A stretch of DNA of 62,245 bases from Thermoleophilia bacterium (GTDB taxonomy: Bacteria; Actinomycetota; Thermoleophilia; Gaiellales; JAICJC01). Below are positions 1 through 62,245 of the stretch, piece by piece. The notes beneath the pieces are model-generated. The model saw nothing but the letters and a program-made list of their open reading frames with translations. It searched no databases and was not told where the DNA came from. The stretch covers positions 1 through 62,245 of the forward strand of contig JAICJC010000004.1 in assembly GCA_025928655.1 (NCBI GenBank). Direction: 5' to 3'. How positions within the stretch are numbered: the first letter of the stretch is position 1; each line of letters opens with the position of its first letter. Position numbers and translations under genes: made by a program.

Positions 1-123
1 CGCGGCGTCCTGCTCCCCGCGACCATGAAGCTGCTGGGCGACTGGAACTGGTACCTGCCCCAGCCGCTGCGGTGGCTCCCCCGGATCGGCGCCGAGCCCT
101 CCCTGGAGGCGTCCGGCGACTGA
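1..123 (+). CDS. 3' end of MMPL/RND family transporter (partial)
   Basis: Frame 1 reads RGVLLPATMKLLGDWNWYLPQPLRWLPRI...*, a typical MMPL C-terminus; truncated by the window edge. Confidence 0.8.
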   Translation, partial: RGVLLPATMKLLGDWNWYLPQPLRWLPRIGAEPSLEASGD

Positions 124-1324
124 GTCTCCGGGCCTGGGGACGCGTCAGCACCGCCCGCACGCGGCGGTGATCGTCGGCGGTCGCGGCCAGGCCCAGCTTG
201 GCGAAGATGTTCGTGACGTGCTTCTCGACCGCCCGCTCCGTCACCACCAGGCGCGTTGCGATGCCGCGGTTCGAGAGGCCCTCCGCCATCCGCTCGAGCA
301 CCTCCCGCTCGCGCCCGGTCAGGTCGGCCAGCGGGTCGTCGGCCCGGCGGCGGCCGACGAGCTGGGCGACGACCGCCGGGTCGAGGGCCGAGCCGCCGCC
401 GGCGACCCGCCGCACCGCGTCGGTGAACTCGCCCACGTTGGCGACCCGGTCCTTGAGCAGGTAGCCGGTGCCCTCCGCCTGCTCGCTCAGAAGGCCGGTC
501 GCGTACTCCGCCTCGACGTATTGCGACAGCACGAGCACGCCGACCCCGGAGTGGCGCTCCCGGATGCGGCGGGCCGCCTGCAGGCCCTCGTCGGTGTGGG
601 TCGGCGGCATGCGGATGTCGACGATGGCGACGTCCGGCTTTGTGAACCCGACCCGGCGCACGAGATCGTCGGCGTTGTCCACCTGGCCCACCACCTCGAA
701 GCCCTCGCTCTCGAGCAGCCGGGCGATGCCCTCGCGCAGGAGCACCGAGTCCTCCGCCAGCACCACGCGCAGCGCCGCCGGCCCCGAGGGCGCCTCGGGC
801 ACGCCGGCCGCGACCACCTCGAAGACCGGCTGCGGCCGCTCGAAGTCCTTGAGCGCCCACTCGCCCAGGCTGACGACCGACACGCCCGCGGGCATGTCGT
901 CGGCGATCACGGCCCGGGTGGCCTCCGAGAGCAGGATCTGCCCGCCCCGGCCCGACTGGCACAGGCGCGCCGCGAGATGGACGCCGAGGCCGTGATAGCC
1001 CTGCTCGGCCAGCCGCGGCTCACCGGTGTGGAGGGCCATCCGCACCCGCACCATCGCCTCGGCCGGCCAGGGGTGGCCCGCCATCGCCCGCTGCACGTCC
1101 ACCGCGGCGGTGACGCCGTCGCGCGGCGTAGGGAAGGCGATGAAGCTCCCGTCTCCGGCCGTGTCCACCTCCGAGCCGCCGTGCCGCGCGACCACGTCGC
1201 GGAGCAGCCGGCGGTGGTCGCCAAGGACAGCGCCATAGCGGTCGCCGAGCTGCCGGATCAGGCCGGTCGATCCCTCGAGATCCGTGAAGAGCAGCGTGAC
1301 TGTGCCGGTGGGCAGTGAGGACAA
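2..1324 (-). CDS. Class III adenylate/guanylate cyclase - receiver - LuxR HTH fusion regulator (no stop inside window)
   Basis: Translated by hand, absent from the ORF track. TTG start with GGAGG RBS; LPTGTVTLLFTDLEGST, DTAGDG, VHLAARL (cyclase); RVVLAEDSVLLREG, IVDIRMPP, GYLLK (REC); LTGREREVL..MAEGLSN..VEKHVTNIFAKL (LuxR). Confidence 0.85.
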   Translation of the reverse strand, partial: MSSLPTGTVTLLFTDLEGSTGLIRQLGDRYGAVLGDHRRLLRDVVARHGGSEVDTAGDGSFIAFPTPRDGVTAAVDVQRAMAGHPWPAEAMVRVRMALHTGEPRLAEQGYHGLGVHLAARLCQSGRGGQILLSEATRAVIADDMPAGVSVVSLGEWALKDFERPQPVFEVVAAGVPEAPSGPAALRVVLAEDSVLLREGIARLLESEGFEVVGQVDNADDLVRRVGFTKPDVAIVDIRMPPTHTDEGLQAARRIRERHSGVGVLVLSQYVEAEYATGLLSEQAEGTGYLLKDRVANVGEFTDAVRRVAGGGSALDPAVVAQLVGRRRADDPLADLTGREREVLERMAEGLSNRGIATRLVVTERAVEKHVTNIFAKLGLAATADDHRRVRAVLTRPQARRLSRRTPPGRARRRSGGATAAAGAGTSSSRPAASWSRGAGRR

Positions 1325-1398
1325 AGGGCCTCCCTTGGGGGCGCCGATCGTACCGGCCGCCCGCGACCGTGCGCAATCGCGCCGGGTAGCGTGAGCCC

Positions 1399-2752
1399 GT
1401 GACGACGATCGTGTGGCCGCGGAACGACCTGCGCCTGGCGGACAACCCGGCGCTCGCGGATGCCGCCGCCCGCGGGCCGGTGGTGCCCGTCTACATCTGG
1501 GCGCCGGAGGAGGAGGGGGACTGGCCGCCGGGGGCCGCGTCGCGGTGGTGGCTGCACCGCTCGCTGGACGCGCTCGACGCCGGGCTTCGCCGCCACCGGT
1601 CGCGGCTCGTGATCCGGCGCGGGCCGGCGCTCGAGACGCTCCGCGCCCTCGCGGCGGAGACCGGCGCCGGTGCGGTCGCCTGGAACCGCCGGTACGAGCC
1701 CGCCGCGGTCGATCGCGACAGCGCCGTCAAGCGCGAGCTGGGTACGTGCCGCAGCTTCGGCGGGTCGGTGCTGCGCGAGCCGTGGACGCTCGCGACCGGG
1801 GGGGGGCGAGCCGTACCGGGTGTTCACGCCGTTCTGAGGGGCGCTGCGCGCGATGGGCGAGCCGGACGAGCCGCTCCCCGAGCCGGCCCTGCCGGCCCCG
1901 GAGGCGTGGCCCGAGTCGCTCGCGCTCGCCGACCTCGAGCTGCTGCCGCGGATCCCGTGGGACAGCGGCCTGGCCGAGGAGTGGACGCCGGGCGAGGCCG
2001 GCGGGCGGGAACGGTTGGACGACTTCCTGCGCCGCGCCGGCCGGTACGAGGGCGATCGCGACCGGCCGGCGCTGCCCAGCTCCCAGCTCTCCCCACACCT
2101 GCACTTCGGCGAGCTCTCGCCGCGCCAGGTGTGGACGGCGGTGCGCGACGCGGCCGGCCGCGCCGCCGAGCCGTACCTGCACCAGCTCGGCTGGCGCGAC
2201 TTCGCGCACCACCTGCTCTACCACTTCCCGCACACGGCATAGGAGCCCCTGCAGATCGAGTACTGGCACATGCCGTGGCGAAACGACCGCAGCGGGCTCG
2301 AGACGTGGCAGCGGGGCGAGACCGGCTTCCCGCTCGTCGACGCCGGGATGCGCGAGCTGTGGCAGCGGGGATGGCTGCACAACCGGGCGCGGATGGTGAC
2401 CGCGTCCTTCCTGACGAAGGACCTGCTCGTCGACTGGCGGGAGGGCGCGCGCTGGTACTGGGACACGCTCGTCGACGCCGACCTCGCGAACAACACGCTC
2501 GAGTGGCAGTGGGTCGCGGGCAGCGGGGCCGACGCGGCGCCGTACCACCGCATCTTCAACCCCGACACGCAGGCGAGCCGGTTCGATCCCGACGGCGCCT
2601 ACGCCGCCCGCTGGCTGGGCGAGGGACCCCGGCCCGAGCCGATCGTCGACCACGCGCTGGCGCGGCGGCGGGCGCTGGACGCGTACGAGAAGATCAGGCG
2701 CTCCCGGGGTTCGCGGGGCAGGCGACCCGCACCCGGCCGGTCGCCGACGTGA
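1399..2752 (+). pseudogene. phrB: Deoxyribodipyrimidine photolyase, disrupted
   Basis: RNDLRLADNPAL, SQLSPHLHFGELSPR, WQRGETGFPLVDAGMRELW, HNRARM, DADLANN, RIFNP motifs. Frameshift at G9 run 1798-1806, in-frame TGA at 1835-1837 (FTPF*), in-frame TAG at 2240-2242. Confidence 0.85.
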
Positions 2753-3050
2753 TCGCCTCGAAGCCGGTGGACGACCCGACGCCGTGCCCGCGCGGCGCGA
2801 CGCTCCCGCCGCCCGCCGGGCGGCCCGCGTCCGTGAAGCACCGGATCCGCTGGCCGACGCGGACGTCGCGGCCGACGTGGAACGTGTAGGGCCCCGGCCG
2901 CAGGCGCAGCACGCTCGCGCCGGGCGACCCCGCGGGGTCATAGGCGGGCGACGCCGGCCCGGAGCCGGGCGATGACCCGGCCCCGCTCCCGCAGCCGGCG
3001 GCGAGCGCCAGGGCGATCACGAAGGGCGAGCAGCGAAGCCACATGCGCAT
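2694..3050 (-). CDS. Hypothetical putative lipoprotein
   Basis: Hydrophobic N-terminus ending LAAGC (lipobox-like); overlaps the photolyase 3' end. Confidence 0.5.
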   Translation of the reverse strand: MRMWLRCSPFVIALALAAGCGSGAGSSPGSGPASPAYDPAGSPGASVLRLRPGPYTFHVGRDVRVGQRIRCFTDAGRPAGGGSVAPRGHGVGSSTGFEAITSATGRVRVACPANPGSA

Positions 3051-3134
3051 TGGACGGCCCGGCGGCCCGAACGGTTCCCGGGCCGCACGCGGGACCGGCC
3101 GCAGCCGGCCCCGCGCGAACCCGGTACGTGAGGG

Positions 3135-3431
3135 TTACGCCGTCGCGGCGGGCTGCGGATCGGGCCGCACGATCACCGTGTCGGCCACCGGGATGATCTC
3201 GTCGACCGGCAGGTGGGCGCGGCTCGCGTGCTGGCGGATCGCCTCCGGGCTCTCCGCCTCGTAGACGCACACGGTGCCGACCGACCCGGCGCCCTCGTCG
3301 AGGACGTAGCTGCGGATCCAGCGGACGTCGTCGGGCATCTGCTCGCCGACGCGGGTCGAGCGTTCCGCCGCCTCCCCCAGCTCCGCCGCCGAGGACCAGC
3401 CGCTGCGGCGCAGGATCGCGTACAGGTTCAT
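3135..3431 (-). CDS. DUF4242-like small protein
   Basis: ATG with GGAGG RBS; VRWIRSYV...TVCVYEAESPEAIRQHA...LPVDEI pattern. Confidence 0.75.
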   Translation of the reverse strand: MNLYAILRRSGWSSAAELGEAAERSTRVGEQMPDDVRWIRSYVLDEGAGSVGTVCVYEAESPEAIRQHASRAHLPVDEIIPVADTVIVRPDPQPAATA

Positions 3432-3509
3432 GGAGCCTCCTCCGTTGGTGGTGATCTCGCTGGACATCACGCTATGCGTGGCCTGCGGGCCCCACATCGG
3501 GAGGTCTGC

Positions 3510-6137
3510 CTATCTTTTGCCGATGCCGAACCGGGCCGCCTCGGCGGCGGCCTGGCCGCGGGTGGGCACGGCGAGCTTGCGCAGGATCGCCGACACGTGG
3601 TGGCCGACGGTCTTCTCCGACACGTACAGCCGGGCCGCGATCTCGCGATTGCGCAGGCCCTCGCTCACGAGCGCCAGGACGTCCAGCTCGCGCCCGGTGA
3701 GCCCGCCGGGGTTCGCGCGCGTCGCGGCCCGCGGGCCGACCGCGATCCCGCGCACGCCGTGGCGGCTGCGCAGCCGGTGCGCCACCGCGGCGGCCGTGCG
3801 GGCCGCGCCCAGCCTCTCGAGCACCGCCAGGCTCCGCCGCAGCGGCTCCTCGGCCTCCGCGGAGGTGAGCGCGAGCGCCGCCTCGTACGGACAGCCGATC
3901 GCGTCCCACCGGGCCGCGGCGCCCTCGGCGTCGCCGGCGAGCTCGAGCGCCCACGGCTCTGCCAGGTCGGCGGCGGCAAGCTCGTCTCGCAGGCCGACCC
4001 GCCGGCGCCAGACCGCCAGCTCGCCCGCCGCCCACGGGTCGCCGCCGCGCAGGGCAAGGTCGAGCGTCTCCTCGGTCTCGCCTGCGACCAGGTCGACCTC
4101 CCCCGCGAGCCAGCGCGCCTCGGCCCGGGCGGCGGCGACCGGCGCCAGCCGCTGCAGCTCGGCCATCCCCTCGGCCAGGCGCAGCGCCTCGTCGAGGGGA
4201 TCCCAGGCCTCCGGGTCGCCGCGGCGGGTGCGGAGCCGACCGATGACGGTGAGCGGCTTGATCCGGCTGGGGGCGGCCGGGTTGGGGTAGCGGAGCACCG
4301 TCGCCGCGGCCTCCGCCGCCTCGTCCCAGCGACCCTGGTCGAGGTGGGAGCGAGCCAGCCAGCCGGTCATGTAGAGCCGCCACGAGTCGACGTCGTGCTC
4401 TCGGCAGTAGTCGATCCCGCGGCCGAGGTAGTCGTCGGCGCGCGGGTAGTTGCGCACCTCGACGGCCTGCGCGGCGAGGTTCGTGTAGGCGCGGGCGGCG
4501 TGCTCCTCGAGGCCGCCCACGAGGGCGAGGTCGAGGCTGCGCTCGAGCGTCGCCCGCCCCTCCGGGTCGCCGGCCTGGAACCTGGCGGTGCCGACGTTGT
4601 TGAGGGCGTGGACGAGGATCTCGTGCTCGCCGAGCCGCTCGGCCAGCGCGATCGCGCGCTCGCCCCAGACGATCGCATCGCCGGCGTCGCGGGCCAGCAT
4701 CCGCAGCTGCGACATGTTGCTGTAGCCCATCGCCAGCTCGGGGCCGGGCGGGAGGCCCTCGAGCAGATCGAGGGCGGCCCGCGCCTCCCGCTCCGCCGCC
4801 TCGTTCTCGCCCAGGAACCAGCGCAGCCGCGAGGCCCAGCGGTGGGCGTCGCCCTCGCGCAGGCGGTCGCCGCGGAGCCGGTGCGCGGCCAGCGCGCGCA
4901 GCCGCGCCTCGAGCGCCTCCGGCATCTGGTCGGTCAGGTAGCACTCATAGGAGCGGCGCTCGTACAGCGCCGCCCGCTGCTCCGGCGGGAGGCCGTCCGC
5001 CTCGCGCAGCGCCCGCGCGTACTGCTTCGCGGCCTCGCGGTGCGATCCCACGTGCGCGGCCCGCTCGGCGGCGACCGGCGCCCAGCGCAGGACGGCATCG
5101 CGGTCGCCGGCGCCCTCGGCGTGGGAGGCGAGCCGGCCCGGATCGGGCGGCAGCGCCCGCCCGAGCGCGCGCAGGGCGGCCCGGTGCAGCTCCACCCGGT
5201 CGTGCAGCCGCAGCGCGCCGTCGAGCGCGACCCGGGCGATCTCGTGCCGGAACGCGACCGCCGCCCCCTCGGGATGCAGCATGCCGGAGGCGAGGCACTC
5301 CTCCAGCCCGTCCGGGTAGCCCGGGACACACGCCTCGAGCAGCGAGAGCTCGGCCCGGGGCGGGAAGATGGAGACGGCGTCCAGGATCCGGCGGGCGGCC
5401 GCGCCGAGCCGGGCGGCGCGGCCGAGCACGGCGTCGCGCACCGTCTCGGGCATCTCGGCGCCGCCGGCCGCGAGCACCTCGGTGACGAAGAACGGGTTGC
5501 CGCCCGTGCGCCGCGCCAGGGCGTCGGCGTCGACGGACGCGTCGCCGGCGAGCGCCGCGATCGCGGTGGGCGAGAGCGGGCCGAGCGAGAGCCGCCGGAC
5601 GGCCGGCGACGACAGCTCGCCGAGCACGACGCGCAGGGGATGGACGCGGTCGAGGTGGTCGTCGCGGTAGGTCAGGACGACGAGCAGCGGCAGCGCCTCC
5701 AGCCGCCGGCCGAGCAGCCGCACGACGTCGAGGGTGGCCTCGTCGGCCCAGTGCATGTCCTCGACGACGAGCAGCGCCGGCCCGCGCCGGGGCAGCTCCT
5801 CCGACAGCACCGCCAGCACGTCCGCCGGCGTCCCGGCGCGGGCGAGCCGCGCGGCCAGGGGCCCGCCCGAGGCGTCCGCCAGCTCGAGGAACGGCGCCAG
5901 CGGCCTGGGCGTGAACAACGGATCGCAGCCGCCCCGGAACGTGGGCGCATCCGCGTGCGCGTCGTGGAAGGCGCGCAGGAGCGAGGTCTTGCCGATGCCG
6001 GCCTCGCCCGCGATCAGCGCCAGCCGTCCCTCCCGCGCGCCCCGCACGGCGGCGAGCGCCTCCTCGAGCGCCGCCAGCTCCGCACCCCGCTCGAGCAGGC
6101 CTCCGCACCAAACGGGGTCAGACCCCTTCTGGTGCAT
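3510..6137 (-). CDS. LAL-type regulator (AAA ATPase, TPR-like region, LuxR HTH)
   Basis: Walker A GEAGIGKT, VVEDMHWAD, TGGNPFFV, C-terminal LTGRELDVL..GLRNREIA..HHVSAILRKL. Confidence 0.9.
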   Translation of the reverse strand: MHQKGSDPVWCGGLLERGAELAALEEALAAVRGAREGRLALIAGEAGIGKTSLLRAFHDAHADAPTFRGGCDPLFTPRPLAPFLELADASGGPLAARLARAGTPADVLAVLSEELPRRGPALLVVEDMHWADEATLDVVRLLGRRLEALPLLVVLTYRDDHLDRVHPLRVVLGELSSPAVRRLSLGPLSPTAIAALAGDASVDADALARRTGGNPFFVTEVLAAGGAEMPETVRDAVLGRAARLGAAARRILDAVSIFPPRAELSLLEACVPGYPDGLEECLASGMLHPEGAAVAFRHEIARVALDGALRLHDRVELHRAALRALGRALPPDPGRLASHAEGAGDRDAVLRWAPVAAERAAHVGSHREAAKQYARALREADGLPPEQRAALYERRSYECYLTDQMPEALEARLRALAAHRLRGDRLREGDAHRWASRLRWFLGENEAAEREARAALDLLEGLPPGPELAMGYSNMSQLRMLARDAGDAIVWGERAIALAERLGEHEILVHALNNVGTARFQAGDPEGRATLERSLDLALVGGLEEHAARAYTNLAAQAVEVRNYPRADDYLGRGIDYCREHDVDSWRLYMTGWLARSHLDQGRWDEAAEAAATVLRYPNPAAPSRIKPLTVIGRLRTRRGDPEAWDPLDEALRLAEGMAELQRLAPVAAARAEARWLAGEVDLVAGETEETLDLALRGGDPWAAGELAVWRRRVGLRDELAAADLAEPWALELAGDAEGAAARWDAIGCPYEAALALTSAEAEEPLRRSLAVLERLGAARTAAAVAHRLRSRHGVRGIAVGPRAATRANPGGLTGRELDVLALVSEGLRNREIAARLYVSEKTVGHHVSAILRKLAVPTRGQAAAEAARFGIGKR
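6105..6135. repeat. REP-like palindrome GCACCA..GGGGTCAGACCCC..TGGTGC
   Basis: Imperfect inverted repeat with the same core as copies at 16.6-16.86 kb and 34.52 kb. Confidence 0.75.
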
Positions 6138-7732
6138 CAGCCGTCGGCGGTGTGCACGATCGTCCCATCCACGATCGTCATACGGATGGGAACGTCAGGC
6201 AGATCGTCGGCGTCGACGACCACCGGGTCCTCGGCCAGGATCGTCAGGTCGGCGCGCAGGCCGGGGGCGATCCTCCCGCCGAGCGCCGACTCGCCGACCG
6301 TGGCCACGGCGCCCGTCGTATACCCCTCCAGGGCTTCGAGCCCCGACAGCCGCTGGTCGGGCTCGAACGTGCGCCGGCCGGGCGCGCCCGGCTGTCGCCG
6401 CAGCCGCGCCCACGCCATCCCGATCCGGGGGTCGTTCTGGGCGACGGGCCAGTCCGAGCCGAGCGCCAGCGTCGCCCCGGCCCGCAGCAGGTCGCCCGCC
6501 CGCCAGGCCCGGCCCGCCCGCTCCGGCCCGAGCCGCGTGGCCCAGGAGTCCGAGTCGTCCTCCTCCCGCCACTGCATGTGCAGCGGCTGCATCGAGGCGA
6601 TCACCTGCTCGCGCGGGAAGCGGGCCAGATCGGCGTCGGTCGTCGTCTCGATATGCTCGACGCGATGCCGCACGCCCTCGGCTGCGCCGGCGGCCAGGTA
6701 CGCGTCGAGGGCGGCCCGCACGCCCCGCTCCCCGGTCGCGTGCGTCACGCACTGGAAGCCGGCCTGGGCGAAGATCCGCACCGCCTCGGCGTAGCGGTCG
6801 GGGTCGGGCCAGAACGGGGCCAGCCCGTCGCCGAGGGTGTCGGGCTCGTACAGCCACCCCGTGCCGGTGTCGATCACGCCGTCGATGAAGAACTTGGCCA
6901 CACCGCCCCGCCACAGGCGGCCGTGCTCGCCGATGAAGCGGAGCTGGTCGCGCATCTCGTCGAACGACGTCTCGGGCTTCTGCCAGAGCGGCACGATCGC
7001 GCGGACGGTGAGGTCGCCGGCCGCCTCCAGCTCGCGCATCAGGTCGAACGTCGCCGGCGAGCCGTCCATCACGTGGACGCCGGTGACGCCGCCGGCGTTC
7101 AGCGTGCGCAGCGTCCCCACCATGCGCGTGTAGAGCTCGCGCTCCGTCGCCGCCGGGACGACGGCCTCGACGAGCGCCATCGCCCCGGGCTCGCGCAGCT
7201 CGCCGGTCGGAGCGCCGTCGCGCACCACCACCTCGGCGCCCTCGGTGAACTCCACCGGGCCGGTCACGCCCGCGAGCGCCAGCGCGCGGCCGCTCGCGAG
7301 CGCCGTGTGCTGGTCCATGAACCGGATCATGGCCGGGGCTCCGCCGACCGCGTCCTCGATCAGCTCCGAGCCGATCGGGCTGCCTCCGAAGGCCTCGTAG
7401 CTCACGCCCCAGCCGAGCACCCAGTCGTCCGGCCCGGCCCGGCGCCGCTCCGCCTCGAGCGCCGACAGGATCTCGGCGAGGCTGGCACAGCCCGTCAGAT
7501 CGGCGCCCATCACCATGTCGGGCGCGAACGGGTGGATGTGCGCGTCGACGAGCCCCGGCACGACCGTCGCGCCGCCCGCGTCCACGACCTCCGCCGAGCC
7601 GGCCGCCGCGCGCGCCTCCGCCTCCGAGCCGACGGCGACGATCAGGCCGTCGCGGACCGCGACGGCGGACGCCTCCGGCCTGGCCTCGTCGAGCGTCCGC
7701 ACCGAGGCGTTGACGATCGCATACCCCGTCAC
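6137..7732 (-). CDS. Amidohydrolase family 3 (YtcJ-like) metal-dependent hydrolase
   Basis: PGLVDAHIH, KFFIDG, THATG, RHRVEH, GSDWPV motifs. Confidence 0.88.
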   Translation of the reverse strand: MTGYAIVNASVRTLDEARPEASAVAVRDGLIVAVGSEAEARAAAGSAEVVDAGGATVVPGLVDAHIHPFAPDMVMGADLTGCASLAEILSALEAERRRAGPDDWVLGWGVSYEAFGGSPIGSELIEDAVGGAPAMIRFMDQHTALASGRALALAGVTGPVEFTEGAEVVVRDGAPTGELREPGAMALVEAVVPAATERELYTRMVGTLRTLNAGGVTGVHVMDGSPATFDLMRELEAAGDLTVRAIVPLWQKPETSFDEMRDQLRFIGEHGRLWRGGVAKFFIDGVIDTGTGWLYEPDTLGDGLAPFWPDPDRYAEAVRIFAQAGFQCVTHATGERGVRAALDAYLAAGAAEGVRHRVEHIETTTDADLARFPREQVIASMQPLHMQWREEDDSDSWATRLGPERAGRAWRAGDLLRAGATLALGSDWPVAQNDPRIGMAWARLRRQPGAPGRRTFEPDQRLSGLEALEGYTTGAVATVGESALGGRIAPGLRADLTILAEDPVVVDADDLPDVPIRMTIVDGTIVHTADG

Positions 7733-7742
7733 GCGAGAGAGC

Positions 7743-9203
7743 CTACTGCTGTTCGGCGACGAATGCCCGCCAGGCCGCGTACTCGTCCTCGCGGGCGGGC
7801 TCGGACCCCGGGCCGGGATCGACCGTGCGCCCGCCCTCCCCGAGCGACGCGAGGTCGGCGAGCGTCCAGCACCCCGCCCCCACCCCCGCCGCCGCCGCCG
7901 CGCCGAGCGCGGTCGCCTCGGCCGTGGCGGCGATCCGCACGGGGATCCCCAGCACGTCGGCCTGGCGCTGCATCAGCCAGGGGTTTGCGGTCATGCCGCC
8001 GTCGACCCCGAGCGCCGCCGGCGCCAGCCCGGCCGCCCGCAGCGCCTCGACGATGTCACGCACGCGGAAGCAGAGCGACTCGAGCGCCGCCCGCACCAGG
8101 TGCGCGGGCGTCGTGTGCGCGGTCATCCCCGCCCAGGTGGCGCGCGCGTCCGGCCGCCACCACGGCGCTCCCAGGCCGGTCAGCGCGGGCAGGAACCGCA
8201 CCCCGCCCGAGTCGGGCACCGATGCCGCCAGATCGCCGGTGTCCTGCGGCGCGCCGGCGAGGCCGAGCGACACGAGCCAGTCGATGGCCGACCCGGCCGA
8301 GAAGACGCCGCCGTCGAGCGCGTAGTCGCTGCGCCCGGCCACCTGCCATGCGACCGTCGGCAGAAGGCCGGATGCATCGGTCGGCGGCTCCTCGCCCGCG
8401 TGCGCGAGCAGGAAGATCCCGGTGCCGTAGGTGGCCTTGGCCGTCCCGGCCGCCACCGCGCCGTGGCCGGCGAGCGCGGCGGTCTGGTCGACGAGGAGCG
8501 CCCGCAGCGGCAGCGGCCGCTCGACCCCCTCGACCCGCAGGCTGCCCGCGTCGCCGATCGACGGCCCGATCTCGGGGAGCGTCGCCGGGTCGACGCCGAA
8601 CACGTCGCAGAGCTCCCGGCTCCAGCTGCCCGGGCGCACCAGCTCCTGCAGTTGGGTGCGGGCGGCGGTGGACGGCTCGGTGCGGGGCGCGTCCCCGAGC
8701 CGGGCGCACACGTAGGCGTCGAACGTCCCGAACCGGGCCCGTCCAGCGGCGGCCGCGTCGCGCACCGCCTCGCTCTCCCGCAGCAGCCAGGTGATCTTCG
8801 TCGACGAGAAGTAGGGGTCGAGCCGCGTCCCCGCCAGGTCGTGCACGCGATCGCCGGCCCCGGCCGCGGCCAGCTCCTCGACGATCCCCTCCGACCGCCG
8901 GCACGACCACACGATCGCCGGCGCCAGTGGCCGCAGCGTCTCGGCGTCCCAGGCGACGACGCTCTCGCCCTCGTTGTCCAGCCCGACGGCGGTGATCCGG
9001 TCGGAGCCGACGGCCGCCGCCACCTCGGCCAGCGTCTCGGAGACCGACGCGATCACCGCCTCGGCGTCCTTCTCCACCCAGCCCGGCCGCGGATGCTCCA
9101 CCGGCACCCGCCGGTACGCCTGCGCGAGCACGGAGAAGCGCTCGTCGAAGGCGACCGTGCGGGTACCGGTGGTGCCCTGGTCGATGCCGACGACGACCGT
9201 CAG
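7743..9203 (-). CDS. FGGY-family carbohydrate kinase, glycerol kinase-like
   Basis: GIDQGTTGTR, HPRPGWVE, DPYFSSTKI, DQTAAL, KATYGTG, GLGAPWW, VDGGM. Start appears to be a CTG overlapping the permease stop. Confidence 0.85.
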   Translation of the reverse strand: MTVVVGIDQGTTGTRTVAFDERFSVLAQAYRRVPVEHPRPGWVEKDAEAVIASVSETLAEVAAAVGSDRITAVGLDNEGESVVAWDAETLRPLAPAIVWSCRRSEGIVEELAAAGAGDRVHDLAGTRLDPYFSSTKITWLLRESEAVRDAAAAGRARFGTFDAYVCARLGDAPRTEPSTAARTQLQELVRPGSWSRELCDVFGVDPATLPEIGPSIGDAGSLRVEGVERPLPLRALLVDQTAALAGHGAVAAGTAKATYGTGIFLLAHAGEEPPTDASGLLPTVAWQVAGRSDYALDGGVFSAGSAIDWLVSLGLAGAPQDTGDLAASVPDSGGVRFLPALTGLGAPWWRPDARATWAGMTAHTTPAHLVRAALESLCFRVRDIVEALRAAGLAPAALGVDGGMTANPWLMQRQADVLGIPVRIAATAEATALGAAAAAGVGAGCWTLADLASLGEGGRTVDPGPGSEPAREDEYAAWRAFVAEQQ

Positions 9204-10690
9204 ACGGCGGTCTCCGCGGCGGCCGGGTCGTCGGGAAGCGCCGGCATGCGCTCGAGCGAGCGCCGGTGGAAGATCCACAGGAGCCCGATCCAGACGATGC
9301 CGGCGACCGTCATGCCGATCGTGTACTTGGCCGCCTTGTGGAAGACGTCCGGGCCGAACACGACGAGCAGCTCGTAGATGAGCCAGGCAAGCGCCACCCC
9401 GACCACGAGCGGCTCCCACTTCCCGAGCGAGAAGTAGCCCTCCTCGACCTTGAGGCGGTTGCGGGTGTAGATGTAGAGCAGCACCGTCGCCAGGTAGTAC
9501 ATGGCCGGCAGCTGGGTCGAGGCCGTGAAGAGGTCGAACACGCGATCCGAGAACCAGATCAGCAGGATCGCGGCGACCACCCAGCCCAGCACGACCGCGT
9601 TCACGGGCGTGCGCGTCGTCTGGTTGATCCGGCGGAACAGCTGGTAGCCGGGGAAGCGCTCGTCGCGCGACATCGACCAGATCAGCCGCCCCTGCGACAC
9701 GTAGATGATCAGGCCGCAGGCGAAGATCGAGATGCACACGAAGATCAGGAACAGCTTCTCGATGACGTTGCCGAGCTGGATCTTGATGATGTCGGCGACG
9801 ACCGTCGACGACGCGCTCAGCTCGGGGATCTTCCCGGTGGGCATCGCGACCACGACGGCGATCAGGAACACCATGCCGATGATGCCCGAGTAGAGGACGG
9901 CGGTCCACATCGCCCGCGGCACGATCCGGCGCGGCTCGTGGGTCTCCTCGGCCAGGTTCGCCGCCGTCTCGAAGCCGACGATCGTGTACGCGCCGAGCAG
10001 GGTCGAGAGCATGATCGGGCCGAGCCACTTGAACCACGGGCCGGTGACGATGCCGGTGGAGGACAGGTTCGAGAACGAGCCGTCGGAGCCGACGAGCACG
10101 GCGACGATGAGCGCGACCGTGAGGCCGACGATGCCGATGATCTCCGTCGCGACGGCCGCGTTGTTGACGATCTCGACGAGCTTCGTCGAGAAGATGATCA
10201 TGAGCGCCTGCACGATCACGACGCCGAGCGTCACGAGCACGTCCTGCGAGACGTCCGCCCCGGGGAGCGAGAACATGGTGTGGGCGCCGTTCGTGATGTT
10301 GAAGAGCGGGTCGAACGCCGTCAGGACGAATCCGCCGTAGTCGACCGAGATCACGACGATCGCGAGGAACGAGTACGAGAGCCAGCCGATGAAGAGGCCG
10401 ACGACCGGGTTCGTGAGGCGGGACGCCCACTGGTACGAGAACCCCGACAGCGGGATCTTCGCGGCGAGCGCGCCGAAGACGAGGGCCACGCAGAGCTGGC
10501 CGACGATCACGATCGGCCACGTCCAGATCGAGTCCGGGCCGCCGCTCTGCAGCGCGAACGCCATCGTCGTGAAGATGCCGGTCGTGATCGAGATGAACGA
10601 GAACGCCACGGCGAACGAGGTGAACGAGCGGATTGTCCGCTCGAACTCCTGCCGGTAGCCGAACAGGCTGACGTCGTGGTCTTGGCTCAT
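9200..10690 (-). CDS. APC-family amino acid/amine permease
   Basis: About 12 TM segments; FAVAFSFISI, GFETAANLAEET. Confidence 0.9.
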   Translation of the reverse strand: MSQDHDVSLFGYRQEFERTIRSFTSFAVAFSFISITTGIFTTMAFALQSGGPDSIWTWPIVIVGQLCVALVFGALAAKIPLSGFSYQWASRLTNPVVGLFIGWLSYSFLAIVVISVDYGGFVLTAFDPLFNITNGAHTMFSLPGADVSQDVLVTLGVVIVQALMIIFSTKLVEIVNNAAVATEIIGIVGLTVALIVAVLVGSDGSFSNLSSTGIVTGPWFKWLGPIMLSTLLGAYTIVGFETAANLAEETHEPRRIVPRAMWTAVLYSGIIGMVFLIAVVVAMPTGKIPELSASSTVVADIIKIQLGNVIEKLFLIFVCISIFACGLIIYVSQGRLIWSMSRDERFPGYQLFRRINQTTRTPVNAVVLGWVVAAILLIWFSDRVFDLFTASTQLPAMYYLATVLLYIYTRNRLKVEEGYFSLGKWEPLVVGVALAWLIYELLVVFGPDVFHKAAKYTIGMTVAGIVWIGLLWIFHRRSLERMPALPDDPAAAETAV

Positions 10691-10718
10691 GTGCTCTCCC
10701 CTCTCCCTCTTCGTGGAC

Positions 10719-11435
10719 TCACGGGACGAATGCCTCCGAGTGGAACCGCGACCGCCCGGCCAGGAACCGGTCCTCGGCGTACTCGACCGGCTTGCCGGTC
10801 TCGTCGAACGCCCGCCGGCGCACCAGCATGAGCGGCTCTCCGATGTGACAGCCGAGCAGCCGCACGGCGTCCGCCTCGGCCCGGACCGGCTCGAGCTCCT
10901 GCTCGGCCCGGCGCAGGCGGATGCCGTAGTCCTCGGCCAGGATGGCGTAGATCGAGCGGGTCTCGAGATCCTTGTGGTCGAGCGCGGGCGCGACGATGTC
11001 GGGGAACCACGAGCGCTCGAGCGCGACCGGCATCCCGTTCGCCGTGCGCAGCCGCTCGAGGTGGTAGACCGACTCGCCGGTGCGCAGCTCGAACAGCCGG
11101 GCCAGGTCGCGGTCGGCCGGCGCGTGCTCGGAGACGAGGATGCGCGCGCCCGGCCGCAGGCCGGCCGACAGCATCCCGCGCGAGAAGGACATGAGGACGC
11201 GCATGTCCATCGACACCCGCGGCTGGGCGACGTAGGTGCCCGAGCCCTGGCGGCGCTCGATCACGCCGGCCGACTCGAGCAGCTGCATCGACCGCCGCAG
11301 GGTCGGGCGGGCGACGCCGAGCTCCCCGGCCAGCTCGCGCTCCGTCGGCAGCCGGTCGCCCGCCTGCAGGCCGGTGTCCTCGATCCGGCGCTCGATCGTG
11401 TCGCGCACCTGCAGGTAGCGGGCGGGACGGCTCAC
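10719..11435 (-). CDS. GntR (HutC/UTRA) transcriptional regulator
   Basis: GDRLPTERELA...RRQGSGTYV plus UTRA domain; GTGA overlap start. Confidence 0.9.
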   Translation of the reverse strand: MSRPARYLQVRDTIERRIEDTGLQAGDRLPTERELAGELGVARPTLRRSMQLLESAGVIERRQGSGTYVAQPRVSMDMRVLMSFSRGMLSAGLRPGARILVSEHAPADRDLARLFELRTGESVYHLERLRTANGMPVALERSWFPDIVAPALDHKDLETRSIYAILAEDYGIRLRRAEQELEPVRAEADAVRLLGCHIGEPLMLVRRRAFDETGKPVEYAEDRFLAGRSRFHSEAFVP

Positions 11436-11650
11436 CGGCGCCTCCCCGCGAGGTAGGCGGCAAGCCCGGCGGCGGCGACGGCCGCGAGCGGCACCCGCAG
11501 CGCGCGGGCGAGCATGGGCACGTCCTCGGGGCCGACGTGGATGCGCGACCCCCACGCCCCGAGGCGGCCCTCGACGACGAGCTCGCGGCCCTCGAGCCGG
11601 ACGGCCTCGACCTCGAACGGCAGGTCGCCGATGGGGGAGCTGACCCTCAC
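11432..11650 (-). CDS. Small hypothetical membrane-anchored protein (72 aa)
   Basis: GTGA-coupled on both sides; C-terminal hydrophobic helix followed by RRR. Confidence 0.6.
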   Translation of the reverse strand: MRVSSPIGDLPFEVEAVRLEGRELVVEGRLGAWGSRIHVGPEDVPMLARALRVPLAAVAAAGLAAYLAGRRR

Positions 11651-12438
11651 GCCGCCGCCTCCGTCCCGAGCAGGCCGCGCACCTCGGCCGCGGCCCGGGC
11701 GCCGGCCTCGCGGGCGCCGGCGACGGTGGCCGGGTCGGCCAGGGATCCCGCGTACACGACCCCGGGCCCCTCCCACACGGCGCCGTCGACGTTGCGGAGC
11801 GGCGCGAGGCCGTGGGCGAGGACGACGGCGTCGCACGCGATCCGCTCGTCGCCCGCGAGCAGGGCAGTCACGCGCGGCCCGCCCTCGACCGCGGCCGGCG
11901 TCACCCCCTCGACGACGCGGACGCCGCCGGGCAGCGGGCGGGACGGGCCGTCAGGGGCGAGCAGTGTGACGGCCTCGGCGCCCGCGGCCAGCAGCTCGTG
12001 GCAGGCGCGGGCGGCCCAGTCGCCGCCCCCAACGACGCACGGGCGGCGGCCGACGAGGAGCCCGTTCTCGGCCAGGTGACAGGCGACCGGCGCCGGTACG
12101 ACGCCGGCCGGCCGGCCGCCGGCGATGCCCAGCTCGGCCCGCGTGAGCGGCCGCGCCCCCGTCGCCACGACGAGCGCCGCGGCGGGCAGGCGCTGCACCC
12201 CGCCGGGGCCGACCGCAAGGAGCGCCTCGCCGTCCCAGCGAACGGCGGTCGCGCCGAGGCGCATCGCGACGCCGGCGCGCAGCACTGCCCGGTGGAGGGC
12301 GACCGTCTCCGGCGCCCGCCAGCCGTGCACGCCGCCGGCGACAGGGATGCGGTCGAACACCTCGACCCGCTCGCCCGGCGCGAGCTCGGCCGCGCACGCG
12401 AGCCCGGTGATGCCGGCGCCGACGATCGCGACCGTCAC
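11647..12438 (-). CDS. FAD/NAD(P)-dependent oxidoreductase
   Basis: VAIVGAGITG, LVVATGAR; GTGA overlap. Confidence 0.8.
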   Translation of the reverse strand: MTVAIVGAGITGLACAAELAPGERVEVFDRIPVAGGVHGWRAPETVALHRAVLRAGVAMRLGATAVRWDGEALLAVGPGGVQRLPAAALVVATGARPLTRAELGIAGGRPAGVVPAPVACHLAENGLLVGRRPCVVGGGDWAARACHELLAAGAEAVTLLAPDGPSRPLPGGVRVVEGVTPAAVEGGPRVTALLAGDERIACDAVVLAHGLAPLRNVDGAVWEGPGVVYAGSLADPATVAGAREAGARAAAEVRGLLGTEAAA

Positions 12439-13883
12439 GACGCCACCCCCAGCGTCGCCTCGGGCTCGCCGACCGGGATCTCCCACGGCTGCATCCCCAT
12501 GTGCAGGCTGAGCAGGAAGGACACGCCGGCGAGGCACACCGTCCCCTGACAGCGGCCGCCCGCGGCCCGGGTGCGCTTGCGCAGGGCGTCGAGCGAGCGG
12601 GGCGGCACCCGCATCGCGCAGGCGGCCGCGATCTCCGCCGCCGTCACCTGCTCGCAGGCGCACACGACCTGGCCGTAGCGGGGATCGAGGTGGAGCAGCC
12701 GCTCGGGGTCGGGATGGCCGAGGAGCCGCGGCAGCGGCGCCAGCGCGGTCTGCGCGGAGGCGTCCTCGGCCTCGACCGGCGCGCCCGCGTCGGCGAGCAG
12801 CGAGTGCACCAGGTCGGCCGTCGCCGGGGACGACGAGACGCCCGTGGAGCGGATCCCGGCGGCGTGGACGAGGTTTCCGACGCGCGAGTCCGGTCCGACC
12901 CGGTAGACGGGATCGGAGGCCGGCCGGTTGGCGGCGAAGAGCTTGATCGCCTGGTCGCGGCGCACGGCGGGCACGAGCCGCTGCGCGGCCGCGAACACCG
13001 CGTCGAGCGTGTCGCTGTCGACGGCCTTCTCACCCGGGTAGCTCGAGTCGACGGCGGTCGGCCCCAGGAGGAGGGAGCCGTTCGTGGTGGGGACGCAGTA
13101 GATGCCGCGGGTCAGCTCGGTCGGGACGCCGCCGACGATCTTCGCGAACCGCCCGCCCAGCTCGCGATCGAGCAGCAGGTACTGGCCCTGCCGCGGCCAC
13201 ATCTCGAACTCGTCGCCGCCGGCCAGGGCGGAGATGCGCCCGGCCTCGATCCCGGCCGCGTTCACGACGAACCGCGCCGCCAGCCGTCCCCGGGCCGTCC
13301 GCACGCCGGCGATCCTGCCGCCGTCGCGGTCGAATCCCGTGACCGGCGCCCCCGTGAGCACGTCGACGCCGTTTCGGGCCGCGAGCTCGGCGTAGCCGAT
13401 CACGAGGCGCAGCGAGTCGACGATGCCGTCGTCGGGGATGTGCACCGCCGCCAGGGCCCGGGGGGAGACGAGCGGCTCGAGGGCGCGCGCCTCCGATCCG
13501 GACAGGAGCTCGGATCGGCATCCGTTGCGCACTGCCTGCTCGCGCAGGTGCTGCAGGCCGCGCTCCTCCTGCGCCGACATCGCGACGGCGAGCGTGCCGA
13601 TGCGGCGCCAGGGCGTGTCGAGCGAGGCGCACAGCTCCTCCCAGCGCGGGCTCGAGCGGGTGACGAGGTCGGCCTCGAGCGTGCCCGGCGCGCAGTCGGC
13701 GCCGGACGTCGCGATGCCCGTGTTGCCCTTCGAGGCGCCCTCGCCCACGTCGTGGGCCGCCTCGACGAGCGCGACCCGCGCCGTCGTGAAGGACAGCCGC
13801 CAGGCGATCGCACACCCGACCACGCCGCCGCCCACGACGACGACGTCGTAGTCCCGCCGGCCGTGTCCGTCGTCGGGCGGCAT
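12435..13883 (-). CDS. FAD-dependent oxidoreductase with C-terminal BFD-like [2Fe-2S] domain (LhgO/GlpA-like)
   Basis: VVVGGGVVG, ASKGNTG, VCACEQVT...RTRAAGGRCQGTVC. Confidence 0.85.
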   Translation of the reverse strand: MPPDDGHGRRDYDVVVVGGGVVGCAIAWRLSFTTARVALVEAAHDVGEGASKGNTGIATSGADCAPGTLEADLVTRSSPRWEELCASLDTPWRRIGTLAVAMSAQEERGLQHLREQAVRNGCRSELLSGSEARALEPLVSPRALAAVHIPDDGIVDSLRLVIGYAELAARNGVDVLTGAPVTGFDRDGGRIAGVRTARGRLAARFVVNAAGIEAGRISALAGGDEFEMWPRQGQYLLLDRELGGRFAKIVGGVPTELTRGIYCVPTTNGSLLLGPTAVDSSYPGEKAVDSDTLDAVFAAAQRLVPAVRRDQAIKLFAANRPASDPVYRVGPDSRVGNLVHAAGIRSTGVSSSPATADLVHSLLADAGAPVEAEDASAQTALAPLPRLLGHPDPERLLHLDPRYGQVVCACEQVTAAEIAAACAMRVPPRSLDALRKRTRAAGGRCQGTVCLAGVSFLLSLHMGMQPWEIPVGEPEATLGVAS

Positions 13884-13914
13884 GTGCGGAGAGGAATAGA
13901 CCTTTCCCAAGCTG

Positions 13915-13926
13915 AAGTCAAGACTT
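13915..13926. promoter_or_regulatory. Candidate HutC/GntR operator AAGTCAAGACTT
   Basis: Near-palindrome resembling GTxTAxAC upstream of the GntR-containing operon; related GGTCTA half-sites at ~13897 and ~13947. Confidence 0.4.
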
Positions 13927-13979
13927 TTCGATGTGAGCCTGTAATTGGTCTACCTGAGCCGCGACCGTCGCCCACAACC

Positions 13980-14037
13980 GGGGACTGTCCCCGATCCATC
14001 GGGGACAGTCCCCATCTCCGGCAGTCCCCATCTCCGG
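13980..14037. repeat. Perfect 16-bp inverted repeat of GGGGACWGTCCCC units plus a 16-bp tandem duplication
   Basis: ggggactgtccccgat-cc-atcggggacagtcccc, overlapping (cagtccccatctccgg)x2. Confidence 0.8.
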
Positions 14038-14058
14038 CATGTAGAACTCCTTGCAGGC

Positions 14059-15387
14059 GTGATCGAGCTCGCCACAGGCGCGGAGGCGCAGCGCTACCTG
14101 CTGGAGGCCCGGCAGATGCAGGCGCTCTCGTTCGCCGTGCACATCCCGCTCGTCTGCTTCGGGATCGCCTTCCCGACGATGGTGCTGATCGCCGAGTGGC
14201 TGCACATGCGCACCGGCGACGCCGTCTACCGGACGCTGGCCCGCCGGTGGACGCGGGTGATGCTGGCCCTGTTCGCCGCGGGCGTGGTCACGGGGACGGT
14301 GCTCTCGTTCGAGATGGGCCTCTTGTGGCCGCAGTTCACCGCCGTATTCGGGAGCGTGTTCGGGCTCGGCTTCGCGGTCGAGGGGTTCTCGTTCTTCCTC
14401 GAGGCGATCTTCATCGGGATCTACGCCTACGGGTGGGACCGGCTGCCGCCGCGGCTGCATCTCGCGAGCGGCATCCCGATCGTGATCGCCGGCGTCACGG
14501 GATCGCTGATGGTGATCTCCGTGAACGGCTGGATGAACCACCCCGAGGGCTTCCGGCTCGTGCACGGCCGCGCCGTCGACGTCGACCCGGTGCGCGCCCT
14601 CTTCGTGAACTCGAACTTCTGGCACGAGCTCGTGCACATGTACGTCGCCGGGTACATGGTCACGGGCTTCCTCGTCGCGGCCGCCTACGCCGTCCAGCGG
14701 CTGCGCGGCAGCTTCGGCCGGTACGAGCGGACGGCGCTCGTCATCCCGCTCTCGCTCGCCGTCGTCGCCTCGATCGTGCAGGCGCCGGTCGGCGACTGGG
14801 CGGGCCGGGTCGTGGCCGAGAACCAGCCCATCAAGCTGGCGGCATTCGAGGGCGTCGGCCACACGGAGCAGGGCGCCGACGAGCACCTGCTCGGCTACTA
14901 CGAGGACGGCGAGGTGAAGTACGGCATTCCGATCCCCGACATGCTCTCGCTGCTCGCCTACCACGACCCGAACGCCGTCGTCCGCGGCCTCGACACGGTG
15001 CCGGCCGGCGACCGGCCGCCCGTGAACGTGGTGCGGTTCGCCTTCCAGACCATGGTCGGCATCGGCACGCTGCTCTTCCTGCTCTCGCTCGCCGTCGTCT
15101 ATGTGCGCGTGCGCCGCCGGCGGCTGCCCGACTCGCCCTGGTTCTACCGCGCGCTCGCGCTGGCCGGGCCGTTGTCGGTCGTCGCGCTGATCGCGGGCTG
15201 GGTGACGACCGAGGTCGGCCGCCAGCCGTGGGTGGTCTACCACGTCATGCGCACATCGCAGGCCGTGACGGGCGCGAGCGGCATCCCGGTCGGGTACGGG
15301 ACGCTCGCCGCGGTCTACCTGGCGCTTGCGATCGGCGTCGGCTGGGTGCTCGTGCGCCTCTCTCGCATCCCGATGGAGGGCGCGTGA
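14059..15387 (+). CDS. cydA: Cytochrome bd ubiquinol oxidase subunit I
   Basis: FAVHIP, GVVTGTVLSFE, NGWMNHP, QPIKLAAFE, GWVTTEVGRQPW; start position approximate. Confidence 0.93.
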   Translation: MIELATGAEAQRYLLEARQMQALSFAVHIPLVCFGIAFPTMVLIAEWLHMRTGDAVYRTLARRWTRVMLALFAAGVVTGTVLSFEMGLLWPQFTAVFGSVFGLGFAVEGFSFFLEAIFIGIYAYGWDRLPPRLHLASGIPIVIAGVTGSLMVISVNGWMNHPEGFRLVHGRAVDVDPVRALFVNSNFWHELVHMYVAGYMVTGFLVAAAYAVQRLRGSFGRYERTALVIPLSLAVVASIVQAPVGDWAGRVVAENQPIKLAAFEGVGHTEQGADEHLLGYYEDGEVKYGIPIPDMLSLLAYHDPNAVVRGLDTVPAGDRPPVNVVRFAFQTMVGIGTLLFLLSLAVVYVRVRRRRLPDSPWFYRALALAGPLSVVALIAGWVTTEVGRQPWVVYHVMRTSQAVTGASGIPVGYGTLAAVYLALAIGVGWVLVRLSRIPMEGA

Positions 15388-16598
15388 TGGTGCTCGACAC
15401 GCTCCCGATCGTCTTCGTGCTCGCCGGGCTCGCCTTCTACGTCGTGCTCGGTGGCGCCGACTTCGGCGCCGGCCTGTGGCAGCTCCTGGCGGGCCGGGGC
15501 GCGCCGGCGCAGCGGATCCGCGACCACGCCCACCACGCCATGGGGCCCGTCTGGGAGGCGAACCACGTCTGGCTGATCTTCGTGATCACCGTCCTGTGGA
15601 CCGGGTATCCGCGCGTGTTCGCCTCGATCGCCTCGACGCTCTCGATCCCGTTCTTCGTGGCGGCGATCGGGATCATCCTGCGCGGCGGCGCGTACGCCCT
15701 GCGGCCGGGCACGCGCACCGCCCGGGAGCAGCGGACGCTCGAGACGGTGCTCTCGGTCTCCTCCATCATGGCGCCGCTCGCGCTCGGGATGACGGTGGGG
15801 GCGATCGCGGGCGGCCGCGTCCCGGTCGGGAACGCCGCCGGCGACCTGGTGACGAGCTGGCTGAACCCGCTCTCGATCACGATCGGGCTGATCTCGGTCG
15901 CGTTCAGCGCGTATCTGGCGGCCGTGTTCCTGAGCGGCGACGCCGTCCGCCGCGGCGAGGCCGGCCTGGCCGAGCGCTTCCGGGCGCGGGCGCTCGCCTC
16001 GGGCGTCGTCGCCGGGGTCGCCGCCGTCGCGGGCGTGATCGCGCTGCGGCGCGACGCGCACGACCTCTACCACGAGCTCGTATTCGGCCGCGCGCGCCCC
16101 GCGCTGATCGTGTCGGCGGCCGCCGGCATGGCGACGGTCGGCCTCGTGCGCCGCCGCCGGTACGAGCCGGCCCGGTACACCGCCGCGCTCGCCGTCGCCG
16201 CCGTGATCGCGGGATGGGCGCTGGCGCAGGCGCCCGATCTGCTCCCCGGCTACACGATCGAGCGCGCGGCGGCGCCCGACAACACGATGATCGCGCTCAT
16301 CGTCGCCGTGATCGCCGGCGGCATCATCCTCTTCCCGTCGCTCGCAGTGCTCTTCCGGCTCACACTGGCAGGCCAGCTCTCGCCGGGCGAGGCGGCGTCC
16401 GACGCTCCCGGCGAGGGACGGCCGCCGGCGACCGGCGGGGGGAGGGCCGCGCGGGGCGCGGTCGCCTGCCTGGTGGTCGCCCTCGGCTTCCTCACGGTCG
16501 CCGATGCCGCCTGGGCGCACGCGGTCGGCGTCGCGGCGCTCTTCGGGTTCGCGATCCTGGGAGCGGCGGCGCTCATCGCGCCGGAGATCAAGACCTGA
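15387..16598 (+). CDS. cydB: Cytochrome bd ubiquinol oxidase subunit II with C-terminal extension
   Basis: LGGADFGAG, GPVWEANHVWLIF; TGATG coupling to cydA. Confidence 0.92.
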   Translation: MVLDTLPIVFVLAGLAFYVVLGGADFGAGLWQLLAGRGAPAQRIRDHAHHAMGPVWEANHVWLIFVITVLWTGYPRVFASIASTLSIPFFVAAIGIILRGGAYALRPGTRTAREQRTLETVLSVSSIMAPLALGMTVGAIAGGRVPVGNAAGDLVTSWLNPLSITIGLISVAFSAYLAAVFLSGDAVRRGEAGLAERFRARALASGVVAGVAAVAGVIALRRDAHDLYHELVFGRARPALIVSAAAGMATVGLVRRRRYEPARYTAALAVAAVIAGWALAQAPDLLPGYTIERAAAPDNTMIALIVAVIAGGIILFPSLAVLFRLTLAGQLSPGEAASDAPGEGRPPATGGGRAARGAVACLVVALGFLTVADAAWAHAVGVAALFGFAILGAAALIAPEIKT

Positions 16599-16603
16599 CG
16601 ACC

Positions 16604-16887
16604 GACCCGCCAAGAGGGGTCAGACCCCTTCTGGCGGGTCCCCCGCCCCGAGACGCATAACCGTTGCCAGGCACCGGCTATTCACGCACGATGCCGTCCT
16701 CGACCCGCCAAGAGCGGTCTGACCCCTTCTGGCGGGTCCCCACCCCGAAACGCATAACCGGTGCCAGGCACCCGCTATTCAGGCGCCCGGCCAAGATCGA
16801 CGAGCACGGTGCCGTCCTCGACCCGCCAAGAGGGGTCTGACCCCTTCTGGCGGGTCCCCCGCATGACCGGTGCCTGGCAACGGTTAT
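16604..16887. repeat. BIME-like array: 3x 37-bp GGGGTCWGACCCC hairpin alternating with 3x GGTGCCWGGCACC-type palindrome
   Basis: A units at 16604-16640, 16702-16738, 16820-16856; B units at ~16657, 16754, 16863; lies between convergent genes. Confidence 0.85.
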
Positions 16888-17255
16888 GCACGCGCCCGGC
16901 CGAGGTCGACCAGCACGGTGCCTTCCTCGACCCGGACGGGGTACGTGCGCACCCGCAGGCGGGAGCCGGGCGCGACCGCCCGCCCGTCGCGCGCGTCGAA
17001 CTCCCAGCCGTGCCACGCGCACGTCACGGTCGGGCAGGCGTCGTCGACGTCCAGCGCGAGCGGATCGGCGGCCGACGCAACGATGCGCGGGCCGAGCCGG
17101 CCCCGGCACACCGGGCCCCCGGCGTGCGGGCAGACGTTGCGCAGCGCGTAGAGCTGATCGCCGTCCCAGCGGACGATCCCGACCTCGACCCGCCCGGCCC
17201 GCACCACGGTCATGCTCCGGTACGGGAACCGCGCGAGCTCGCCGACCGGTGTCAG
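16884..17255 (-). CDS. Rieske [2Fe-2S] ferredoxin
   Basis: NVCPHAG...CAWHGWEFD; start uncertain (CTG at 17255 or 17267, or ATG at ~17213). Confidence 0.85.
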   Translation of the reverse strand: MTPVGELARFPYRSMTVVRAGRVEVGIVRWDGDQLYALRNVCPHAGGPVCRGRLGPRIVASAADPLALDVDDACPTVTCAWHGWEFDARDGRAVAPGSRLRVRTYPVRVEEGTVLVDLGRARA

Positions 17256-18343
17256 GCCCCGTTCCAGCCGAAGAGCTCCATCGCGTTGTCGTGGAAGACC
17301 TTGCGGTGCCAGGCCTCCGGGATGTTGCGGCCGATGTCGGCGATGTCGTCCGTGTCCCAGTGCGGGTAGTCGGAGGAGAAGCAGAGGATGTCCTCGGCGC
17401 CGATCAGCTCGAGCAGTCCCAGCATGTGCCGCCGGCTGGGCGCGATCTCGAGCGGCTGGGTCGTCACCCGGACGTGCTCGTAGAAATACTCGCTCGGCGC
17501 ACGCTTGAGCCACGGCGCCTCCCGCCGCAGGCCGCGGAAGTCCATGTCGAACCGCCACAGCACGGCCGGGATCCAGGCGACGCCCGCCTCCATCAGGAGC
17601 ACCCGCAGTCGCGGGAACTTCTCGAAGACGCCGTGCACGATCATGCTGACGAGGTGGGTCATGATCCCCTGCGGGATCAGGGTGTGGTGCTCGAGGTAGA
17701 GGCTCGGCACGCCGCTTCCAACCGGCGACAGGCGCATCGAGGCGAACGACTCCCCGGCCGCGTGGATCGCGATGGGCAGCCCGAGCTCCTCGGCCGCCTC
17801 GTAGATCGGATGGAAGAGCGGATGCCCGAACGGCTTCCCGATCCCGTTCGTCGCCAGCAGGCCGGCCGCGACCCGGGGGTGGCCCCCGATCCGGCGCAGC
17901 TCCCGGGCAGCCTCCTCGGGCAGCTGGTTCGCCAGGATCGCCGTCCCGTACAGGCGCGCGTCGCTGCCGTCGAGCCAGTGCTCGATCGACCAGTCGTTCG
18001 CCGCGCGGGCCAGCTCCGCCGCCCAGTACGGGTTCGCGTTCGCGGCCAGGTACGTGCCCGCCCCGAACGTCAGCAGACCGCGCTCGACCCGGTAGGGACC
18101 GAGCAGCTGCTCCTCCATCAGCGCGTGGCTCGAGCCGGGCGGCCCGCCCTCCTGCGGCCAGGCGTCGTCGCGGAACACCCCGCCGGGGTTGGGGTGGACC
18201 TCGCTCGGGATGACCGGCATGGGCTGTCGCCCGCCCGAGCGGGTCGCGTACTCGCGCCAGCCCGCCGACAGATACGGGAGGAGGACGTCCTGCGACGGCC
18301 AGTCGTGGTGGATATCGCAATCGACGATCGGCCCGCTGTACAC
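17252..18343 (-). CDS. Amidohydrolase_2 (TIM-barrel) family protein
   Basis: IVDCDIH, PIAIH, EAGVAW, FSSDYPHWD; leaderless GTG after TAGGCT. Confidence 0.85.
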   Translation of the reverse strand: MYSGPIVDCDIHHDWPSQDVLLPYLSAGWREYATRSGGRQPMPVIPSEVHPNPGGVFRDDAWPQEGGPPGSSHALMEEQLLGPYRVERGLLTFGAGTYLAANANPYWAAELARAANDWSIEHWLDGSDARLYGTAILANQLPEEAARELRRIGGHPRVAAGLLATNGIGKPFGHPLFHPIYEAAEELGLPIAIHAAGESFASMRLSPVGSGVPSLYLEHHTLIPQGIMTHLVSMIVHGVFEKFPRLRVLLMEAGVAWIPAVLWRFDMDFRGLRREAPWLKRAPSEYFYEHVRVTTQPLEIAPSRRHMLGLLELIGAEDILCFSSDYPHWDTDDIADIGRNIPEAWHRKVFHDNAMELFGWNGA

Positions 18344-18384
18344 CGGTGGCAGCCTAGCGACGGCGGTGTGGTGACCGTCCCCGC

Positions 18385-19743
18385 CTAGTCCTTGAACGGG
18401 TCGACGATGTTCGCGCCCGCCATCAGGACGACGACGGGAAGCAGGCGATGCGCGACCTTGATCGTGCCCGTCGCCTCGTGGGCACGGACGACGTCGTCGA
18501 GCTTGCGGTAGACGAACGGCGACTCGTCGACGTCGCCGCCCCGCACCTCGAGCGGGTAGCCGGTCTGGGCGCGGAACTCGTTCAGGCGCTCCGCCATCAT
18601 CTGGCGCGTGATCAGGCCCTTGCGAGTCCCCTTCCGGTTGCCCTTCGCCTTCGAGCGGCTCATCACCCGGCCGGCGCCGTGCACCGTCGAGCGGAGCGAG
18701 CGCCGGGCGAGCTCGGAGTCGACGCCCTCGACGACGACGGCCCAGTCGCCCATCGAGCCGCCGATGAACCCGGTCTGGCCGGGGAACGCGGGCGTCGCCC
18801 CCTTGCGCACGACGCGCACGAGCTCGTCGCCGTGGGTCTCGGTGAACGAGTAGTTGTGATGGTTGTGGACCGTCTCGAGGGCGGTGGTGCCGAGCAGCGA
18901 GAGCACCTCGGCGATCACGTGCTCGCGCCCGGCGTAGGCGTACTCGCCGGCGAGCTGCATCGCCCGCTCGTAGCGACGGCCGATCTCCGCCCGGGCCTCG
19001 GCGTCCTGCGGCCGCGCGCCCAGCTCCTGCGCCGCGTCCGTCGTCAGCGGGAGCAGCGACGGCGCCGCGTGCATCGACTCGCCGCCGGGCATCCGCGAGA
19101 AGAACGCCCGGTGCGCGGCCAGGTTCAGGAACCCCGTCGCGACGCCGTGCCCGAAGCCCCGGCTGCCGAAGTGGCATGCCGCCCAGACGGACCCGTCGTC
19201 GGGCTCGACCAGCAGGTCGACGTAGTGGTTGCCGCTCCCGACCGTCCCCAGCTGCGCCTCGGCGCGGGCGCGCAGCGACCAGCTGCGCTTCCGGCCCGCG
19301 ACGGTCTGGGTCAGCTCGGGGACCTCGCCCCAGATCGGCGAGTCGAACAGCTCGTGGTCGACGGGCGTCTCGTTCTTGCGGCCGATGCCGAAGCTGATCC
19401 GGGTACCGATCTCGTCCGCCAGCCGGCCCAGGTCGGGACGGATGTCTTCGAGGGAGAGACGCGTGCGCACCGCCATCACCCCGCAGCCGATGTCGTAGCC
19501 GACGCCGCTCGGCGACACCATGTCGCGGTAGGCGGCGACGCCGCCGATAGGCATCGAGTAGCCGACGTGGTTGTCGGCCATGAGCGCCGCGTCGCTGACC
19601 CAGCCGTGGCCCGCCACCGTCCTGATCTGGGAGACGGCCATGACGTCGTAGCTGTAGCCGAACACCCGGATCCGGCCGCCGTCGAACTCACGGTAAGGCT
19701 CGCTCTCGCGAACCGTCGTTGCGTCGTCGGGGAATCGGGTCAT
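18385..19743 (-). CDS. rtcB: RtcB RNA ligase (canonical motifs)
   Basis: ADNHVGYSMPIGG, GYDIGCG, GTVGSGNHY, HFGSRG, HHN, RKGATPA, GGSMG, HGAGR, DESPFVYR. Confidence 0.93.
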   Translation of the reverse strand: MTRFPDDATTVRESEPYREFDGGRIRVFGYSYDVMAVSQIRTVAGHGWVSDAALMADNHVGYSMPIGGVAAYRDMVSPSGVGYDIGCGVMAVRTRLSLEDIRPDLGRLADEIGTRISFGIGRKNETPVDHELFDSPIWGEVPELTQTVAGRKRSWSLRARAEAQLGTVGSGNHYVDLLVEPDDGSVWAACHFGSRGFGHGVATGFLNLAAHRAFFSRMPGGESMHAAPSLLPLTTDAAQELGARPQDAEARAEIGRRYERAMQLAGEYAYAGREHVIAEVLSLLGTTALETVHNHHNYSFTETHGDELVRVVRKGATPAFPGQTGFIGGSMGDWAVVVEGVDSELARRSLRSTVHGAGRVMSRSKAKGNRKGTRKGLITRQMMAERLNEFRAQTGYPLEVRGGDVDESPFVYRKLDDVVRAHEATGTIKVAHRLLPVVVLMAGANIVDPFKD

Positions 19744-19774
19744 GTCGTCATCTCTCTGGGTGTGGATGGAGTGA

Positions 19775-19845
19775 TAGCTCCACGGAGAGTCGAACTCCGG
19801 TTTCCAGGTTGAGAGCCTGGCGGCCTGCCGTTAGCCGATGGAGCC
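19775..19845 (-). tRNA. tRNA-Glu(CTC), no encoded CCA
   Basis: Cloverleaf: acceptor GGCTCCA/TGGAGCT, anticodon arm CCAGG-CTCTCAA-CCTGG, T arm CGGAG-TTCGACT-CTCCG. Confidence 0.88.
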
Positions 19846-19870
19846 GCGAAGGTCGCCCGCGACTCCCGAG

Positions 19871-19942
19871 CGCCCCGTGACGGAAGTCGAACCGTCGTCT
19901 CCTCGCAGACAACGAGGTGTCCTGCCATTGAACGAACGGGGC
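19871..19942 (-). tRNA. tRNA-Asp(GTC)-like, atypical, no encoded CCA
   Basis: Acceptor GCCCCGT/ACGGGGC, D arm GTTC..GGAC, anticodon arm CCTCG-TTGTCTG-CGAGG (T at position 37), T arm GACGG-TTCGACTT-CCGTC (8-nt loop). Confidence 0.78.
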
Positions 19943-19972
19943 TCTGGAGGGCGGGTCGTGCGGCGGGCCACG

Positions 19973-20000
19973 AAAAAGGGCGTCCCGCTGGGCCGCCCTC
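19973..20000 (-). terminator. Attenuator terminator 2
   Basis: GAGGGCGGCCC-AGC-GGGACGCCCTT followed by TTT. Confidence 0.8.
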
Positions 20001-20038
20001 AACTCGAACAGTTCGGTGTCGTCGCCGGTGTCGTTACG

Positions 20039-20197
20039 TCAGCGAGCCCGCGGAGCCGGGTTGAGGGAAGCGTCCGTCGGCAGGCATCGCCGACGGCGTG
20101 GTGTATCGACGGCATGCGGCTGCACGTCGTTACACAACGATTCAGCACCGGCGAGGCGCAGCCTCGCCTGTATGTACTCGGTTTCGATCTGTTTCAC
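20039..20197 (-). CDS. Putative leader peptide uORF2 (52 aa, MKQIETEYIQARLRL...PRRRRC...APRAR)
   Basis: AGGAG RBS 8 nt before GTG; its 3' end carries CCCTCAAC, complementary to the 5' arm of terminator 2. Confidence 0.65.
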   Translation of the reverse strand: MKQIETEYIQARLRLAGAESLCNDVQPHAVDTPRRRRCLPTDASLNPAPRAR

Positions 20198-20211
20198 GTA
20201 CGGTACTCCTG

Positions 20212-20250
20212 AAACGACGAAGGGCGGCCCGGTATTCCCGGGTCGCCCTC
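20212..20250 (-). terminator. Attenuator terminator 1
   Basis: GAGGGCGACCCGG-GAATA-CCGGGCCGCCCTT followed by a weak U tail; stem homologous to terminator 2. Confidence 0.7.
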
Positions 20251-20274
20251 GGCCAGAACCGTATGTTGAGCGGT

Positions 20275-20391
20275 CTAGCTGAGGACGATCCGATCCTTCC
20301 GATCGAGCTGCATCGGGTACGGTGCATGCGTCGACGCGGCCGGTACGAGGCCGGGTTCGGGCATCCACACGGTTGTGATCTGACTGATCAT
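20275..20391 (-). CDS. Putative leaderless leader peptide uORF1 (38 aa, MISQITTVWM...DRKDRIVLS)
   Basis: ATG 7 nt after the -10 box; last 18 nt pair 16/18 with the 5' arm of terminator 1. Confidence 0.65.
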   Translation of the reverse strand: MISQITTVWMPEPGLVPAASTHAPYPMQLDRKDRIVLS

Positions 20392-20398
20392 CGTTACT

Positions 20399-20427
20399 AC
20401 CATAGCGCGTGACGCGGCAAAGTACAA
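20399..20427 (-). promoter_or_regulatory. Sigma70-type promoter TTGTAC-N17-TATGGT
   Basis: -35 at 20427-20422 and -10 at 20404-20399, pointing to uORF1, the tRNAs and rtcB. Confidence 0.7.
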
Positions 20428-20464
20428 CCCGCTTTGGTGAATTCGTAGCGTAAGTGTCCGCAGG

Positions 20465-21553
20465 CTACGCCAGCGACCGCTCGACGAGCCGCTGGAAATG
20501 CTGGATGAGGTGCTCGCTCGCGAGCATGAGGCGGCCCTCCGCCAGGCCGCCGGACGTGGCCGCCCGCTGGATGGACTCGACCAGCGCCTGGTCCTCGTCG
20601 AACACCTGGCCCCCGAACTCGTCCAGGGCGGCGATCTCCTCCTCGGACACCTCGTCGCCGTAAAAGCTGTCGGACACGGCGAGCGTCCGGTCGGGGGCGA
20701 GCGGGATGAAGTAGAAGGCCGACAGGTTGGGGGCACCGGGGAACACGTTGATCGTGAACGTGGGCCAGAGCCAGTGGAAGTGCGCCTCGGCGACGGGACC
20801 GACCGGGTTGTACGGCAGGCCGCCGTTCTCGCTCTCGGCGCCCACCCGCGTGCGCGACACCTGGCTCGAGAACCACTCGTCGGCCGTCAGCGCGTAGGTC
20901 TCCGGGCTGACGTCGATCACCCGCGAGAAGCTCGGATGGGCGGTCGGGCAGTGGTAGCACTCGAGATAGTTCTCGACGACCGCCTTCCAGTTCGCCGCGA
21001 TCTCGCTCTCCGCGTGATCGCGGAACCGCATCCTGCCGAGGTCGACGCCGGCGTCGGCCACGATCTGCGGCAGCCCGCCGAGGTAGCGGGCCAGCGGCTG
21101 GGCGTCGAGGTTCCGGTTGACGAAGACGAACGGGCCCCACGTGTCGACGGCGACGGGCACGAGGCCGAACTCCGCCCGGTCGAACCCCGGCTCGAGCTCG
21201 CTGCGCGGCGCCGAGCGCAGGCAGCCGTCCAGCCCGTACGTCCAGGCGTGGTAGGGGCACTGGAGCGACATCCGCCTCCCCCGGCCCTCGGCCACCTCGG
21301 TGGCGCGGTGCCGGCAGATGTTGACGAAGGCGTTCAGGTTCCCGTCCTCGTCACGGACGACCACGATCGGCACCAGGCCGGCCCGGGTGGTGAAGAACTG
21401 GCCCGGCTCGCTGACCCAGTCGAGCACGCCGGCGTAGAGCCAGCTGTCGGCGAACACCCGCCGCTGCTCGAGCCGGAAGACCCCGGGGTCGCAGAACCAG
21501 TCGAACGGGAGGGTGATTCCCCGGTCGAGCCGGGAACCGAGTTCCGTGGCCAT
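20465..21553 (-). CDS. Rieske non-heme iron oxygenase alpha subunit (choline monooxygenase-like)
   Basis: NICRHR...CPYHAWTY, NWKAVVENYLECYHCPTAH, EDQ. Confidence 0.9.
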   Translation of the reverse strand: MATELGSRLDRGITLPFDWFCDPGVFRLEQRRVFADSWLYAGVLDWVSEPGQFFTTRAGLVPIVVVRDEDGNLNAFVNICRHRATEVAEGRGRRMSLQCPYHAWTYGLDGCLRSAPRSELEPGFDRAEFGLVPVAVDTWGPFVFVNRNLDAQPLARYLGGLPQIVADAGVDLGRMRFRDHAESEIAANWKAVVENYLECYHCPTAHPSFSRVIDVSPETYALTADEWFSSQVSRTRVGAESENGGLPYNPVGPVAEAHFHWLWPTFTINVFPGAPNLSAFYFIPLAPDRTLAVSDSFYGDEVSEEEIAALDEFGGQVFDEDQALVESIQRAATSGGLAEGRLMLASEHLIQHFQRLVERSLA

Positions 21554-21630
21554 GCGCCGATCGTACACGCACGCCGCAGGTGGGCGGCCGCTGAGGGGTA
21601 GGGCGGCCGCCCACCGGGCGGGCTCCGTCG

Positions 21631-23913
21631 TCAGTCGGCGACGGGTACCGGCTCGCCGGTCGTGACCGGCGGGCGATCGGGCCGGCGCTCCTCGGGCGGC
21701 TCGATCGTGATGTTGGGCAGAGCCCGATCGAGCCAGCGCGGGATCGTCCACGAGCGGTCGCCGAGCAGCGACAGCAGCGCGGGCACGAGCGTCAGCCGGA
21801 TGATCAGGGCGTCGGTCAGGATCGCGACGCCCAGCAGCAGACCGAACTCCTTCGAGACCCGGTCAGGGTTGAGCAGGAAGGCGAAGAACACCGCCGACAT
21901 GATCAGCGCCGCGGCCACGATCACGCGGCCGACGCCGGCCATGCCGTCCCGCACGGACTGGAACGTGCTGCTGCCGTGGACGCGCTCCTCGCGGATGCGG
22001 CTCATGAGGAACACCTCGTAGTCCATCGACAGGCCGAACAGGATCGCGAACGCGATCGGGGGCACGAAGCTCTCGATCGGGCCGGTGCGATCCAGGCCGA
22101 TGACGCCCATGCCGTGACCCAGCTGGATCACGAACGTCAGCACCGCGAACCCGACCACCGCCGAGGCGAGGGTCGTGACGGCGGCCTTGACGGCGACCAC
22201 GAGCGAACGGAACGCCATCGCCATCACGATGAAGGTGATGCCGACGATGTAGAGCAGGAACCACGGCGCCCGGTCGACGATCCGGTTGCCGATGTCCGTG
22301 AACGCCGCGTTCGACCCCGACACGTAGGCGTGCGCCGACGAGCCCTCGAGGGCGTTCGGGATCACGGTGCTGCGCAGCGTCGAGACGATGTCGTCGGTGT
22401 GCGAGTCCTGCGGCTTGTACTTCGAGTAGGTGTCGACGATCGCCACGGACGCCTTGTCGGGCGACTTGGCGTTGTAGATCGGGGGCACCACCTCGGCGAT
22501 GCCCGGCACGCGCTTGAAGGCCGCGTCGAGCTTCGCCGCCGCGTCATGGTCGGATTGCAGGTCGACCACCACCGGGATCGGCTCGGTGAACCCGGGGCCG
22601 AAGCCGGCCGACAGGAGGTCGTACGCCTGCCGGGTGGTCTGGCTCTTCGGCGCGGTGCCGGCGTCGGCCAGGCCGAGCCGGGCCTTCACCACCGGTGAGG
22701 CGACGGCCAGCAGGATCACGACGGCGACCGGGAGGACGTACTTCGCCCGGCCGGAGACGAACCGGCCCCATGCGGCGACCGGGGTCTTCGCCTGGCCGGC
22801 GCGGGAGTCGTCGGAGCCGCGCATGCCGAGCCGGCCACGGTCGATCCTGTGGCCGAGCAGCGCCAGCACCGCCGGCAGCAGCGACTGCGCCAGGAGCACG
22901 GCCGTCAGCACGCCGAGCGCGCTTCCGAGACCGAGCTTCGTGATGAAGTCGATGCCGATGAACGCGAGGCCCGTGATCGAGATCGCCACCGTCGTGCCTG
23001 CGAACAGGACGGCACGGCCGGCGGTCGCACCCGCCGCGGCGGCGGCATCCTGGGGCGACAGCCCGTCGTGCAGGTACTGCCGGAACCTGGTCACGATGAA
23101 GAGCGTGTAGTCGATGCCGACCCCGAGGCCGATCATCGGCACCAGGATCTCGGTCACGGTGTTGAAGTTGGTGAACCGCGCCGCCAGGTACAGGAGCATG
23201 AACGCCCCGGCCACCGCGGTTATCGCGAAGAGCAGCGGGATCGCGGTCGGGACGAGCGCCCGGAACAGGATCATCAGGACGATGAACGCGGCGATCAGGC
23301 CGATGATCTCGCTGCCGCTGCTCGAGACGTCGCCCTGCTCGGCCTCGCCGGTGAACTGGACGTCGATGCCGGCCTTCTCGCCGATCGTCCGCATCTGGTT
23401 CTCGACGTCGACGATGTCGGAGCGGTGGATCTTGAAGCTCTCCTGGTCGTACTGCACGTCGAAGAACGCGATCCGCCCGTCCTTCGAGAGCTGATGCGAG
23501 CTCCCCTTGAGCGGGTCGGTGATGGCGCTGATGTCCTTCGCCGTCTGGTCGATCGAGTGCTGCGAGGCGGTGCCGGCGGCGAGCATCCGGTTCACGGCCG
23601 CCGAGCGGTCGGGCGAGTCCAGGCTCTGGCCGTGCGGTGCCGCGACCACGACCCGCAGCGCGGCGCCCTTCTGGCCGCCGAACTTGGCGTTGACCAGGTC
23701 GGTCGCCTTCTGGACGTCCGACCCGGGGAGCTTGAACTCGTCCACGAGCTTGCCGTGGAAGGCGCCGTTCAGGCCGCCGAGCACGACGAAGATCGCGAGC
23801 CAGGCCGCGATCACCCGCCACGGATGGCGGGCGAAGCGGCCGTACATGCGGGCGAGGCTGCCGGTGTGCGCGACGCGCCGGCCCGCGTTGGTATCTGAGT
23901 CGAAGGATGACAT
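21631..23913 (-). CDS. MMPL family transporter
   Basis: GLGVGIDYTLFIVTRFR, FGLSMDYEVFLMSRIREE; GAAGGAGG RBS. Confidence 0.92.
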   Translation of the reverse strand: MSSFDSDTNAGRRVAHTGSLARMYGRFARHPWRVIAAWLAIFVVLGGLNGAFHGKLVDEFKLPGSDVQKATDLVNAKFGGQKGAALRVVVAAPHGQSLDSPDRSAAVNRMLAAGTASQHSIDQTAKDISAITDPLKGSSHQLSKDGRIAFFDVQYDQESFKIHRSDIVDVENQMRTIGEKAGIDVQFTGEAEQGDVSSSGSEIIGLIAAFIVLMILFRALVPTAIPLLFAITAVAGAFMLLYLAARFTNFNTVTEILVPMIGLGVGIDYTLFIVTRFRQYLHDGLSPQDAAAAAGATAGRAVLFAGTTVAISITGLAFIGIDFITKLGLGSALGVLTAVLLAQSLLPAVLALLGHRIDRGRLGMRGSDDSRAGQAKTPVAAWGRFVSGRAKYVLPVAVVILLAVASPVVKARLGLADAGTAPKSQTTRQAYDLLSAGFGPGFTEPIPVVVDLQSDHDAAAKLDAAFKRVPGIAEVVPPIYNAKSPDKASVAIVDTYSKYKPQDSHTDDIVSTLRSTVIPNALEGSSAHAYVSGSNAAFTDIGNRIVDRAPWFLLYIVGITFIVMAMAFRSLVVAVKAAVTTLASAVVGFAVLTFVIQLGHGMGVIGLDRTGPIESFVPPIAFAILFGLSMDYEVFLMSRIREERVHGSSTFQSVRDGMAGVGRVIVAAALIMSAVFFAFLLNPDRVSKEFGLLLGVAILTDALIIRLTLVPALLSLLGDRSWTIPRWLDRALPNITIEPPEERRPDRPPVTTGEPVPVAD

Positions 23914-24050
23914 GGCCCCTCCTTCAGGAATCGAAAACAGGCGTCTGCGAGAGCAGAGGCTCATAGGGTGCGCGATGCGGAGCCGGGACGCAGTGGGGGT
24001 GGCCGGTGGCCGAGGTGGGGATATCCGTACCTCCGCGCTATACCGAGGCG

Positions 24051-25049
24051 ATGGAGGACGAACGCGACCGCGCGCTGGCGGCGATCGTCGCCAACGTCCC
24101 CGGGGCCATCTACCAGTGCGCGCTCGACCCGGACTGGACGATGGCGGTGATCAGCGACGAGATCGAGCGGATCTCCGGCTACCCGGCGGCCGACTTCATC
24201 GGCAGCGCGCGCCGCACCTACGGGAGCATCATCCATCCCGCAGATCGCGGAGAGGTCGACCGCGCGGTTCGGGACGCCACCTCCGCCGACCGGCCGTTCG
24301 CGCTCGAGTACCGCATCGTCCGCGCGGATGGGAAGACGGCGTGGGTGCTCGAGCGCGGCCGGCAGGTGGACGGGGCCGGCGGCGCGTGCCTCCACGGCGT
24401 CATCTTCGACGTCACCGAGCGCAAGGAGCTCCGGGCCCAGCGGGCGCGGATCATCGCCGCGCAGGACGAGACGCGCCGCCAGATCGGGCGTGATCTCCAC
24501 GACGGCGCGCAGCAGCGGCTGATGACCGTCGCGTTGACGTTGCGGTCGATCAAGGGGAAGCTGGCCGGGGACCCCGAGGCGGCGTCCGCCCGGGCGGACG
24601 AGGCGATCGCCGAGCTGGCCGGCGCCACCGCGGAGCTGCGCGAGCTCGCGCGCGGCATCCACCCGCCCGTGCTGACCGAGCACGGCCTGCCGACGGCGGT
24701 GGGGGCGCTCGCTGCCCGGGCGCCGCTCCCGGTGGACGTGGATTCCACCCTGGCCGAGCGGCTCCCGCCGGCGGTCGAGATCGCCGCCTACTACGTCGTC
24801 TCCGAGTCGCTCACGAACATCGCCCGGCACGCCCGGGCGACGCGTGCGCGGGTGCGGCTCTCACGCTCCGGCGAGACGCTGGTCGTGCAGGTGGCCGACG
24901 ACGGGGTCGGCGGCGCCGATCCCGGGGGCGGTTCCGGGCTGCGTGGGCTGCGCGACCGGATCGACGCCCTGGACGGCTCGATCGCCGTGTCCAGCACGGC
25001 CGGCCAGGGCACGGCCGTCGAGGTGCGGATCCCGCTCGCGCCTCAGTGA
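24051..25049 (+). CDS. PAS sensor histidine kinase (HisKA_3)
   Basis: PAS_3 region, RDLHDGAQQRL, ESLTNIARH, DDGVGG, GSGLRGL. Confidence 0.9.
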   Translation: MEDERDRALAAIVANVPGAIYQCALDPDWTMAVISDEIERISGYPAADFIGSARRTYGSIIHPADRGEVDRAVRDATSADRPFALEYRIVRADGKTAWVLERGRQVDGAGGACLHGVIFDVTERKELRAQRARIIAAQDETRRQIGRDLHDGAQQRLMTVALTLRSIKGKLAGDPEAASARADEAIAELAGATAELRELARGIHPPVLTEHGLPTAVGALAARAPLPVDVDSTLAERLPPAVEIAAYYVVSESLTNIARHARATRARVRLSRSGETLVVQVADDGVGGADPGGGSGLRGLRDRIDALDGSIAVSSTAGQGTAVEVRIPLAPQ

Positions 25050-25138
25050 ACGACGAACCGGCCCGTAGTAGGCGCGGTACATGTGCGGGTGCGGCGACCC
25101 GAACAGATGTGGGATTCAGCCGCGATCCGCCGGCGCCG

Positions 25139-25999
25139 TCAGCGCGGTCTGAGGATCTGCGCCGCCTGGTTCACCGGGTCGCCGTCGAGCAGCTCGGCGC
25201 CGATCGCCGCCGCGAGCCGCTCGGTCGCGCCCGCCCCGGCGAGAGCGAGCCGCGTCGCGCCGGCGAGCTCACCCAGCTCTGACCGGACGCGCGAGAGCCG
25301 CTCGGGGGTGGTGGCGGTGACGACGACGAGCCCGGGGCGCAGCCCGTCCGCCGTCCGCAGCAGCGTGTCGACGGGCGTGTCGGCGCCGAGGAACGCGACC
25401 CGCCAGGCGCGGGCCCGCAGCGCGAGCCCGAAGCAGATCAGCCCCAGATCGTGAAGCTCGCCGGGGGCGCAGGCGAGCACCGCCAGCGGGCCGCCGCCCT
25501 GGCCCCAGTCACGGGCGAGACCGAGCAGCCGACCGCGGATGACGTTGCTTGCGAAGTGCTCCTGGGCGACGCTCGCCAGGCCGGCGCTCCAGCGGTCTCC
25601 CAGATCGGCGAGATACTCGAGCAAGACATCCTGCAGGAGGGTGTCCAGGGTGACCGCCGCGAGCGCGTGGTCGAACGCGCGGTTGGCCGCGGCTTCGTCG
25701 AAGCGGTCGAGTGCGTCGGCCAGCGCCCGCCGGAGCCCCTCCGCCGACACGGCGGCGGGGGCAGCGCCGTCGGCGGCCGCGGCCGCCCGGGCGGCGACCG
25801 ACGGCGAAAGGCCCTCCTGCTGCAGCGCGAGCATGCGCCGAACGCGCTCCTCGTCGCCGGCCGAGTACAGCCGGAACCCGCCCTCGGAACGGGTGGGGCG
25901 CAGGACGCCGTAGCGGCGCTCCCAGGCACGCAGCACCTCCGGGCTGACGCCGACCCGGCGGCTCAGCTCGCCGATGCGCAGTGTTCCTTCCTCGGACAT
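25139..25999 (-). CDS. MerR-family regulator with B12-binding domain (CarH/LitR-like)
   Basis: MerR HTH LRAWERRYG, W-x9-EH (WSAGLASVAQEH), ELHDLG, FLGADTP. Confidence 0.88.
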   Translation of the reverse strand: MSEEGTLRIGELSRRVGVSPEVLRAWERRYGVLRPTRSEGGFRLYSAGDEERVRRMLALQQEGLSPSVAARAAAAADGAAPAAVSAEGLRRALADALDRFDEAAANRAFDHALAAVTLDTLLQDVLLEYLADLGDRWSAGLASVAQEHFASNVIRGRLLGLARDWGQGGGPLAVLACAPGELHDLGLICFGLALRARAWRVAFLGADTPVDTLLRTADGLRPGLVVVTATTPERLSRVRSELGELAGATRLALAGAGATERLAAAIGAELLDGDPVNQAAQILRPR

Positions 26000-26018
26000 C
26001 GCGCCCAGCCTAGCGCGT

Positions 26019-26089
26019 CGAACACACTTTGTACAGAATCTTGACATCGCCGCGTAGAGGTGCTACAAACAATGAACAAAACCTAGACA
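26019..26089. promoter_or_regulatory. CarH-type operator (two triplets of 11-bp-spaced nnnACA repeats) over divergent promoters
   Basis: ACA at 26022/26033/26044 and 26065/26076/26087; TTGACA(26041)-N17-TACAAA on the + strand; TAGGCT -10 of the regulator at 26012-26007. Confidence 0.7.
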
Positions 26090-26107
26090 GAAGGGATCGG
26101 TTCCAAA

Positions 26108-26347
26108 ATGAAGAAGCTCGATATCGCCGCCGCCGCGCTCGTCGTGATCGGCGGCCTGAACTGGGGCCTCGTGGCCGTTGCCAAGTTCGACCTGGTGGCG
26201 TGGATCGCCGGCCTCAGCTTCGGCCAGACCAACGCGGCCAGCCGCGTCGTCTACGGCCTGGTGGGGCTGGCGGCGATCTACCAGATCGTCCAGCAGGCGG
26301 CGATCCGGCGCCGCTGGAGCCGCGACCAGCGGCTGGCCCACGCATGA
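26108..26347 (+). CDS. DUF378 small membrane protein
   Basis: LVVIGGLNWGLV...FDLVA...RVVYGLVGLAA. Confidence 0.88.
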   Translation: MKKLDIAAAALVVIGGLNWGLVAVAKFDLVAWIAGLSFGQTNAASRVVYGLVGLAAIYQIVQQAAIRRRWSRDQRLAHA

Positions 26348-26397
26348 CCGCCGGATCGCGACCGTCACACCGAGACCACATCCGAAAGGAGAATCAC

Positions 26398-27006
26398 ATG
26401 AAGATCCGCACCCGCCGCCTCGTCGCGGCGCTCCTGGCCGCCATGCTGGTCGTCCCCGCGGCCGCGACGGCCACCGCCGGCCCGGCGAACGTCCATCTGA
26501 ACGGCGTCCGCACGGCCCTCACGACCGACCCGGCGACCACCGGCGTGCTCGTGCGGAACGGCGTCCTGCCGCTGCCGGTCGGCCCGGCCACGGTCGCGCC
26601 GCGCTTCGGCTCGGAGGGCCTGTCCCTGCGCTACGGCTTCCCGATCACGGGCGGGCGGGTCAACTCCTCCACCCTGGCCGGCCATATCAACCACTCCGGC
26701 GGGCTGCGGTTCCTGAACGTCGCGAACGGGCACACGCTCACCCTGACCGCGTTCCGCATCCGCATCTCCGACCATCCGGGGCTGACCGCCGAGGTCAACC
26801 GCGACCCGTCGGTGCGCATGCGCATCCTCAACCTCGACCTGGGTCACGCCAGGATCGCCATGCACCCGCCGATGGTGCGAGTGTCGAACGTGAAGGCGAC
26901 GCTGACCCGGACCGCCGCCTCTGCGCTGAACGACGCGCTCGGCGTCTCGTTCTTCTCGAAGGGCATCACGCTCGGCACCGCCCAGGTGAAGGCCCACATC
27001 GGCTGA
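26398..27006 (+). CDS. Secreted protein, possibly HtaA-like
   Basis: AAGGAG RBS, signal peptide, FPITGG...GHINHSGGLRF. Confidence 0.65.
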   Translation: MKIRTRRLVAALLAAMLVVPAAATATAGPANVHLNGVRTALTTDPATTGVLVRNGVLPLPVGPATVAPRFGSEGLSLRYGFPITGGRVNSSTLAGHINHSGGLRFLNVANGHTLTLTAFRIRISDHPGLTAEVNRDPSVRMRILNLDLGHARIAMHPPMVRVSNVKATLTRTAASALNDALGVSFFSKGITLGTAQVKAHIG

Positions 27007-27012
27007 TGTGCG

Positions 27013-27044
27013 TGTGGGGGAGCCCCGTCGCGGGCTCCCCCACA
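27013..27044 (+). terminator. Perfect 13-bp GC hairpin (intra-operon)
   Basis: TGTGGGGGAGCCC-6nt-GGGCTCCCCCACA; no U tract. Confidence 0.55.
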
Positions 27045-27059
27045 GCAGCCGCCACTCGC

Positions 27060-28478
27060 ATGCCCAACCAACGCGACATCGCGCTCACCGGGGCCACGGG
27101 ATACGTGGGCGGACGGCTGCTCGAGCGGCTCCAGGAGCTCGAGCAGCCCGTCCGCTGCCTGACGCGCAGCCCGGGGCGGGTGTCCGGCCGCGCCGCCCCC
27201 GGCACCGTCGTGGTCGCCGCCGACGTGCTCGACACGGAGGCCCTCGCGGGCGCCCTCGAGGGCGCCGACGTGGCCTACTACCTCGTGCACTCGATGGGAT
27301 CTCCCGGATCGTTCGCCGACATCGACCGCCGGGCCGCGTCCTCGTTCGCGACCGCCGCCGCCCGGGCCGGGGTAAGGCGGATCGTCTACCTGGGCGGGCT
27401 CGGGCACGAGGGACGGCTGTCGGACCATCTGGTCAGCCGGCACGAGGTCGGCGCCATCTTGCGCCGCGGCCCCGTGGAGACCATCGAGTTCCGCGCGTCC
27501 GTCATCATCGGCTCGGGCAGCCTGTCGTTCGAGATGGTGCGCGCGCTGGTCGACCGCCTCCCCGTGATGATCACGCCGCGCTGGGTTCGCACCGCCGCGC
27601 AGCCCATCGCGATCGACGACGTGCTCGACTACCTCACGGCGGCGCTCGACCTCCCGGCCGCCGGATCCCGCGTCTATGAGATCGGGGGTGCGGACGTCGT
27701 GACCTACGGCGACCTGATGCACGAATATGCGGCGCAGCGCGGACTGCGCCGGCGGATGATCTCCGTGCCGGTGCTGACGCCGAGGCTCTCCGGTCTGTGG
27801 CTCTCGCTGGTGACCCCGCTCTACGCCCGGGTCGGCCGCAAGCTCATCGACGGCGTCCAGAACGAGACGATCGTCCGCGATGACGCGGCTCTCCATGACT
27901 TTCCGATCCGGCCGCGGGGCGTGCGCGACGCGGTCGCCCGCGCCATCGCGTGCGAGGACCGCACGTTCGCGCCGACCCGGTGGTCGGACGCCGCGGCGGG
28001 GGCCGCGGACGCGCCGGGAGACGCGCGGGCGAGCCTGGTCGACTCCCGCAGCGCCTGGGTGCCGGCGCCACCCGACCGCGCCTTCGCCCCCATCCGCCGC
28101 ATCGGCGGCGCGACGGGCTGGTACGCGCTGAACGGCCTCTGGCACGCGCGCGGCCTGATCGACCAGCTCGCGGGCGGCGTCGGGCTTCGCCGCGGCCGGC
28201 GCGACCCGGAACACCTGGCTGCGGGCGACACGCTCGATTTCTGGCGGGTCGAGCGCTACGAGCCGGATCGCCTGCTCCGCCTGCAGGCCGAGATGCGCCT
28301 CCCCGGCCGCGCCTGGCTCGAGTTCGAGACCACCCCGGAACGTGGCGGCACCCGCATCCGCCAGACGGCCCGGTTCTATCCCAGCGGCGTCGCCGGACGG
28401 CTCTACTGGTACGGCCTCCTGCCGATCCACCTCGCCATCTTCCGGCGCATGCTGCGCTCGATCGCCGACCGGACGTGA
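27060..28478 (+). CDS. NAD(P)-binding SDR protein with C-terminal DUF2867 (YbjT-like)
   Basis: TGATGYVG, YYLVHSM, IGSGSLSFEM, LDFWRVE...AEMRLPGRAWLEF. Confidence 0.85.
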   Translation: MPNQRDIALTGATGYVGGRLLERLQELEQPVRCLTRSPGRVSGRAAPGTVVVAADVLDTEALAGALEGADVAYYLVHSMGSPGSFADIDRRAASSFATAAARAGVRRIVYLGGLGHEGRLSDHLVSRHEVGAILRRGPVETIEFRASVIIGSGSLSFEMVRALVDRLPVMITPRWVRTAAQPIAIDDVLDYLTAALDLPAAGSRVYEIGGADVVTYGDLMHEYAAQRGLRRRMISVPVLTPRLSGLWLSLVTPLYARVGRKLIDGVQNETIVRDDAALHDFPIRPRGVRDAVARAIACEDRTFAPTRWSDAAAGAADAPGDARASLVDSRSAWVPAPPDRAFAPIRRIGGATGWYALNGLWHARGLIDQLAGGVGLRRGRRDPEHLAAGDTLDFWRVERYEPDRLLRLQAEMRLPGRAWLEFETTPERGGTRIRQTARFYPSGVAGRLYWYGLLPIHLAIFRRMLRSIADRT

Positions 28479-28496
28479 TGGGTAGATGAGCTCGCG

Positions 28497-30593
28497 ATGA
28501 CCGGCTGGCTCTGTCGCATGTCGGTCGGCCGCCGGCGCCGTTGGCTGGTGGTCGCCGCCGCGATCCTCCTGGTCGGGGCGGCGGCGCCGCTCGGCACCCG
28601 GTTCGACGCCGCCCAGAAGAACGATCCCGCGTCCTTCCTGCCCGGCGGCGCGGAGTCGGTGCGGTCGCTCGAGCAGCAGCGCCGATTCCCGTCGGGCGCG
28701 CAGACTCCCGCCGTCACGGTCGTGCGCAGAGCCGGCGGGCTGAGCCCCGCCGACGCCCGCGCGATCGCCGCGTTTCGGAGCGGCCTCAACCGCGATCGGG
28801 TCGCCGGCTCCCTGCGCTCATCGCCGCCGCTGCGCTCGCGGGACGGTACCGCCGCCCTCGTCGTGACACCGCTCGCGGTGTCGAACGACGCGACCGCCCT
28901 GACCAACGCCGTGGACGCCATCCGCGGGCGCGCACATGCGCTGCGCCACGAAGGGCTCCAGGCGGACGTGTCCGGCCCGGCGGGCTACTCGGCCGACGCG
29001 ATCAAGGTCTTCGCCGGCATCAACACCACCCTTTTCGCCGCCGCGCTCACCCTCGTCCTGATCCTGCTCGTGCTCATCTACCGCAGCCCCGTCTTCTGGC
29101 TCATCCCGGTGCTCTCGGTGGTCGCCGCCGAGCAGGTGCTGCGGGGCGCGGGCTACGCCCTGACGCAGATCGGCGTGACCGTGAACGGGCAGACGGCGGG
29201 CATCGCCCTGATCCTCGTCTTCGGCGCCGGCACCGACTACGCCCTGCTGCTGGTCGCCCGCTACCGGGAGGAGCTGCGGCGGCACGAGAGCCCGTACGAG
29301 TCGATGCGGCTGGCCCTCGCCGGCGCGGCGCCCGCGATCCTGGCCTCGGCGGCGACGGTGATCCTCGCCCTGCTCGTCGTGACGCTGGCCGAGGTCAACT
29401 CCACCGCCGGGCTCGGGCCGCTCTCCGCGCTGGGCGTGGGGCTCGCGATGATCTCGTCCCTGACCCTGCTGCCGGCGCTCCTGCTGATCGGCGGGCGCCG
29501 CGCGTTCTGGCCGTTCGTCCCGCGCGCGGGCGACGGTGGGGCGGACGCCACCCACGGGTGGTGGCGGCGGCTGGGCGGCCGCATCGCCCGTTCCCCCCGC
29601 CGGGTCTGGATCGTCACCCTCGCCCTGCTCGCATGCGCAGCCGCGGGGCTCGTCACCTTCTCCACGAATCTCACCACCACCGACTCCTTCCGCGGCACCC
29701 CCGAGTCGGTCCGCGGCCAGCGGCTCATCTCCGACTCGTTCCCGGCGGGCGCCAACGGGCCCACCGTGGTGATCGCGCCCAGCGCCCGCGCCGCCGCGGT
29801 GGCCCGGGCAGCCGCCCGGGTCTCCGGCGTCGCGGCCGTGTCACCGCGGACGGAACACGGTCCCCCGGGGACGAAAATCTCCGTCACGCTCGCCGCCGAC
29901 CCCTATTCCAGCGCCGCGCTCGACGCCATTCCGCCGTTGCGGCGGGCGGTCTCGGCCGCCGGCGGCGGCGCGGTCACCGTCGGCGGGCCGACCGCCGAGG
30001 AACATGACCTGCGGGTCGCGTCGAACCGTGACACGCACCTGCTGGTGCCGCTCATCATGGCCGTGGTGTTCCTGATCCTGGTCGTCCTGCTGCGGGCCCT
30101 GGTCCTGCCGGCGCTGCTGATCGCGACGGTCGTGGCCAGCTACCTGGCCGCCCTCGGTCTCAGCGCGCTCCTGTTCGACCTCGCGTTCGGCTTCCCGGGC
30201 AGCGACCCGTCCTTCCCGCTGCTCGCCTTCCTCTTCCTGGTCGCGCTCGGGGTCGACTACAACATCTTCCTGACCGCGCGGATCCGCGAGGACGCGCCCG
30301 CCCGCGGGACGCACGAGGCGACCCCGCGCGGGCTGGCCGTGACGGGCGGCGTGATCACGAGCGCCGGCGTCGTGCTTGCCGGGACGTTCCTCGTCCTCGG
30401 CGTGCTCCCGCTCGTCGCGCTGACCGAGATCGGCGTCGTCGTCGCGCTCGGCGTCCTCGTCGACACGTTCATCGTGCGCAGCATCCTCGTCCCCGCGCTC
30501 CTGCTCGACATCGGCGACCGGGTGTGGTGGCCGTCCCGGATCGCCGACCGTGCGCAGCGCCCCGGCGACGCCCTGGAGCGGGGTGGCCGATAG
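28497..30593 (+). CDS. MMPL family transporter
   Basis: FGAGTDYALLLVARYREEL, LGVDYNIFLTARIRE. Confidence 0.92.
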   Translation: MTGWLCRMSVGRRRRWLVVAAAILLVGAAAPLGTRFDAAQKNDPASFLPGGAESVRSLEQQRRFPSGAQTPAVTVVRRAGGLSPADARAIAAFRSGLNRDRVAGSLRSSPPLRSRDGTAALVVTPLAVSNDATALTNAVDAIRGRAHALRHEGLQADVSGPAGYSADAIKVFAGINTTLFAAALTLVLILLVLIYRSPVFWLIPVLSVVAAEQVLRGAGYALTQIGVTVNGQTAGIALILVFGAGTDYALLLVARYREELRRHESPYESMRLALAGAAPAILASAATVILALLVVTLAEVNSTAGLGPLSALGVGLAMISSLTLLPALLLIGGRRAFWPFVPRAGDGGADATHGWWRRLGGRIARSPRRVWIVTLALLACAAAGLVTFSTNLTTTDSFRGTPESVRGQRLISDSFPAGANGPTVVIAPSARAAAVARAAARVSGVAAVSPRTEHGPPGTKISVTLAADPYSSAALDAIPPLRRAVSAAGGGAVTVGGPTAEEHDLRVASNRDTHLLVPLIMAVVFLILVVLLRALVLPALLIATVVASYLAALGLSALLFDLAFGFPGSDPSFPLLAFLFLVALGVDYNIFLTARIREDAPARGTHEATPRGLAVTGGVITSAGVVLAGTFLVLGVLPLVALTEIGVVVALGVLVDTFIVRSILVPALLLDIGDRVWWPSRIADRAQRPGDALERGGR

Positions 30594-30746
30594 CCGGCGA
30601 TGCGGCCCGGCCCGCATCAGGATCCGCACCGAACCTGCATGCGGGGAAACCACGCCCTGTGGCGGGTGAGAGGATCCACCGATGCGCCGAGGTGCGCCGG
30701 CGCCGACAATCGCCGCGAGAGGAGGATCAGTGCGCGAAAGCCAGCC

Positions 30747-31679
30747 GTGAGTGAGCGCCCTTCGAGCCTTCAGGGAGGGTTGACGCGGCTGCTCTGGCTC
30801 TCGATCGCCGCCGCGTTCCTGACGATCGGCTTGAAGACGGCTGCGTGGCTCCTGACCGACTCCGTGGGTCTGCTGTCCGACGCCGCCGAGTCCATCGTCA
30901 ACCTGGTCGCCGCCACCTTTGCGCTGGCGACGGTGCACTGGGCCAGCCAGCCGCCCGACCCACACCACCCCTACGGTCACGAGAAGGCGGAGTACTTTTC
31001 GGCCGGCCTGGAGGGCGGGATGGTCCTCCTGGCGGCCGTCAGCATCGCCTGGTTCGCGCTCGAGCGGCTGCTTCACCCGGCCGCAATCCGGGACGTCGGC
31101 GTTGGCCTTGCGGTGTCGGCGGTCGCGTCGCTGGTCAACCTCGGGGTGGGCGCCCAGCTCGTACGTGCGGGTCGGAGGCACCGGAGCATCGTGCTCGAAG
31201 CGGATGGTCGTCATCTGCTGACGGACGTGTGGACGTCCGGCGGCGTCATCCTGGGGGTGGGGCTCGTCGCGGCGACCGGGGTCGAGCGTCTGGATCCGAT
31301 CGTCGCTCTGGCGGTCGCGGGCAACATCGTCTTCACGGGTACGGGCTTGATCCGGCGGTCGATCGACGGCCTCATGGATCGCGCGCTTCCGTCGGAAGCG
31401 CAGGCTGCGATCGACGCCGTGATCGACGGATATGCCGCCGGCGGGGTCGAGTTTCATGCGCTGCGGACACGCCGCGCCGGCCGGCGGTCGTTCATCTCGC
31501 TGCACGTGCTCGTGCCCGGTGCGTGGAGCGTGCACGCCGGTCACATCCTGGTGGAGCGGCTCGAACGGGATCTCCGCCAGGCCGTTCCGGGTGCGACCGT
31601 CTTCACGCACCTCGAGCCGATCGAGGATCCCGAATCGTTCGCCGATACGTCGCTCGAGCGAGGCGGTCGAGGTGTCTGA
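30747..31679 (+). CDS. Cation diffusion facilitator transporter
   Basis: SDAAES, HPYGHEKAEY, HLLTD, THLEP; start approximate. Confidence 0.9.
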   Translation: MSERPSSLQGGLTRLLWLSIAAAFLTIGLKTAAWLLTDSVGLLSDAAESIVNLVAATFALATVHWASQPPDPHHPYGHEKAEYFSAGLEGGMVLLAAVSIAWFALERLLHPAAIRDVGVGLAVSAVASLVNLGVGAQLVRAGRRHRSIVLEADGRHLLTDVWTSGGVILGVGLVAATGVERLDPIVALAVAGNIVFTGTGLIRRSIDGLMDRALPSEAQAAIDAVIDGYAAGGVEFHALRTRRAGRRSFISLHVLVPGAWSVHAGHILVERLERDLRQAVPGATVFTHLEPIEDPESFADTSLERGGRGV

Positions 31680-34512
31680 CGCCGCCGGCGCCACGGGGGC
31701 CGGCCCAAGCCCGGGAAGTCCGTGGAGCCGCGAAGCGGCCGAGGTCGCCGGCAGCCTGGGCACCGACGTGAGGCGGGGGCTGCGCGAGGACGAGGCCGGT
31801 GGACGCCTGGCGCAGTTCGGGCCGAACCGGCTCGAGGCCGCGCAACCGGTGCCCGCATGGCGCAAGCTCCTGGGCCAGTTTGCCGATCCGCTCGTCTACC
31901 TGCTCCTGGCGGCGGTCGTTGTCTCGCTGGTCGCGTGGGCGCTCGAAGGCGGCGAGGAGGCGCCGTTCGACGCGATCGTGATCGCCGCGATCCTGGTCGC
32001 GAACGCGGCCCTCGGCTATGTGCAGGAGGCCCGGGCGGAGCAGGCCGTGGCTGCGCTGCAGCGGATGGCGGCGGCGACGGCGGCGGTCCTGCGCGACGGC
32101 CGCGAGATGCGGGTTCCGGCCGAGGACGTCGTGCCCGGCGATGTCCTGCTGCTCTCCGAGGGGGACGCGGTGGCGGCGGACGGCCGGCTCGTGGAGGCGG
32201 CGTCGCTGACGGTGGCCGAGGCGTCGCTCACCGGGGAGAGCGAGCCGGTGCTGAAGAGGGTCGCGCCGATCGCCGGGCCGGTCGACCTCGGCGACCGCGT
32301 CAATATGGTCTTCGGCGGCACCGCGGTCACGCGCGGGCGAGGCCGAGCGGTCGTGACCGCGACCGGCATGGCGACCGAGACTGGAAACATCGCGGCGCTG
32401 CTGGGCCGTACGGCCGAGCAGCGCACGCCGCTGCAACGCGAGGTCGACCGGATCGGACGCCTGCTCGGGATCACGGTGGTCGCCATCGCCGTCGTGGTGG
32501 TCGGCGCGATCCTGGTCACCGCCGACGTCCGGACGGCTTCCGACCTCGTCACCGTGCTTCTGATCGGTGTCGCGCTCGCCGTCGCCGCGGTGCCGGAGGG
32601 GCTCCCGGCGGTGCTGTCGGTGGTGCTCGCGCTCGGCGTGCAGCGGATGGCCGGTCGGCGCGCGATCGTGAAGCGGCTCTCCTCGGTCGAGACGCTCGGC
32701 TCTGCCTCGGTGATCTGTTCCGACAAGACCGGCACGCTGACGAAGAGCGAGATGACGATCCAGACGATCGTGACGCCCTCGGGCGAGGTCGACGTCACCG
32801 GCAGCGGCTACCGGCCCGAGGGCGAGCTGCACGCGGGCGGCCGGCCGCTCGACGACCCGAGCCTGCTGGACGAGGTCCGGCGCGTGCTCACAGCCGGCAG
32901 CCTGGCGAACGACGCCGTCCTGCGCGAGGAGGCGGGCGAGTGGGCGATCCAGGGCGATCCCACCGAGGCGGCGTTCCTGGTCGCCGAGGCAAAGGTCGAC
33001 GGGCTGGCCGAGGAGCGCCGTTCGCGCTTCGAGCGTGTCGGCGAGGTGCCGTTCACCTCCGAGCGGAAGCTCATGAGCACCCTTCAGTCCGACTCGGCCG
33101 GGGAGCTGGGGCTGGCGGTCGTGACGAAGGGTGCGCCGGACGTCCTGCTCGACCGCTGCAGCGCGGAGCGGCTCCACGGGGAGGTGCTGCCGCTGACCGC
33201 CGTCCGCCGCGGCGAGATCCTGGCCACGGTCGAGCGGCTCGCGGATCGCGCCCTGCGGACGCTCGCCGTCGCGTACCGGCCGCTTCCTGACGGCGAGGAG
33301 CCGGCGGAGGACGAGTCGATCGAACGCGACCTGGTCTACCTGGGCATGGTCGGGATCATCGACCCGCCCCGGCCGGAGGCCCTGGAGGCGATCGCCGCCG
33401 CGCACGGGGCCGGTCTGCGCGTCGTGATGATCACCGGCGACCACCCCCACACCGCCGCCAGGATCGCGACCGATCTCGGCATCGTCTCGGGCGACCCGCG
33501 CGTCCTCACCGGCGGCGAGCTCGAGGCCCTCGACGACGACGCCGGCGCAGCCGCCGTCCGGGACGTCTCCGTCTACGCGCGGGTGGCGCCGGAGCACAAG
33601 CTGCGGATCGTCGACGCCCTGCACGCGGACGGACGCATCGTCGCGATGACCGGTGACGGCGTCAACGACGCGCCGGCGCTCAAGGCGGCCGACATCGGCG
33701 TCGCGATGGGAGTCGCCGGCACCGACGTCGCCAAGGAGGCCGCCGACATGATCCTCGCCGACGACAACTTCGCGACGATCGTCAGCGCCATCCGCGAGGG
33801 GCGCGGCATCTTCGCCAACATTCGCAAGTTCCTGCGCTTCCTGCTCTCGTCCAACATCGGCGAGGTGTTCACGATGTTCTTCGGCGTCGTGCTCGCCGGC
33901 GTGATCGGGCTGGAGGCCACCGGCGCAGCGGTGGCCGCGCCGCTGCTCGCCACGCAGATCCTGTGGATCAACCTCCTCACCGACGGCGCGCCGGCGCTCG
34001 CCCTGGGTCTGGATCCACCGCCGGACGACGTGATGGATCGGCGGCCGCGCCGCCTGACCGACCGGGTCATCGACACCGAGATGTGGATCGGCATCGTCTG
34101 GATCGGCGCCGTCATGGCGACCGTGACCCTGATCGCGCTCGACCTGCGCCTGCCGGGCGGCGTCGTCGGCGACTCAGGCTCCGTCGTGGAGGCGCGGACG
34201 ATGGCGTTCACCACACTCGTTCTGGCGCAGCTCTTCAACTGCTTCAACGCCCGATCCGACCACACGAGCGCGTTCCACCGCCTGTTCACAAACCGCTACC
34301 TGTGGGGCGCGATCGCGCTCTCGGCGCTGCTCCAGGTCGCCGTCGTGCAGGTGTCGTTCCTCAACAGCGCCTTCGATACGACGCCGCTCGGAGCCGGCGA
34401 GTGGCTGATCTGCCTCGGCCTCGCCAGCGTCGTGCTCTGGGCCGACGAGGCGAAGAAGCTCGCATGCCGCCTCCTGCGACGGCGGGCTTCGGCGCCGGCC
34501 ACGCCCGGCTGA
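31672..34512 (+). CDS. Cation-transporting P-type ATPase (Ca2+-type, PII)
   Basis: TGES, PEGL, DKTGT, KGAP, TGDGVNDAPALK. Confidence 0.93.
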   Translation: MSDAAGATGAGPSPGSPWSREAAEVAGSLGTDVRRGLREDEAGGRLAQFGPNRLEAAQPVPAWRKLLGQFADPLVYLLLAAVVVSLVAWALEGGEEAPFDAIVIAAILVANAALGYVQEARAEQAVAALQRMAAATAAVLRDGREMRVPAEDVVPGDVLLLSEGDAVAADGRLVEAASLTVAEASLTGESEPVLKRVAPIAGPVDLGDRVNMVFGGTAVTRGRGRAVVTATGMATETGNIAALLGRTAEQRTPLQREVDRIGRLLGITVVAIAVVVVGAILVTADVRTASDLVTVLLIGVALAVAAVPEGLPAVLSVVLALGVQRMAGRRAIVKRLSSVETLGSASVICSDKTGTLTKSEMTIQTIVTPSGEVDVTGSGYRPEGELHAGGRPLDDPSLLDEVRRVLTAGSLANDAVLREEAGEWAIQGDPTEAAFLVAEAKVDGLAEERRSRFERVGEVPFTSERKLMSTLQSDSAGELGLAVVTKGAPDVLLDRCSAERLHGEVLPLTAVRRGEILATVERLADRALRTLAVAYRPLPDGEEPAEDESIERDLVYLGMVGIIDPPRPEALEAIAAAHGAGLRVVMITGDHPHTAARIATDLGIVSGDPRVLTGGELEALDDDAGAAAVRDVSVYARVAPEHKLRIVDALHADGRIVAMTGDGVNDAPALKAADIGVAMGVAGTDVAKEAADMILADDNFATIVSAIREGRGIFANIRKFLRFLLSSNIGEVFTMFFGVVLAGVIGLEATGAAVAAPLLATQILWINLLTDGAPALALGLDPPPDDVMDRRPRRLTDRVIDTEMWIGIVWIGAVMATVTLIALDLRLPGGVVGDSGSVVEARTMAFTTLVLAQLFNCFNARSDHTSAFHRLFTNRYLWGAIALSALLQVAVVQVSFLNSAFDTTPLGAGEWLICLGLASVVLWADEAKKLACRLLRRRASAPATPG

Positions 34513-34516
34513 ATCA

Positions 34517-34533
34517 ACGGGGTCTGACCCCGT
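34517..34533. repeat. REP-like palindrome ACGGGGTCTGACCCCGT
   Basis: Lies between convergent genes; same core as the other copies. Confidence 0.7.
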
Positions 34534-34537
34534 GTAC

Positions 34538-36463
34538 TCAGCCCGTTTCCAACCGGAGGCAGAGCGCACAGATGTCGTCGTTGTCGGGCAGATCGGCCCG
34601 CAGCTCGCCGGTGACGATCTCGAGCAGCCGGGGAGGCGGCTCGTCCCGGCAGCGGATCAGCGCGGCGAGCAGACGGTCGAGCCCTGCGTCGATCACCTCG
34701 CCGCGGCGCTCGACGAGCCCGTCCGTGTACAGGATCAGCGAATCGCCCCGCGCTGTGGTCGCGTGTCCCTCCGACCGCGGGCCCGCGTCCGGAGGCAGGC
34801 CAAGGGGGGTCGACCGTCCGTCCCACAGAAGACGGGCGTCGCCGTCGGAGGTCAGGAGCGCCGGGGGCAGGTGGCCCGCGCAAGCATACGTCACCGTTCG
34901 CGCGTCGAGGTCGATCTCGGCGTAGACGACCGTGGCCATCCGCGCGCTCGGCAGGCTCTCCACGAAGCCGTCGAGTCGCTCGATGACCCTTGCGGGGCCG
35001 ACCTGGAACCCGGCGACGGCCCTGGTCGCGCTGCGCAGCTGGCCCATGGCGCTGGCCGCGTCGATGCCGCGCCCGACCACGTCGCCGACCACGAGCCCCA
35101 CGCGGTTGCGGCCGAGCGCAAAGACGTCTGACCAATCGCCTCCAACGTCGAGGTGGCGGTCGGCGGGCTGGTACAGCGTGGCGACGTCGAACCGCGGATC
35201 CCGAGGGCGTTCACCCGCCAGGAGCGCAGCCTGCAGGGTGTGCGCGATCGACCGCTCGCGCTCGAGGAGGCGCGCGTTGCCGAGCGCGAACGCAGCCCGT
35301 TCTGCGAGCTCGCCCAGGAACCCCAGCTCGTCGGCGGCAAACCGGCGAGGGACGATCCGCGACAGGACGATCGCGCCGAGCGGGTCGGGGCCGACGCTCA
35401 GCCGCAGCGCGACTCGATCGATCCCTCCTTCGAGCCGCCGCGGCGGGCCGGCGGCCGCGCCATCGACCATCGCCAGGCGGGCCAGGGAGGCGATCTCCTC
35501 GGGCCCAGGCGCGCGGTCATCCACCAGGACCACATCAACGGCGTCGGCGAGCTCGGGGATGCCCAGCTGCTCGAGGAGCCGCGCTCGCTCGCGCACCGTC
35601 GGCACCTGGATCAGTGCGGAGATGATCCGTGCGGAAAGTGCCGCACGTCGTCCCTGCTCGACGGCGTCCTCGTACAGTCGTGCCCGCTCGACCGCGGGCG
35701 CGGCCTGGAGGACGAGGGCCCCCAACAGATCCATGTCATCGTCGTCGAGGGCGCCGGCAGGTGACAGCGCGACGGTGAGGAGGCCCACCGCGCGGTCGGC
35801 GACGACGAGCGGCACTTCGATCGCGCCGGCCCGGCCGGGCGGCGGATGCTCCCCCCGCGCGCCGTCGGGCGGCTCCTCACCGTCGAGGCCGATCACCGTC
35901 GCGCGAGCGGCTGCCGGAAGCCCCTCGAGGACGACCGCTTCAAGCGCGCTCACGACCTCGGCGACGGTGGACGCCGACGCCATTCGCTCGGCCGCGCTTC
36001 GCAGCAGCCGAACCCGGCGCTCCGATGTCGTGGCCTGGTTCTGCACGCGCAGGAGCTCCTGCTCGTACCGGCGCCGGTCTGTGGCATCGAAGACCGTCGT
36101 GCGGACGGACTGTGGCGTGCCGTCGGCCGCGAACCGGATCGACGAGTTGATGAGCACGGGCAGGCGGCGCCCATCGGGACATGCGATCTCGGCGGCGATC
36201 TCGCGCACCTGCCCCTGCATCCGAAGCAGCGGGGCGAAGTGCGTCTCGTGGTAGATGCGTCCGCCGACGCTCAGGAGATCCTGGAATCGTCGCCGTCCAA
36301 CGAGGTCCTCGCGGCGAAAGCCGGTCCAGTTCAGAAACGTCTGGTTGACGCGGACGATGGTGCCCTCCGGCAGCGTCGAGAGGTACCCGCACGGCGCGTT
36401 TTCGTACAGGTCGGCGGCGGACTCGAGACCGCGCTCGTCGCCGCCCGGACCGTGCTCAGTCAT
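34538..36463 (-). CDS. PAS-GAF-PP2C (SpoIIE) phosphatase, RsbP-like
   Basis: LYENAPCGY, RIYHETHFAPLL, VGGDW, VGDVVGRG, CAGH, YTDGL, DDI. Confidence 0.88.
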   Translation of the reverse strand: MTEHGPGGDERGLESAADLYENAPCGYLSTLPEGTIVRVNQTFLNWTGFRREDLVGRRRFQDLLSVGGRIYHETHFAPLLRMQGQVREIAAEIACPDGRRLPVLINSSIRFAADGTPQSVRTTVFDATDRRRYEQELLRVQNQATTSERRVRLLRSAAERMASASTVAEVVSALEAVVLEGLPAAARATVIGLDGEEPPDGARGEHPPPGRAGAIEVPLVVADRAVGLLTVALSPAGALDDDDMDLLGALVLQAAPAVERARLYEDAVEQGRRAALSARIISALIQVPTVRERARLLEQLGIPELADAVDVVLVDDRAPGPEEIASLARLAMVDGAAAGPPRRLEGGIDRVALRLSVGPDPLGAIVLSRIVPRRFAADELGFLGELAERAAFALGNARLLERERSIAHTLQAALLAGERPRDPRFDVATLYQPADRHLDVGGDWSDVFALGRNRVGLVVGDVVGRGIDAASAMGQLRSATRAVAGFQVGPARVIERLDGFVESLPSARMATVVYAEIDLDARTVTYACAGHLPPALLTSDGDARLLWDGRSTPLGLPPDAGPRSEGHATTARGDSLILYTDGLVERRGEVIDAGLDRLLAALIRCRDEPPPRLLEIVTGELRADLPDNDDICALCLRLETG

Positions 36464-37266
36464 TGAGGCAGCGCGGAGACGAAGTCCCGGATCGCCGCAG
36501 CAGTCTCGTCGGGTGAGCTGAGATGGGGACAGTGCCCCACCGCGTCCAGATGGACAAGGGTGCTGCCGGCGATGTGCTCGTGGACGTACGCGCCGACGGC
36601 GTCCTGAGCGATCACGTCATCCGAGCACTGGAGCACCAGGGTCGGCGCGCTCACCCGTGGCAGGTCGCCGCGGCTGTCCGAGAGGAACGTCACGCGGGCG
36701 AAGTTCCGGGCGATGGCAGGGTCCGTGCGACAAAAGCTGTTCGTGAGCTCCTCCCCCAGCTCGGGTCGGTCAGGGTTGCCCATGATCACGGGCGCCATCG
36801 CGCCCGACCAGCCAAGGTAGTTGCTCTCGAGCGACGCGAGCAGGCCGTCGATGTCCTCGGCGCTGAACCCGCCCACGTAGCCGTCGTCATCGATGTAGCG
36901 CGGCGACGGGCCGACGAGCACGAGCGCGCCGATCCGGTCTGGGGCCCGGATCGCAGCCAGAACCCCGATCATGGCCGCGACGGAATGCCCGACGAAGATC
37001 GCGTCGTTCAGGTCGAGCTCCTCGAGGATCTCGAGGACGTCGAGCGTGTATCCGTCCAGCGACGCGTACCGGTCGGGATCGTGGGCCGAGATGTCCGCCC
37101 CTCCAAATCCGACGAAGTCGAAGGTCACGACCCTGTGGGTGTCGGCGAAGCGCGGGGCGACGAACCGCCACATCGTCTGATCGCACCCGAATCCGTGCGC
37201 GAACACGATCGGGCGACCATCTTCCCGCCCCGTCACCACGACGTTGTTGCGGCGGCAGATGTCCAT
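36460..37266 (-). CDS. rsbQ: RsbQ-like alpha/beta hydrolase
   Basis: AHGFGCDQTMW, GHSV, PSPRYIDD, GHCPHLS; coupled to the PAS phosphatase. Confidence 0.85.
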   Translation of the reverse strand: MDICRRNNVVVTGREDGRPIVFAHGFGCDQTMWRFVAPRFADTHRVVTFDFVGFGGADISAHDPDRYASLDGYTLDVLEILEELDLNDAIFVGHSVAAMIGVLAAIRAPDRIGALVLVGPSPRYIDDDGYVGGFSAEDIDGLLASLESNYLGWSGAMAPVIMGNPDRPELGEELTNSFCRTDPAIARNFARVTFLSDSRGDLPRVSAPTLVLQCSDDVIAQDAVGAYVHEHIAGSTLVHLDAVGHCPHLSSPDETAAAIRDFVSALPQ

Positions 37267-37341
37267 AGAGCGAGTCTACCCTCCGGGCGAACCTCGGTTT
37301 CTGAGGCACTTCCACGAACCGAAACCCGAGGAACGTCAGCC

Positions 37342-37782
37342 GTGAAAGCCAACCGCTCGATCCCGCCGCACACCGTCGTTCCGGTGCTCACCTATCCCGA
37401 CGTGCGGGCCGCGGTCGACTGGCTGGCCGCGGCATTCGGGGCGATCGAGCGTGTGCGGATCGGCGAGGGCCATCGCGCCCAGATGAGCATCGGCGACGGG
37501 GCGTTCGTCGTCGCCGAGCCGACTCCCACGAGGCATCCGCCGGACTGCTCCCAGCAGGTCTCCATCTCCATCATGGTTCGCGTCGAGGATGTGCGGGGCC
37601 ACTGCGCGCGTGCCCGCGCCGCCGGTGCCGCCGTCGTCGACGAGCCGGCCGATCACGTGTACGGCGAGCGGCAGTACAGCGCAACGGATCTCGCGGGCCA
37701 TCGCTGGACATTCACCGAGTCGATCGCCGACGTCGCTCCGGAGGAGTACGGCTCCAGGACGGTCGAGGCATGGGGCCATTAG
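37342..37782 (+). CDS. VOC/glyoxalase family protein
   Basis: VPVLTYPDVRAAVDWL...YGERQYSATDLAGHRWTF. Confidence 0.8.
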   Translation: MKANRSIPPHTVVPVLTYPDVRAAVDWLAAAFGAIERVRIGEGHRAQMSIGDGAFVVAEPTPTRHPPDCSQQVSISIMVRVEDVRGHCARARAAGAAVVDEPADHVYGERQYSATDLAGHRWTFTESIADVAPEEYGSRTVEAWGH

Positions 37783-37922
37783 GTATGCGCTGGGGCCGCC
37801 CGGCCCGGTAGCGTGCGCCCATGAGGACGGTGCGCGGCGACATGGTGCAAGACGCGCGACGGCCGGCACGAGGTTCTCCGCGGACGCCGTCGCCGTCTAC
37901 AAACCCTCACGCCGGGTGCGCG

Positions 37923-38510
37923 TCAGCGCGACGTCCACACGCAGGCGACGAGAGCCGCCCCGGCCAGGAGTCCGCCCACGACCTCCGAGAGCGGGTGCAT
38001 CCCCGTCGTCTCCACGAGCGCCGCGTTCGAGACCGCCCAGACGACGAGCGGGACACGGGCGGCCGGCCAGGCGGCTGCGAGGGCCCCGGCCACGATTACG
38101 CCACGCATGGTGTGACCGGACGGGAAGCCGTCGTGAGCGTGCCAGGGCAGGCGGTCGGCATCGACGTGGGCACGCACCACCAGGCGTTTGCCGACGACCT
38201 CGATCGCGACGCCGGCGGCGAAGACGAGGATCCATGCCGCCCGGACCCTCGCCGGGCGGCGCATGGCCATCGCGCCGACGAGCAGCAGGAGCGGCGCCGC
38301 GACCGGCCCGGCGGGCGCGGTCAGAAGACTCCAATCCCCCCTCCGCAGCGGCTGGAGGTGCATGGATGCGAAGTGGTCGAGCCCCTCAAGGCGACCCTGG
38401 CGCACGGCGGCTGCCAGGATGGCGAGGGCGGCGAAGAGCATGGCTGCGAGAGCCCGGGCGGCGACCGCCCGGCGCCCTCCGGCCGGCCGAACCCTGCCTC
38501 GCCTGGACAT
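37923..38510 (-). CDS. PAP2-family membrane phosphatase
   Basis: K..V.R, FPSGH and H-PLSEVVGG with TM helices. Confidence 0.7.
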   Translation of the reverse strand: MSRRGRVRPAGGRRAVAARALAAMLFAALAILAAAVRQGRLEGLDHFASMHLQPLRRGDWSLLTAPAGPVAAPLLLLVGAMAMRRPARVRAAWILVFAAGVAIEVVGKRLVVRAHVDADRLPWHAHDGFPSGHTMRGVIVAGALAAAWPAARVPLVVWAVSNAALVETTGMHPLSEVVGGLLAGAALVACVWTSR

Positions 38511-38551
38511 GGCGGTCTCGCCGGCCCCGACCGCCCGCGGCGTCGTGTGCC

Positions 38552-39529
38552 TCAGTTCCGGTAGACCCCGGCGGCGGGGTCGTCGACGATGCCGCTCCGG
38601 AGCAGCGCCATGATCTCGTCGATGCCGTCCCCCACCGTGTACCGCGGGCGGTAGCCGAGGGTGAGGTCGATCTTCTCGAACGCGACGCGGTAGTCGCGCG
38701 GGTCCTCGTCCTTGTGCACGTACCGCACCCGGGCATCGGGGAGACGCTGCTGCAACAGCTCGACGATGTCGACCTTGCGGTAGTTCTCCTCCGTGGATCC
38801 CACGTTGAAGACCTCCCCGTCCACCGCATCCCGCGGTGCGTCGAGCACCGCGCCCACGGCGCGGGCGGCATCACGGACATGGACGTACGGCCGCCAGAAC
38901 TGCTCGCCGAAGACCACGAGCTCCTCGCCGAGCACGAGGTCGCGGGTGAACTCGTTCACCGTGAGGTCGAACCGCATGCGCGGCGACGAGCCGTACACGG
39001 TCGCGAACCGCAGACAGCACGTCTCGAGCCCGTTGCGACCCTTCGCCAGCACGTCGAGCTCGGCCGCCACCTTGGTCCGCGCGTAGAGCGAGACCGGCCG
39101 CAGCTCGAACTCCTCCGTCGCGAGGAGGTCGCCGGGCATCTTGCCGTAGTTGCTGCAGGTTGACGCGAACACCAGCCGCCTGACACCCAGCTCCTCGCAG
39201 TCGGCCAGGAGCGCCCGCGTGGCGTCGAGGTTGACCTCCTGCGCAAGCTCCGGCCGGCGCGCGCAGGCGGGATCGCCGACGATCGCCGCGAGATGGACGA
39301 CCGAGTCCACGCCGGCCAGGGCGGCCCGCCTGATGTGCGGGTAGAGGACATCGCCGCGCACGAATTCGAAGCCGGGCCGCCCCCACGCTCCCAGCAGTGA
39401 AGGGACGCCGCCGTGCAGCAGGGCGTCCAGGACCCGCACCCGCGTGCCGCGGGCAAGGAGCTCGTCCACCACGAGTGAGCCGACGTAGCCGGCGCCCCCG
39501 GTCACCAGTGTCCACGGTCGTGCGCTCAT
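38552..39529 (-). CDS. NAD-dependent sugar epimerase/dehydratase
   Basis: TGGAGYVGS, HLAAIVGDPAC, YARTK, RFATVYG. Confidence 0.9.
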   Translation of the reverse strand: MSARPWTLVTGGAGYVGSLVVDELLARGTRVRVLDALLHGGVPSLLGAWGRPGFEFVRGDVLYPHIRRAALAGVDSVVHLAAIVGDPACARRPELAQEVNLDATRALLADCEELGVRRLVFASTCSNYGKMPGDLLATEEFELRPVSLYARTKVAAELDVLAKGRNGLETCCLRFATVYGSSPRMRFDLTVNEFTRDLVLGEELVVFGEQFWRPYVHVRDAARAVGAVLDAPRDAVDGEVFNVGSTEENYRKVDIVELLQQRLPDARVRYVHKDEDPRDYRVAFEKIDLTLGYRPRYTVGDGIDEIMALLRSGIVDDPAAGVYRN

Positions 39530-39741
39530 CGGGTGATTGTTCCATTGCAGCGGCCGCGCGCCTACGCTCCGAACGGCCGGTCCGCGTGGGTCGGACCGGG
39601 GCGTGCGATCCGAGGGTCGCCCCCCAACCCGGCCAGGTTCCCCGCCCGCGGCTGGTCGTTTGGGGAGCCTTTGGCGGGGGACGCGAGGCCGGTCTGGACA
39701 TCGCCCGGCCCGGGGGTATCCTCGGCGCGCCGGTTGCCCGC

Positions 39742-40650
39742 ATGTCCGTCACCACCCCGCCACCCCTCCTCCACGCCGGAATCGCCTTGGTGCCCGTGCC
39801 GCTCGAGACGCCGTCCGATCCGGCTGCACCGATGCACGCATTCACCGTGGACGTCGAGGACTGGTACCAGTCCTGCATCGACTACGACGCCCCCATCACC
39901 GCGCGCGTGCTCAGGAACACCGGCACCATCCTGGAGGTGCTCGACGGGTGCTCGGTGCGGGGCACGTTCTTCGTCCAGGGACGAGTGGCCGAAACCTTCC
40001 CCGGGATGGTGGCGGAGCTCGTCGCGGCCGGGCACGAGGTGCAGTCGCACGGATACAGCCACCGGCCCCTCGACCGCATGGCCCCCGCCGCGCTCCGGGA
40101 CGAGCTGGCGCGGGCGAAGGCGACCGTCGAGGACGCGGCCGGCGCGGAGGTGACCGCCTTCCGGGCGCAGGACTTCTCTGTGCTTGCCGGGAATCTGTGG
40201 GCGCTCGAGGCGCTGGCCGAGGCCGGATTCACGACCGACTCGTCGATCTTTCCGATGCGCGTTTCGCGCTACGGGATCTCGGGATGGCCGCTCGAGCCCC
40301 ACCGTCTCATCCTGGGCGTCGGCTCCATGCTCGAGGTTCCCGTGGCCGTGTGCGGACTCGGGCGGCTCCGGATTCCGGTGGCCGGCGGAGGCTATTTCCG
40401 GCTGCTGCCGGAGCGCATGCTCGAGCGGGCCATCCGGGCGATCGGTGCCGACGGGCGGCCCGCGGTGATCTACTGCCATCCCTACGAGTTCGCGCCCGGC
40501 GAGCTCGCCGGCCATCCCGGGCTCCCGTGGAAGCTGCGCGTGACGCAGGAGATGGGCCGGCGGGCGTTTGAAGGGCGGATGACGGCGCTGCTTCGACGCT
40601 TGCGCTTCGGGCGCCTCGACGAGGTGCTCGCGGCATGGGGCGTCCGGTGA
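39742..40650 (+). CDS. Polysaccharide deacetylase (DUF3473-type)
   Basis: TVDVEDW, SHGYSH, DSSIFP, GGGYFR, HPYE; alternative start at 39832. Confidence 0.85.
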   Translation: MSVTTPPPLLHAGIALVPVPLETPSDPAAPMHAFTVDVEDWYQSCIDYDAPITARVLRNTGTILEVLDGCSVRGTFFVQGRVAETFPGMVAELVAAGHEVQSHGYSHRPLDRMAPAALRDELARAKATVEDAAGAEVTAFRAQDFSVLAGNLWALEALAEAGFTTDSSIFPMRVSRYGISGWPLEPHRLILGVGSMLEVPVAVCGLGRLRIPVAGGGYFRLLPERMLERAIRAIGADGRPAVIYCHPYEFAPGELAGHPGLPWKLRVTQEMGRRAFEGRMTALLRRLRFGRLDEVLAAWGVR

Positions 40651-41393
40651 CGCTCGTCTACCTGACCACGGACGACCCGCTGTACCTGCCGGCGTTCTTC
40701 GACCGCGTCCTGACCGCGCGGCCCGACACTGCGGCCGTGTTCGTCGTCCCGCCCCTGTACCGCGACCAGACGCCGATCGCCGCCGCCCTGCGCTATCTCC
40801 GCACGTTCGGGCTCCGAGCGACCTACGAGCTCGCGGCGCGGACATTCGCGGCCAGGGCACGGCGCCGTTCGATCCGGGCGACCTGCGACGAACACGGCGT
40901 CGCGTGCTTCGCGGTCGACGACGTCAACGACACGGACGTGCTCGACCGGCTCGGCGAGCTCGGCACTGACGTCCTCGTCTCCGTCAGCTGCCCGCAGATC
41001 TTTCACCGCCCGCTGATCGAGCTACCGGCGCGAGGGTGCCTGAACGTGCACGGCGCCATCCTGCCGGAGTACCGCGGCGTGCTCCCCAGCTTCTGGATGC
41101 TGGCGAACGGCGAGGCTCGCGCGGGCGTCTCGGTGTTCTTCGTCAACGACACCATCGACGGGGGAGACCTGTGCGGGCAGCGGGCCTTCGAGATCCGCCC
41201 CGGCGAGTCCCTCGACAGCCTGTTGCGGCGATCGAAGGCCGTCGCCGCCGATCTCGTCCTGGAGGTGCTCGACGACATCGAGGCCGGGACGACCGCGCGT
41301 CAGCCGCTCGAGGCCGGCCGCGGCTCGTATTACTCGTGGCCGGACCGCGCCGCCGTTCGCCGCTTTCATGCGGCGGGCCATCGCGTCTGGTAG
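40635..41393 (+). CDS. Formyltransferase (sugar N-formyltransferase-like)
   Basis: LNVHGAILPEYRG, IDGGD. Confidence 0.82.
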   Translation: MGRPVTLVYLTTDDPLYLPAFFDRVLTARPDTAAVFVVPPLYRDQTPIAAALRYLRTFGLRATYELAARTFAARARRRSIRATCDEHGVACFAVDDVNDTDVLDRLGELGTDVLVSVSCPQIFHRPLIELPARGCLNVHGAILPEYRGVLPSFWMLANGEARAGVSVFFVNDTIDGGDLCGQRAFEIRPGESLDSLLRRSKAVAADLVLEVLDDIEAGTTARQPLEAGRGSYYSWPDRAAVRRFHAAGHRVW

Positions 41394-41538
41394 CCGCGAA
41401 CGCCGGCCTAGCCGTTTGAGGGGTTCTCCCCGGCTGGTCTTGAGCCGCGGCGGCCGGGTTCGTAATGTCGTAGGCAGTCCAGAGGAGGCGGGAGCCGCGG
41501 CATCGCCGCCGGCCTTCGACCCCTCACCGCGAACCGTG

Positions 41539-41562
41539 AGGAGGAGGAGGAGGAGGAGGAGG
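41539..41562 (+). repeat. (AGG)8 microsatellite forming the RBS of the priming transferase
   Basis: Eight perfect AGG units directly before ATG 41563. Confidence 0.85.
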
Positions 41563-42303
41563 ATGGCGACGAGTCCGATGGAGCGCCGTGCCGGGCCGAT
41601 CGATGCCGCGGCGACGCGGCTGCTGGACGTCACGCTGGCGCTGGTCCTGGCCGTCATCTCGATCCCCGTCGCGCTCGTGGTCGCCATCGTCGTCAAGATG
41701 GACAGCCCCGGGCCGGTGTTCTACCGCTGCCGCCGCGTCGGCCTTCAAGGGCGGCCGTTCGGCATGCTGAAGTTTCGCAAGATGTACGACGGCGCGCGGG
41801 GGCCGGGCCTCACCGCGACCGAGGACGGCCGGTTCACGCGGGTGGGACGCGTGCTGGCACGGTCGAAGCTCGACGAGCTGCCGCAGCTCTGGAACGTGCT
41901 GCGCGGCGAGATGAGCCTGGTGGGGCCCCGCCCGGAGGATCCGTCCTTCGTGGCCACGCGTCCGGACGACTTTGCGCCGGTCCAATCCGTGAGGCCCGGG
42001 ATCACGGGCCTCTCCCAGCTCGCGTTCGCGGACGAGAGCGCGATCCTCGACGCGGACGACCGCGTGCGGGACTACCTCGACCGCATCCTGCCGCAGAAGA
42101 TGGAGCTGGACGGCTTCTATGCCTGCAGGCGGAGCCTGGCGATGGACATCCGGATCCTGTTCTGGACAGTGGTTGCGGTCGTCTTCAGACGCGACGTGGC
42201 AGTGCATCGCGGCACGGGCCGCACGAGCCTGCGCCGCCGGCCGCGGCCGGCCATGGCGCCGGTGGGGCGCCCCGCCCCCGCGCGGGCGCACGCGCCGCGA
42301 TGA
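41563..42303 (+). CDS. Priming sugar (phospho)transferase
   Basis: DSPGPVFY, KFRKM, LDELPQLWNVLRGEMSLVGPRPE, RPGITG. Confidence 0.9.
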   Translation: MATSPMERRAGPIDAAATRLLDVTLALVLAVISIPVALVVAIVVKMDSPGPVFYRCRRVGLQGRPFGMLKFRKMYDGARGPGLTATEDGRFTRVGRVLARSKLDELPQLWNVLRGEMSLVGPRPEDPSFVATRPDDFAPVQSVRPGITGLSQLAFADESAILDADDRVRDYLDRILPQKMELDGFYACRRSLAMDIRILFWTVVAVVFRRDVAVHRGTGRTSLRRRPRPAMAPVGRPAPARAHAPR

Positions 42304-42361
42304 CCATGGGCCGCCGACGTGGCCGCGGCGTGGGCGGACGGCCGCGCGCGCTGGGGCCCGG

Positions 42362-43663
42362 ATGACGCTTGCCGACGTGACGACCGCCCCGCCGCGCTGG
42401 GGAACGCGGCAAGGCGCCGCTCGTCCGCCGCGCCTCGGGGTGGACGAGCGCGCCGGATCGCGGAGGCTGCCGCTGGCCCTGACGGCGGCGGTGGTCTTCA
42501 TGCTTCCGGTGACCGTTCCCCGCGGGCCCGGGAACCTCGGCCCCGCCGACCTCTTCATTGTCATGGCGATTGCAGCCTGGCTGTTTTCGGCCGCGGCGGG
42601 CGGGGAGAAGATCCGGTTCCCGTACGCGCTCGGGATGGGGCTGCTCATGGCCGGCGGGGCGATCGGTGGCCTCGCGGGCCCGCTCCCCGACGCGGCGCTG
42701 CTCGCCCTGGTGCAGGATCTCCTGCTGCTCGCCTGGTGCTGGACCCTGGTCAACGTGTGCCGGAGCCCGGAGAGGGCCGGCGTCGTGCTCAACACCTGGG
42801 TGTACGGCTCCATCGTGTGGGTCCTCCTGCTCTTCGTCGGGCTGGCCACCGGCGCGGCCGCGCTGACAGGTCGAATCCCCACCGAGGGGAGCCGCACGGC
42901 GCTGACCTTCGGCGACCCCAACGTGTGCGCGAACTACTTCTTCGTGTCCCTTGCGATCATCTGGGCGACGGGCCGGCCCCGGAATCGCGTGGTTCGGACA
43001 CTGGTGTCCGGGGCGATGATCGCGGCGATGGTCACGACCGGGTCGAACAGCGGGCTCGTCTCGCTCGCGGTCGGCCTGTCCGCCAGCCTCGTCTTCGCGA
43101 CATACCGGCGGTCGGGCCTGATCCCGGCACTGGCGGCGACCGCCTGCATCGTGGTCGTCGCGGGCGTGGGCCTGTCGACGGTCAGCCTGCACTCCATCCA
43201 GCGGCGGGCCTACACGAGCGGCTACGCCGTCCTGCGGGACGGGATCGGACGCGGCCAGGCCAGCGTCACCGAGCGCAGCAGGGTCCTGAGCGAGAGCCTC
43301 AAGCTCTACACGGAGGGCGGCCCGCTCGGCGAGGGCCCCGTGTCCACCAAGCCGCGGATGGAGGCCGCGATGGATCCCTACCCGAAGGAGGCTCATGACG
43401 ATTACTTCGCGGCCCTGCTCGAGCGCGGCATCGTCGGGGCACTGGGACTCGTGATCCTGATCTCCGGCATGCTGGTCCGCACCGGCTCCCTTCTGCGCCG
43501 GGGAGCGGAGCCGCTCGGCGGCGTGCTCCGCAATCCGCAGGCGCTCGCCGCGGGCGTGGCCGGCACGATGACGACGATGGCCGTCTACGAGCTCCTGCAC
43601 GTCCGGCACGTCTGGGGCCTGTTCGCCATCATCGCGGTCGCCGCAGCGTGGGAGCGACGGTGA
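42362..43663 (+). CDS. O-antigen ligase/polymerase (Wzy-like)
   Basis: Multi-TM; FGDPN, TGSNSG, EAHDDY..ERGIVG. Confidence 0.8.
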   Translation: MTLADVTTAPPRWGTRQGAARPPRLGVDERAGSRRLPLALTAAVVFMLPVTVPRGPGNLGPADLFIVMAIAAWLFSAAAGGEKIRFPYALGMGLLMAGGAIGGLAGPLPDAALLALVQDLLLLAWCWTLVNVCRSPERAGVVLNTWVYGSIVWVLLLFVGLATGAAALTGRIPTEGSRTALTFGDPNVCANYFFVSLAIIWATGRPRNRVVRTLVSGAMIAAMVTTGSNSGLVSLAVGLSASLVFATYRRSGLIPALAATACIVVVAGVGLSTVSLHSIQRRAYTSGYAVLRDGIGRGQASVTERSRVLSESLKLYTEGGPLGEGPVSTKPRMEAAMDPYPKEAHDDYFAALLERGIVGALGLVILISGMLVRTGSLLRRGAEPLGGVLRNPQALAAGVAGTMTTMAVYELLHVRHVWGLFAIIAVAAAWERR

Positions 43664-44985
43664 CGGCGGCGCGCCGGAGCGCTCGACGCCTCGTCTCCGG
43701 GTCGTTCTCCACCCTCCTCGCCAACGTCGGCGCGCGCGTCGTGGCACTCGCCAGTGTGGGCGTCTGCACCCTGCTGATCGCGCGGGCCGACGGGTCCGCG
43801 GGCGTCGGTATCTACGCGCTGCTCCGCGTCCTGCCGGGGTTGGCCGGTGTCGTGATCTCGTGCGGTCTGCCCGGCGCCGTGGCCTACTTCCTGGCCGGCC
43901 CGACCCGCGACGACCGCCGGCTCGCGGCGACCGTCGCGGCGATGACCCTGGCGGGCGGATGTGCCGGCGCGCTGTGCTGGCTGGCGCTTGCCCCGGTCGC
44001 CGGCGATCGACTGTTCGAGGGCGTCGGGACCGTGCTGGTCGCGTGGGCCGGCGCCGCTGTCCTCACCCAGCTGATCGTCGCGACGGTCAAGTCGTGCGCC
44101 CAGGGCAGCGGCGATATGCGCGGGGCGAACCTCGTGATCGTGAACGAGGAGCTCATGTTCCTGCCCGCGTACGGGCTGCTCTGGGCGGCCGGCGTGACCG
44201 GCGACACCGCGCTCGTCGCCGCGCTGATCGCGGCCGACGTCCTCACCTTCGTGTGGGCGCTCGCGCGCCTTCGCCGACGGGGGTTCTTCCGGGGCGCGCA
44301 GGCACCGTCGCCCGCGCTGGCGCGGCGGATCGCGGCGTACGGCCTCCGCGCACAGGTGGGAGGGATCATGACGCTGCTCAACCTCCGGCTCGACTTCATC
44401 CTGCTGAGCGTCATGGCCGGGCCGGCGGTGCTCGGCGTGTATGCGATCGCGTCCAAGTTCGCGGAGCTCGTGAAGGTTCCGGCGATGGCCCTCACCTACG
44501 TGCTGTACCCGCGCTACTCGCGCGAGGGAGGCACGGCGGCGGCCGCGGACGCACGCCGTCTGCTGCCCCGGGCCGGGGTGTCGCTGGGGGCGGCGATCGT
44601 GCCGCTCTGGTTCGCCGCGGGGTGGCTGATCCCCGCCCTCTACGGGGCCGCGTTCCACCCCGCCGTCGTCCCGGCGCGGATCATCCTCGTGGGACTCGTC
44701 CTGGAGGGAGTGGCCGGGGTCCTGACGGGGTTCCTCTACGGCATCGGACGGCCGGGCCTGAACTCGTGGGCGATGGGGGCGGGTCTCCTGGTGACCGTCG
44801 TCCTCGACCTTCTGCTCATCCCGCCGTTCGGCTCGACCGGCGCCGCAGTGGCGTCCGCATCCGCCTACCTCGTGAGCTCGCTCGCACTCGTCGCCTGCTT
44901 CCGGATGGTGCAGTCACCATCTGCGCCGAGGGCCCCGACGGCGGTGCCCCAGGCAGACGCGGGCCAGGCCGAGCCCGCACACTAG
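43660..44985 (+). CDS. Polysaccharide flippase (Wzx-like)
   Basis: Multi-TM; RLDFILL, GVYAIA, LLIPPFGSTGAAVAS. Confidence 0.82.
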   Translation: MTAARRSARRLVSGSFSTLLANVGARVVALASVGVCTLLIARADGSAGVGIYALLRVLPGLAGVVISCGLPGAVAYFLAGPTRDDRRLAATVAAMTLAGGCAGALCWLALAPVAGDRLFEGVGTVLVAWAGAAVLTQLIVATVKSCAQGSGDMRGANLVIVNEELMFLPAYGLLWAAGVTGDTALVAALIAADVLTFVWALARLRRRGFFRGAQAPSPALARRIAAYGLRAQVGGIMTLLNLRLDFILLSVMAGPAVLGVYAIASKFAELVKVPAMALTYVLYPRYSREGGTAAAADARRLLPRAGVSLGAAIVPLWFAAGWLIPALYGAAFHPAVVPARIILVGLVLEGVAGVLTGFLYGIGRPGLNSWAMGAGLLVTVVLDLLLIPPFGSTGAAVASASAYLVSSLALVACFRMVQSPSAPRAPTAVPQADAGQAEPAH

Positions 44986-45033
44986 ACCATCGGCCAGTTG
45001 TCCATCACGTACCGGGATCTTACGATCGCTCTC

Positions 45034-45990
45034 ATGAATCGGAACGCAGGCACGGCAGTCGTCACGGGCGGGGCGGGATTCCTGGGATCCCACCTCTGTG
45101 ATTACCTCCTGGCACGCGGCCAGCGTGTGATCTGCATCGACAATCTCGATACCGGATCGCTCAAGAACATCTCCCATCTGGGGCGGGACGACTTCACCTT
45201 CGTCCAGCATGACGTCACCCGGTTCATCGCGATCGACGAGCCCGTGGACGTCGTCTATCACCTCGCCAGCCCGGCGAGCCCCATCGACTATGCCCGGCTT
45301 CCGCTGCAGACGCTCAAGGTGGGCTCGTACGGGACGCACAACGCGCTTGGCCTCGCCAAGGCGAAGCGCGCCCGGTTCCTGCTCACCTCGACGAGTGAGG
45401 TGTACGGCGATCCCCACATCCATCCCCAGCCGGAGAGCTACTGGGGCAACGTGAACCCGATCGGGCCGAGAGGCGTCTACGACGAGGCGAAGCGGTACGC
45501 GGAGGCGATGACGATGGCGTACCATCGCCAGCAGGGCGTCGACACCGCCATCGCGCGGATCTTCAACACCTACGGTCCCCGGATGCGGCCCCGCGACGGG
45601 CGGGCGATTCCGACGTTCGTCCGCCAGGCGCTCGAGGACAAGCCGATCACCGTCTTCGGAGACGGCTCCCAGACGAGAAGCTTCTGTTACGTCGACGACC
45701 TCGTGCGCGGCCTCCACCTGCTCGCGACGAGCGGGGAGCACCTCCCCGTGAACCTCGGCAACCCCGCGGAGTTCACCGTTCTCGAGCTCGCGGAGGCCGT
45801 GATCCGGGTGACCGGTTCGGCGAGCGAGATCGTGCATGAAGCGCTGCCGGTCGACGATCCGCGCGTTCGCCGCCCGGACATCGACCGCGCGACGAGGCTG
45901 CTCGGGTGGTCACCGCAGATCGAGCTCGAGGACGGCCTGCGCCGCCTGCTCGGCGTCGCGCGGCCGCAGGCGGTCGGCGCCGAGCTATGA
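45034..45990 (+). CDS. UDP-glucuronate decarboxylase family
   Basis: [43 protein letters not shown]. Confidence 0.9.
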
Positions 45991-46000
45991 GCGGAGAACG

Positions 46001-46819
46001 ATGACGGTCGCCGGCACTGACATCACAGCCACGCCGCCTTCCCCGCTCGCCGCCGGCGGCGGCGGCAAGCGCACTCCTGTACAGGCGGTGGTGCTCGCCG
46101 GCGGAAGGGGCACTCGGCTCGCGCCCTACACCTCGGTCCTCCCCAAGCCGCTGATGCCGATCGGCGAGCGTTCGATACTCGAACTCGTCCTCGGTCAGCT
46201 CACCGACTCGGGAATCGAGAAAGTGACGTTATGTGTCGGATACCTCGCTCATCTGATCGAAGCAGTGATCGGCAACCGGTGTCCTAACGGATTGCAGATC
46301 AGGTACGTCCACGAGCAGGAGGCGCTCGGGACGGCCGCGCCGCTGCTGCTGGTCCCCGACCTCGACGGCACCTTCATCGCGATGAACGGCGACATCCTGA
46401 CCACGCTCGACTTCACCGCGCTCGTCAACCATCATCGCGAAATGAAGAACCTGATCACAATCGCGACGCACGAGCGCCCGATCAAGATCGACTACGGCGT
46501 GCTTCGTGTCGGCCGCAACGGGTCGGCGGGACGCGTCGTCGGCTTCCAGGAGAAGCCCGAGATGACATCCACCGTCAGTATGGGGATCTACGTCTTCGAG
46601 CCGCGCGCGCTTGAGTTCATCCCCGCCGGCGGATACTTCGATTTCCCCCAACTGGTGCATGTGCTGCTGGAGGCGGGAGAGCCGATCGGGGTGTATCCGT
46701 ACACCGGGCTGTGGTTCGACATCGGCCGCAGGGAGGACTACGAGCGCGCCGTCGAGGCCTGGCTCCCGGCGGCGACGGCGAGCTCCGAGGCGCTCAAGCT
46801 GGCCGGCGGAATGCGGTGA
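46001..46819 (+). CDS. Sugar-phosphate nucleotidyltransferase
   Basis: LAGGRGTRL..PKPL, LGTA, MNGD, EKP, WFDIG. Confidence 0.9.
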   Translation: MTVAGTDITATPPSPLAAGGGGKRTPVQAVVLAGGRGTRLAPYTSVLPKPLMPIGERSILELVLGQLTDSGIEKVTLCVGYLAHLIEAVIGNRCPNGLQIRYVHEQEALGTAAPLLLVPDLDGTFIAMNGDILTTLDFTALVNHHREMKNLITIATHERPIKIDYGVLRVGRNGSAGRVVGFQEKPEMTSTVSMGIYVFEPRALEFIPAGGYFDFPQLVHVLLEAGEPIGVYPYTGLWFDIGRREDYERAVEAWLPAATASSEALKLAGGMR

Positions 46820-48015
46820 CCCAGGTCGCCGGGGATCACCAGGGCACGGGGGCTCGGGGGACCCTCGACGCGAGCGCGACGCCTTCATGGGTCGTTCCGC
46901 TCTCGGACGTCGATCCCAGCGAGGAGCTCCAGGAGGCGGTGGCGGCCGCCGTGCGCTCGGGTTGGTGGAGCGCCGGGCCCCGGGTCGCCGAGTTCGAGCG
47001 CGCGTTCGCCGGCCTGTGCCGGACCAAGCACGCGGTCGCCGTCGCCAACGGCACCGCCGCCCTCCACCTGGCACTCCTCGCGATCAGGTGCGGGCCGGGC
47101 GACGAGGTCGTCATCCCGTCCCTCAACTTCGTGGCGGGTGCGAATTCGATCGGCCATCTCGGCGCAACTGCGGTGTTCTGCGACATCTGCGACGATGACG
47201 ACCTCACCGTCGACCCTCGTGACGTGGAAGCCGCGATCGGCCCGGCGACGAGGGCGATCGTCGTCATGCACTACGGCGGCCACCCCTGTCGGATGGACGA
47301 TCTGCTCGACATCGCCGCCCGCCGCGGCGTCGCGGTGATCGAGGACGCCGCGCACGCGCCCGGGGCCGCGCTGGCTGGTCGCGCGTGCGGTGCGATGGGC
47401 GCGATGGGCTGTTTCAGCTTCTTCTCCAACAAGAACCTTCCCATGGGGGAGGGCGGCATGGTCGTCACGGACGACGACGAGCTCGAGCGGCGAGTGCGCC
47501 TCCTCCGGTCACATGGGATGACGACGCTCTCGTGGGAGCGGCATCGCGGGCACGCGAACAGCTACGACGTGCTGCTGGAGGGGTTCAACTACCGGATGGA
47601 CGACCTGCGGGCCGCGATGGGGCTGGCGCAGCTACCGGGCCTCCGTGATGCCAACACCGCCCGCGGGCGCATCGTCGCGAAGTACCGGGAGGCGCTCCAC
47701 GGCTTCCGCGGCATCCGCATGCCGTTCGCCCCGCGGAGCGGCACGGTCCCTGCCCATCACCTCGCCGTCATCCTGCTTCCGCCGGGCACGCGCCGGGCCG
47801 AAGTCCGTGCCGCGCTGGCAGCGTCCGGGATCCAGAGCAGCGTGCACTACCCACCCACGCACCGCTTCTCGTGGTACCAGGCACGCGGGCGAGGCCGGCC
47901 CCTCCCCCGCACGGAGGCCGTGAGCGAGCGGCTCCTGACGTTGCCGCTCTACCCCCACATGGACGACGCAGCCGTCCTCGCGGTGGTCGACGCCGTGTCC
48001 GAGGCGGTCCGGTGA
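46816..48015 (+). CDS. DegT/DnrJ/EryC1/StrS sugar aminotransferase
   Basis: NGTAALHLAL, EDAAHA, SFFSNKNL..GEGG, GFNYRM. Confidence 0.92.
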   Translation: MTQVAGDHQGTGARGTLDASATPSWVVPLSDVDPSEELQEAVAAAVRSGWWSAGPRVAEFERAFAGLCRTKHAVAVANGTAALHLALLAIRCGPGDEVVIPSLNFVAGANSIGHLGATAVFCDICDDDDLTVDPRDVEAAIGPATRAIVVMHYGGHPCRMDDLLDIAARRGVAVIEDAAHAPGAALAGRACGAMGAMGCFSFFSNKNLPMGEGGMVVTDDDELERRVRLLRSHGMTTLSWERHRGHANSYDVLLEGFNYRMDDLRAAMGLAQLPGLRDANTARGRIVAKYREALHGFRGIRMPFAPRSGTVPAHHLAVILLPPGTRRAEVRAALAASGIQSSVHYPPTHRFSWYQARGRGRPLPRTEAVSERLLTLPLYPHMDDAAVLAVVDAVSEAVR

Positions 48016-48064
48016 GGCGTCGACCCGTACAGGTCCGCGCGAGCGAGAGGAGTGGCATCCACCC

Positions 48065-49408
48065 ATGGAGCTGAACGACGCCTTCCACCGGATCTTCCGG
48101 CAGCACCTGCTGGTCATCCTCCTCATGGTGGCGGTGTGCGTGACCGGCGCGGCCGTCCTCGGTCTCGGTGAGAAGCCGTCGTACACGGCGTCGACCCGGC
48201 TCGTGCTCGACACCCAGGATCCGCAGTCCAGCACGGGATCGACGGTCATCGGCGACACTGCAAAGGCGATCGCCACGAGCCCGGTCGAGGTTAGCGCGGC
48301 GCTGTCCCAGGCACACATCGCGGACCGGAACCCGACGGAAGTCGCGAAGCACGTGTCGGTCAGCCCCCTCGGAACCTCCGGGGTGCTCCAGCTGTCCGTC
48401 ACCGACAGCAAGCCGGCATACGCTCGCGCCCTCGCGAACGCCCTCGCCGAGCAGGTCATCCGGACTCGCAGCACGGTGAACACCCGCCGGATCGACCAGA
48501 TCTCGGCCGACCTCGACGGCCGGATCCGCGTCCTCAACCAGCGGATCGCCGGTGCGGATGCGGCCGTCGATCAGTTCAACCGTCAGCTCGCGGCGGGCCA
48601 GACGGGCACGGCCGCGGCCCGCCTACGCTCGCAGATCGACTCGGAGTCGCGGCTGCGTGACTTCGACGCCGAGCAGCGCGGTGTCCTGGTGTCGGAGCGG
48701 CTCGGTCTGCTCTCGACGGACGCACTCCGTCCGCAGGCCTCGGTGATCAGCCGGGCGACGCTCCCACGGGACGCCGATGCCAGCCGGCGCGTGCCGGACC
48801 TCATGCTGGGACTGCTGCTGGGGCTCATCCTCGGTATCGGGGCGGCAGCCCTGATCGAGACGTTCAAGCCGACGCTTCACGGCGCCGAGATGCTCGCCCG
48901 CGAGTTCGGGACGTCGTACCTCGGCACGATCCCGGCGACCGCCGGCGAGGAGGAGGCGGACCTGGGTACGGAGCCGATCACCCTCGTGCTGCGCCTGGCG
49001 GCGGAAGGGGCCGGGGTCCGGAGCGTGAATCTCCTCGCCGCGGTGCGGGATCCGGGCCTGACCGCTGCGGCCGCGAACCTGGAAGCGGCCGTCAACGGGA
49101 TCTCCGGGCCGGACGCCGATCCCTCCGCCCCCGTGGCCGCCGGCGGCACCCAGCCGTACCGTCCGAGGAAGCGGGAGCGGTACGAGCCGCCGGAGGCTTC
49201 GCCGCTTCCCCTGCGCGTACGCACGTTCGGGATCGATTTCCCGGCGAGCCGAAACGGCGCTCCCAGCGGCGTGGTCCTGGTCGCACCGCAATCGCTTCGC
49301 AGGTCGCGCGTGCTCGAGGTGAAGCACCTGCTGAGCGTGATGCCGGTGCCCGTCCTGGGCCTGATTTCATACGGATCCGGGAGCCGCTGGATGACCGAGC
49401 CCTCGTGA
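48065..49408 (+). CDS. Chain-length regulator (Wzz/Wzc-like) with degenerate cytoplasmic tail
   Basis: N-terminal TM, YTASTRL, coiled coil, second TM; no Walker A. Confidence 0.7.
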   Translation: MELNDAFHRIFRQHLLVILLMVAVCVTGAAVLGLGEKPSYTASTRLVLDTQDPQSSTGSTVIGDTAKAIATSPVEVSAALSQAHIADRNPTEVAKHVSVSPLGTSGVLQLSVTDSKPAYARALANALAEQVIRTRSTVNTRRIDQISADLDGRIRVLNQRIAGADAAVDQFNRQLAAGQTGTAAARLRSQIDSESRLRDFDAEQRGVLVSERLGLLSTDALRPQASVISRATLPRDADASRRVPDLMLGLLLGLILGIGAAALIETFKPTLHGAEMLAREFGTSYLGTIPATAGEEEADLGTEPITLVLRLAAEGAGVRSVNLLAAVRDPGLTAAAANLEAAVNGISGPDADPSAPVAAGGTQPYRPRKRERYEPPEASPLPLRVRTFGIDFPASRNGAPSGVVLVAPQSLRRSRVLEVKHLLSVMPVPVLGLISYGSGSRWMTEPS

Positions 49409-50679
49409 ACCGCGCCGGCGCTCCTCGCGCGGGGATGGTAATGGAGCTCGATCCGCGGGCGCCGGCGGGAGCCGCTGCCGCCGCCCGCGGTGCCGCGGCC
49501 CGGACGCGGCCGCTCCGGGTCGCCCAGATCGTCACCAAGCTCACGGCCGGCGCCGGCGGCATCACGCTGCGTGGCGCGGCGGCGCTCGATCCGCGGGAGT
49601 ACCGGACGACCATCCTCACCGCCGGCGAGAGCTCGCTGATCGCTCCGGCAGAGGCCGCCGGGCTGGAGGTGATCCGGCTCCAGCACATGGCCCGGGGACG
49701 GGGGCTGTACCCGTCAACCGACGTGCGGGGGATGCGAGAGCTCGTGGATCATCTGCGCGCAGGCGGCTTCGACGTGGTCCACACCCACAGCGCCAAGGCA
49801 GGGGCCATCGGCCGTCTGGCGGCACGGCGGGCGGGCGCGCGGGCGATCGTGCACTCGTTTCACGGCTTCCCGTTTCACGAGTTCCAGCCGGCGGTCGTCC
49901 GCCGCTCCCTGCTCGCCGCCGAACGGGGTCTGTCGCGGATCACCGACTACTTCCTGGCCGACGGCACCATGGTCGCCGCGGAGGCGGTGCGGCTCCGGCT
50001 GGCCGCATCCGGGACGATCCGCGCGATCGCCAGCCCGGTGGACGACGGAATCGCGGCCGCGACGGCCGAGACCCGCCGCCGCGCGAGGATGCTGCTCGGG
50101 CTTCCCGAGGATGCCACGGTCGTCGGGACGGCCGCCCGTCTCAGTCACCAGAAGGCGCCGCTCGACATGGTCCGGGCGCTCGCCCGCCTCGGACGACCGG
50201 ACGTCACCGTCGTGTGGATCGGAGACGGTGAGCTCCGCTCACGCACCGAGCGGGAGATCTGCCGCTCAGGGCTCGGGAGCCGGTTCCTGCTCCTCGGCGA
50301 GCGCTCGGATGTGCCGGCGCTTCTGCCGGCGTTCGACGTGTTCGCGCTCCCGAGCCTGTACGAGGGGCTGCCGTGCGCGCTCGTCGAGGCGATGACGTGC
50401 GGCATCCCGGTCGTTGCGACGGCGGTGAACTCGGTGCCGGAGATCGTCATCGCGGGAAGAACGGGGCTGCTGGCCCGGCCGGCCGATCCGTCGTCCATGG
50501 CAGATGCCCTGCGCTCGATGCTCGACCATCCCGCCGCTGCGGCCGAGATGGCGGCCGCAGCGCGGTCCCGGATCGGGACCGGGTTCCGGCCCGACGTGCA
50601 CGCGCGTGACCTGGTCGTGGCGTACGAATCGGCGCTCGAGCTGGCGGCCCGGCGCCGGCACATTCCCGGGGCGGCGTGA
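49405..50679 (+). CDS. GT4 glycosyltransferase
   Basis: HTHSAKAG, PSLYEGLPCALVEAM..G.PVVAT. Confidence 0.9.
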   Translation: MNRAGAPRAGMVMELDPRAPAGAAAAARGAAARTRPLRVAQIVTKLTAGAGGITLRGAAALDPREYRTTILTAGESSLIAPAEAAGLEVIRLQHMARGRGLYPSTDVRGMRELVDHLRAGGFDVVHTHSAKAGAIGRLAARRAGARAIVHSFHGFPFHEFQPAVVRRSLLAAERGLSRITDYFLADGTMVAAEAVRLRLAASGTIRAIASPVDDGIAAATAETRRRARMLLGLPEDATVVGTAARLSHQKAPLDMVRALARLGRPDVTVVWIGDGELRSRTEREICRSGLGSRFLLLGERSDVPALLPAFDVFALPSLYEGLPCALVEAMTCGIPVVATAVNSVPEIVIAGRTGLLARPADPSSMADALRSMLDHPAAAAEMAAAARSRIGTGFRPDVHARDLVVAYESALELAARRRHIPGAA

Positions 50680-51662
50680 TGCGGGCGTCCTTCGAAAGCG
50701 CCGGGGTGCAAGTGGACGTCGACTGCCAGCTTCCATGGGTCGGCGACCTCATCTCGGAGGGGACCGCCGGCGAGCTGTGTCCGCCCGCCGGCCGTTCGGC
50801 GTCGCTTCGGGTGCAGGTCGAGAGCGACCATCGTCCGTTCAGCGCGCACGGCTGGCGGTACATGAGCCGCGGGGTGTGGCAGCGCCGCGACGGGGTGGTC
50901 GTCGAGGACGTCTGCACGACCGGGTTCGATCTTTACGCCCGGGTGCTCGGGGATGGGGCGACCTTCACGTACCGGTGGCGGCCCCGCCCCAGGAGCCGCA
51001 CGGCGGCCGTCGCGCTGCGGTCGCGGTTTCACCTGCTCGCCCGGGCGGCCCTCCTCCAGTACCCCGCCCTGTGGTGGGCGGGGGCGCACGGGCGCGCACC
51101 GCTCCACGCGTCCGCGGTGGCGGAGCCTCATGCCACCCCGCTCGTCTGCGCGGCGAGCGGGGTCGGCAGGTCGACGCTGCTGGTCGCGGAGGTGGAGCGG
51201 GGCCACCGAACGACGGGCGACAACCTGGGCGTGAGCGACGGCGAATCGGTGTGGGGCCTGCTGGAGCCGGCACGTGTGGTCGGCGGCGCAGGGCGACGGA
51301 TGCCGCATGGCCGGCGAGAGATCAGGATCTCCGGCCGCGCCGCGGCGCTGACGCCGTCGTGCGTCGTGACGCTCGAGCGCGGTGACGGCGAGCGGCCGGT
51401 CCTGCTGCCGTGTGCGCCCGAGACGGCTGCACGGGCGCTGGTGACGAGCACCTACATGGCCGGCGAGCTGCGGCGGTACTGGGTATTCGCGGCGGTTCTC
51501 GCGGCGGCCACCGGCCGAGGTCCGGCGCATCCTGCGGTCGCCGACACGGCGTCGCGTCTGACGACCCGCCTGCCCTGCTGGACGGTCGCGCTCGGGCGGG
51601 AGCCGGGGGCGCGACTGGACGATCTCCTTTCGCGGGCGGAGGTCGAGACATGGGTGTCGTAG
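50676..51662 (+). CDS. HPr-kinase-related P-loop protein (diverged)
   Basis: PLHASAV followed by AASGVGRSTLL and TTGDN, resembling LHA...G.SG.GKST...DD. Confidence 0.55.
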   Translation: MMRASFESAGVQVDVDCQLPWVGDLISEGTAGELCPPAGRSASLRVQVESDHRPFSAHGWRYMSRGVWQRRDGVVVEDVCTTGFDLYARVLGDGATFTYRWRPRPRSRTAAVALRSRFHLLARAALLQYPALWWAGAHGRAPLHASAVAEPHATPLVCAASGVGRSTLLVAEVERGHRTTGDNLGVSDGESVWGLLEPARVVGGAGRRMPHGRREIRISGRAAALTPSCVVTLERGDGERPVLLPCAPETAARALVTSTYMAGELRRYWVFAAVLAAATGRGPAHPAVADTASRLTTRLPCWTVALGREPGARLDDLLSRAEVETWVS

Positions 51663-53098
51663 CCCGGGAGCCAACCGGTCTCGTGCCGGAGGCGGGATCG
51701 CGCGTCCGCTTGATCGAGAACGCGGCCCTGCCGGCCGACCGCGCGGCGCTGCGCGTACTCCGGGCGGGGGTACGGCACGCGGACCTGGCGGCCCCGGCCG
51801 TCGCCCTTCCCGACTTCCATCACAAGGGCGACAAGGAGATGCCTTCCAGCATCGTCGTCGCCACGAGGTCGACGATCCAACCGACCTATACGAGCGCGTC
51901 GCTCAACTGCGGCATGGCGCTCGTGACCACGGATATCGATCTCCCGGGCGATGCCGCCGTCGCCGAGTTCTACCGCCGCTTTCGCGAGAGCTACCCCTAT
52001 CCGCCGTCATACCGCCGCGACCTGACGGGGTGGGACGTGGTCCGGTGCGCCGCCGAGGGCGCGGACTTCGCGGCCGAGCAGTTCGGGGTGCACCGGGAGG
52101 AGGTGAGCCGGGTCGAGCTCGGCGGCCGGGTCGACGTCGCGCATCTCGGCGGCGCCGGCCGCGTCCGGCGCGAGCTCCCGTGGTCTGTAAGGCAGCTCGG
52201 CCGGATCAGGTTCGGGACCATCGGCCCGAGCAACCACTTCCTCGAGCTTCAGGAGGTCGCCGAGGTGTTCGACCCGGCCGCGGCCGCCGCGCTCGGGCTC
52301 GCACTCGGGCAGGTCACCCTCCAGTACCACGGCGGCGGCGGCTCGCTCCCCGGCGAGCTGGGCCTGCTGTTCGGGCGACGGAAGCGCCGGCCGCGCGCGG
52401 TCGGGATGCAGATGGCCGTCCAGAAGCCGCTCTACCACTTCGGCAGGGCGCGCTCGATCGCGGAGCTCCGGCGCAGGCGCGCGCTCTTCTTCTCGGACGA
52501 CCCTCCACCGGTCGACCGCAGCACCGCCGAGGGCGAGCAGCTCTCCCTGGCGAACGCGATGGCCATGAACTACGGCTTCGCCTTCCGGCTCTCCACCTAC
52601 GCGAGGCTCCGCGTGCTTCTGCACAAGCACCTGGGGGCTCGCAGTGTGCGCCTCCTCGTCGACACCTCCCACAACTCGATCTATGAGGAGGAGGTGGACG
52701 GCGAGCCCGCGATCGTGCATCGGCACAACGCCTGCCGGATCTTCCCGGCCTCCGAGCTCGCAGGTCACCCCGTGTTCGCGCGCACGGGCCAGCCGCTCCT
52801 CCTGCCCGGAACGGGCAGGACGTCCTCGTACGTCTGCATCCCGGGCGAGCATCCCGAGCGGTCGCTGCACAGCGTCTGCCACGGGGCCGGGTCGGTGGTC
52901 GCGGATCTCTCCCGCCGGGCGATGCCGACGAGCCGGGCGGGCTGCGGCAGTACGCTCCGCTTCACGTACGGGACCGCCCCGCCCGCCCGCGTGCCCCATA
53001 TCGACGACGCCGGCATCGACGCCGTGGTCGATCTGCTCCGCGACAGCGGCATCATCCGGCCCGTCGTGCGGCTGCGGCCTTTCGCGGGGCTGACGTGA
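51650..53098 (+). CDS. Diverged RtcB-family protein
   Basis: GGAGG RBS; LPDFH, NCGM, GTIGPSNHFLELQ, YHGG, SHN, HRHNA, LPG, SVCHGAG, RLRP. Confidence 0.8.
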   Translation: MGVVAREPTGLVPEAGSRVRLIENAALPADRAALRVLRAGVRHADLAAPAVALPDFHHKGDKEMPSSIVVATRSTIQPTYTSASLNCGMALVTTDIDLPGDAAVAEFYRRFRESYPYPPSYRRDLTGWDVVRCAAEGADFAAEQFGVHREEVSRVELGGRVDVAHLGGAGRVRRELPWSVRQLGRIRFGTIGPSNHFLELQEVAEVFDPAAAAALGLALGQVTLQYHGGGGSLPGELGLLFGRRKRRPRAVGMQMAVQKPLYHFGRARSIAELRRRRALFFSDDPPPVDRSTAEGEQLSLANAMAMNYGFAFRLSTYARLRVLLHKHLGARSVRLLVDTSHNSIYEEEVDGEPAIVHRHNACRIFPASELAGHPVFARTGQPLLLPGTGRTSSYVCIPGEHPERSLHSVCHGAGSVVADLSRRAMPTSRAGCGSTLRFTYGTAPPARVPHIDDAGIDAVVDLLRDSGIIRPVVRLRPFAGLT

Positions 53099-53544
53099 GC
53101 GACGGCGCGTACGCGGTCGAGCGCTGGCGGCGCAACCGACGGGTGATCGCGCCCGCCGACGCCCTCGTCGCCGAGGTGGCGCCGTTCCGGAGGAGGAACG
53201 GCGCGCTGATCCGGCGGGTGGGAGCACTCGCCGCGGGCAGCCCGGTGGTCGTGTGCTCGCCGCCCCCCTTCGCCCGGTATCGCTGCCGGCGGTTCGCATC
53301 GGCCGCGGGGATCGACATCGACCGCGAGTACCTCGCCCTCCCGAGGCCTGGGGCACCCGCCTACCTCGTCGAGGACGCTCCGGCCGCGACCGCGTACTTC
53401 GTGCGCTCGATCCTCGTGCCGCCGCCCGGGAGGATCTGGACCGCGCCTCTCCGTCTGTGCGTGTCCGTCGTCTCGTGGCTTCCGAACCCCGGGCTGGTCC
53501 TGCGATCGGTCGCGCCGCGCACGGTGGTGGGGACGCGGCGGTGA
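53095..53544 (+). CDS. Hypothetical protein
   Basis: GTGA-coupled on both sides; EYLALP...AYLV segment. Confidence 0.6.
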   Translation: MSDGAYAVERWRRNRRVIAPADALVAEVAPFRRRNGALIRRVGALAAGSPVVVCSPPPFARYRCRRFASAAGIDIDREYLALPRPGAPAYLVEDAPAATAYFVRSILVPPPGRIWTAPLRLCVSVVSWLPNPGLVLRSVAPRTVVGTRR

Positions 53545-54578
53545 CCGACCTGCTTCCCGTGGACGGCCGGACCGTGCCCGCAGTCGATGCCCCGGCGCCC
53601 TCGATGGCGGAGGTCGTCCGCGGCACCCCGGGGGTGCGTTCGGTCGTCATCGGTGTGTCCAAGGACCCGAACGCCAAGGTGACGGTGCTGCTCGTCTCGG
53701 AGCGGGATGGGATGCCCGTGATGGCGGTGAAGGTGCCGACGACGCCGATCGCCGCTGCGGCGGTCGAGTCCGAGACGGCCGCGCTCGTCGAGCTGCACGC
53801 CCGCTACTCCGGCGCCGCCATCCGAACGATCCCGCGCGTGGTCCGCATGGTCGAGGTCGACGGTCTGCGGGGGGTCGTGATGACGGCGGTACCGGGGACG
53901 CCGATGACCCGTGGGTACGTGTGTCGGCGCCGCTCGCGGCGCGGGCGGACGGAGGCGCACCTGAGCGCCGTATCGGAATGGCTCGCGTCCCTCCACTCCG
54001 TCACCGGCGCGGGGTCCGCTCCGATCGACATGGACATGGGGGTGAAGTCGGAGCTCGAGACGCGGTTCGGGGATGACCGGCGCCTGGGGGATGACCTCGG
54101 CCGGCTTGCTGCGATCCACGCCAGGCTGGGGAGCGACCACGCCACGCGAGCCGTTGTGCACGGAGATCTGTGGTTCGGGAACGTGCTGGTGGGGCCGGGA
54201 GGAGTCACCGGCGTCGTCGACTGGGAGGCGGCGTGCGTGGGCGGCGAGCCGGTCCGGGACCTGGCCCGGTTCGCGATCATGTACGCCCTCTACCTCGACG
54301 AGGGTACGGGCGTGCCCGGCCGGTGGCATGGGCGCGACGCGAAGCGCTCGCGACCCTGGGGCGACGGGATCGAGTTCGCGGTGAACGGCACCGGGTGGTT
54401 CCCTGACCTCTTCCGGGGCTTTCTCAGAGACGGGTTACGGCGCCTCGGGGCATCCCCCGCCCTGTGGCGTGACGCCGTGCTGGCGGGGGTCGCCGACGTC
54501 GCCGCCCGTACCGACGACCCGGCGTTCGGGCGCTTGCACCTGGACCTTTTTCGCCGCCTGACCGGACCTACGGGCTAG
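53541..54578 (+). CDS. APH/choline-kinase-like phosphotransferase
   Basis: AVKVP, HGDLWFGNVL, VVDWE. Confidence 0.82.
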   Translation: MTDLLPVDGRTVPAVDAPAPSMAEVVRGTPGVRSVVIGVSKDPNAKVTVLLVSERDGMPVMAVKVPTTPIAAAAVESETAALVELHARYSGAAIRTIPRVVRMVEVDGLRGVVMTAVPGTPMTRGYVCRRRSRRGRTEAHLSAVSEWLASLHSVTGAGSAPIDMDMGVKSELETRFGDDRRLGDDLGRLAAIHARLGSDHATRAVVHGDLWFGNVLVGPGGVTGVVDWEAACVGGEPVRDLARFAIMYALYLDEGTGVPGRWHGRDAKRSRPWGDGIEFAVNGTGWFPDLFRGFLRDGLRRLGASPALWRDAVLAGVADVAARTDDPAFGRLHLDLFRRLTGPTG

Positions 54579-54599
54579 GGGTCGGCGGCCGGCGAGCCG

Positions 54600-55403
54600 C
54601 TAGGAGCCGACGGCGTGGTGCGAGCGCTCTTCGTCGACCCGGCCGATCCGGGCCCAGCGGCTGGCCTGCGTCCGGTTCGTGACGTTGAGCTTCCGGTAGA
54701 TGTTGGACAGGTGGAACTTCACGGTCTGCTCGCTGACCCAGAGCTGTCGCGCGATCTCGGCGTTCGCCATACCTTCGGAGACATGCGTGAGGATCTCCCG
54801 CTCGCGGCGGGTCAGGTGCGCTCCCAGGGCTGCCCGATCGTCCCTTCTGGGCGGTTCGGCCGGTGCGGGCCCGTGCCCCTCGGAGCCCACGACGAGCCCG
54901 GGCGCGGCGGGGACCGAGGAGGGCGGCGCGAAGACGATCGAATGCTCGAAGATCTGCCGGATCGCCGAGGCGAGGTCGTCGGGCCGGACGTGCTTCATCG
55001 CGTACGCCGTGGCGCCGGCGCTGAGCACGTCGCTCACGACGGACGCCTCGACCTGGGTCGAGAGGACGATCACCTTGATGTCGGTGCGGGCCTCGATGAC
55101 ATCTCGCAGATAGGAGGTGCCGCCGATCTGGCCGGGTCCGAAATCGATGTCGGTGACGACGATGTCAGGGCGGTGCTCGACGATCAGCGCGAGACCCTCC
55201 GCAGGCGAGGTCGCCTTGCCGAGGGTGGGCAGGCCAAGTCCGCGGAGAACCGCCTCGACGGCGTCGAGCCAGAGCGGATAGGCATCGATCACGACCGCTG
55301 ACGCGCGCCCCTCTCCGTGCCCGTCGCGATCTTGGCGGAGTGTCCCCACGACATCCCCCGATGGTGTAGGACGGTTTCCTTCCGGAAATCCCGTGGCAAC
55401 CAT
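54600..55403 (-). CDS. NarL/LuxR response regulator
   Basis: REC domain (IVVTD, AYAMK) plus LTRREREIL..TVKFHLSNIYRKL; start uncertain. Confidence 0.88.
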   Translation of the reverse strand: MVATGFPEGNRPTPSGDVVGTLRQDRDGHGEGRASAVVIDAYPLWLDAVEAVLRGLGLPTLGKATSPAEGLALIVEHRPDIVVTDIDFGPGQIGGTSYLRDVIEARTDIKVIVLSTQVEASVVSDVLSAGATAYAMKHVRPDDLASAIRQIFEHSIVFAPPSSVPAAPGLVVGSEGHGPAPAEPPRRDDRAALGAHLTRREREILTHVSEGMANAEIARQLWVSEQTVKFHLSNIYRKLNVTNRTQASRWARIGRVDEERSHHAVGS

Positions 55404-55615
55404 ATCCAGACCAGGGTGAACTCGTCAAGCTACTGCATGGAACACTGGACCCATCGCGGTGTCACGGGCCGTACCCCCGACTTTTGGCCAGGTCCGGGGG
55501 CTCGCAGAACCTGACCGTGTGGCCGGTTGCCGGCGGCGGGTCTGCGCCGTAGCCTGAAGGACGGCAACTCGACCGGAGGTGGGCGCATACTCCGGTCTCG
55601 TCACGGGGATACCGA

Positions 55616-57757
55616 GTGAGGGTTCGGCGGGACGTCGGCGGTGCGGGAGCGGGCTGCGGTGGACGACAGGCGCGTCGACCGCACGCCTCCGTCCGTTCGT
55701 TCGGCCGCCGCGTCGCGGTTGTGGGAGTGGGGCTGGCGACCCTGCTCGGGGCGACATCGATGCCCGCCTTCGGCGCCGGGTCGATCCTGTACGTGGACGG
55801 CTCGAGTGCATCCTGCGCGGATTCCGGGCCGGGAACGGCTGCCCAGCCCTTCTGCACGATCACCGCCGCAGCTTCACATGCCGGCGCGGGCCAGACCGTG
55901 CAGGTCGCGAGCGGCACCTACACGGAGGATGTGAAGGTCTCGGCTTCTGGCAGCCCGGGCGCGCCGATCACGTTCCAACCCGCTCCGGGCGCCGTCGTGA
56001 CGCTCACGGGCAAGGCGGACGGGTTCACGCTCACGAACGCGAGCTGGATCACGGTGACCGGATTCGAGATCACGCGGACGACCTCCTACGGCATCAACGT
56101 GACCGGCGGCTCGCACGTCGCCATCTCCGCCAACCACGTCACCTTCTCCGGCCAGCCGATCCAGGGCCAGATCGCCGCGGGCATCCACCTGAGCGGTGTG
56201 ACCAGCTCGCTCGTTTCGGGGAACGACTCCGATCACAACAGCGACTACGGCATCACGGTCGTCGGTGGATCCACGGGGGTCGAGGTACGCGGGAACACGA
56301 CCTACGCCAACTCGCGAGTGTACGAGCGGGCGACCGCCGGGATCCGGATCTACCAGTCTCCAGGCAACATCGTTGACCGCAACATCACCCACGACAATCA
56401 GGACTCGGGGATCGAGTGTTACCCGGGGGCGAACAACACGCTGATCTACGACAACGTCTCGTACGACAACGGCGACCACGGGATCGACAACCTCACCGCG
56501 ACGGGAGAGGTGATCGTCGGGAACACCGTCTACGGCAACGTCACGGCCGGCATCAACGTCGAAGGCGGCTCGACGGGCGCGACCATCGGGGACAACATCA
56601 GCGTCGACAACGGCATCGGCAGCCCCCGGACGCACAGCGACATCCGCGTCGAGCACGGGTCGACCGCAGGGACGACGATGGACTACGACCTGGTCCACCT
56701 TTCGACGGCCGACACGCTCTTGATCTGGGACTCGGTGAGCTACAAGTCGCTCAGTGCCTTCCAGGCCGCGAGCGGTCAGGAGGCGCACGGGATCGACGCG
56801 GATCCACGCTGGGAGGCTCCCGGTGCCGGCAACTTCCATCTGACGGCGGGCTCGCCGGCCATCGACTCGGCAGACTCGGGGGTGACGGGCGAGCCGGGCA
56901 CGGACGTCGAGGGGAATCCTCGGGTCGACGACCCCGGTACCGCCGATACCGGCGCCGGCCCCAACACCTATGATGACCGCGGCGCGTACGAGTTCCAGGG
57001 TACGACCCCGAGCCAGCCACCGTCCGCCGCGCTGACCGCCCGGCCCTCCTCGGGCGTCGCGCCGCGGCCCGTCACGGCCGACGCGTCGGCATCGACGGCC
57101 GGCGGCGCGAACCCGATCGCCTCGTACAGCTTCGACTTCGGCGACGGCTCCGCCCCGATTGGCCCGCAGTCCGGGGCGACCGCCACGCACACCTACACCC
57201 AGCTGGGGGCCTTCACCATCACCGTCACGGTGACCGACACCAGCGGGGCATCCTCGACGGCAACCGCTGTCGTCACGGTCTCCTCCCCGGGCTCCCAGCA
57301 GTTCGTCGGCAACCAGGGATTCGAAACCGACCTCACCGGCTGGAATACATCCGGATCGAGCACGGGCGTCACCCTGACACGGACAAGCGGCGGGCACAGC
57401 GGGTCATGGGCGGCGCAGGTCTCCAACCCCACGACCGCGAGCGTCGGCACGTGTCTCTTGAACGACTCGCCGAACTGGGTGAAGACGACGGCGGGCGGGA
57501 CATACACCGCATCCATGTGGGTGCGGGCGGACTCACCGGGATCGGTGCTGAAGCTGCGGTTCCGCGAGTACACGGGCAGCACGCTCGTGGGCACCGCCAC
57601 GTCGCAGCTGACCCTGTCCTCGACCTGGCAGCAGGTCACGCTCGCCTACACCCCTGGCGCGCCCGGGTCGTCGACCCTCGACCTGAACGCCTACGTCTCG
57701 GCGGCCGCCCCGGGAACCTGCTTCTACGCCGACGACGTCTCGGTGACGCTCGGCTGA
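55616..57757 (+). CDS. Secreted right-handed beta-helix + PKD + CBM4/9-like protein
   Basis: Signal peptide, QPFCTI, repeated N..DHGI turns, FDFGDG/HTYT (PKD), NQGFETDLTGW (CBM). Confidence 0.8.
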   Translation: MRVRRDVGGAGAGCGGRQARRPHASVRSFGRRVAVVGVGLATLLGATSMPAFGAGSILYVDGSSASCADSGPGTAAQPFCTITAAASHAGAGQTVQVASGTYTEDVKVSASGSPGAPITFQPAPGAVVTLTGKADGFTLTNASWITVTGFEITRTTSYGINVTGGSHVAISANHVTFSGQPIQGQIAAGIHLSGVTSSLVSGNDSDHNSDYGITVVGGSTGVEVRGNTTYANSRVYERATAGIRIYQSPGNIVDRNITHDNQDSGIECYPGANNTLIYDNVSYDNGDHGIDNLTATGEVIVGNTVYGNVTAGINVEGGSTGATIGDNISVDNGIGSPRTHSDIRVEHGSTAGTTMDYDLVHLSTADTLLIWDSVSYKSLSAFQAASGQEAHGIDADPRWEAPGAGNFHLTAGSPAIDSADSGVTGEPGTDVEGNPRVDDPGTADTGAGPNTYDDRGAYEFQGTTPSQPPSAALTARPSSGVAPRPVTADASASTAGGANPIASYSFDFGDGSAPIGPQSGATATHTYTQLGAFTITVTVTDTSGASSTATAVVTVSSPGSQQFVGNQGFETDLTGWNTSGSSTGVTLTRTSGGHSGSWAAQVSNPTTASVGTCLLNDSPNWVKTTAGGTYTASMWVRADSPGSVLKLRFREYTGSTLVGTATSQLTLSSTWQQVTLAYTPGAPGSSTLDLNAYVSAAAPGTCFYADDVSVTLG

Positions 57758-57924
57758 GCCGAGCTCTGGGGTCCGGGCCCTCGTCCGGGCGCGTGTCGCC
57801 GCGCGGGTCGAGATGAACGTTCCGGCATGGCGCGACAGCTGGATTCCGGTGGGATCCATGTGCCGCCTTCGCTCGGCCCGATTCGCCGGTTTTCGGGGCC
57901 GGGCCGGCGGCTAGGCTCTTCCGG

Positions 57925-58680
57925 ATGGAGGAGCTGATTTTGGCGTGGTACAGCCGAAACCGCGTGGATCTTCCGTGGAGAGAAACCCACGATCCGTACG
58001 CGATCTTGGTGTCTGAAGTCATGCTGCAGCAGACCCAGGTCTCGCGGGCCGTCCCCCGCTACCTGGCGTGGCTCGAGCGCTGGCCGACGGTCGAGGCGCT
58101 CGCGGCGGCGCGGCCGGCCGACGTCATCACCGAGTGGGCGGGCATGGGCTACAACCGGCGGGCGGTGTTCCTGCACCGCTGCGCGATCGCGGTGACGGAG
58201 ATGGGCGGCTTCCCGCGCGAGCCGGAGGAGCTGCGGCGGCTGCCCGGGGTGGGGCCGTACACGGCGGCGGCGATCGCCTGCTTCGCATTCGACGCCCAGG
58301 TGGCGGCCCCTGACACGAACGCAAAGCGCGTCCTCGAACGGGCCTTCGGCGACGCCGACCTGGCGCCGCCGCCGGGCCTGGCGTACGAGTGGAACCAGGC
58401 CCTCTTCGACCTCGGCCGCGAGGTCTGCATCGCCCGCCGGCCGCGGTGCGAGGTCTGCCCGCTCGCAGATGGGTGCCCCTCGCGCGGCCGCACGTACGCG
58501 CCGCTGCGCAAGCAGTCGCGATTCGAGGGCTCGTTCCGCCAGCGCCGGGCCGAGCTGCTGCGCGCGATCGCCGCGGCCGGCTCGCTCCCCGACGCCGACG
58601 CGGACACGGAGGCGCTCGTCTCGCTCGTGCGCGACGGCCTGGCAGAGGTATCGGGCGGCTACGCCCGGCTGCCGGCGTGA
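57925..58680 (+). CDS. mutY: A/G-specific adenine glycosylase, short form
   Basis: LPWR, VSEVMLQQTQV, LPGVGPYTA, DTN, C-x6-C-x2-C-x5-C. Confidence 0.85.
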   Translation: MEELILAWYSRNRVDLPWRETHDPYAILVSEVMLQQTQVSRAVPRYLAWLERWPTVEALAAARPADVITEWAGMGYNRRAVFLHRCAIAVTEMGGFPREPEELRRLPGVGPYTAAAIACFAFDAQVAAPDTNAKRVLERAFGDADLAPPPGLAYEWNQALFDLGREVCIARRPRCEVCPLADGCPSRGRTYAPLRKQSRFEGSFRQRRAELLRAIAAAGSLPDADADTEALVSLVRDGLAEVSGGYARLPA

Positions 58681-58709
58681 ATACCCCGGTGCCTGGCACC
58701 GGTTATTCA
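58678..58709. repeat. REP-like palindrome CCGGTGCCTGGCACCGG
   Basis: Same unit as the B repeats at 16.65-16.89 kb; supplies or overlaps both convergent stop codons. Confidence 0.75.
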
Positions 58710-59395
58710 GCGAGGAGCTTCGTCACCAGGGCGTCCAGGCCGGCCAGGGACGGGAGCTCGGCGTCGGGCGAGTACCCCTCCGGCAGCGGGATGCCGGCGC
58801 GGTTGATCCACACCGCCTTCATGCCGACCGCCTGGGCGCCGGCGATGTCGGTGTCGAGGCCGTCGCCGACGTGCACCCACCGGGCCGGGTTGCCGCCGCA
58901 CAGCTCAATCGCATGCCGGAACGGCGCCGCCGCCGGCTTCATCTCGCCGATCTGCTCGGCGTGGACGATGAACGCGAACCGGCGCGCCACCGGCAGCTCG
59001 GCGAACGGGAAGTTGCCGTTCGTGATCGCGCCCAGCACCCGGCCGGAGGCGACGAGCGCGTCGAGCTCCGGCTCGACGTCGTCGTGGAGGCGCACCGTCG
59101 CCGGCCGGGCCGCCATCCAGGCCTCGACCATCCACCCGGGCAGGTCGGGATCGTCCAGGTCATGGGTCGCTAGGATCCGGCGGAAGGACTCGAGCCGCAG
59201 CTCGAGGTAGGTGCCCTCGCGCTCCTCCGCCACCCGCTGCCGCTCCTCGTGCAGCCGCTCCACCGTGATCAGGCCCGCGACCGCGGGATGGCGCTCCTCG
59301 AGCGCGGCGATGGCGGCCGCGAGCGAGCCGTCCATCATCGGCATGAACGCCCACAGCGTCTCGTCGAGGTCGAACGAGACGACCGCCGCCGTCAT
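58703..59395 (-). CDS. HAD-superfamily hydrolase
   Basis: FDLDETL, ITNGN, KP, HVGD..DTD. Confidence 0.88.
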   Translation of the reverse strand: MTAAVVSFDLDETLWAFMPMMDGSLAAAIAALEERHPAVAGLITVERLHEERQRVAEEREGTYLELRLESFRRILATHDLDDPDLPGWMVEAWMAARPATVRLHDDVEPELDALVASGRVLGAITNGNFPFAELPVARRFAFIVHAEQIGEMKPAAAPFRHAIELCGGNPARWVHVGDGLDTDIAGAQAVGMKAVWINRAGIPLPEGYSPDAELPSLAGLDALVTKLLAE

Positions 59396-59886
59396 GCCGC
59401 CTTCCGCAGCAGGGCGACGGCCTGGCAGGCGGCGCCCTCGCCGCGACCCGCAAAGCCGAGATGGTCGGTGGTGGACGCCCGCACGGTCACGCGCGCGCGG
59501 TCGGCGCCGAGGGCGGCGGCCAGGCACTCGCGCATCGCGTCGCGGTGCGGCGCCAGGCGGGGGGCCTGCATGATGACGATCGCGTCGACGTTCACGAGCG
59601 CCCAGCCGGATGCCCGCACCCGCTCCCACGCCCGGCCGAGCAGGGCGATGCTGGACGCGCCCGCAAGCGCGGGATTGTCAGACGGGAACAGGTGGCCGAT
59701 GTCCTCCATCCCGGCCGCGCCGAGGAGCGCGTCGGTGACGGCGTGGCTGACCAGGTCGGCGTCGGAGTGGCCCTCGAGCCCCCGCTCGGCGGGGATCGTG
59801 ACGCCGGCCAGCACGAGCGGCCGCCCCGCGGTGAACGCGTGCGCGTCGAAGCCGATGCCCACCCGCAGGTCGTCGCCGGGCGTCAC
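59392..59886 (-). CDS. ispF: 2-C-methyl-D-erythritol 2,4-cyclodiphosphate synthase
   Basis: RVGIGFDAH, GHSDAD, DIGHLFP, GRGEG. Confidence 0.93.
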   Translation of the reverse strand: MTPGDDLRVGIGFDAHAFTAGRPLVLAGVTIPAERGLEGHSDADLVSHAVTDALLGAAGMEDIGHLFPSDNPALAGASSIALLGRAWERVRASGWALVNVDAIVIMQAPRLAPHRDAMRECLAAALGADRARVTVRASTTDHLGFAGRGEGAACQAVALLRKAA

Positions 59887-60560
59887 TCGAATCGGTCCTC
59901 CGCCCGGGCCAGATCGTCGGGTGTCGTGATCTTCTCGTTGCCGGCCTCGCCGTTCACCGCCGCGACGGCGAAGCCGGCCGCCTCGACCAGCGAGGCGCAG
60001 TCCGTCGCCCCGCGCAAGGCATCGGACGAGCCGGAGAACGCCTGCCGCAGCGCCGCCGCCCGGAAGGCCTGGGGCGTCTGCACCGCGCGCAACTCGCCCC
60101 GGTCGAGCGTCTCGGCCACGACGCCTTCGCGCACCCGCTTCACCGTGTCGGTCACGGGCAGCGCCGGGATCGCGCCGTCGTGCTCCCCGAGGGCCGCCAG
60201 CACCCGGTCGACCAGCTCCGCCGAGGCGAAGGGCCGGGCGGCATCGTGCACCAGGATCGCCTCCGCGTCGGCCGCCACCTGGGCCAGGCCGGCGGCGACG
60301 GAGAGCGCGCGGGTCTCGCCGCCCGGGACGGCCGCCGCCACCTTCCCGGCCGCGAGCTCGTCGGCGAGCAGCGAGGCCGGTTCGTCCCACCCGGCCGGGA
60401 CCACAAGCACCATCCGGTCGACGGCCGGGTGATCCTCGAAGAGGTCGATCGAACGCGCGAGGAGCGGACGCCCGGCGAGCCGCACGAACGCCTTCGGCAC
60501 ATCGGCGCCCAAGCGCGTGCCCTCGCCGCCGGCAACCACGATCGCCCAGGTCGGGCTCAT
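59883..60560 (-). CDS. ispD: 2-C-methyl-D-erythritol 4-phosphate cytidylyltransferase
   Basis: AGGEGTRLG..PK, GGETR, VHDAARP, VQTPQ, KITTPDD. Confidence 0.93.
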   Translation of the reverse strand: MSPTWAIVVAGGEGTRLGADVPKAFVRLAGRPLLARSIDLFEDHPAVDRMVLVVPAGWDEPASLLADELAAGKVAAAVPGGETRALSVAAGLAQVAADAEAILVHDAARPFASAELVDRVLAALGEHDGAIPALPVTDTVKRVREGVVAETLDRGELRAVQTPQAFRAAALRQAFSGSSDALRGATDCASLVEAAGFAVAAVNGEAGNEKITTPDDLARAEDRFE

Positions 60561-61618
60561 CCCGCGTCCGGGCTCGCGTTCACCTTGGTGAAGATCATCT
60601 TGCCCGACGGCGACTGCAGCACCGAGGTCACCTCCACCGCGGCCGTCTCGCCCAGCATCCGCCGGCCGCCCTCGACCACCACCATGGTGCCGTCGTCGAG
60701 GTAGCCGACGCCCTGGTCGTGCTCCTTGCCCTCGCGGATCACGCGGACGTCGAACGACTCACCCGGGAGCACCGCCGGCTTCAGCGCGTTCGCGAGCTCG
60801 TTCACGTTCAACACGACGACGTCCTGGATCCGGGCCAGCCGGTTCAGGTTGAAGTCGGTGGTGAGGATGCGGAGCCCGCGATCCTTGGCCAGCTTGAGCA
60901 GCTTGGCGTCGACGTCGTCGAGCTCGGGGAAGTCGACGTCGGGCGTCGTCACGGTCACCTCGGACCGCAGCCCCTGCACCACCTCGAGCCCGCGGCGGCC
61001 GCGGGCCCGCTTCAGCGAATCGCCCGAATCGGCGACGTGCTGGAGCTCGCGCAGCACGAACTCGGGCACGACCAGCTCGTCCTTGAGGAAGCCGGTGCGC
61101 ACGATGTCGGCGATCCGCCCGTCGATGATCGCGCTCGTGTCGACGAGCGTCACGAAGCCGGGCGGCTCGGCCTCCGTGCCCGGCTCAGCGGTTGCGTGCA
61201 CGCCGACCAGGCGCAGGATGCCGCGGTACTTCTTGGCCGCGGTGAAGGCGAAGAGGTAGCCCACCACCAGGAACAGCGGCAGGATCACCCACTTGCCGAT
61301 GTACGGCAGCGTGTGGACCGGGAACCACAGGAGCGCGGACACGAGCAGCCCCACCAGGAGGCCGATCGCGGCAACTGTCAGCTCGCCCGCGCTGCGGGTC
61401 TGGGCGGCCCGCTCGACCCTCTTGAACCCGCGCACCAGCCCCTTGCCGACGAGGCCCCCCACCATCCACCCGACGGCGAAGACGAGGAAGACGACGACGG
61501 CGAAGGCGGGGTACGCGTAAGAAGCCTGATAACGATCTTCGAGATTAAGAGACAACCCCGCCTGGATGGCACCCAGGATGCCCAAGAGGGACAAGACGAT
61601 CCGGGTTGAGACCACCAT
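60557..61618 (-). CDS. Membrane PIN/TRAM domain protein (YacL-like)
   Basis: DTSAIIDGRI, TTDFNL, QGVGYLDDGTMVVVE. Confidence 0.9.
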   Translation of the reverse strand: MVVSTRIVLSLLGILGAIQAGLSLNLEDRYQASYAYPAFAVVVFLVFAVGWMVGGLVGKGLVRGFKRVERAAQTRSAGELTVAAIGLLVGLLVSALLWFPVHTLPYIGKWVILPLFLVVGYLFAFTAAKKYRGILRLVGVHATAEPGTEAEPPGFVTLVDTSAIIDGRIADIVRTGFLKDELVVPEFVLRELQHVADSGDSLKRARGRRGLEVVQGLRSEVTVTTPDVDFPELDDVDAKLLKLAKDRGLRILTTDFNLNRLARIQDVVVLNVNELANALKPAVLPGESFDVRVIREGKEHDQGVGYLDDGTMVVVEGGRRMLGETAAVEVTSVLQSPSGKMIFTKVNASPDAG

Positions 61619-61699
61619 CGTCTGCTCCTCTCTACAACCGTCGCACCCGGCGCCGGATAGGCGGTCAGCCGCCCGGCCTGGGTGCTTGCACGATCCTGG

Positions 61700-62206
61700 C
61701 TACGCCCGCGCCTTGCGGGCCTCGCCGATCTCCTCGAGCACCTCCTCCAGGAACTCGCGCGCCTCGTCCTCGTCCATGTTCTTCGCGTACATCAGCTCGC
61801 TGGCGAGGATGCGCTTGGCCTTCGAGAACATCTGCTTCTCACCGGTGGAGAGTCCCTTCTCCTGGTCGCGCTGCGCGAGGTTGCGAACGACCTCGGCCAT
61901 CTCGAAGATGTCACCGGTCTTCATCTTGTCGCGGTTGTGCTTGAAGCGGCGGTTCCAGTTCTTCGGCATCTTGGTGCCGTCGCCCTGGAGGACGGTGAGG
62001 ACCTCCTCGACGGTCTCCTCACCGATCACCTTGCGCAGACCGACCCGCTCCGCGCTGTCCAGCGGAATCGTGACGGTCATGTCGTTGTGCAGGATCTGGA
62101 TCGTCAGATACTCCCGATCCTTGTCCCCGACGACACGCATGTCCCTGCTTGTGATCGTCCCAGCCCCATGATGGGGGTACACGACCTTGTCGCCAACCTC
62201 ATACAA
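61700..62206 (-). CDS. carD: CarD family transcription factor
   Basis: VGDKVVYPHHGAG, NWNRRFK, EVVRNL. Confidence 0.92.
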   Translation of the reverse strand: MYEVGDKVVYPHHGAGTITSRDMRVVGDKDREYLTIQILHNDMTVTIPLDSAERVGLRKVIGEETVEEVLTVLQGDGTKMPKNWNRRFKHNRDKMKTGDIFEMAEVVRNLAQRDQEKGLSTGEKQMFSKAKRILASELMYAKNMDEDEAREFLEEVLEEIGEARKARA

Positions 62207-62245
62207 AAGTCGCTCGACCTCCTCGGCAAAAATGCGCCTGCACGC

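Follow-up and report, generated by a model that had tools for sequence, protein, structure and literature searches.

What do a promoter, two short open reading frames (uORFs) and two hairpins do in front of two tRNA genes and the gene for the RNA ligase RtcB? This question was raised by a stretch of 62,245 nucleotides from a Thermoleophilia bacterium, hereafter the window, to which all coordinates refer. A first-pass annotation had read these elements as a purpose-built two-tRNA operon controlled by two ribosome-sensing attenuators. We compared the locus with other genomes of its Gaiellales family, with metagenome loci and with assembled contigs from soil RNA libraries. The source genome is termed G000 (a 3.69-Mb assembly, 82% complete); other family genomes carry G numbers and metagenome loci L numbers.

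Layout of the locus

All elements lie on the minus strand in the order promoter, uORF1, hairpin T1, uORF2, hairpin T2, tRNA-Asp(GTC), tRNA-Glu(CTC) and an intact rtcB, each at the place where the annotation had put it. The promoter (20399-20427) has a -35 box TTGTAC (20427-20422) and a -10 box TATGGT (20404-20399), separated by a 17-nt spacer. Sequence and comparison place uORF1, of 38 codons, at 20275-20391, with its ATG 7 nt past the -10 box. Its last 13 nt, CGTCCTCAGCTAG (20287-20275), form the 5' strand of a helix termed antiterminator 1. T1 (20211-20250), the predicted first terminator, consists of GAGGGCGACCCGG...CCGGGCCGCCCTT with the tail CGTCGTTTC and is defined by pairing across 11 loci. 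The open reading frame listing gave uORF2 (20039-20197, 52 codons), which has AGGAG 8 nt upstream of its GTG start and contains CTTCCCTCAACCCGG (20070-20056), the 5' strand of antiterminator 2. T2 (19973-20000), the predicted second terminator, was identified from the sequence as GAGGGCGGCCC AGC GGGACGCCC with a TTTTT tail. It is followed by tRNA-Asp (19870-19942), tRNA-Glu (19775-19845) and, 31 nt past the latter, rtcB (18385-19743), encoding a 452-aa RNA 3'-phosphate/5'-OH ligase. A single DNA contig from an independent run crosses 18923-20600 with 3 differences, thus the junctions from the leader to rtcB are not an assembly artefact.

A simple consensus scan of 18000-21000 reported no promoter and one terminator-like site, within rtcB. 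The scan missed the promoter (7/12 consensus matches) as well as T1 and T2, and is too strict for such elements. The annotation had proposed a search for a conserved uORF-hairpin-tRNA architecture, and this search was positive: homologous units recur before tRNA genes in 10 further family genomes, so the elements are beyond chance. Across the whole 3.69-Mb assembly, T1 and T2 are the sole GAGGGCG...CGCCCTT hairpins with a T-rich tail. Apart from a chance match to asX3, Rfam searches of 18000-22000 (E<=1) returned only the two tRNAs, with no match in the leader. Judged by its sequence, the leader is a member of no known riboswitch or T-box family.

ARAGORN confirmed tRNA-Asp and tRNA-Glu and found them to be the only two tRNAs in the window. 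With Rfam RF00005 they scored 47.4 and 59.3 bits, respectively, against a gathering score of 29, and both have 7-nt anticodon loops. Both are supernumerary, being distinct from the housekeeping set (the housekeeping tRNA-Asp lies on contig C17). Neither encodes CCA. This is unremarkable, because the housekeeping tRNA-Asp and tRNA-Glu of G000 also lack it. A canonical anticodon loop has U33 and a purine at position 37. The loop of tRNA-Glu (CUCUCAA) is canonical; that of tRNA-Asp (UUGUCUG) departs from the rule with U37 and also carries G38, where the housekeeping tRNA-Asp has A37 and C38. Of the 133 island tRNAs that have a 3-nt anticodon, 16 carry C33 and 2 carry U37.

The rtcB product covers positions 1-424 of the 426-position profile of Pfam PF01139, at 3e-67 (228 bits, cut-off 27). 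Aligned to the P. horikoshii chain 4dwr_B, it retains GYDIxCGV, GSGNH, HxGSRGxGH, HN and HGAGR, which we take to be the metal-binding and nucleotidyl-histidine motifs. Orthologues in the genus are 74-93% identical. In 7/12 related loci the orthologue has no upstream tRNAs or leader, hence the link between leader and rtcB is not obligatory. The annotation had seen no RtcR in the window. This absence extends to the G000 genome (82% complete), in which profile searches found no RtcR (PF06956), RtcA (PF01137), archease or TROVE. Rfam detected no YrlA within the window.

The island in related genomes

The notion of a purpose-built two-tRNA operon was not borne out. By comparison with related soil bacteria, the G000 unit is a reduced Gaiellales island. 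The larger island comprises a tRNA array, Rsr/Ro60 and rtcB; what deletions have spared in G000 is the leader, rtcB and two of the array tRNAs. In the full form, the promoter is followed by a leader ORF with its terminator, present once or twice, then by a structured RNA of about 200 nt and an array of 16-24 tRNA genes; beyond the array lie a YrlA-like RNA and rsr (Ro60), followed by a small number of further tRNAs and, in a subset of genomes, by rtcB. Arrays of 17-24 tRNAs with an embedded TROVE/vWA_Ro60 gene were found in G052, G054, G056 and G080. G078 has the complete order of array, rsr, Glu-Pro-Thr and rtcB. Matches to YrlA were below threshold (33-39 bits, gathering score 69) and lay 60-140 nt 5' of rsr at 4/7 Rsr loci. 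The distribution among close relatives is patchy, as in the long tRNA arrays known as L-arrays: the leader occurs in 11/65 family genomes and TROVE in 7/65, with 7/7 TROVE copies lying within tRNA arrays. Beyond the family, among 401 genomes of the order, only three 31-nt matches were obtained.

G000 with its two tRNAs is not an L-array itself, and both tRNAs are homologous to members of the 16-24-gene arrays. Its leader is 75% identical to that of G052, which directly precedes a 16-tRNA array. The G000 tRNA-Asp is 96% identical to a tRNA-Asp within this array, and its tRNA-Glu shares 89% identity with the final tRNA of the array. The tRNA-Glu anticodon stem differs by two compensatory double changes (CCAGG/CCTGG vs CCGCG/CGCGG), which suggests that the tRNAs are under selection. 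At least three deletions separate G000 from a G052- or G078-like form. One breakpoint is marked by the 9-nt relic GCCCTCCAG (19944-19952), which corresponds to the 5' end of the ~200-nt RNA in G001, G052, G054, G056 and G080; in the relatives this RNA abuts T2. RNA-library contigs of relatives likewise diverge from G000 at 19946 and run on into the ~200-nt RNA. In metagenomes, 29 loci with T1-type hairpins were found, of which 21 have same-strand tRNAs downstream. Five of these 21 reach an rtcB that is 92-94% identical to that of G000, either after six tRNAs (Ala-Arg-Pro-His-Asp-Glu; L129, L136, L145) or after four (Pro-His-Asp-Glu; L120, L123). Leader, Asp, Glu and rtcB were thus kept together in G000, G001 and five metagenome contigs while other tRNAs were lost. 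G008 and G019 are independent reductions and also retain Glu and Asp beside rtcB. At the loci examined, the island is not accompanied by a regulator gene. An insertion boundary was not found: orthologues of the upstream Rieske oxygenase occur in 17/31 genus genomes, and the flanks are non-syntenic except in G001.

The leader as a candidate switch

The layout TTG(T/C)(A/G)(C/T)-N17-TAT(G/C)(G/T/C)T precedes uORF1 in 9/10 other genomes; in G008 the -10 box alone is visible. At every locus with the promoter region available, the uORF1 start lies 6-10 nt from the -10 box. uORF1 is therefore probably leaderless. A short ORF between promoter and predicted intrinsic terminator was present in 14/14 sequence types examined, and in all of them the uORF1 stop (TAG, TAA or TGA) lies 24-38 nt upstream of T1. 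In G078, T1 has no preceding in-frame stop; the same assembly has frameshifted rsr and rtcB, and L135, its metagenome twin, does carry the stop. In G000, G001 and G052, uORF1 is 117 nt long and free of indels. Its substitutions show no third-position excess, and its 3' 40 nt are nearly invariant. This non-coding pattern, with 15-24/38 residues differing between close relatives, speaks against a functional uORF1 peptide. An unconserved peptide is what would be expected if the act of translation alone matters. A 38-codon open frame is common in DNA of 68% G+C, which counts against the attenuator reading. A CGCATGC-like motif was seen in most, though not all, uORFs.

The pairing of T1 is conserved, with 96.7% of cells paired and 2 covarying pairs over 11 loci. 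In antiterminator 1, the 3' end of uORF1 pairs with the 5' flank and arm of T1 and thereby excludes T1. This helix was 87.6% paired, compared to 34-57% in slid controls, with 3 covarying pairs. Its covariation score was 0.302 vs 0.132, a value reached by 0/500 shuffles; since the loci are related and form about 5 independent sequence groups, these statistics overstate the support. For the four flanking pairs, 38/44 cells matched, compared to 26.2 +/- 2.8 under flank permutation. A more conservative test left out two doubtful loci, L124 (ORF and hairpin before a pilin-like gene) and L117 (unit-2-type), and still gave 30/36 (p about 0.002). With one representative for each of the 5 groups, 17/20 matched, which was reached by 4/120 permutations (p ~0.03). 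Duplex energies were better than those of shuffles in most units, and the antiterminator strand always lies within the last ~10 ORF codons. Antiterminator 2 is analogous: CCCUCAAC in uORF2 is complementary to GUUGAGGG, the foot of T2. Corresponding helices are CCUCGUCGCAG/CUGCGAUGAGG in G054 and CCCUCAUCUC/GAGAUGAGGG in G080, and homologous T2-type second units occur in G001, G054, G056, G080 and G073.

The antiterminator helices overlap the ORFs and are exclusive of the terminators; minimum-energy folds agree with this at some loci only. In ribosome-masked folds, the antiterminator was clear in G001 and G052 and partial in G054 and G056. In G080 and G008 it did not appear, and the terminator was favoured under all conditions. 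When the entire leader of G000 is folded, the antiterminator is the minimum-energy state. A uniform flip between terminator and antiterminator was not obtained across loci in constrained folds, and we therefore relied on covariation. In G000, T1 and antiterminator 1 each contain an A.C mismatch, and the T1 tail is a poor U-tract. Of the two attenuators in the annotation, the hairpins and the competing helix with its covarying flanks held up in the comparison, while their sensing of ribosomes is kept as a prediction drawn from it.

We consider it fairly probable (about 0.6) that the locus is a reduced island whose leader acts as two serial ribosome-dependent attenuators, controlling the tRNAs and rtcB as one unit. 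The switch region is small, about 450 nt. In the proposed mechanism, each short ORF carries a YCCUC stretch in its last codons, and base pairing of this stretch with the GAGGGCG foot of the hairpin that follows would block terminator formation. A ribosome translating the ORF to its stop would hide YCCUC; the terminator would then form and transcription would end. With too few ribosomes, delayed initiation or early stalling, as under translational stress, YCCUC would stay free, the antiterminator would form and transcription would continue through the tRNAs and rtcB. Cleavage by RNase P, together with 3' processing, would yield the two tRNAs and an rtcB mRNA. The cell would gain extra tRNA-Asp and tRNA-Glu together with a ligase that may reseal 2',3'-cyclic-phosphate/5'-OH breaks, and a link to ribotoxins or phage is conceivable. 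The reduction series, from about 20 to 6, 4, 3 and 2 tRNAs, suggests that leader, tRNA-Asp, tRNA-Glu and rtcB are a selected core.

A narrower function, which we regard as rather unlikely, is that the leader senses tRNA-specific damage instead of gauging translation in general and acts as a protein-free immune circuit, built of cis-acting RNA, that counters anticodon nucleases. In 12/14 types the YCCUC core is preceded at 9-28 nt by an in-frame GAT, often beside a Glu codon; these sequences are related, and runs of such codons do not occur. The uORF1s, again related sequences, contain 20 GAT vs 7 GAC, with GAT making up 18% of Asp codons genome-wide and thus being the minority codon. A shortage of intact tRNA-Asp or tRNA-Glu would stall the ribosome where the antiterminator strand stays free. 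The induced tRNA-Asp and tRNA-Glu, with altered anticodon loops (U37 or G37, C33), would resist the nuclease, and RtcB would mend the cut housekeeping tRNAs. If true, this would explain why Asp and Glu stand beside rtcB after two independent reductions (G000/G001 and G008/G019).

Three other explanations were weighed against ribosome-dependent attenuation. The hairpins could be real switches set by a trans-acting factor, protein or RNA, with the short ORFs being incidental. Its candidate targets would be the GAGGGCG/CGCCCUC foot, which is invariant, the GUCGUU tail (..GTCGTT), which is conserved more than a U-tract requires, and the CGCAUGC motif recurring in most uORFs. The unconserved uORF peptides without third-position excess fit this as well, as do the G080 and G008 folds without antiterminator and the protein TrcR that, in the available part of PMC10272220, controls the Anabaena array. 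Such a factor is nevertheless unlikely: it does not account for the fixed spacing from -10 box to start, for a stop kept in place in 14/14 types despite a changing stop codon, or for an antiterminator strand always found in the last ~10 codons. Moreover, no regulator gene accompanies the island in the loci examined, and the leader has no Rfam family match. We likewise find it improbable that the G000 leader and tRNAs are unregulated debris of a decaying island, with rtcB on residual read-through and tRNAs that are non-functional or serve as processing signals. The co-retention of leader, Asp, Glu and rtcB in G000, G001 and five metagenome contigs, and of Glu and Asp beside rtcB in G008 and G019, argues against decay, as do the maintained length and frame of uORF1 and tRNAs that are better conserved (96% and 89%) than the leader (75%), with compensatory stem changes in tRNA-Glu. 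Decay would agree with the at least three deletions, the loss of rsr and the ~200-nt RNA, the mismatches in T1 and antiterminator 1 and the many rtcB orthologues without any leader. It would also agree with U37 and G38 in tRNA-Asp; however, the intact G052 array has the same loop, so U37 is not a decay mutation.

Finally, T1 and T2 might be ordinary terminators of two small genes, with the tRNAs and rtcB transcribed from their own constitutive promoter past T2. At L119 and L140 the hairpin matches resemble plain gene terminators, and ordinary genes there end in the same hairpin type. The RNA evidence comes from assembled contigs of soil RNA libraries, which can contain DNA. One contig (19913-20259) covers T1, uORF2, T2 and the start of tRNA-Asp, and another (19726-19970) covers both tRNAs and the start of rtcB; both indicate presence only. 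A contig start at 19970, 3 nt past the T2 tail, would suit a separate promoter. On the other hand, T2 is bridged by RNA-library contigs in two runs. The gap from T2 to tRNA-Asp is 30 nt and has no TANNNT box, the scan of 18000-21000 (too strict, and blind to the leader promoter too) gave no promoter, T2 directly abuts a conserved RNA in the relatives, and the small ORFs have no conserved peptide. Taken together, a separate promoter is highly improbable. The region 20387-20600 is uncovered in three runs and one contig ends at 20384; at this low depth, the coverage is uninformative on the transcription start, and contig depth over rtcB and leader cannot rank their expression.

Comparison with known systems

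Little is understood about long supernumerary tRNA arrays, which are widespread. The island described here physically ties Ro60/Y RNA biology to such arrays. Its predicted control resembles that of the trp, pheL and Bacillus subtilis bmrB-bmrCD leaders, which the available parts of PMC4191407 and PMC3082878 describe as ribosome-mediated transcription attenuators, in that a short ORF near the promoter precedes an intrinsic terminator, with which another helix competes depending on the position of the ribosome. Unlike the leaders in these accounts, it has an apparently leaderless ORF, no evident segment-1 hairpin and no control-codon run, and it combines two serial units that would govern an RNA ligase and tRNAs, where those leaders govern biosynthetic or efflux genes. 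As for gene content, the relatives' full island joins RtcB, Ro60/Rsr and a candidate tRNA-like Y RNA 5' of rsr, and in this it resembles the Salmonella rsr-yrlBA-rtcBA RNA repair operon (RtcR/sigma54) and, for Rsr and Y RNA, the Mycobacterium smegmatis Rsr-YrlA pair in the accessible sections of PMC4201824. In contrast to the Salmonella operon outlined there, G000 has no TROVE, RtcR or RtcA match, no Rsr gene adjoins rtcB, genuine tRNA genes occupy the Y RNA position, and attenuation is predicted instead of an enhancer-binding activator.

Jumbo phages supplement tRNAs with RtcB or Rnl ligases and occasionally TROVE, according to the available text of PMC7824862. The closest phage RtcB (46% identity) is that of Tunturiibacter phage Tunturi_5, where it lies among 16 same-strand tRNA genes in an 11-kb stretch. 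A phage origin of the Gaiellales island is a possibility. Unlike the phage tRNA-RtcB clusters in that source, the island is chromosomal and has a predicted attenuator leader, and the loci read showed no phage genes. Within the Actinomycetota, genomes, plasmids and phages of Mycobacterium carry tRNA array units that are also long, supernumerary and patchy (PMC5966550). The text of that paper mentions no RtcB, ligase, promoter, terminator or autoantigen and describes no regulatory leader for the Mycobacterium arrays.

The closest parallel is the trn operon of Anabaena sp. PCC 7120, the sole functional array study that we found. As described in the available sections of PMC8421152, this L-array is normally silent and is induced on impaired translation, together with rtcB upon treatment with ribosome-targeting antibiotics. 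The same sections report that L-arrays hold up to 43 supernumerary tRNA genes in one orientation and that cyanobacterial L-arrays have rtcB nearby in the genome. rtcB belongs to the regulon of TrcR, a repressor that targets direct repeats at the promoter (PMC8421152 and PMC10272220, as far as available). The concept of spare tRNAs and rtcB induced by translational stress is therefore already published for Anabaena. The literature search found neither an attenuator-controlled tRNA array nor an array with Ro60; the supplementary L-array lists of PMC8421152 may include Actinomycetota. Like the Anabaena array, the Gaiellales tRNA set is supernumerary and patchy, and the proposed logic is the same, extra tRNAs plus tRNA repair. 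In contrast to the repressor in those sections, cis-acting attenuators made of leader ORF and terminator are predicted here, in Actinomycetota. Further differences from the array described there are rtcB in the same transcription unit as the tRNAs, only two tRNAs in G000, and an island that carries rsr/Ro60, a YrlA-like RNA and the unclassified ~200-nt RNA. Thus a second phylum appears to have put spare tRNAs and rtcB under a different control, namely attenuators that read translation through leader ORFs. If confirmed, this would be convergent evidence for tRNA arrays as emergency translation kits.

Elements of the rtcB locus

All elements that the first-pass annotation had described were found in place on the minus strand, between 20427 and 18385 of the window, by sequence inspection, ARAGORN, Rfam and Pfam. 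The promoter consists of a -35 box TTGTAC (20427-20422), a 17-nt spacer and a -10 box TATGGT (20404-20399). The ATG of the first leader ORF, uORF1 (38 codons, 20391-20275), lies 7 nt past the -10 box. It is followed by the G+C-rich hairpin T1 (20250-20211), a second leader ORF of 52 codons with a Shine-Dalgarno sequence, uORF2 (20197-20039), and the hairpin T2 with a subsequent T run (20000-19973). After 30 nt, tRNA-Asp(GTC) (19942-19870) and then tRNA-Glu(CTC) (19845-19775) were detected by ARAGORN and by Rfam, with 47.4 and 59.3 bits, respectively, at a gathering score of 29. The rtcB gene starts 31 nt after tRNA-Glu (19743-18385; Pfam 3e-67, nearly full profile), and alignment revealed that its product retains the motifs of solved RtcB ligases. 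In an independent DNA run, a single contig covered 18923-20600 with 3 differences. The arrangement thus does not stem from misassembly. Neither the promoter nor the hairpins were picked up by a strict consensus scan, and the evidence for both is therefore the comparison with relatives. Between T2 and rtcB, sequence inspection and scanning found no consensus promoter.

The genome of the window, G000, is assembled to 3.69 Mb in 193 contigs and is 82% complete. The earlier statement that RtcR is missing from the window was borne out for the whole of this 82% complete genome, in which profile searches had no match for RtcR, RtcA, archease or TROVE. A second, distant RtcB paralogue is encoded at 51410-53098 on the plus strand (Pfam 5.6e-41, match 51791-53086). 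It is overlapped by a 149-aa ORF without Pfam family (53095-53544, plus), next to which follows an APH-type phosphotransferase (53253-54578, plus); a LuxR-type response regulator (54600-55403) lies on the opposite strand to the paralogue.

The larger island and its reduction

The leader and tRNAs of G000 were used as query in a DNA search over 65 genomes of the same Gaiellales family, G000 included; the unpublished genome G016 enters the tallies of the leader search and of the TROVE count only as a counted member. Strong matches were obtained in two genomes, G001 (E 5e-106) and G052. In G052, promoter, uORF1 and T1 (75% identity to G000) lie directly 5' of a 16-gene tRNA array, whose Asp and Glu genes are 96% and 89% identical to those of G000. 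Arrays of 22-24 tRNA genes were found in G054, G056 and G080. All four arrays enclose a Ro60/Rsr gene with a TROVE domain; three of these genes also encode vWA_Ro60, and the G052 ORF has TROVE alone. TROVE occurs in 7 of the 65 genomes, each of the 7 copies being inside such an array. The complete order is present in G078, with a conserved RNA, about 20 tRNAs, rsr, tRNAs Glu-Pro-Thr and rtcB; in this long-read assembly rsr and rtcB are split into several frames. The leader was detected in 11 of 65 genomes (G000, G001, G008, G019, G024, G052, G054, G056, G073, G078 and G080), and rtcB directly follows the island tRNAs in five of them (G000, G001, G008, G019 and G078). In G080, contig coordinates suggest that the rtcB orthologue lies about 4.6 kb past the array. 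Seven of 12 orthologous rtcB loci are without upstream tRNAs or leader.

In nine genomes, the leader is separated from the first tRNA of the array by a conserved RNA, about 150-210 nt in length, which we call head RNA. By comparison it was located at L016:1916-2118, L061:4311-4458, L064:3845-4046, L063:7139-7342(-), L062:1239-1451, L075:2254-2466(-), L076:267-469(-), L077:2991-3195 and L078:3018-3225 (L-numbers denote extracted loci). Its 5' end reads GCCCUCC(C)AGG and its 3' end GGGAACUGGAGC; it contains a T-arm-like hairpin, GGUUCGAGUCC, whose stem pairs covary. Of the 48 pairs predicted by RNAalifold, 12 show compensatory changes, and Rfam had no match at E<=10. The first 9 nt of the head RNA, GCCCTCCAG, persist in G000 as a relic at 19952-19944.

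Compared with G001 and G052, G000 lacks rsr, the head RNA after T2 (save the 9 nt) and every array tRNA except Asp and Glu. By this comparison, the G000 unit is the remnant of a larger island. Metagenome contigs were scanned for the T1-type hairpin, which yielded 29 loci, 21 of them with downstream tRNA genes on the same strand. Five of these 21 extend to an rtcB that is 92-94% identical to that of G000, preceded by Ala-Arg-Pro-His-Asp-Glu (L129, L136 and L145) or Pro-His-Asp-Glu (L120 and L123); G001 retains Leu, Asp and Glu. The five loci and G001 form a decay series in which leader, Asp, Glu and rtcB are always kept. Another four of the 21 run on into His and rsr. Eight of the 29 loci had no tRNA; five of these break off no more than about 460 nt from the hairpin, L128 is free of tRNAs over 837 nt downstream, and L119 and L140 resemble ordinary gene terminators.

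The tRNA pair of G000 consists of spare copies. A further tRNA-Asp(GTC) is present on contig C17 and tRNA-Glu(CTC) on C20 and C41, all with sequences very unlike the rtcB-linked pair. The anticodon loop of the rtcB-linked tRNA-Asp is UUGUCUG (U37, G38), versus CUGUCAC in the housekeeping copy. That the pair lacks an encoded CCA, as annotated earlier, is true; it is no distinguishing mark, since the copies on C17, C20 and C41 lack it as well. The pair remains under selection, as two findings indicate: its conservation is far above that of the leader, and relative to its G052 counterpart tRNA-Glu carries two compensatory double changes within the stem of the anticodon arm.

Several further observations concern the islands. 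Non-canonical anticodon loops are frequent in their tRNAs: C33 occurred in 16, G37 in 24 and U37 in 2 of the 133 that have a 3-nt anticodon (L061-L064, L075, L077-L080, L020 and the window). Island tRNA-Asp loops read UUGUCUG, UUGUCGG, CUGUCGA or CCGUCAA. A third tRNA-Glu(CTC) of G000 (G000:C20:28821-28893) has C33 in the loop CCCUCAA, an odd loop common to most island tRNA-Glu. Four of the 7 Rsr loci scanned have a sub-threshold match to the Rfam YrlA model 60-140 nt 5' of rsr, with 33-39 bits at a gathering score of 69 (L062:2635-2703, L077:3851-3970, L078:7747-7811 and L075:933-1001(-)), and a weak Deinococcus Y RNA match adjoins one of these matches. Directly 5' of the G052 leader, a hammerhead type II ribozyme match reached 35.3 bits at a threshold of 37 (L061:3762-3852, minus). 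In G019 (L005:1-545, G019:C103), the last ~40 nt before Glu-Pro-Asp-rtcB resemble the rsr 3' end of L025, with a small ORF further upstream; judged by eye, this stretch looks like a deleted rsr. The G080 array contains an RNase P RNA-like gene (L062:6119-6441; G080:C2:360118-360440), which scored 23.5 bits versus a gathering score of 100. It aligns across the whole model, including P1-P4 and the motifs GAGGAAGGUCCGG, UAGAUGGAUG and ACAGAAUCCGGCCUA; the specificity domain does not align. It is the sole RF00010 match in G080 (92% complete), and normal RNase P RNAs are present elsewhere in G000, G054, G056 and G052 (215-254 bits).

Leader ORFs and alternative helices

Every locus with the promoter region available has an ATG or GTG 6-10 nt past the -10 box, which suggests that the uORF1 message is leaderless or nearly so. 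In all 14 sequence types examined, uORF1 ends 24-38 nt 5' of T1, with TAG, TAA or TGA as stop. G078 has no in-frame stop ahead of T1; its metagenome twin L135 has one. In G000, G001 and G052, uORF1 is exactly 117 nt long; 15-24 of 38 residues differ, the differences show no third-position excess and conservation is limited to the 3' 40 nt. Constant length with an unconserved peptide fits an ORF that would matter by being translated, not through its product. An in-frame GAT is located 9-28 nt 5' of a YCCUC core in 12 of 14 sequence types, and the uORF1s contain 20 GAT versus 7 GAC (18% GAT expected). There is a weak indication that the conserved GAU codons might tune the switch to loss of tRNA-Asp or tRNA-Glu. 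Most leader ORFs of both units, across genera, also contain a CGCATGC-like motif, in frame His-Ala, which uORF1 of G052 and G054 lacks. In G000 it lies at approximately 20329-20323 and 20096-20090, inside the palindrome GCGTCGACGC.

T1 was 96.7% paired in 11 genomes, with an invariant foot (GAGGGCG/CGCCCUY) and a covarying top. YCCUC is present in the final codons of every uORF1 and, extended by its 3' neighbours, complements the 5' flank and the foot of T1. This alternative helix, antiterminator 1, was 87.6% paired, versus 34-57% with the partner slid by 1-3 columns; three pairs had changed on both sides and the covariation score was matched by 0 of 500 shuffles. Its four flanking pairs matched in 38 of 44 cells, versus 26.2 +/- 2.8 when flanks were swapped between loci. 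Without two doubtful loci 30 of 36 matched (permutation p about 0.002). When each of five groups was reduced to a single representative, 17 of 20 matched, a count that 4 of 120 permutations also attained. Unit 2 has the same design, with CCCUCAAC/GUUGAGGG in G000, CCUCGUCGCAG/CUGCGAUGAGG in G054 and CCCUCAUCUC/GAGAUGAGGG in G080. All of these figures overstate independence, since the loci are related. Some findings speak against the switch. Minimum-energy folds with a ribosome mask gave the expected flip in some loci only. In G000 itself, T1 and antiterminator 1 each contain an A.C mismatch, and the T1 tail is a weak U-tract. The G078 leader without a stop and the seven rtcB loci without leader or tRNAs count in the same direction.

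In the proposed mechanism, a ribosome at the ORF end would mask the antiterminator strand and the terminator would form. With ribosomes late, stalled or absent, the strand would pair with the hairpin foot and transcription would go on; tandem units would hold the basal level low. The comparison partly supports this attenuator logic, and termination, read-through and induction are predicted. The first-pass annotation had proposed a unit that turns on tRNAs and ligase under translation stress. Its switch logic gained comparative backing; the unit has to be regarded as a reduced island and the concept as one with published precedent.

Three soil or rhizosphere RNA libraries contained contigs matching the locus at at least 95%; as assembled contigs from libraries that possibly include DNA, they speak for presence and bridging, not for transcript ends or levels. 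One runs from T1 through uORF2 and T2 to 30 nt into tRNA-Asp (19913-20259), another takes in the whole tRNA pair and the beginning of rtcB with zero differences (19726-19970), and a third covers uORF1 (20276-20384). Two contigs diverge from G000 at 19946 into the head RNA of relatives.

On the 141-kb metagenome contig L124, a 51-codon ORF and a T1-type hairpin (1505-1609, minus) precede a pilin-like gene (2-1246, minus; N_methyl, Laminin_G_3), not tRNAs. A perfect 10-bp alternative helix can be drawn with this hairpin. The switch design may thus be in wider use than tRNA islands.

Comparison with known systems

According to Santamaria-Gomez et al. (PMC8421152), long tRNA arrays spread horizontally and are found in several phyla including Actinobacteria. 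In Anabaena, antibiotics that target the ribosome induce the array; rtcB neighbours cyanobacterial arrays and is co-induced via promoter repeats. The repeats were later attributed to the repressor TrcR (PMC10272220). The pairing of spare tRNAs and rtcB under translational stress has its published precedent in Anabaena. Tie-ins of tRNA-like RNAs are described as well: in Chen et al. (PMC4201824), Y RNAs adjoin rsr, and in Salmonella they lie within the RtcR-controlled rsr-yrlBA-rtcBA operon. Jumbo phages supplement tRNAs by RtcB or Rnl ligases, sometimes with TROVE (PMC7824862). There is a likeness to phages in that the phage RtcB closest to G000 RtcB (46% identity) sits among 16 tRNA genes. 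In a term search of the Mycobacterium array paper (PMC5966550), RtcB, promoters and terminators were not found. In the literature we came across no account of tRNA arrays under attenuator control or of arrays that include Ro60; supplementary lists might contain some. Set against these systems, we rate as new the putative tandem leader-ORF attenuators, the tie to Ro60 and the minimal surviving unit.

Follow-up and report, generated by a model that had tools for sequence, protein, structure and literature searches.

Two short-ORF and hairpin switches in series probably control a spare-tRNA and rtcB operon of a soil actinobacterium

The DNA described here forms the regulatory leader of an operon that comprises spare tRNAs and the RNA-repair gene rtcB in a soil actinobacterium. 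It is located on the minus strand of the window, by which we mean the whole stretch of 62,245 nucleotides that was analysed, between a conserved promoter and the genes for tRNA-Asp, tRNA-Glu and RtcB. The leader contains two successive modules, each with a short ORF and a hairpin, and these two switches probably turn the operon on when ribosomes slow. In our judgement, the evidence tilts towards two ribosome-dependent transcription attenuators acting in series before a tRNA array and rtcB operon. The most telling part of this evidence is comparative: the hairpins and the helix that could replace them are retained in related leaders of other genera, and the two arms of the alternative helix covary.

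Organization of the leader and of the downstream genes

All features given below are on the minus strand. Upstream of the promoter, a Rieske-type oxygenase gene ends at 20465. Downstream of the leader are found tRNA-Asp (GTC) at 19870..19942 (47.4 bits), tRNA-Glu (CTC) at 19775..19845 (59.3 bits) and the gene of the RNA ligase RtcB at 18385..19743 (Pfam RtcB, E = 3.1e-67), which starts 31 nt past tRNA-Glu. These downstream genes, the tRNAs and the RNA ligase, went unnoticed in the preliminary description of the leader. A long tRNA array is defined in PMC4758250, as far as that source sets it out, by at least 20 genes at a density of at least 2 per kb, and the window, with 2 tRNAs only, falls below this size. 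Since relatives carry arrays of 12-20 genes and the metagenome contig L037 has 15 tRNAs at the same place, tRNA-Asp and tRNA-Glu are the deleted remnant of a long array. The deletion junction, GCCCTCCAG (19943..19952), was recognized by alignment with relatives and with the L037 sequence and abuts tRNA-Asp; in relatives, the same motif opens a structured RNA of ~250 nt that is followed by at least 12 tRNA genes.

A promoter-like site, TTGTAC-17 nt-TATGGT, was read from the sequence at 20399..20427 (TTGTAC 20427-20422, TATGGT 20404-20399), while a simple consensus scan of the leader returned no promoter and no terminator. Boxes of the form TTG[TC][AG][CT]-N17-TAT[GC][GTC]T are present in 9/9 leaders tested and in G024, similar ones can be made out by eye in G078, G008 and G045, and the similarity of the window to G052 begins at the -35 box. 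The first ORF, uORF1 (20275..20391, 38 codons plus TAG), opens with the ATG at 20391. Since this ATG lies only 7 nt past the -10 box, we infer that uORF1 is leaderless. Indeed, the first start codon (ATG or GTG) follows the -10 box at 7 nt in 4 leaders, at 9 nt in 6 and at 10 nt in 2, and in G045 it is found ~30 nt past the box, together with GAAGGA. These spacings suggest that the first ORF is leaderless, or nearly so, across the leaders.

The end of uORF1, CGGATCGTCCTCAGCTAG (20292-20275), pairs with CTGGCCGAGGGCGACCCG (20256-20239) at 16/18 positions, 2 of them G-U, exactly as the preliminary description had it. In this antiterminator 1 (20239..20292), the 5′ arm (20292-20275) holds the uORF1 stop and the 3′ arm (20256-20239) holds the 5′ arm of the first hairpin, T1. 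Together with its tail CGTCGTTTC, T1 occupies 20211..20252; its stem (20250-20220) is formed by GAGGGCGACCC (20250-20240) and GGGCCGCCCTT (20230-20220), and its U-tract is weak. The isolated antiterminator 1 hairpin has a calculated energy of -31.7 kcal/mol in the window, -31.7 in L037 and -31.6 in G001, versus -24.7 for T1, and in G052 the corresponding values are -25.4 and -21.2 kcal/mol. When a ribosome footprint was masked at the uORF1 stop, T1 formed in 4/4 of these leaders (window, L037, G001 and G052).

The second module begins directly after T1, where the claimed ribosome-binding site is indeed present: AGGAG (20210-20206) follows the T1 stem at a distance of 10 nt and precedes by 8 nt the GTG at 20197, which opens the 52 codons of ORF2 (AGGAG and ORF2, 20039..20210; stop TGA 20041-20039). 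The ORF2 frame is open without indels across 46 codons in 3/3 members of the group. In G001, the start position is occupied by ACG and a canonical start is absent, and in G054 and G080 the ribosome-binding sites of the module 2 ORF are weak or badly spaced. With CCCTCAAC (20067-20060) matching GTTGAGGG (20003-19996) at 8/8 positions, in addition to the 16/18 of module 1, both of the proposed antiterminator pairings exist. Antiterminator 2 (19996..20067) closes a long irregular hairpin containing the ORF2 stop. The second hairpin, T2, with its five-U run (19977-19973), spans 19973..20000; the stem (20000-19976) is formed by GAGGGCGGCCC (20000-19990) and GGGACGCCCTT (19986-19976). Because of one A mismatch, T2 is weaker in the window than in L037 and G001 (-16.5 versus -23.8 kcal/mol). 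For module 2, the fold of lowest energy in the window is the antiterminator state, which lies above the minimum by 1.2 kcal/mol in L037 and 2.0 kcal/mol in G001; the energies of the two states are nearly equal. Some relatives have a defective module 2 or none, and G052 is devoid of the ~135-nt block that holds T2.

The two hairpins do share the common arms GAGGGCG-CCC and GGG-CGCCCTT. On the other hand, the description of the two modules as homologous could be retained for these arms only: their upstream parts resemble each other no more than shuffled sequences do (81, 62 and 179 of 200 shuffles were as good). A duplication of the hairpin is plausible.

Related leaders and conservation of the alternative helix

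The sequences compared are from uncultured soil Actinomycetota, and none of the conclusions depends on G367 and G016, two genomes marked as unpublished. By blastn, the leader was found in G001 among 41 relatives and also in G052, a member of another genus, among 65 family genomes. Exact-pattern scans for the uORF1 C-terminus returned only G001 and G052 from all species genomes and only contig L037 from the metagenome collection. L037 has the same upstream gene, two-module leader and rtcB start as the window, and carries a ~250-nt structured RNA and 15 tRNA genes between leader and rtcB; in G052, 16 tRNAs are followed by a TROVE (Ro60) gene. A wider search, with the L037 array against 401 genomes of the order and then with the hairpin pattern across the family, added leaders upstream of tRNA genes in G054, G056, G080, G073, G078, G019, G024 and G008, five of which precede arrays of 12-20 tRNA genes. 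A leader of the same type was found in G045, but before protein-coding DNA. Altogether, 13 related leaders with 20 switch modules were collected. Two modules are present in seven of them (window, L037, G001, G054, G056, G080 and G073) and one module in six (G052, G019, G024, G008, G045 and G078), the tandem layout being seen again in three genus-level groups. With 20 tRNAs in G054 and in G056, 16 in G052 and 15 in L037, these clusters reach or approach the size of a long array. Since the array serves at least 16 amino acids, a codon-to-anticodon match with the uORFs was considered uninformative. RtcB is located next to the leader or array in the window, L037 and G001, Ro60/Rsr adjoins the arrays of G052, G054, G056 and G080, and Hen1 lies upstream in G019. 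Such neighbours are compatible with a function in RNA damage or translation stress.

Several other matches were discarded. The weak blastn matches L030, L010 and L011 are chance similarities inside coding sequence, and the pattern match of G068 also falls in apparent coding sequence. A looser hairpin pattern returned many unrelated, often palindromic hairpins across the family and, since these unrelated matches are so many, it does not by itself identify a leader. The strict pattern, for its part, finds only the T1 and T2 sites in the 3.69-Mb assembly (82% complete), and its reversed control finds none. The L037 leader has no blastn match in plasmids and phages. In the Rfam search of positions 19000-21000 at E <= 10, only the two tRNAs scored above a gathering score, with no T-box and no riboswitch, and neither the leader nor the structured RNA of L052 and L037 matched any family at E <= 0.1.

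Every one of the 20 modules contains a hairpin beginning with GAGGGCG and, upstream of it, a CCUC core that can pair with the GAGG. The hairpins constitute one sequence family across all leaders, with a stem that is near-invariant over the 20 modules and energies of -16 to -25 kcal/mol in 20/20. A clear U run follows T2 of the window, L037 and G001, T1 of G054 and G056, and the hairpin of G045; the remaining hairpins have weak U-tracts with UCGUCGUU-type tails, and those of T1 and several related hairpins are poor (CUUCGUCGUUUC).

The whole leader of 441 nt folds better than 100/100 shuffles (z = -3.68). At the level of the short arms, however, the duplexes of the window were not significantly better than those with shuffled upstream sequence (44/200 as good for arm 1, 31/200 for arm 2), and the same holds for most modules. 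Since this test is not significant in the window, the strong support for the alternative helix is comparative and comes from covariation, which the preliminary description had named as a check. The CCUC/GAGG cores were taken as anchors, seven flanking positions were compared without gaps, and identical modules were collapsed. The 20 modules then yield 14 distinct flank pairs, all largely complementary despite their differing sequence, such as CAAC/GUUG, AUCUC/GAGAU (GAGGU in G073, a wobble), GUCGCAG/CUGCGAU, AGCUAGG/CCUGGUU and AUCGGAGGA/UCCUUCGAU. Pairing is observed in 81/98 flank cells, versus 57.7 ± 3.9 (maximum 74) for permuted partners, so that 0/5000 permutations, in which kinship is ignored, reach the observed value. 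An earlier set of 16 modules had given 58/70 cells versus 42.7 ± 3.1, and up to six standard pair types occur within one flank column. On this comparative evidence, the alternative helix is under selection.

Folding calculations agree with a switch between two states. In nascent RNA lacking the 3′ arm of the hairpin, the antiterminator core was paired in 16/16 modules, and when the ribosome footprint was masked at the stop codon, another of the checks proposed initially, the hairpin formed in 15/16. The minimum-energy folds of short regions often combine the hairpin with part of the antiterminator; since they coexist in this way, the two states are close in energy.

The short ORFs are conserved in position rather than in sequence. 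A canonical-start ORF of 28-54 codons, ending 24-39 nt before the hairpin, is present in 18/20 modules, the exceptions being module 2 of G001, with its ACG, and G078, in which no in-frame stop precedes the hairpin. The distance from the CCUC core to the stop is 3 nt in module 1 and 18-27 nt in module 2 as well as in G019, G024, G008 and G045. In 4/4 close homologues, uORF1 has exactly 38 codons with the same start position and stop, even at 61-62% nucleotide identity. Its variable columns are distributed over the three codon positions as 20/18/16, and codon changes are mostly non-synonymous. Since the variation is this even, the peptide is not conserved, apart from its last 13 codons, and the same stretch constitutes the RNA arm. 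For ORF2 the distribution is 12/17/14, and the ORFs of the close pairs G054/G056 and G080/G073 are likewise without codon-level selection; a Pfam search with both ORF peptides returned no family. In 3/4 leaders, uORF1 is open in a second frame as well, and high-GC DNA yields long open frames by chance. Taken from the sequences, this pattern would fit regulatory ORFs and would also fit non-coding sequence.

Contigs matching the leader were present in four rhizosphere metatranscriptome runs from three studies. One covers 20276-20384, within uORF1, with 0 differences, another covers 20212-20305, a third (19913-20259) bridges T2 into tRNA-Asp, and a fourth covers 19726-19970 with 0 differences; loose contig ends indicate further variants, in which the structured RNA comes after T2. 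No contig was found on 20420-20480 and few on the 3′ end of the upstream gene, though gaps in cover are not informative here. These contigs attest presence in RNA libraries only, for which DNA carry-over is possible, and they do not give transcript ends.

Proposed mechanism and competing explanations

In the mechanism that we favour, transcription would be driven by the conserved promoter and begin at the start codon of the 38-codon ORF or right beside it. The 5′ arm of each GAGGGCG hairpin would have two possible partners, its own 3′ arm for a terminator or the CCUC arm in the preceding ORF for an antiterminator. The antiterminator should form by default, since its partner is transcribed first. 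A ribosome translating close behind the polymerase and arriving at the stop codon would melt or block the antiterminator, so that the terminator could form and transcription would stop. With slow, stalled or scarce ribosomes, the antiterminator would persist and the polymerase would read on into the tRNAs and rtcB. Both modules would have to be passed, as in the AND gate suggested in the preliminary description, which could reduce leakage and sharpen the response, and the output under translation stress would be spare tRNAs and RNA-repair enzymes. Since the switch would govern genes for non-coding RNAs, it cannot work at the level of translation initiation; the products being RNAs, its output must be transcriptional or on RNA processing.

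More tentatively, it is possible that the leader acts as a homeostat for the tRNA pool. The codon-diverse ORFs might report the supply of intact, charged tRNAs; depletion or cutting of tRNAs, for instance by anticodon nucleases or toxins, might then cause stalls that open both gates and release reserve tRNAs together with RtcB/Ro60 repair. If true, failures of decoding would be coupled directly, in cis, to tRNA resupply and to repair, and this coupling would have arisen separately from the control by a repressor that is found in the cyanobacterial array.

The same observations could be explained in other ways. The helix switch could be real but set by a trans-acting factor instead of ribosomes, with the open frames being incidental; candidates for this role are a protein such as Rsr or RtcB, a tRNA or a piece of one, and the structured RNA nearby. 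Such a factor would agree with the unconserved ORF peptides, with the missing start codon of the G001 module 2 ORF and the missing stop of G078, and with the hairpin stem, whose near-invariance in 20 modules may point to a binding site. We consider it rather unlikely, given that the start codon is found 7-10 nt past the -10 box in 12/13 leaders, that the stop codon precedes the hairpin by 24-39 nt in 18/20 modules and that the exact length of uORF1 is kept in 4/4 leaders; furthermore, no Rfam family, T-box included, matches the window leader at E <= 10. It is also conceivable, though unlikely, that module 1 is the sole sensor. T2 could then be a terminator that is constitutive or insulating, or it could depend on module 1; in the latter event, antiterminator 1 would free the 3′ arm of T1 (GGGCCGCCCUU) to pair with the 5′ arm of T2 (GAGGGCGGCCC), and one stall would open both gates. 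Such cross-pairing is possible because T1 and T2 have near-identical arms, and the whole-leader fold does join the 3′ region of T1 to the 5′ region of T2 by long-range pairs; weak or absent ORF2 start signals in some relatives and the lack of T2 in G052 point the same way. Nevertheless, the flanks of antiterminator 2 covary independently across genera (CAAC/GUUG, AUCUC/GAGAU, GUCGCAG/CUGCGAU), the single-module leaders of G019, G024, G008 and G045 have the geometry of module 2, and a local hairpin with a 3-nt loop should presumably outpace a 230-nt long-range pair.

Two further explanations appear weaker. That the hairpins serve as processing or stability signals of the pre-tRNA, or as gates on the translation of two small proteins, with the helices tuning RNA decay or ribosome access, is in our view decidedly improbable: the small proteins have neither amino-acid conservation nor a Pfam match, there is nothing to translate downstream of module 2, and runs of 5-6 U follow T2 of the window, T1 of G054 and the hairpin of G045. 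What speaks for it are the weak U-tracts of most hairpins, the AGGAG of ORF2 placed directly after T1 and the one RNA-library contig that bridges T2. Finally, the window duplexes that do not exceed their shuffles (44/200 and 31/200) and the many sites matched by the looser hairpin pattern in family genomes could be taken to mean chance GC-rich complementarity beside ordinary terminators. This reading is disfavoured and hardly credible in view of the covariation over 14 distinct flank pairs (0/5000 permutations) and of the layout of promoter, ORF, arm, hairpin and tRNA, which is kept in 13 leaders.

Comparison with known systems

The proposed tandem of ribosome-dependent attenuators resembles several known systems in part. 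In the trp, his, leu and pheA attenuators, the position of a ribosome on a leader ORF selects between hairpins before an intrinsic terminator, and a ribosome on a leader ORF is likewise proposed here to choose between alternative hairpins. Unlike these attenuators, the present leader has no codon run for one amino acid, its regulated genes are RNAs, and no anti-antiterminator (1:2) helix was identified in it. Since no such helix was identified, absent translation should give read-through and not termination.

Enterobacterial rsr-Y RNA-rtcBA operons also group Ro60/Rsr, RtcB and tRNA-like RNAs, and Rsr lies beside the arrays in G052, G054, G056 and G080 as well. Control of those operons is exerted by RtcR, an activator, together with sigma-54, and we know of no uORF attenuator in them. 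The Rfam model of YrlA gave here one weak sub-threshold match only, inside the tRNAs.

The preliminary description had compared the leader to a doubled whiB7-type leader. In whiB7 leaders, which are known from mycobacteria and further actinobacteria, as outlined in bioRxiv 10.1101/2023.06.02.543512, efficient translation leads to termination and impaired translation to read-through, and the uORF is enriched in alanine. The comparison is right as to the logic, which is that of the published whiB7 model, and the tandem layout recurs among relatives; moreover, at the level of that outline, both leaders are actinobacterial and combine a variable short uORF, an antiterminator and a Rho-independent terminator (here predicted). 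It is nevertheless not a whiB7 leader, since tRNA-Asp, tRNA-Glu and RtcB are located downstream, where the other has the whiB7 gene, and since uORF1 is not alanine-rich (only 3 Ala in 38 residues). Also absent here is any positive feedback through a transcription factor; the first ORF is apparently leaderless, and two modules are placed in series. In mycobacteria, a leaderless polycysteine short ORF, the first in a polycistronic transcript, acts as an attenuator, according to the account in bioRxiv 10.1101/834739; the ORFs described here have no cysteine runs, and the likeness to the ORFs of that account is limited.

For the purpose and the switching of long tRNA arrays, the one case studied, that of Anabaena, points to translation stress acting via a repressor. 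As reported for Anabaena PCC 7120, a tRNA array with rtcB is induced by translational stress and controlled through promoter repeats (PMC8421152), the repressor being TrcR in the account of PMC10272220; the terms 'leader', 'attenuat' and 'terminator' have 0 occurrences in PMC8421152. As far as these accounts go, the trn operon of Anabaena shares with the present one a supernumerary tRNA array linked to rtcB and to translation stress, the stress being our inference here. Unlike in Anabaena, the candidate sensor would act in cis and read ribosomes. In the literature on tRNA arrays and operons, covered by titles, the opening lines of abstracts and term counts, no attenuator before tRNA genes is described; a leader-ORF attenuator controlling tRNA genes would be the first found, as far as the literature searched shows. 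If true, a cis attenuator read by ribosomes and placed before arrays of a phylum unrelated to that of Anabaena would independently speak for a role of the arrays in translation stress and, being wired to rtcB, rsr and hen1, would link them to RNA repair too.

With regard to the tandem arrangement, two terminator-type switches in one leader are known from tandem riboswitches and T-boxes, where they give a sharper or a two-input response. Whereas those switches sense a ligand or a tRNA directly, each module of the present leader carries an ORF, and the leader could thus, if the mechanism is true, constitute a natural example of two leader-ORF gates in series that is open to simple reporter tests.

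Array of origin of the window tRNAs

The tRNA pair of the window (19775-19952) is a remnant of a larger array. In L037, a metagenome contig that carries the same upstream gene, two-module leader and rtcB, ARAGORN detected 15 tRNAs on the minus strand (30-1660); the leader before them and the rtcB start after them are the same as in the window. Compared with this contig, the window lacks about 1.2 kb located 3' of GCCCTCCAG, as well as the tRNA-Asn and tRNA-Ile that lie between tRNA-Asp and tRNA-Glu in L037.

The tRNAs of these arrays look atypical. The window tRNA-Asp (19870-19942) has the anticodon loop UUGUCUG, with a pyrimidine at position 37. Odd features are also seen in two tRNAs of a related genome, G001 (L002, 834-904 and 1225-1298): its 'Glu' tRNA has C33 in the anticodon loop CCCUCAA, and its 74-nt 'Leu(CAG)' has no long variable arm.

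Short ORFs and leader variants

Many of the short ORFs, in both kinds of module, share a recurrent His-Ala motif (nucleotides GCAUGC or CAYGCC) near their centre, namely the uORFs of the window, L037, G001, G008 and G019, and the ORF2 block. Apart from this motif, nothing hints at a resemblance of the module 1 ORFs to those of module 2. For ORF2, the short ORF of the second module, X15, a single contig from a rhizosphere RNA library (depth 6.4), joins window position 20143 to 20212 and skips the 68 nt (20144-20211) that contain the ribosome-binding site and first codons; this junction may represent a strain variant.

A leader of the same type is present in the genome G045 (L096, about 1290-1550), comprising a promoter, a 44-codon ORF, an CCCUCGACAG arm and the hairpin GAGGGCGACUC with six U. 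This leader is followed by an ORF of 57 codons whose AAAGGAGG site is strong, and no tRNA was found within the 3.5 kb of G045 sequence examined. Separately, palindromic hairpins of the form GAGGGCGG...CCGCCCT give matches in either orientation at conserved sites of several family genomes (e.g. G042:C3:193697-193727); they are probably common bidirectional terminators that have nothing to do with the leaders.

RNA-repair genes and a conserved structured RNA

The arrays are flanked by genes of RNA repair and quality control (L036, 2163-3974; L058, 222-2018; L059, 367-2031; L061, 2964-4676; L062, 2111-4477). Ro60, with its TROVE and vWA domains, is found after or within the array in G052, G054, G056 and G080, and Hen1 is positioned upstream of the array in G019.

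The leader and the first tRNA are separated by a structured RNA that is conserved and about 250 nt long; it begins with GCCCUCC(C)AGG and includes a minihelix (GGUUCGAGUCC) made up of an acceptor and a T-arm. It is present in L037 (about 1420-1655, minus strand), in L052 (about 1546-1780) and also in G001, G052, G056, G080, G073, G019 and G024. No Rfam family matches it at E <= 0.1. Since Ro60/Rsr genes are located nearby, this RNA is a candidate Y-RNA-like partner.

Follow-up and report, generated by a model that had tools for sequence, protein, structure and literature searches.

Why should a member of the RtcB family be encoded within a polysaccharide operon? To our knowledge RtcB has been described only as a nucleic-acid ligase, and a search of the full-text literature returned nothing on RtcB in glycan loci. 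The question is raised by a gene at 51650-53098 in the window, by which we mean the whole 62,245-nt stretch of contig JAICJC010000004.1, from a Thermoleophilia bacterium, that was analysed. Judged from sequence comparisons, this gene may encode an RtcB paralogue that has been repurposed from RNA to Wzx/Wzy glycan assembly through the mechanism proposed below, a reading to which we assign a probability of about one half.

Organisation of the operon and the separate canonical rtcB

The RtcB-like gene is one of six coupled genes, running from a Wzz-like to an APH-like gene, with which a Wzx/Wzy polysaccharide operon closes at its 3' end. The relevant features of the window are as follows.

18385-19743, minus strand: canonical rtcB, a comparator outside the module (Pfam RtcB, 228 bits)
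39397-48015, plus strand: upstream portion of the polysaccharide operon (Pfam matches, ORF calls)
48065-49408, plus strand: Wzz-like chain-length determinant (NCBIfam TIGR03007, E 3e-12; weak Pfam Wzz match)
49405-50679, plus strand: GT4 glycosyltransferase (Pfam Glycos_transf_1, 111 bits; Glyco_trans_4 domains)
50676-51662, plus strand: HPrK-like P-loop protein, 328 aa (weak NCBIfam HprK_rel_A match; HPr kinase profile alignment)
51650-53098, plus strand: RtcB-like protein, 482 aa, on which this account centres (Pfam RtcB match)
53095-53544, plus strand: conserved 149-aa protein of no known family (ORF)
53541-54578, plus strand: APH-family kinase-like protein, 345 aa (Pfam APH match)
54600-55403, minus strand: LuxR-type response regulator flanking the operon (Pfam Response_reg and GerE)
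55616-57757, plus strand: Beta-helix and PKD protein, a frequent companion of the cluster (Pfam Beta_helix, PKD)

Pfam matches in the upstream portion correspond to a deacetylase with DUF3473, a formyltransferase, Bac_transf, Wzy_C, Wzx, an SDR dehydratase/epimerase, an NTP_transferase and a DegT aminotransferase. Four of the junctions between the Wzz-like and APH-like genes are 4-nt GTGA overlaps, and the HPrK-like and RtcB-like reading frames overlap by 13 nt. The RtcB-like frame starts with the ATG at 51650, in agreement with the MGVV N-termini of its homologues. An earlier note on this DNA had described the GT4, HPrK-like, RtcB-like, 149-aa and APH-like genes as overlapping at their start and stop codons, which the ORF coordinates confirm, and had placed a separate canonical rtcB at 18.4 kb, where it is indeed found.

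This canonical copy, which is only 24% identical to the operon copy at the protein level, retains the D, C, NH, H..SRG..H, HN, RKG and HGAGR motifs, including polynucleotide contacts that are lost from the RtcB-like protein, and genes for tRNA-Asp and tRNA-Glu lie immediately upstream of it. The neighbours of the RtcB-like gene are glycan genes, not archease, rtcA/rtcR, prfH or tRNA genes. A gene for archease was not found in the source genome, which is 82% complete.

Retained and lost residues of the RtcB-like protein

The RtcB-like protein matches the Pfam RtcB family (PF01139) over residues 48-478 with 142.5 bits (cut-off 27), and among PDB sequences it matches RtcB of Pyrococcus horikoshii (Pho) at E 7e-26. 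According to its AF2 model (pLDDT 90.2), the protein is of the RtcB fold: all 16 of the Foldseek matches at E <= 0.001 are RtcB or RTCB, the best being 4dwq (E 1.7e-26, TM 0.69), with TM scores of 0.66-0.69 at the top of the list. Residue equivalences were taken from alignments to Pho RtcB and to the window's canonical rtcB; conservation was scored over 53 homologues, and 14 close homologues were also aligned.

The nucleophile of Pho RtcB, His404, corresponds to H411 within an HGAG motif, and H411, G412 and G414 are invariant in the 53 sequences. The M1 ligands of the canonical enzyme, listed as Cys98, His234 and His329 in PMC9745838, have their equivalents in C87, H227 and H341, which are likewise invariant. 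N195, equivalent to the Asn202 that is described as anchoring the step-3 nucleophile (PMC8051266), is retained together with H196 and N342, and these are invariant or nearly so in the same set. The same applies to E199 and S393, two of the three guanine contacts given as Glu206, Ser385 and Lys480 in PMC8668186. The near-invariance across the clade of H411 in CHGAG, Glu199, Ser393 and Asn195 would be difficult to account for if no nucleotide adduct were formed.

The second metal site differs. Its canonical ligands are given as Asp95, Cys98 and His203, and the metal is reported to bind the beta and gamma phosphates of GTP (PMC9745838). Here the Cys and His are retained and Asp95 is replaced by Ser84, which is invariant in 14/14 close homologues and at least 90% conserved in the 53; across the superclade this position is occupied by Ser, Ala, Gly or Thr. 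With this ligand replaced, transfer of a nucleotide from an NTP to the histidine may be compromised or may proceed in another way, and cofactor use may accordingly depart from that of canonical RtcB.

Residues on the RNA side have changed as well. The 5'-OH strand is held by Arg238, Arg190, Gln194 and His242 in the account of PMC8051266; at these positions the RtcB-like protein has G231, L183, R187 and G235, respectively. The C-terminal lysine (Lys480), which reads guanine O6, is absent, the protein ending in ...AGLT and the clade consensus in ...AVLN. On these alignments the polynucleotide contacts have been lost and the His-NMP machinery kept. The earlier note had recognised the altered basic or RNA-side motifs (SRG to GGG, RKG to RHN, HGAGR to HGAGS, and no terminal lysine) and the retained guanylylated histidine, and the alignments agree on both, with Arg408 replaced by S415 in the HGAGS motif. 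Its statement that the metal ligands are all kept stands for the M1 set and for the Cys and His of M2; it overlooked the exchange of Asp95. The Asp of its LPDFH motif (D55, Pho Asp65), which it took to be a metal ligand, does not appear in the ligand list given in PMC9745838.

Partner proteins

The family assignment of the HPrK-like protein is weak. No Pfam match was obtained at E <= 0.01, the match to NCBIfam TIGR04352 (HprK_rel_A) has an E value of 1.2e-3 and 18 bits against a cut-off of 200, and a profile search of the PDB gave a 62-residue alignment to HPr kinase 1jb1 (E 0.014) that takes in the His, P-loop and D-[DN] motifs, the last of them reading D-N and not D-D. In the ESM Atlas the nearest named clusters are the HPr kinase C-terminal domain (0.97) and ScmC (0.94). 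The pattern of His, GxGK[ST] P-loop and D-[DN] can be aligned to HPrK over these residues, and HPr kinase/phosphorylase-like kinases (HprK_rel_A, ScmC and the lasso-peptide kinases) are the nearest known group, but the protein falls below all curated cut-offs, has a large unrelated N-terminal half and is encoded in a glycan cluster, whereas the settings of HPr kinase-type proteins are the PTS or peptide modification. Its Walker A motif is GVGRS in the window, and the Lys to Arg exchange occurs in 18/46 HPrK-like sequences, which constitute the window's subclade; in this subclade, therefore, the protein may not be an active kinase. A class-level genome search with the HPrK-like profile matched 2/301 genomes, one of them the window's own, a patchy distribution that is too sparse for co-occurrence analysis. 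Prediction of a complex between the HPrK-like and RtcB-like proteins scored 0.00 ('no answer'), which is evidence neither way.

The APH-like protein matches Pfam APH with 60.4 bits (cut-off 23.2), and the closest proteins of known structure, at E of about 0.01, are fructosamine-3-kinase and kinases for macrolides or hygromycin. HGDLWFGN and VDWE motifs are present in the translation, and we take these to represent the catalytic loop (H-x-D-x4-N) and the metal-binding Asp of APH enzymes.

The 149-aa protein has no match in Pfam or NCBIfam. Its AF2 model (pLDDT 90) shows an alpha/beta fold for which structure searches gave no clear match (best Foldseek E 0.01, best VIA Z 7.2); its family profile retrieved nothing meaningful from PDB sequences, and its ESM Atlas neighbours are hypothetical proteins only. 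An archease-like activator was considered and set aside: there is no Pfam match, archease is absent among the listed Foldseek and VIA matches, and where the RtcB-like and APH-like genes are apart (loci L048 and L058) the 149-aa gene is found beside the latter. Fusion of the 149-aa protein as a domain into the longer APH reading frame of L050 was also discarded (hhalign probability 0.1%). The profile HMM gives weak separate matches just upstream of APH in L031, L052 and L054, and no match in L050 or L053.

Conservation of the locus across genomes

We examined 68 related loci, all from other genomes. The HPrK-like gene is found in 66/68, the adjoining GT4 gene in 63/68, the APH-like gene in 62/68, DegT in 57/68 and Wzz in 54/68, on the same strand throughout. 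The profile HMM detects the 149-aa gene in 63/68 loci, in each case immediately before the APH-like gene. Further neighbours include Wzy, Wzx, Bac_transf and Polysacc_synt_2, as well as the Beta-helix and PKD protein (30/68) and LuxR-type regulators (17/68). Such recurrence, at 62-66 of the 68 loci, far exceeds what chance would produce. At L048, L058 and the locus of Terrabacter sp. Root181 several kb separate the RtcB-like gene from the HPrK-GT4-149aa-APH block, both remaining within one cluster.

The association extends to relatives at 30-37% identity: L072, L078 and L095 have the HPrK-like gene immediately upstream, and L073, L074, L079 and G032 are surrounded by glycan genes. In L073 and L074 a CDP-OH_P_transf gene directly follows the RtcB-like gene, and L073b is a tandem paralogue that lacks the His nucleophile. 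The pattern used to scan metagenomes for distant relatives also fits canonical RtcB; 66 of the 80 loci retrieved were canonical and served as a control. A match to the glycan proteins of the window was found at 7/11 loci with RtcB lacking the Asp, compared with 3/66 of the Asp-bearing canonical loci from the same scan. Dozens of clusters at 50% identity are visible in this Asp-less superclade. In genomes G301 and G304 the RtcB-like type is the sole PF01139 match, and it is therefore independent of canonical RtcB. A phylum-level search around G301 did not broaden the sample: most of what it recovered belonged to the main clade, and one locus had been counted before.

The earlier note had proposed a repurposed RtcB tied to glycan loci and had named homologues outside such loci as evidence to the contrary; the association holds in both comparisons. 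The loss of RNA contacts, together with a fixed place in the glycan clusters of many soil bacteria, points to an unrecognised role in the building of cell-surface glycans.

Possible mechanism and alternatives

We propose that H411 would react with a nucleotide, probably one carrying guanine, to give a covalent His-NMP adduct. The acceptor of the NMP would be a sugar or alcohol phosphate monoester supplied by the neighbouring HPrK-like and/or APH-like kinase. Attack by a hydroxyl on the activated phosphate would then build a phosphodiester-linked unit into the repeat unit or attach one to it; the end product could be a phosphodiester or an NDP-activated donor. It is possible, although we hold this only tentatively and think the odds are against it, that the Asp-less RtcB-fold superclade as a whole makes or primes phosphodiesters of bacterial surface glycans by covalent His-NMP activation of a phosphate monoester, a route that would be separate from the known NDP-sugar and CDP-alcohol phosphotransferases.

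Anomeric sugar kinases exist within the APH family, and an enzyme performing steps 1 and 2 alone could move NMP off His411 onto a sugar phosphate or alcohol phosphate and then release an NDP-activated product, to be used by the GT4 here and by a CDP-alcohol phosphotransferase in distant relatives. We regard such an NDP-donor synthase as unlikely though credible. The residues positioning the strand of the step-3 nucleophile are gone, the GT4 and CDP-OH_P_transf genes accompany the RtcB-like gene as described above, and the RtcB intermediate RNA(3')pp(5')G belongs chemically to the NDP-esters (mechanism as presented in PMC8668186); however, the anchor of that nucleophile is retained as Asn195, and the operon already contains a conventional NTP_transferase. 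Chemistry other than nucleotidyl transfer, by a metal-dependent phosphodiesterase, an enzyme forming or opening cyclic phosphates, or a subunit that serves the glycan machinery in a regulatory or non-catalytic capacity, would accommodate the missing M2 Asp and Lys480 and the paralogue without the His nucleophile, and a 2',3'-cyclic phosphodiesterase step is attributed to canonical RtcB in PMC3458531. We consider this quite unlikely given that His411, Asn195 and the guanine contacts Glu199 and Ser393 hardly vary, if at all, across the clade.

Known kinases of the HPrK family act on Ser residues of proteins or peptides, and ScmC, among the ESM Atlas neighbours of the HPrK-like protein, belongs to a peptide-modification cassette. 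The HPrK-like protein might generate phospho-Ser on a protein or peptide, which the RtcB-like protein would link to a hydroxyl of the glycan, or the roles might be reversed (phosphoglycosylation). This is very unlikely, as no gene for a precursor peptide or carrier was identified, enzymes of sugar pathways make up the conserved partners and the kinase assignment is itself weak. That the RtcB-like protein is a standard enzyme of RNA ligation or repair with an incidental position in the operon is highly improbable. Family membership and public records, in which homologues (at least 1,600 proteins) are named tRNA-splicing ligase RtcB, speak for this; against it stand the missing 5'-OH-strand contacts and M2 Asp, the shared strand with glycan genes in 62-66/68 loci, translational coupling in the window, the separate canonical rtcB beside tRNA genes, and the failure to find archease in the 82%-complete genome.

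Comparison with known systems and implications

The RtcB-like protein shares with canonical RtcB (P. horikoshii, E. coli and human RTCB) the Pfam family, the fold, the His nucleophile, the Cys/His/His set of M1, Asn202, Asn330 and the guanine contacts Glu206 and Ser385. Unlike canonical RtcB, it lacks the M2 Asp95, Arg238, Arg190, His242 and the C-terminal Lys, and its gene is located in a glycan operon. Specialised RtcB paralogues with a narrowed task reportedly occur in Myxococcus. Another precedent is ribosome repair by RtcB2-PrfH, in which an RtcB paralogue with a dedicated partner has a narrowed task, as outlined in PMC9304027 and PMC9223846. Both of these still act on nucleic acids, whereas the RtcB-like protein has lost the corresponding contacts and is partnered by glycan enzymes.

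In Lic-type phosphocholine and CDP-alcohol phosphotransferase routes a kinase produces an X-phosphate, which is converted to an NDP-ester, from which X-phosphate is transferred onto a hydroxyl. The proposed route would share this logic of kinase, activation and transfer; an APH-family kinase is present, and the CDP-OH_P_transf gene adjoining distant RtcB-like genes recalls the CDP-alcohol routes. In contrast to these known routes, activation would fall to an RtcB-fold enzyme working through a covalent His-NMP rather than to a nucleotidylyltransferase, and this enzyme might also perform the transfer.

If our preferred reading of a repurposed RtcB is correct, phosphate activation through His-NMP would extend to glycobiology, and the automatic name carried by the homologues would need correction. 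It would also predict phosphodiester-containing or otherwise unusual surface polymers in soil Actinomycetota (Gaiellales, Thermoleophilia and Streptosporangiaceae), carriers that are abundant and poorly studied. The full module is present in Terrabacter sp. Root181, a cultured isolate, which makes the question directly testable.

Divergent RtcB homolog in a polysaccharide operon

The genome to which the window belongs contains exactly two matches to the Pfam RtcB family (PF01139), and their products share 24% identity. One is a canonical rtcB, located directly downstream of two tRNA genes on the same strand, which in alignment retains the RKG motif and all of the residues of Pyrococcus horikoshii RtcB tabulated below. 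This adjacency is consistent with an RNA-related role. In contrast, the second gene, which encodes a protein of 482 residues (here termed RtcB-like), lies within a single long polysaccharide operon, as judged by Pfam matches and ORF calls, in a window of approximately 72% G+C.

Features of the window (coordinates, strand, description)
18385-19743, -, canonical rtcB (Pfam, 228 bits)
19775-19942, -, tRNA-Asp(gtc) and tRNA-Glu(ctc)
39397-54578, +, polysaccharide operon, genes 1 to 14
part of 39397-48015, +, gene 1, polysaccharide deacetylase with DUF3473
part of 39397-48015, +, gene 2, formyltransferase
part of 39397-48015, +, gene 3, Bac_transf initiating transferase
part of 39397-48015, +, gene 4, Wzy_C
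part of 39397-48015, +, gene 5, Wzx-type flippase
part of 39397-48015, +, gene 6, SDR dehydratase/epimerase
part of 39397-48015, +, gene 7, NTP_transferase
part of 39397-48015, +, gene 8, DegT aminotransferase
48065-49408, +, gene 9, Wzz-like
49405-50679, +, gene 10, GT4
50676-51662, +, gene 11, P-loop protein (HPrK-like)
51650-53098, +, gene 12, RtcB-family protein (RtcB-like)
53095-53544, +, gene 13, 149-aa protein
53541-54578, +, gene 14, APH-family kinase (APH-like)
60557-61618, -, PIN and TRAM domain protein, just past the cluster

The stop and start codons of the final six genes, from Wzz-like to APH-like, overlap, with GTGA overlaps at four of these junctions and a 13 nt overlap between the HPrK-like and RtcB-like genes. 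According to Pfam, the operon is followed on its 3' side by a LuxR-type response regulator and then a beta-helix/PKD protein. Judging from domain content, the combination of DUF3473 deacetylase, formyltransferase, DegT and SDR dehydratase resembles a pathway for an N-formylated or free 4-amino sugar. The best NCBIfam matches of the DegT aminotransferase are of the PseC and ArnB types, below the cut-offs. The C-terminal region of the translated Wzz-like protein is long and shows no recognisable Walker A motif; it may represent a degenerate tyrosine-kinase-like domain.

Fold and active site of the RtcB-like protein

Both sequence and fold place the RtcB-like protein in the RtcB family. It matches the Pfam model over its whole length (142.5 bits) and P. 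horikoshii RtcB with an E value of 7e-26. An AlphaFold2 model built from 53 homologs (pLDDT 90.2) gave 16 significant Foldseek matches, all 16 to RtcB/RTCB structures (best E 1.7e-26, TM 0.69). Residue roles were assigned by alignment with the P. horikoshii enzyme, using PMC9745838, PMC8051266 and PMC8668186.

Active-site residues (role; P. horikoshii RtcB; RtcB-like protein)
Nucleophile; His404; H411, kept
M1 ligands; Cys98, His234, His329; C87, H227, H341, kept
M2 ligand; His203; H196, kept
M2 ligand; Asp95; Ser84, lost
Phosphate contacts; Asn202, Asn330; N195, N342, kept
Guanine contacts; Glu206, Ser385; E199, S393, kept
Guanine O6 contact; Lys480; absent
5'-OH strand contacts; Arg238, Arg190, His242; Gly231, Leu183, Gly235, lost
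No role assigned; Arg408; Ser415, lost

The nucleotidyl-histidine core is intact within the RtcB fold, and the 5'-OH polynucleotide contacts are lost; in addition, the canonical RKG motif is replaced by RHN. The earlier note had counted the Asp of the LPDFH motif as a retained metal ligand, but this residue corresponds to Asp65 of the P. horikoshii protein, a residue that PMC9745838 does not list as a ligand; the true ligand, Asp95, is the one that has been replaced. The protein differs from canonical RtcB RNA ligases in three hallmarks, namely the M2 aspartate, the 5'-OH strand contacts and the lysine to guanine O6, and its gene lacks an RNA-repair gene context.

A large clade lacking the M2 aspartate

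Of the 8,000 candidates scored in a word-indexed search, 1,601 proteins reached E <= 1e-5. The best 120 of these all belong to PF01139; with few exceptions they share 60-99% identity with the query and have a length of about 480 residues. Where the source names a homolog, it is as tRNA-splicing ligase RtcB. Alignments of 14 and of 53 sequences show little or no variation at the retained catalytic residues, and Ser84 and Gly231 are likewise conserved. When 1.84 billion cluster representatives were searched exhaustively, 1,187 proteins matched at E <= 1e-3, of which 134 reached E <= 1e-30. Among 75 full-length representatives, the majority have Ser, Ala, Gly, Thr or another residue in place of the Asp, and these same sequences have no Arg at the Arg238 site. 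In a FastTree phylogeny of 92 rows, built by a quick method from a sample skewed toward relatives of the query, 87 rows form one clade with 100% local support, and the five outside it are canonical and Asp-bearing. All but one of the 87 (86/87) are Asp-less, and the window's protein falls in a nested subclade of 56 rows (100% support) with the H-N motif.

In a subgroup of sequences (loci L075, L077, L079 and L085; proteins P0195, P0256 and P0262), Ala occupies the Asp95 site and the metal-bridging Cys98 is replaced by Asp, an arrangement that in alignment resembles relocation of the acidic ligand.

Gene neighbourhood

We scanned one genome per prokaryotic species and recovered 68 loci with an RtcB-like gene, mostly from metagenome-assembled genomes of Actinomycetota (Gaiellales, Thermoleophilia, Streptosporangiaceae and others), but also from cultured Terrabacter sp. 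Root181 and a few assemblies labelled Chloroflexi, Acidobacteria and Dormibacterota. Neighbours were counted by tblastn with the window's proteins (query cover >= 30%): HPrK-like in 66/68 loci, GT4 in 63/68, APH-like in 62/68, DegT in 57/68, Wzz in 54/68, the 149-aa protein in 54/68 (63/68 by profile HMM) and beta-helix in 30/68, where related genomes make the observations non-independent and several misses reflect loci that end early at a contig end. Omission of L064, a locus whose genome is flagged as unpublished, gives 65/67 for HPrK-like, 62/67 for GT4 and 61/67 for APH-like. Apart from some beta-helix matches, these neighbours share the strand of the RtcB-like gene. Pfam analysis of four representative loci also identified Wzy_C, Wzx, Bac_transf, Polysacc_synt_2 and formyltransferase, GT4 usually being the sole glycosyltransferase besides the initiating transferase. 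The RtcB-like gene is tied, near-obligately and on the same strand, to a glycan pathway of the Wzx/Wzy type and to two kinase-like proteins, and in the window it is also translationally coupled.

The Terrabacter cluster runs DegT, Polysacc_synt_2, RtcB-like, a giant beta-helix/PKD protein, Wzz, HPrK-like, GT4, a 146-aa homolog of the 149-aa protein and APH-like. The only PF01139 match in this genome (G304, which holds locus L039), and likewise in sampled genome G301, is the RtcB-like gene of the glycan locus, so that the PF01139 search found no canonical RtcB in either. Of 301 genomes sampled from the class, two match the HPrK-like profile, one being that of the window, and two genomes of the window's own genus (G069 and G162, 96-100% complete) have no match to the HPrK-like or RtcB-like profiles, which indicates that the module is an accessory, patchily distributed trait.

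Partner proteins

The HPrK-like protein has no Pfam match, and its match to the NCBIfam HprK-related kinase A falls far below the cut-off. A profile of 46 sequences aligns with the HPr kinase catalytic domain across the His, P-loop and D-[DN] motifs (E 0.014), and the nearest named ESM Atlas clusters are HPr-kinase-like and ScmC; together these results make the label plausible, if weakly supported. The Walker A Lys (motif at 51156-51176) is retained in 28 homologs and replaced by Arg (GxGRS) in 18/46, namely the window's protein and 17 loci within L001-L026. This Arg subclade may be kinase-inactive or may perform a different phosphate chemistry.

The APH-like translation contains the catalytic-loop and metal-binding motifs, and among solved structures the protein is closest to small-molecule hydroxyl kinases (E about 0.01). 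The 149-aa protein is modelled as an alpha/beta domain (pLDDT 90) for which fold searches with the model found no clear structural relative. Its gene always immediately precedes the APH-like gene, including in loci whose RtcB-like gene lies kilobases away, which points to a partner of this kinase.

Distant relatives and proposed function

The glycan link reaches past the main clade, where about a dozen contexts were available. Among relatives at 30-37% identity, the HPrK-like gene is directly upstream of the RtcB-like gene in L072, L078 and L095; GT4 genes are present in L072 and L095, with an asparagine synthase in the former and an APH-family gene in the latter. L079 encodes a Bac_transf-Polysacc_synt_2 fusion and Wzx, and in another genome (G032) the RtcB-like gene is flanked by Bac_transf and Wzx, and an HPrK-like segment lies at a distance of 3.3 kb. 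In a control using the same scan, a match to the window's glycan-type proteins was found in 7/11 Asp-less loci compared with 3/66 canonical loci (3/4 and 3/37, respectively, for loci 8 kb or longer).

The RtcB literature that we found treats RtcB throughout as a nucleic-acid enzyme, and full-text searches yielded no description of RtcB in glycan loci. We propose tentatively, with a probability of about 0.3, that the RtcB-like protein provides a new route to glycan phosphodiesters. In the mechanism judged most likely, the protein would still form a His411-NMP adduct and transfer the NMP to a non-nucleic-acid phosphate monoester produced by a neighbouring kinase; a hydroxyl would then attack the activated phosphate to place a phosphodiester on the repeat unit. 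The main caveat on this mechanism is the loss of the M2 Asp. In canonical RtcB the beta and gamma phosphates of GTP are bound by M2 (PMC9745838), so the RtcB-like protein may use another nucleotide donor or carry out the first step differently.

Less probably, in our estimation, the enzyme would instead free the activated phosphate as an NDP-ester, to be consumed by GT4 or a CDP-alcohol phosphotransferase. In L074 a CDP-OH_P_transf gene is directly downstream of the RtcB-like gene, amid Wzx, deacetylase and GT4 genes, and in L073 (6896-11129) a tandem pair of RtcB-like genes is followed directly by a CDP-alcohol phosphatidyltransferase gene, with GT4, GT2 and PMT_2 genes in the surroundings. 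The transferase beside these distant members fits direct phosphodiester synthesis and NDP-ester release alike. In the second RtcB-like copy of L073 the nucleophilic His is replaced by Pro.
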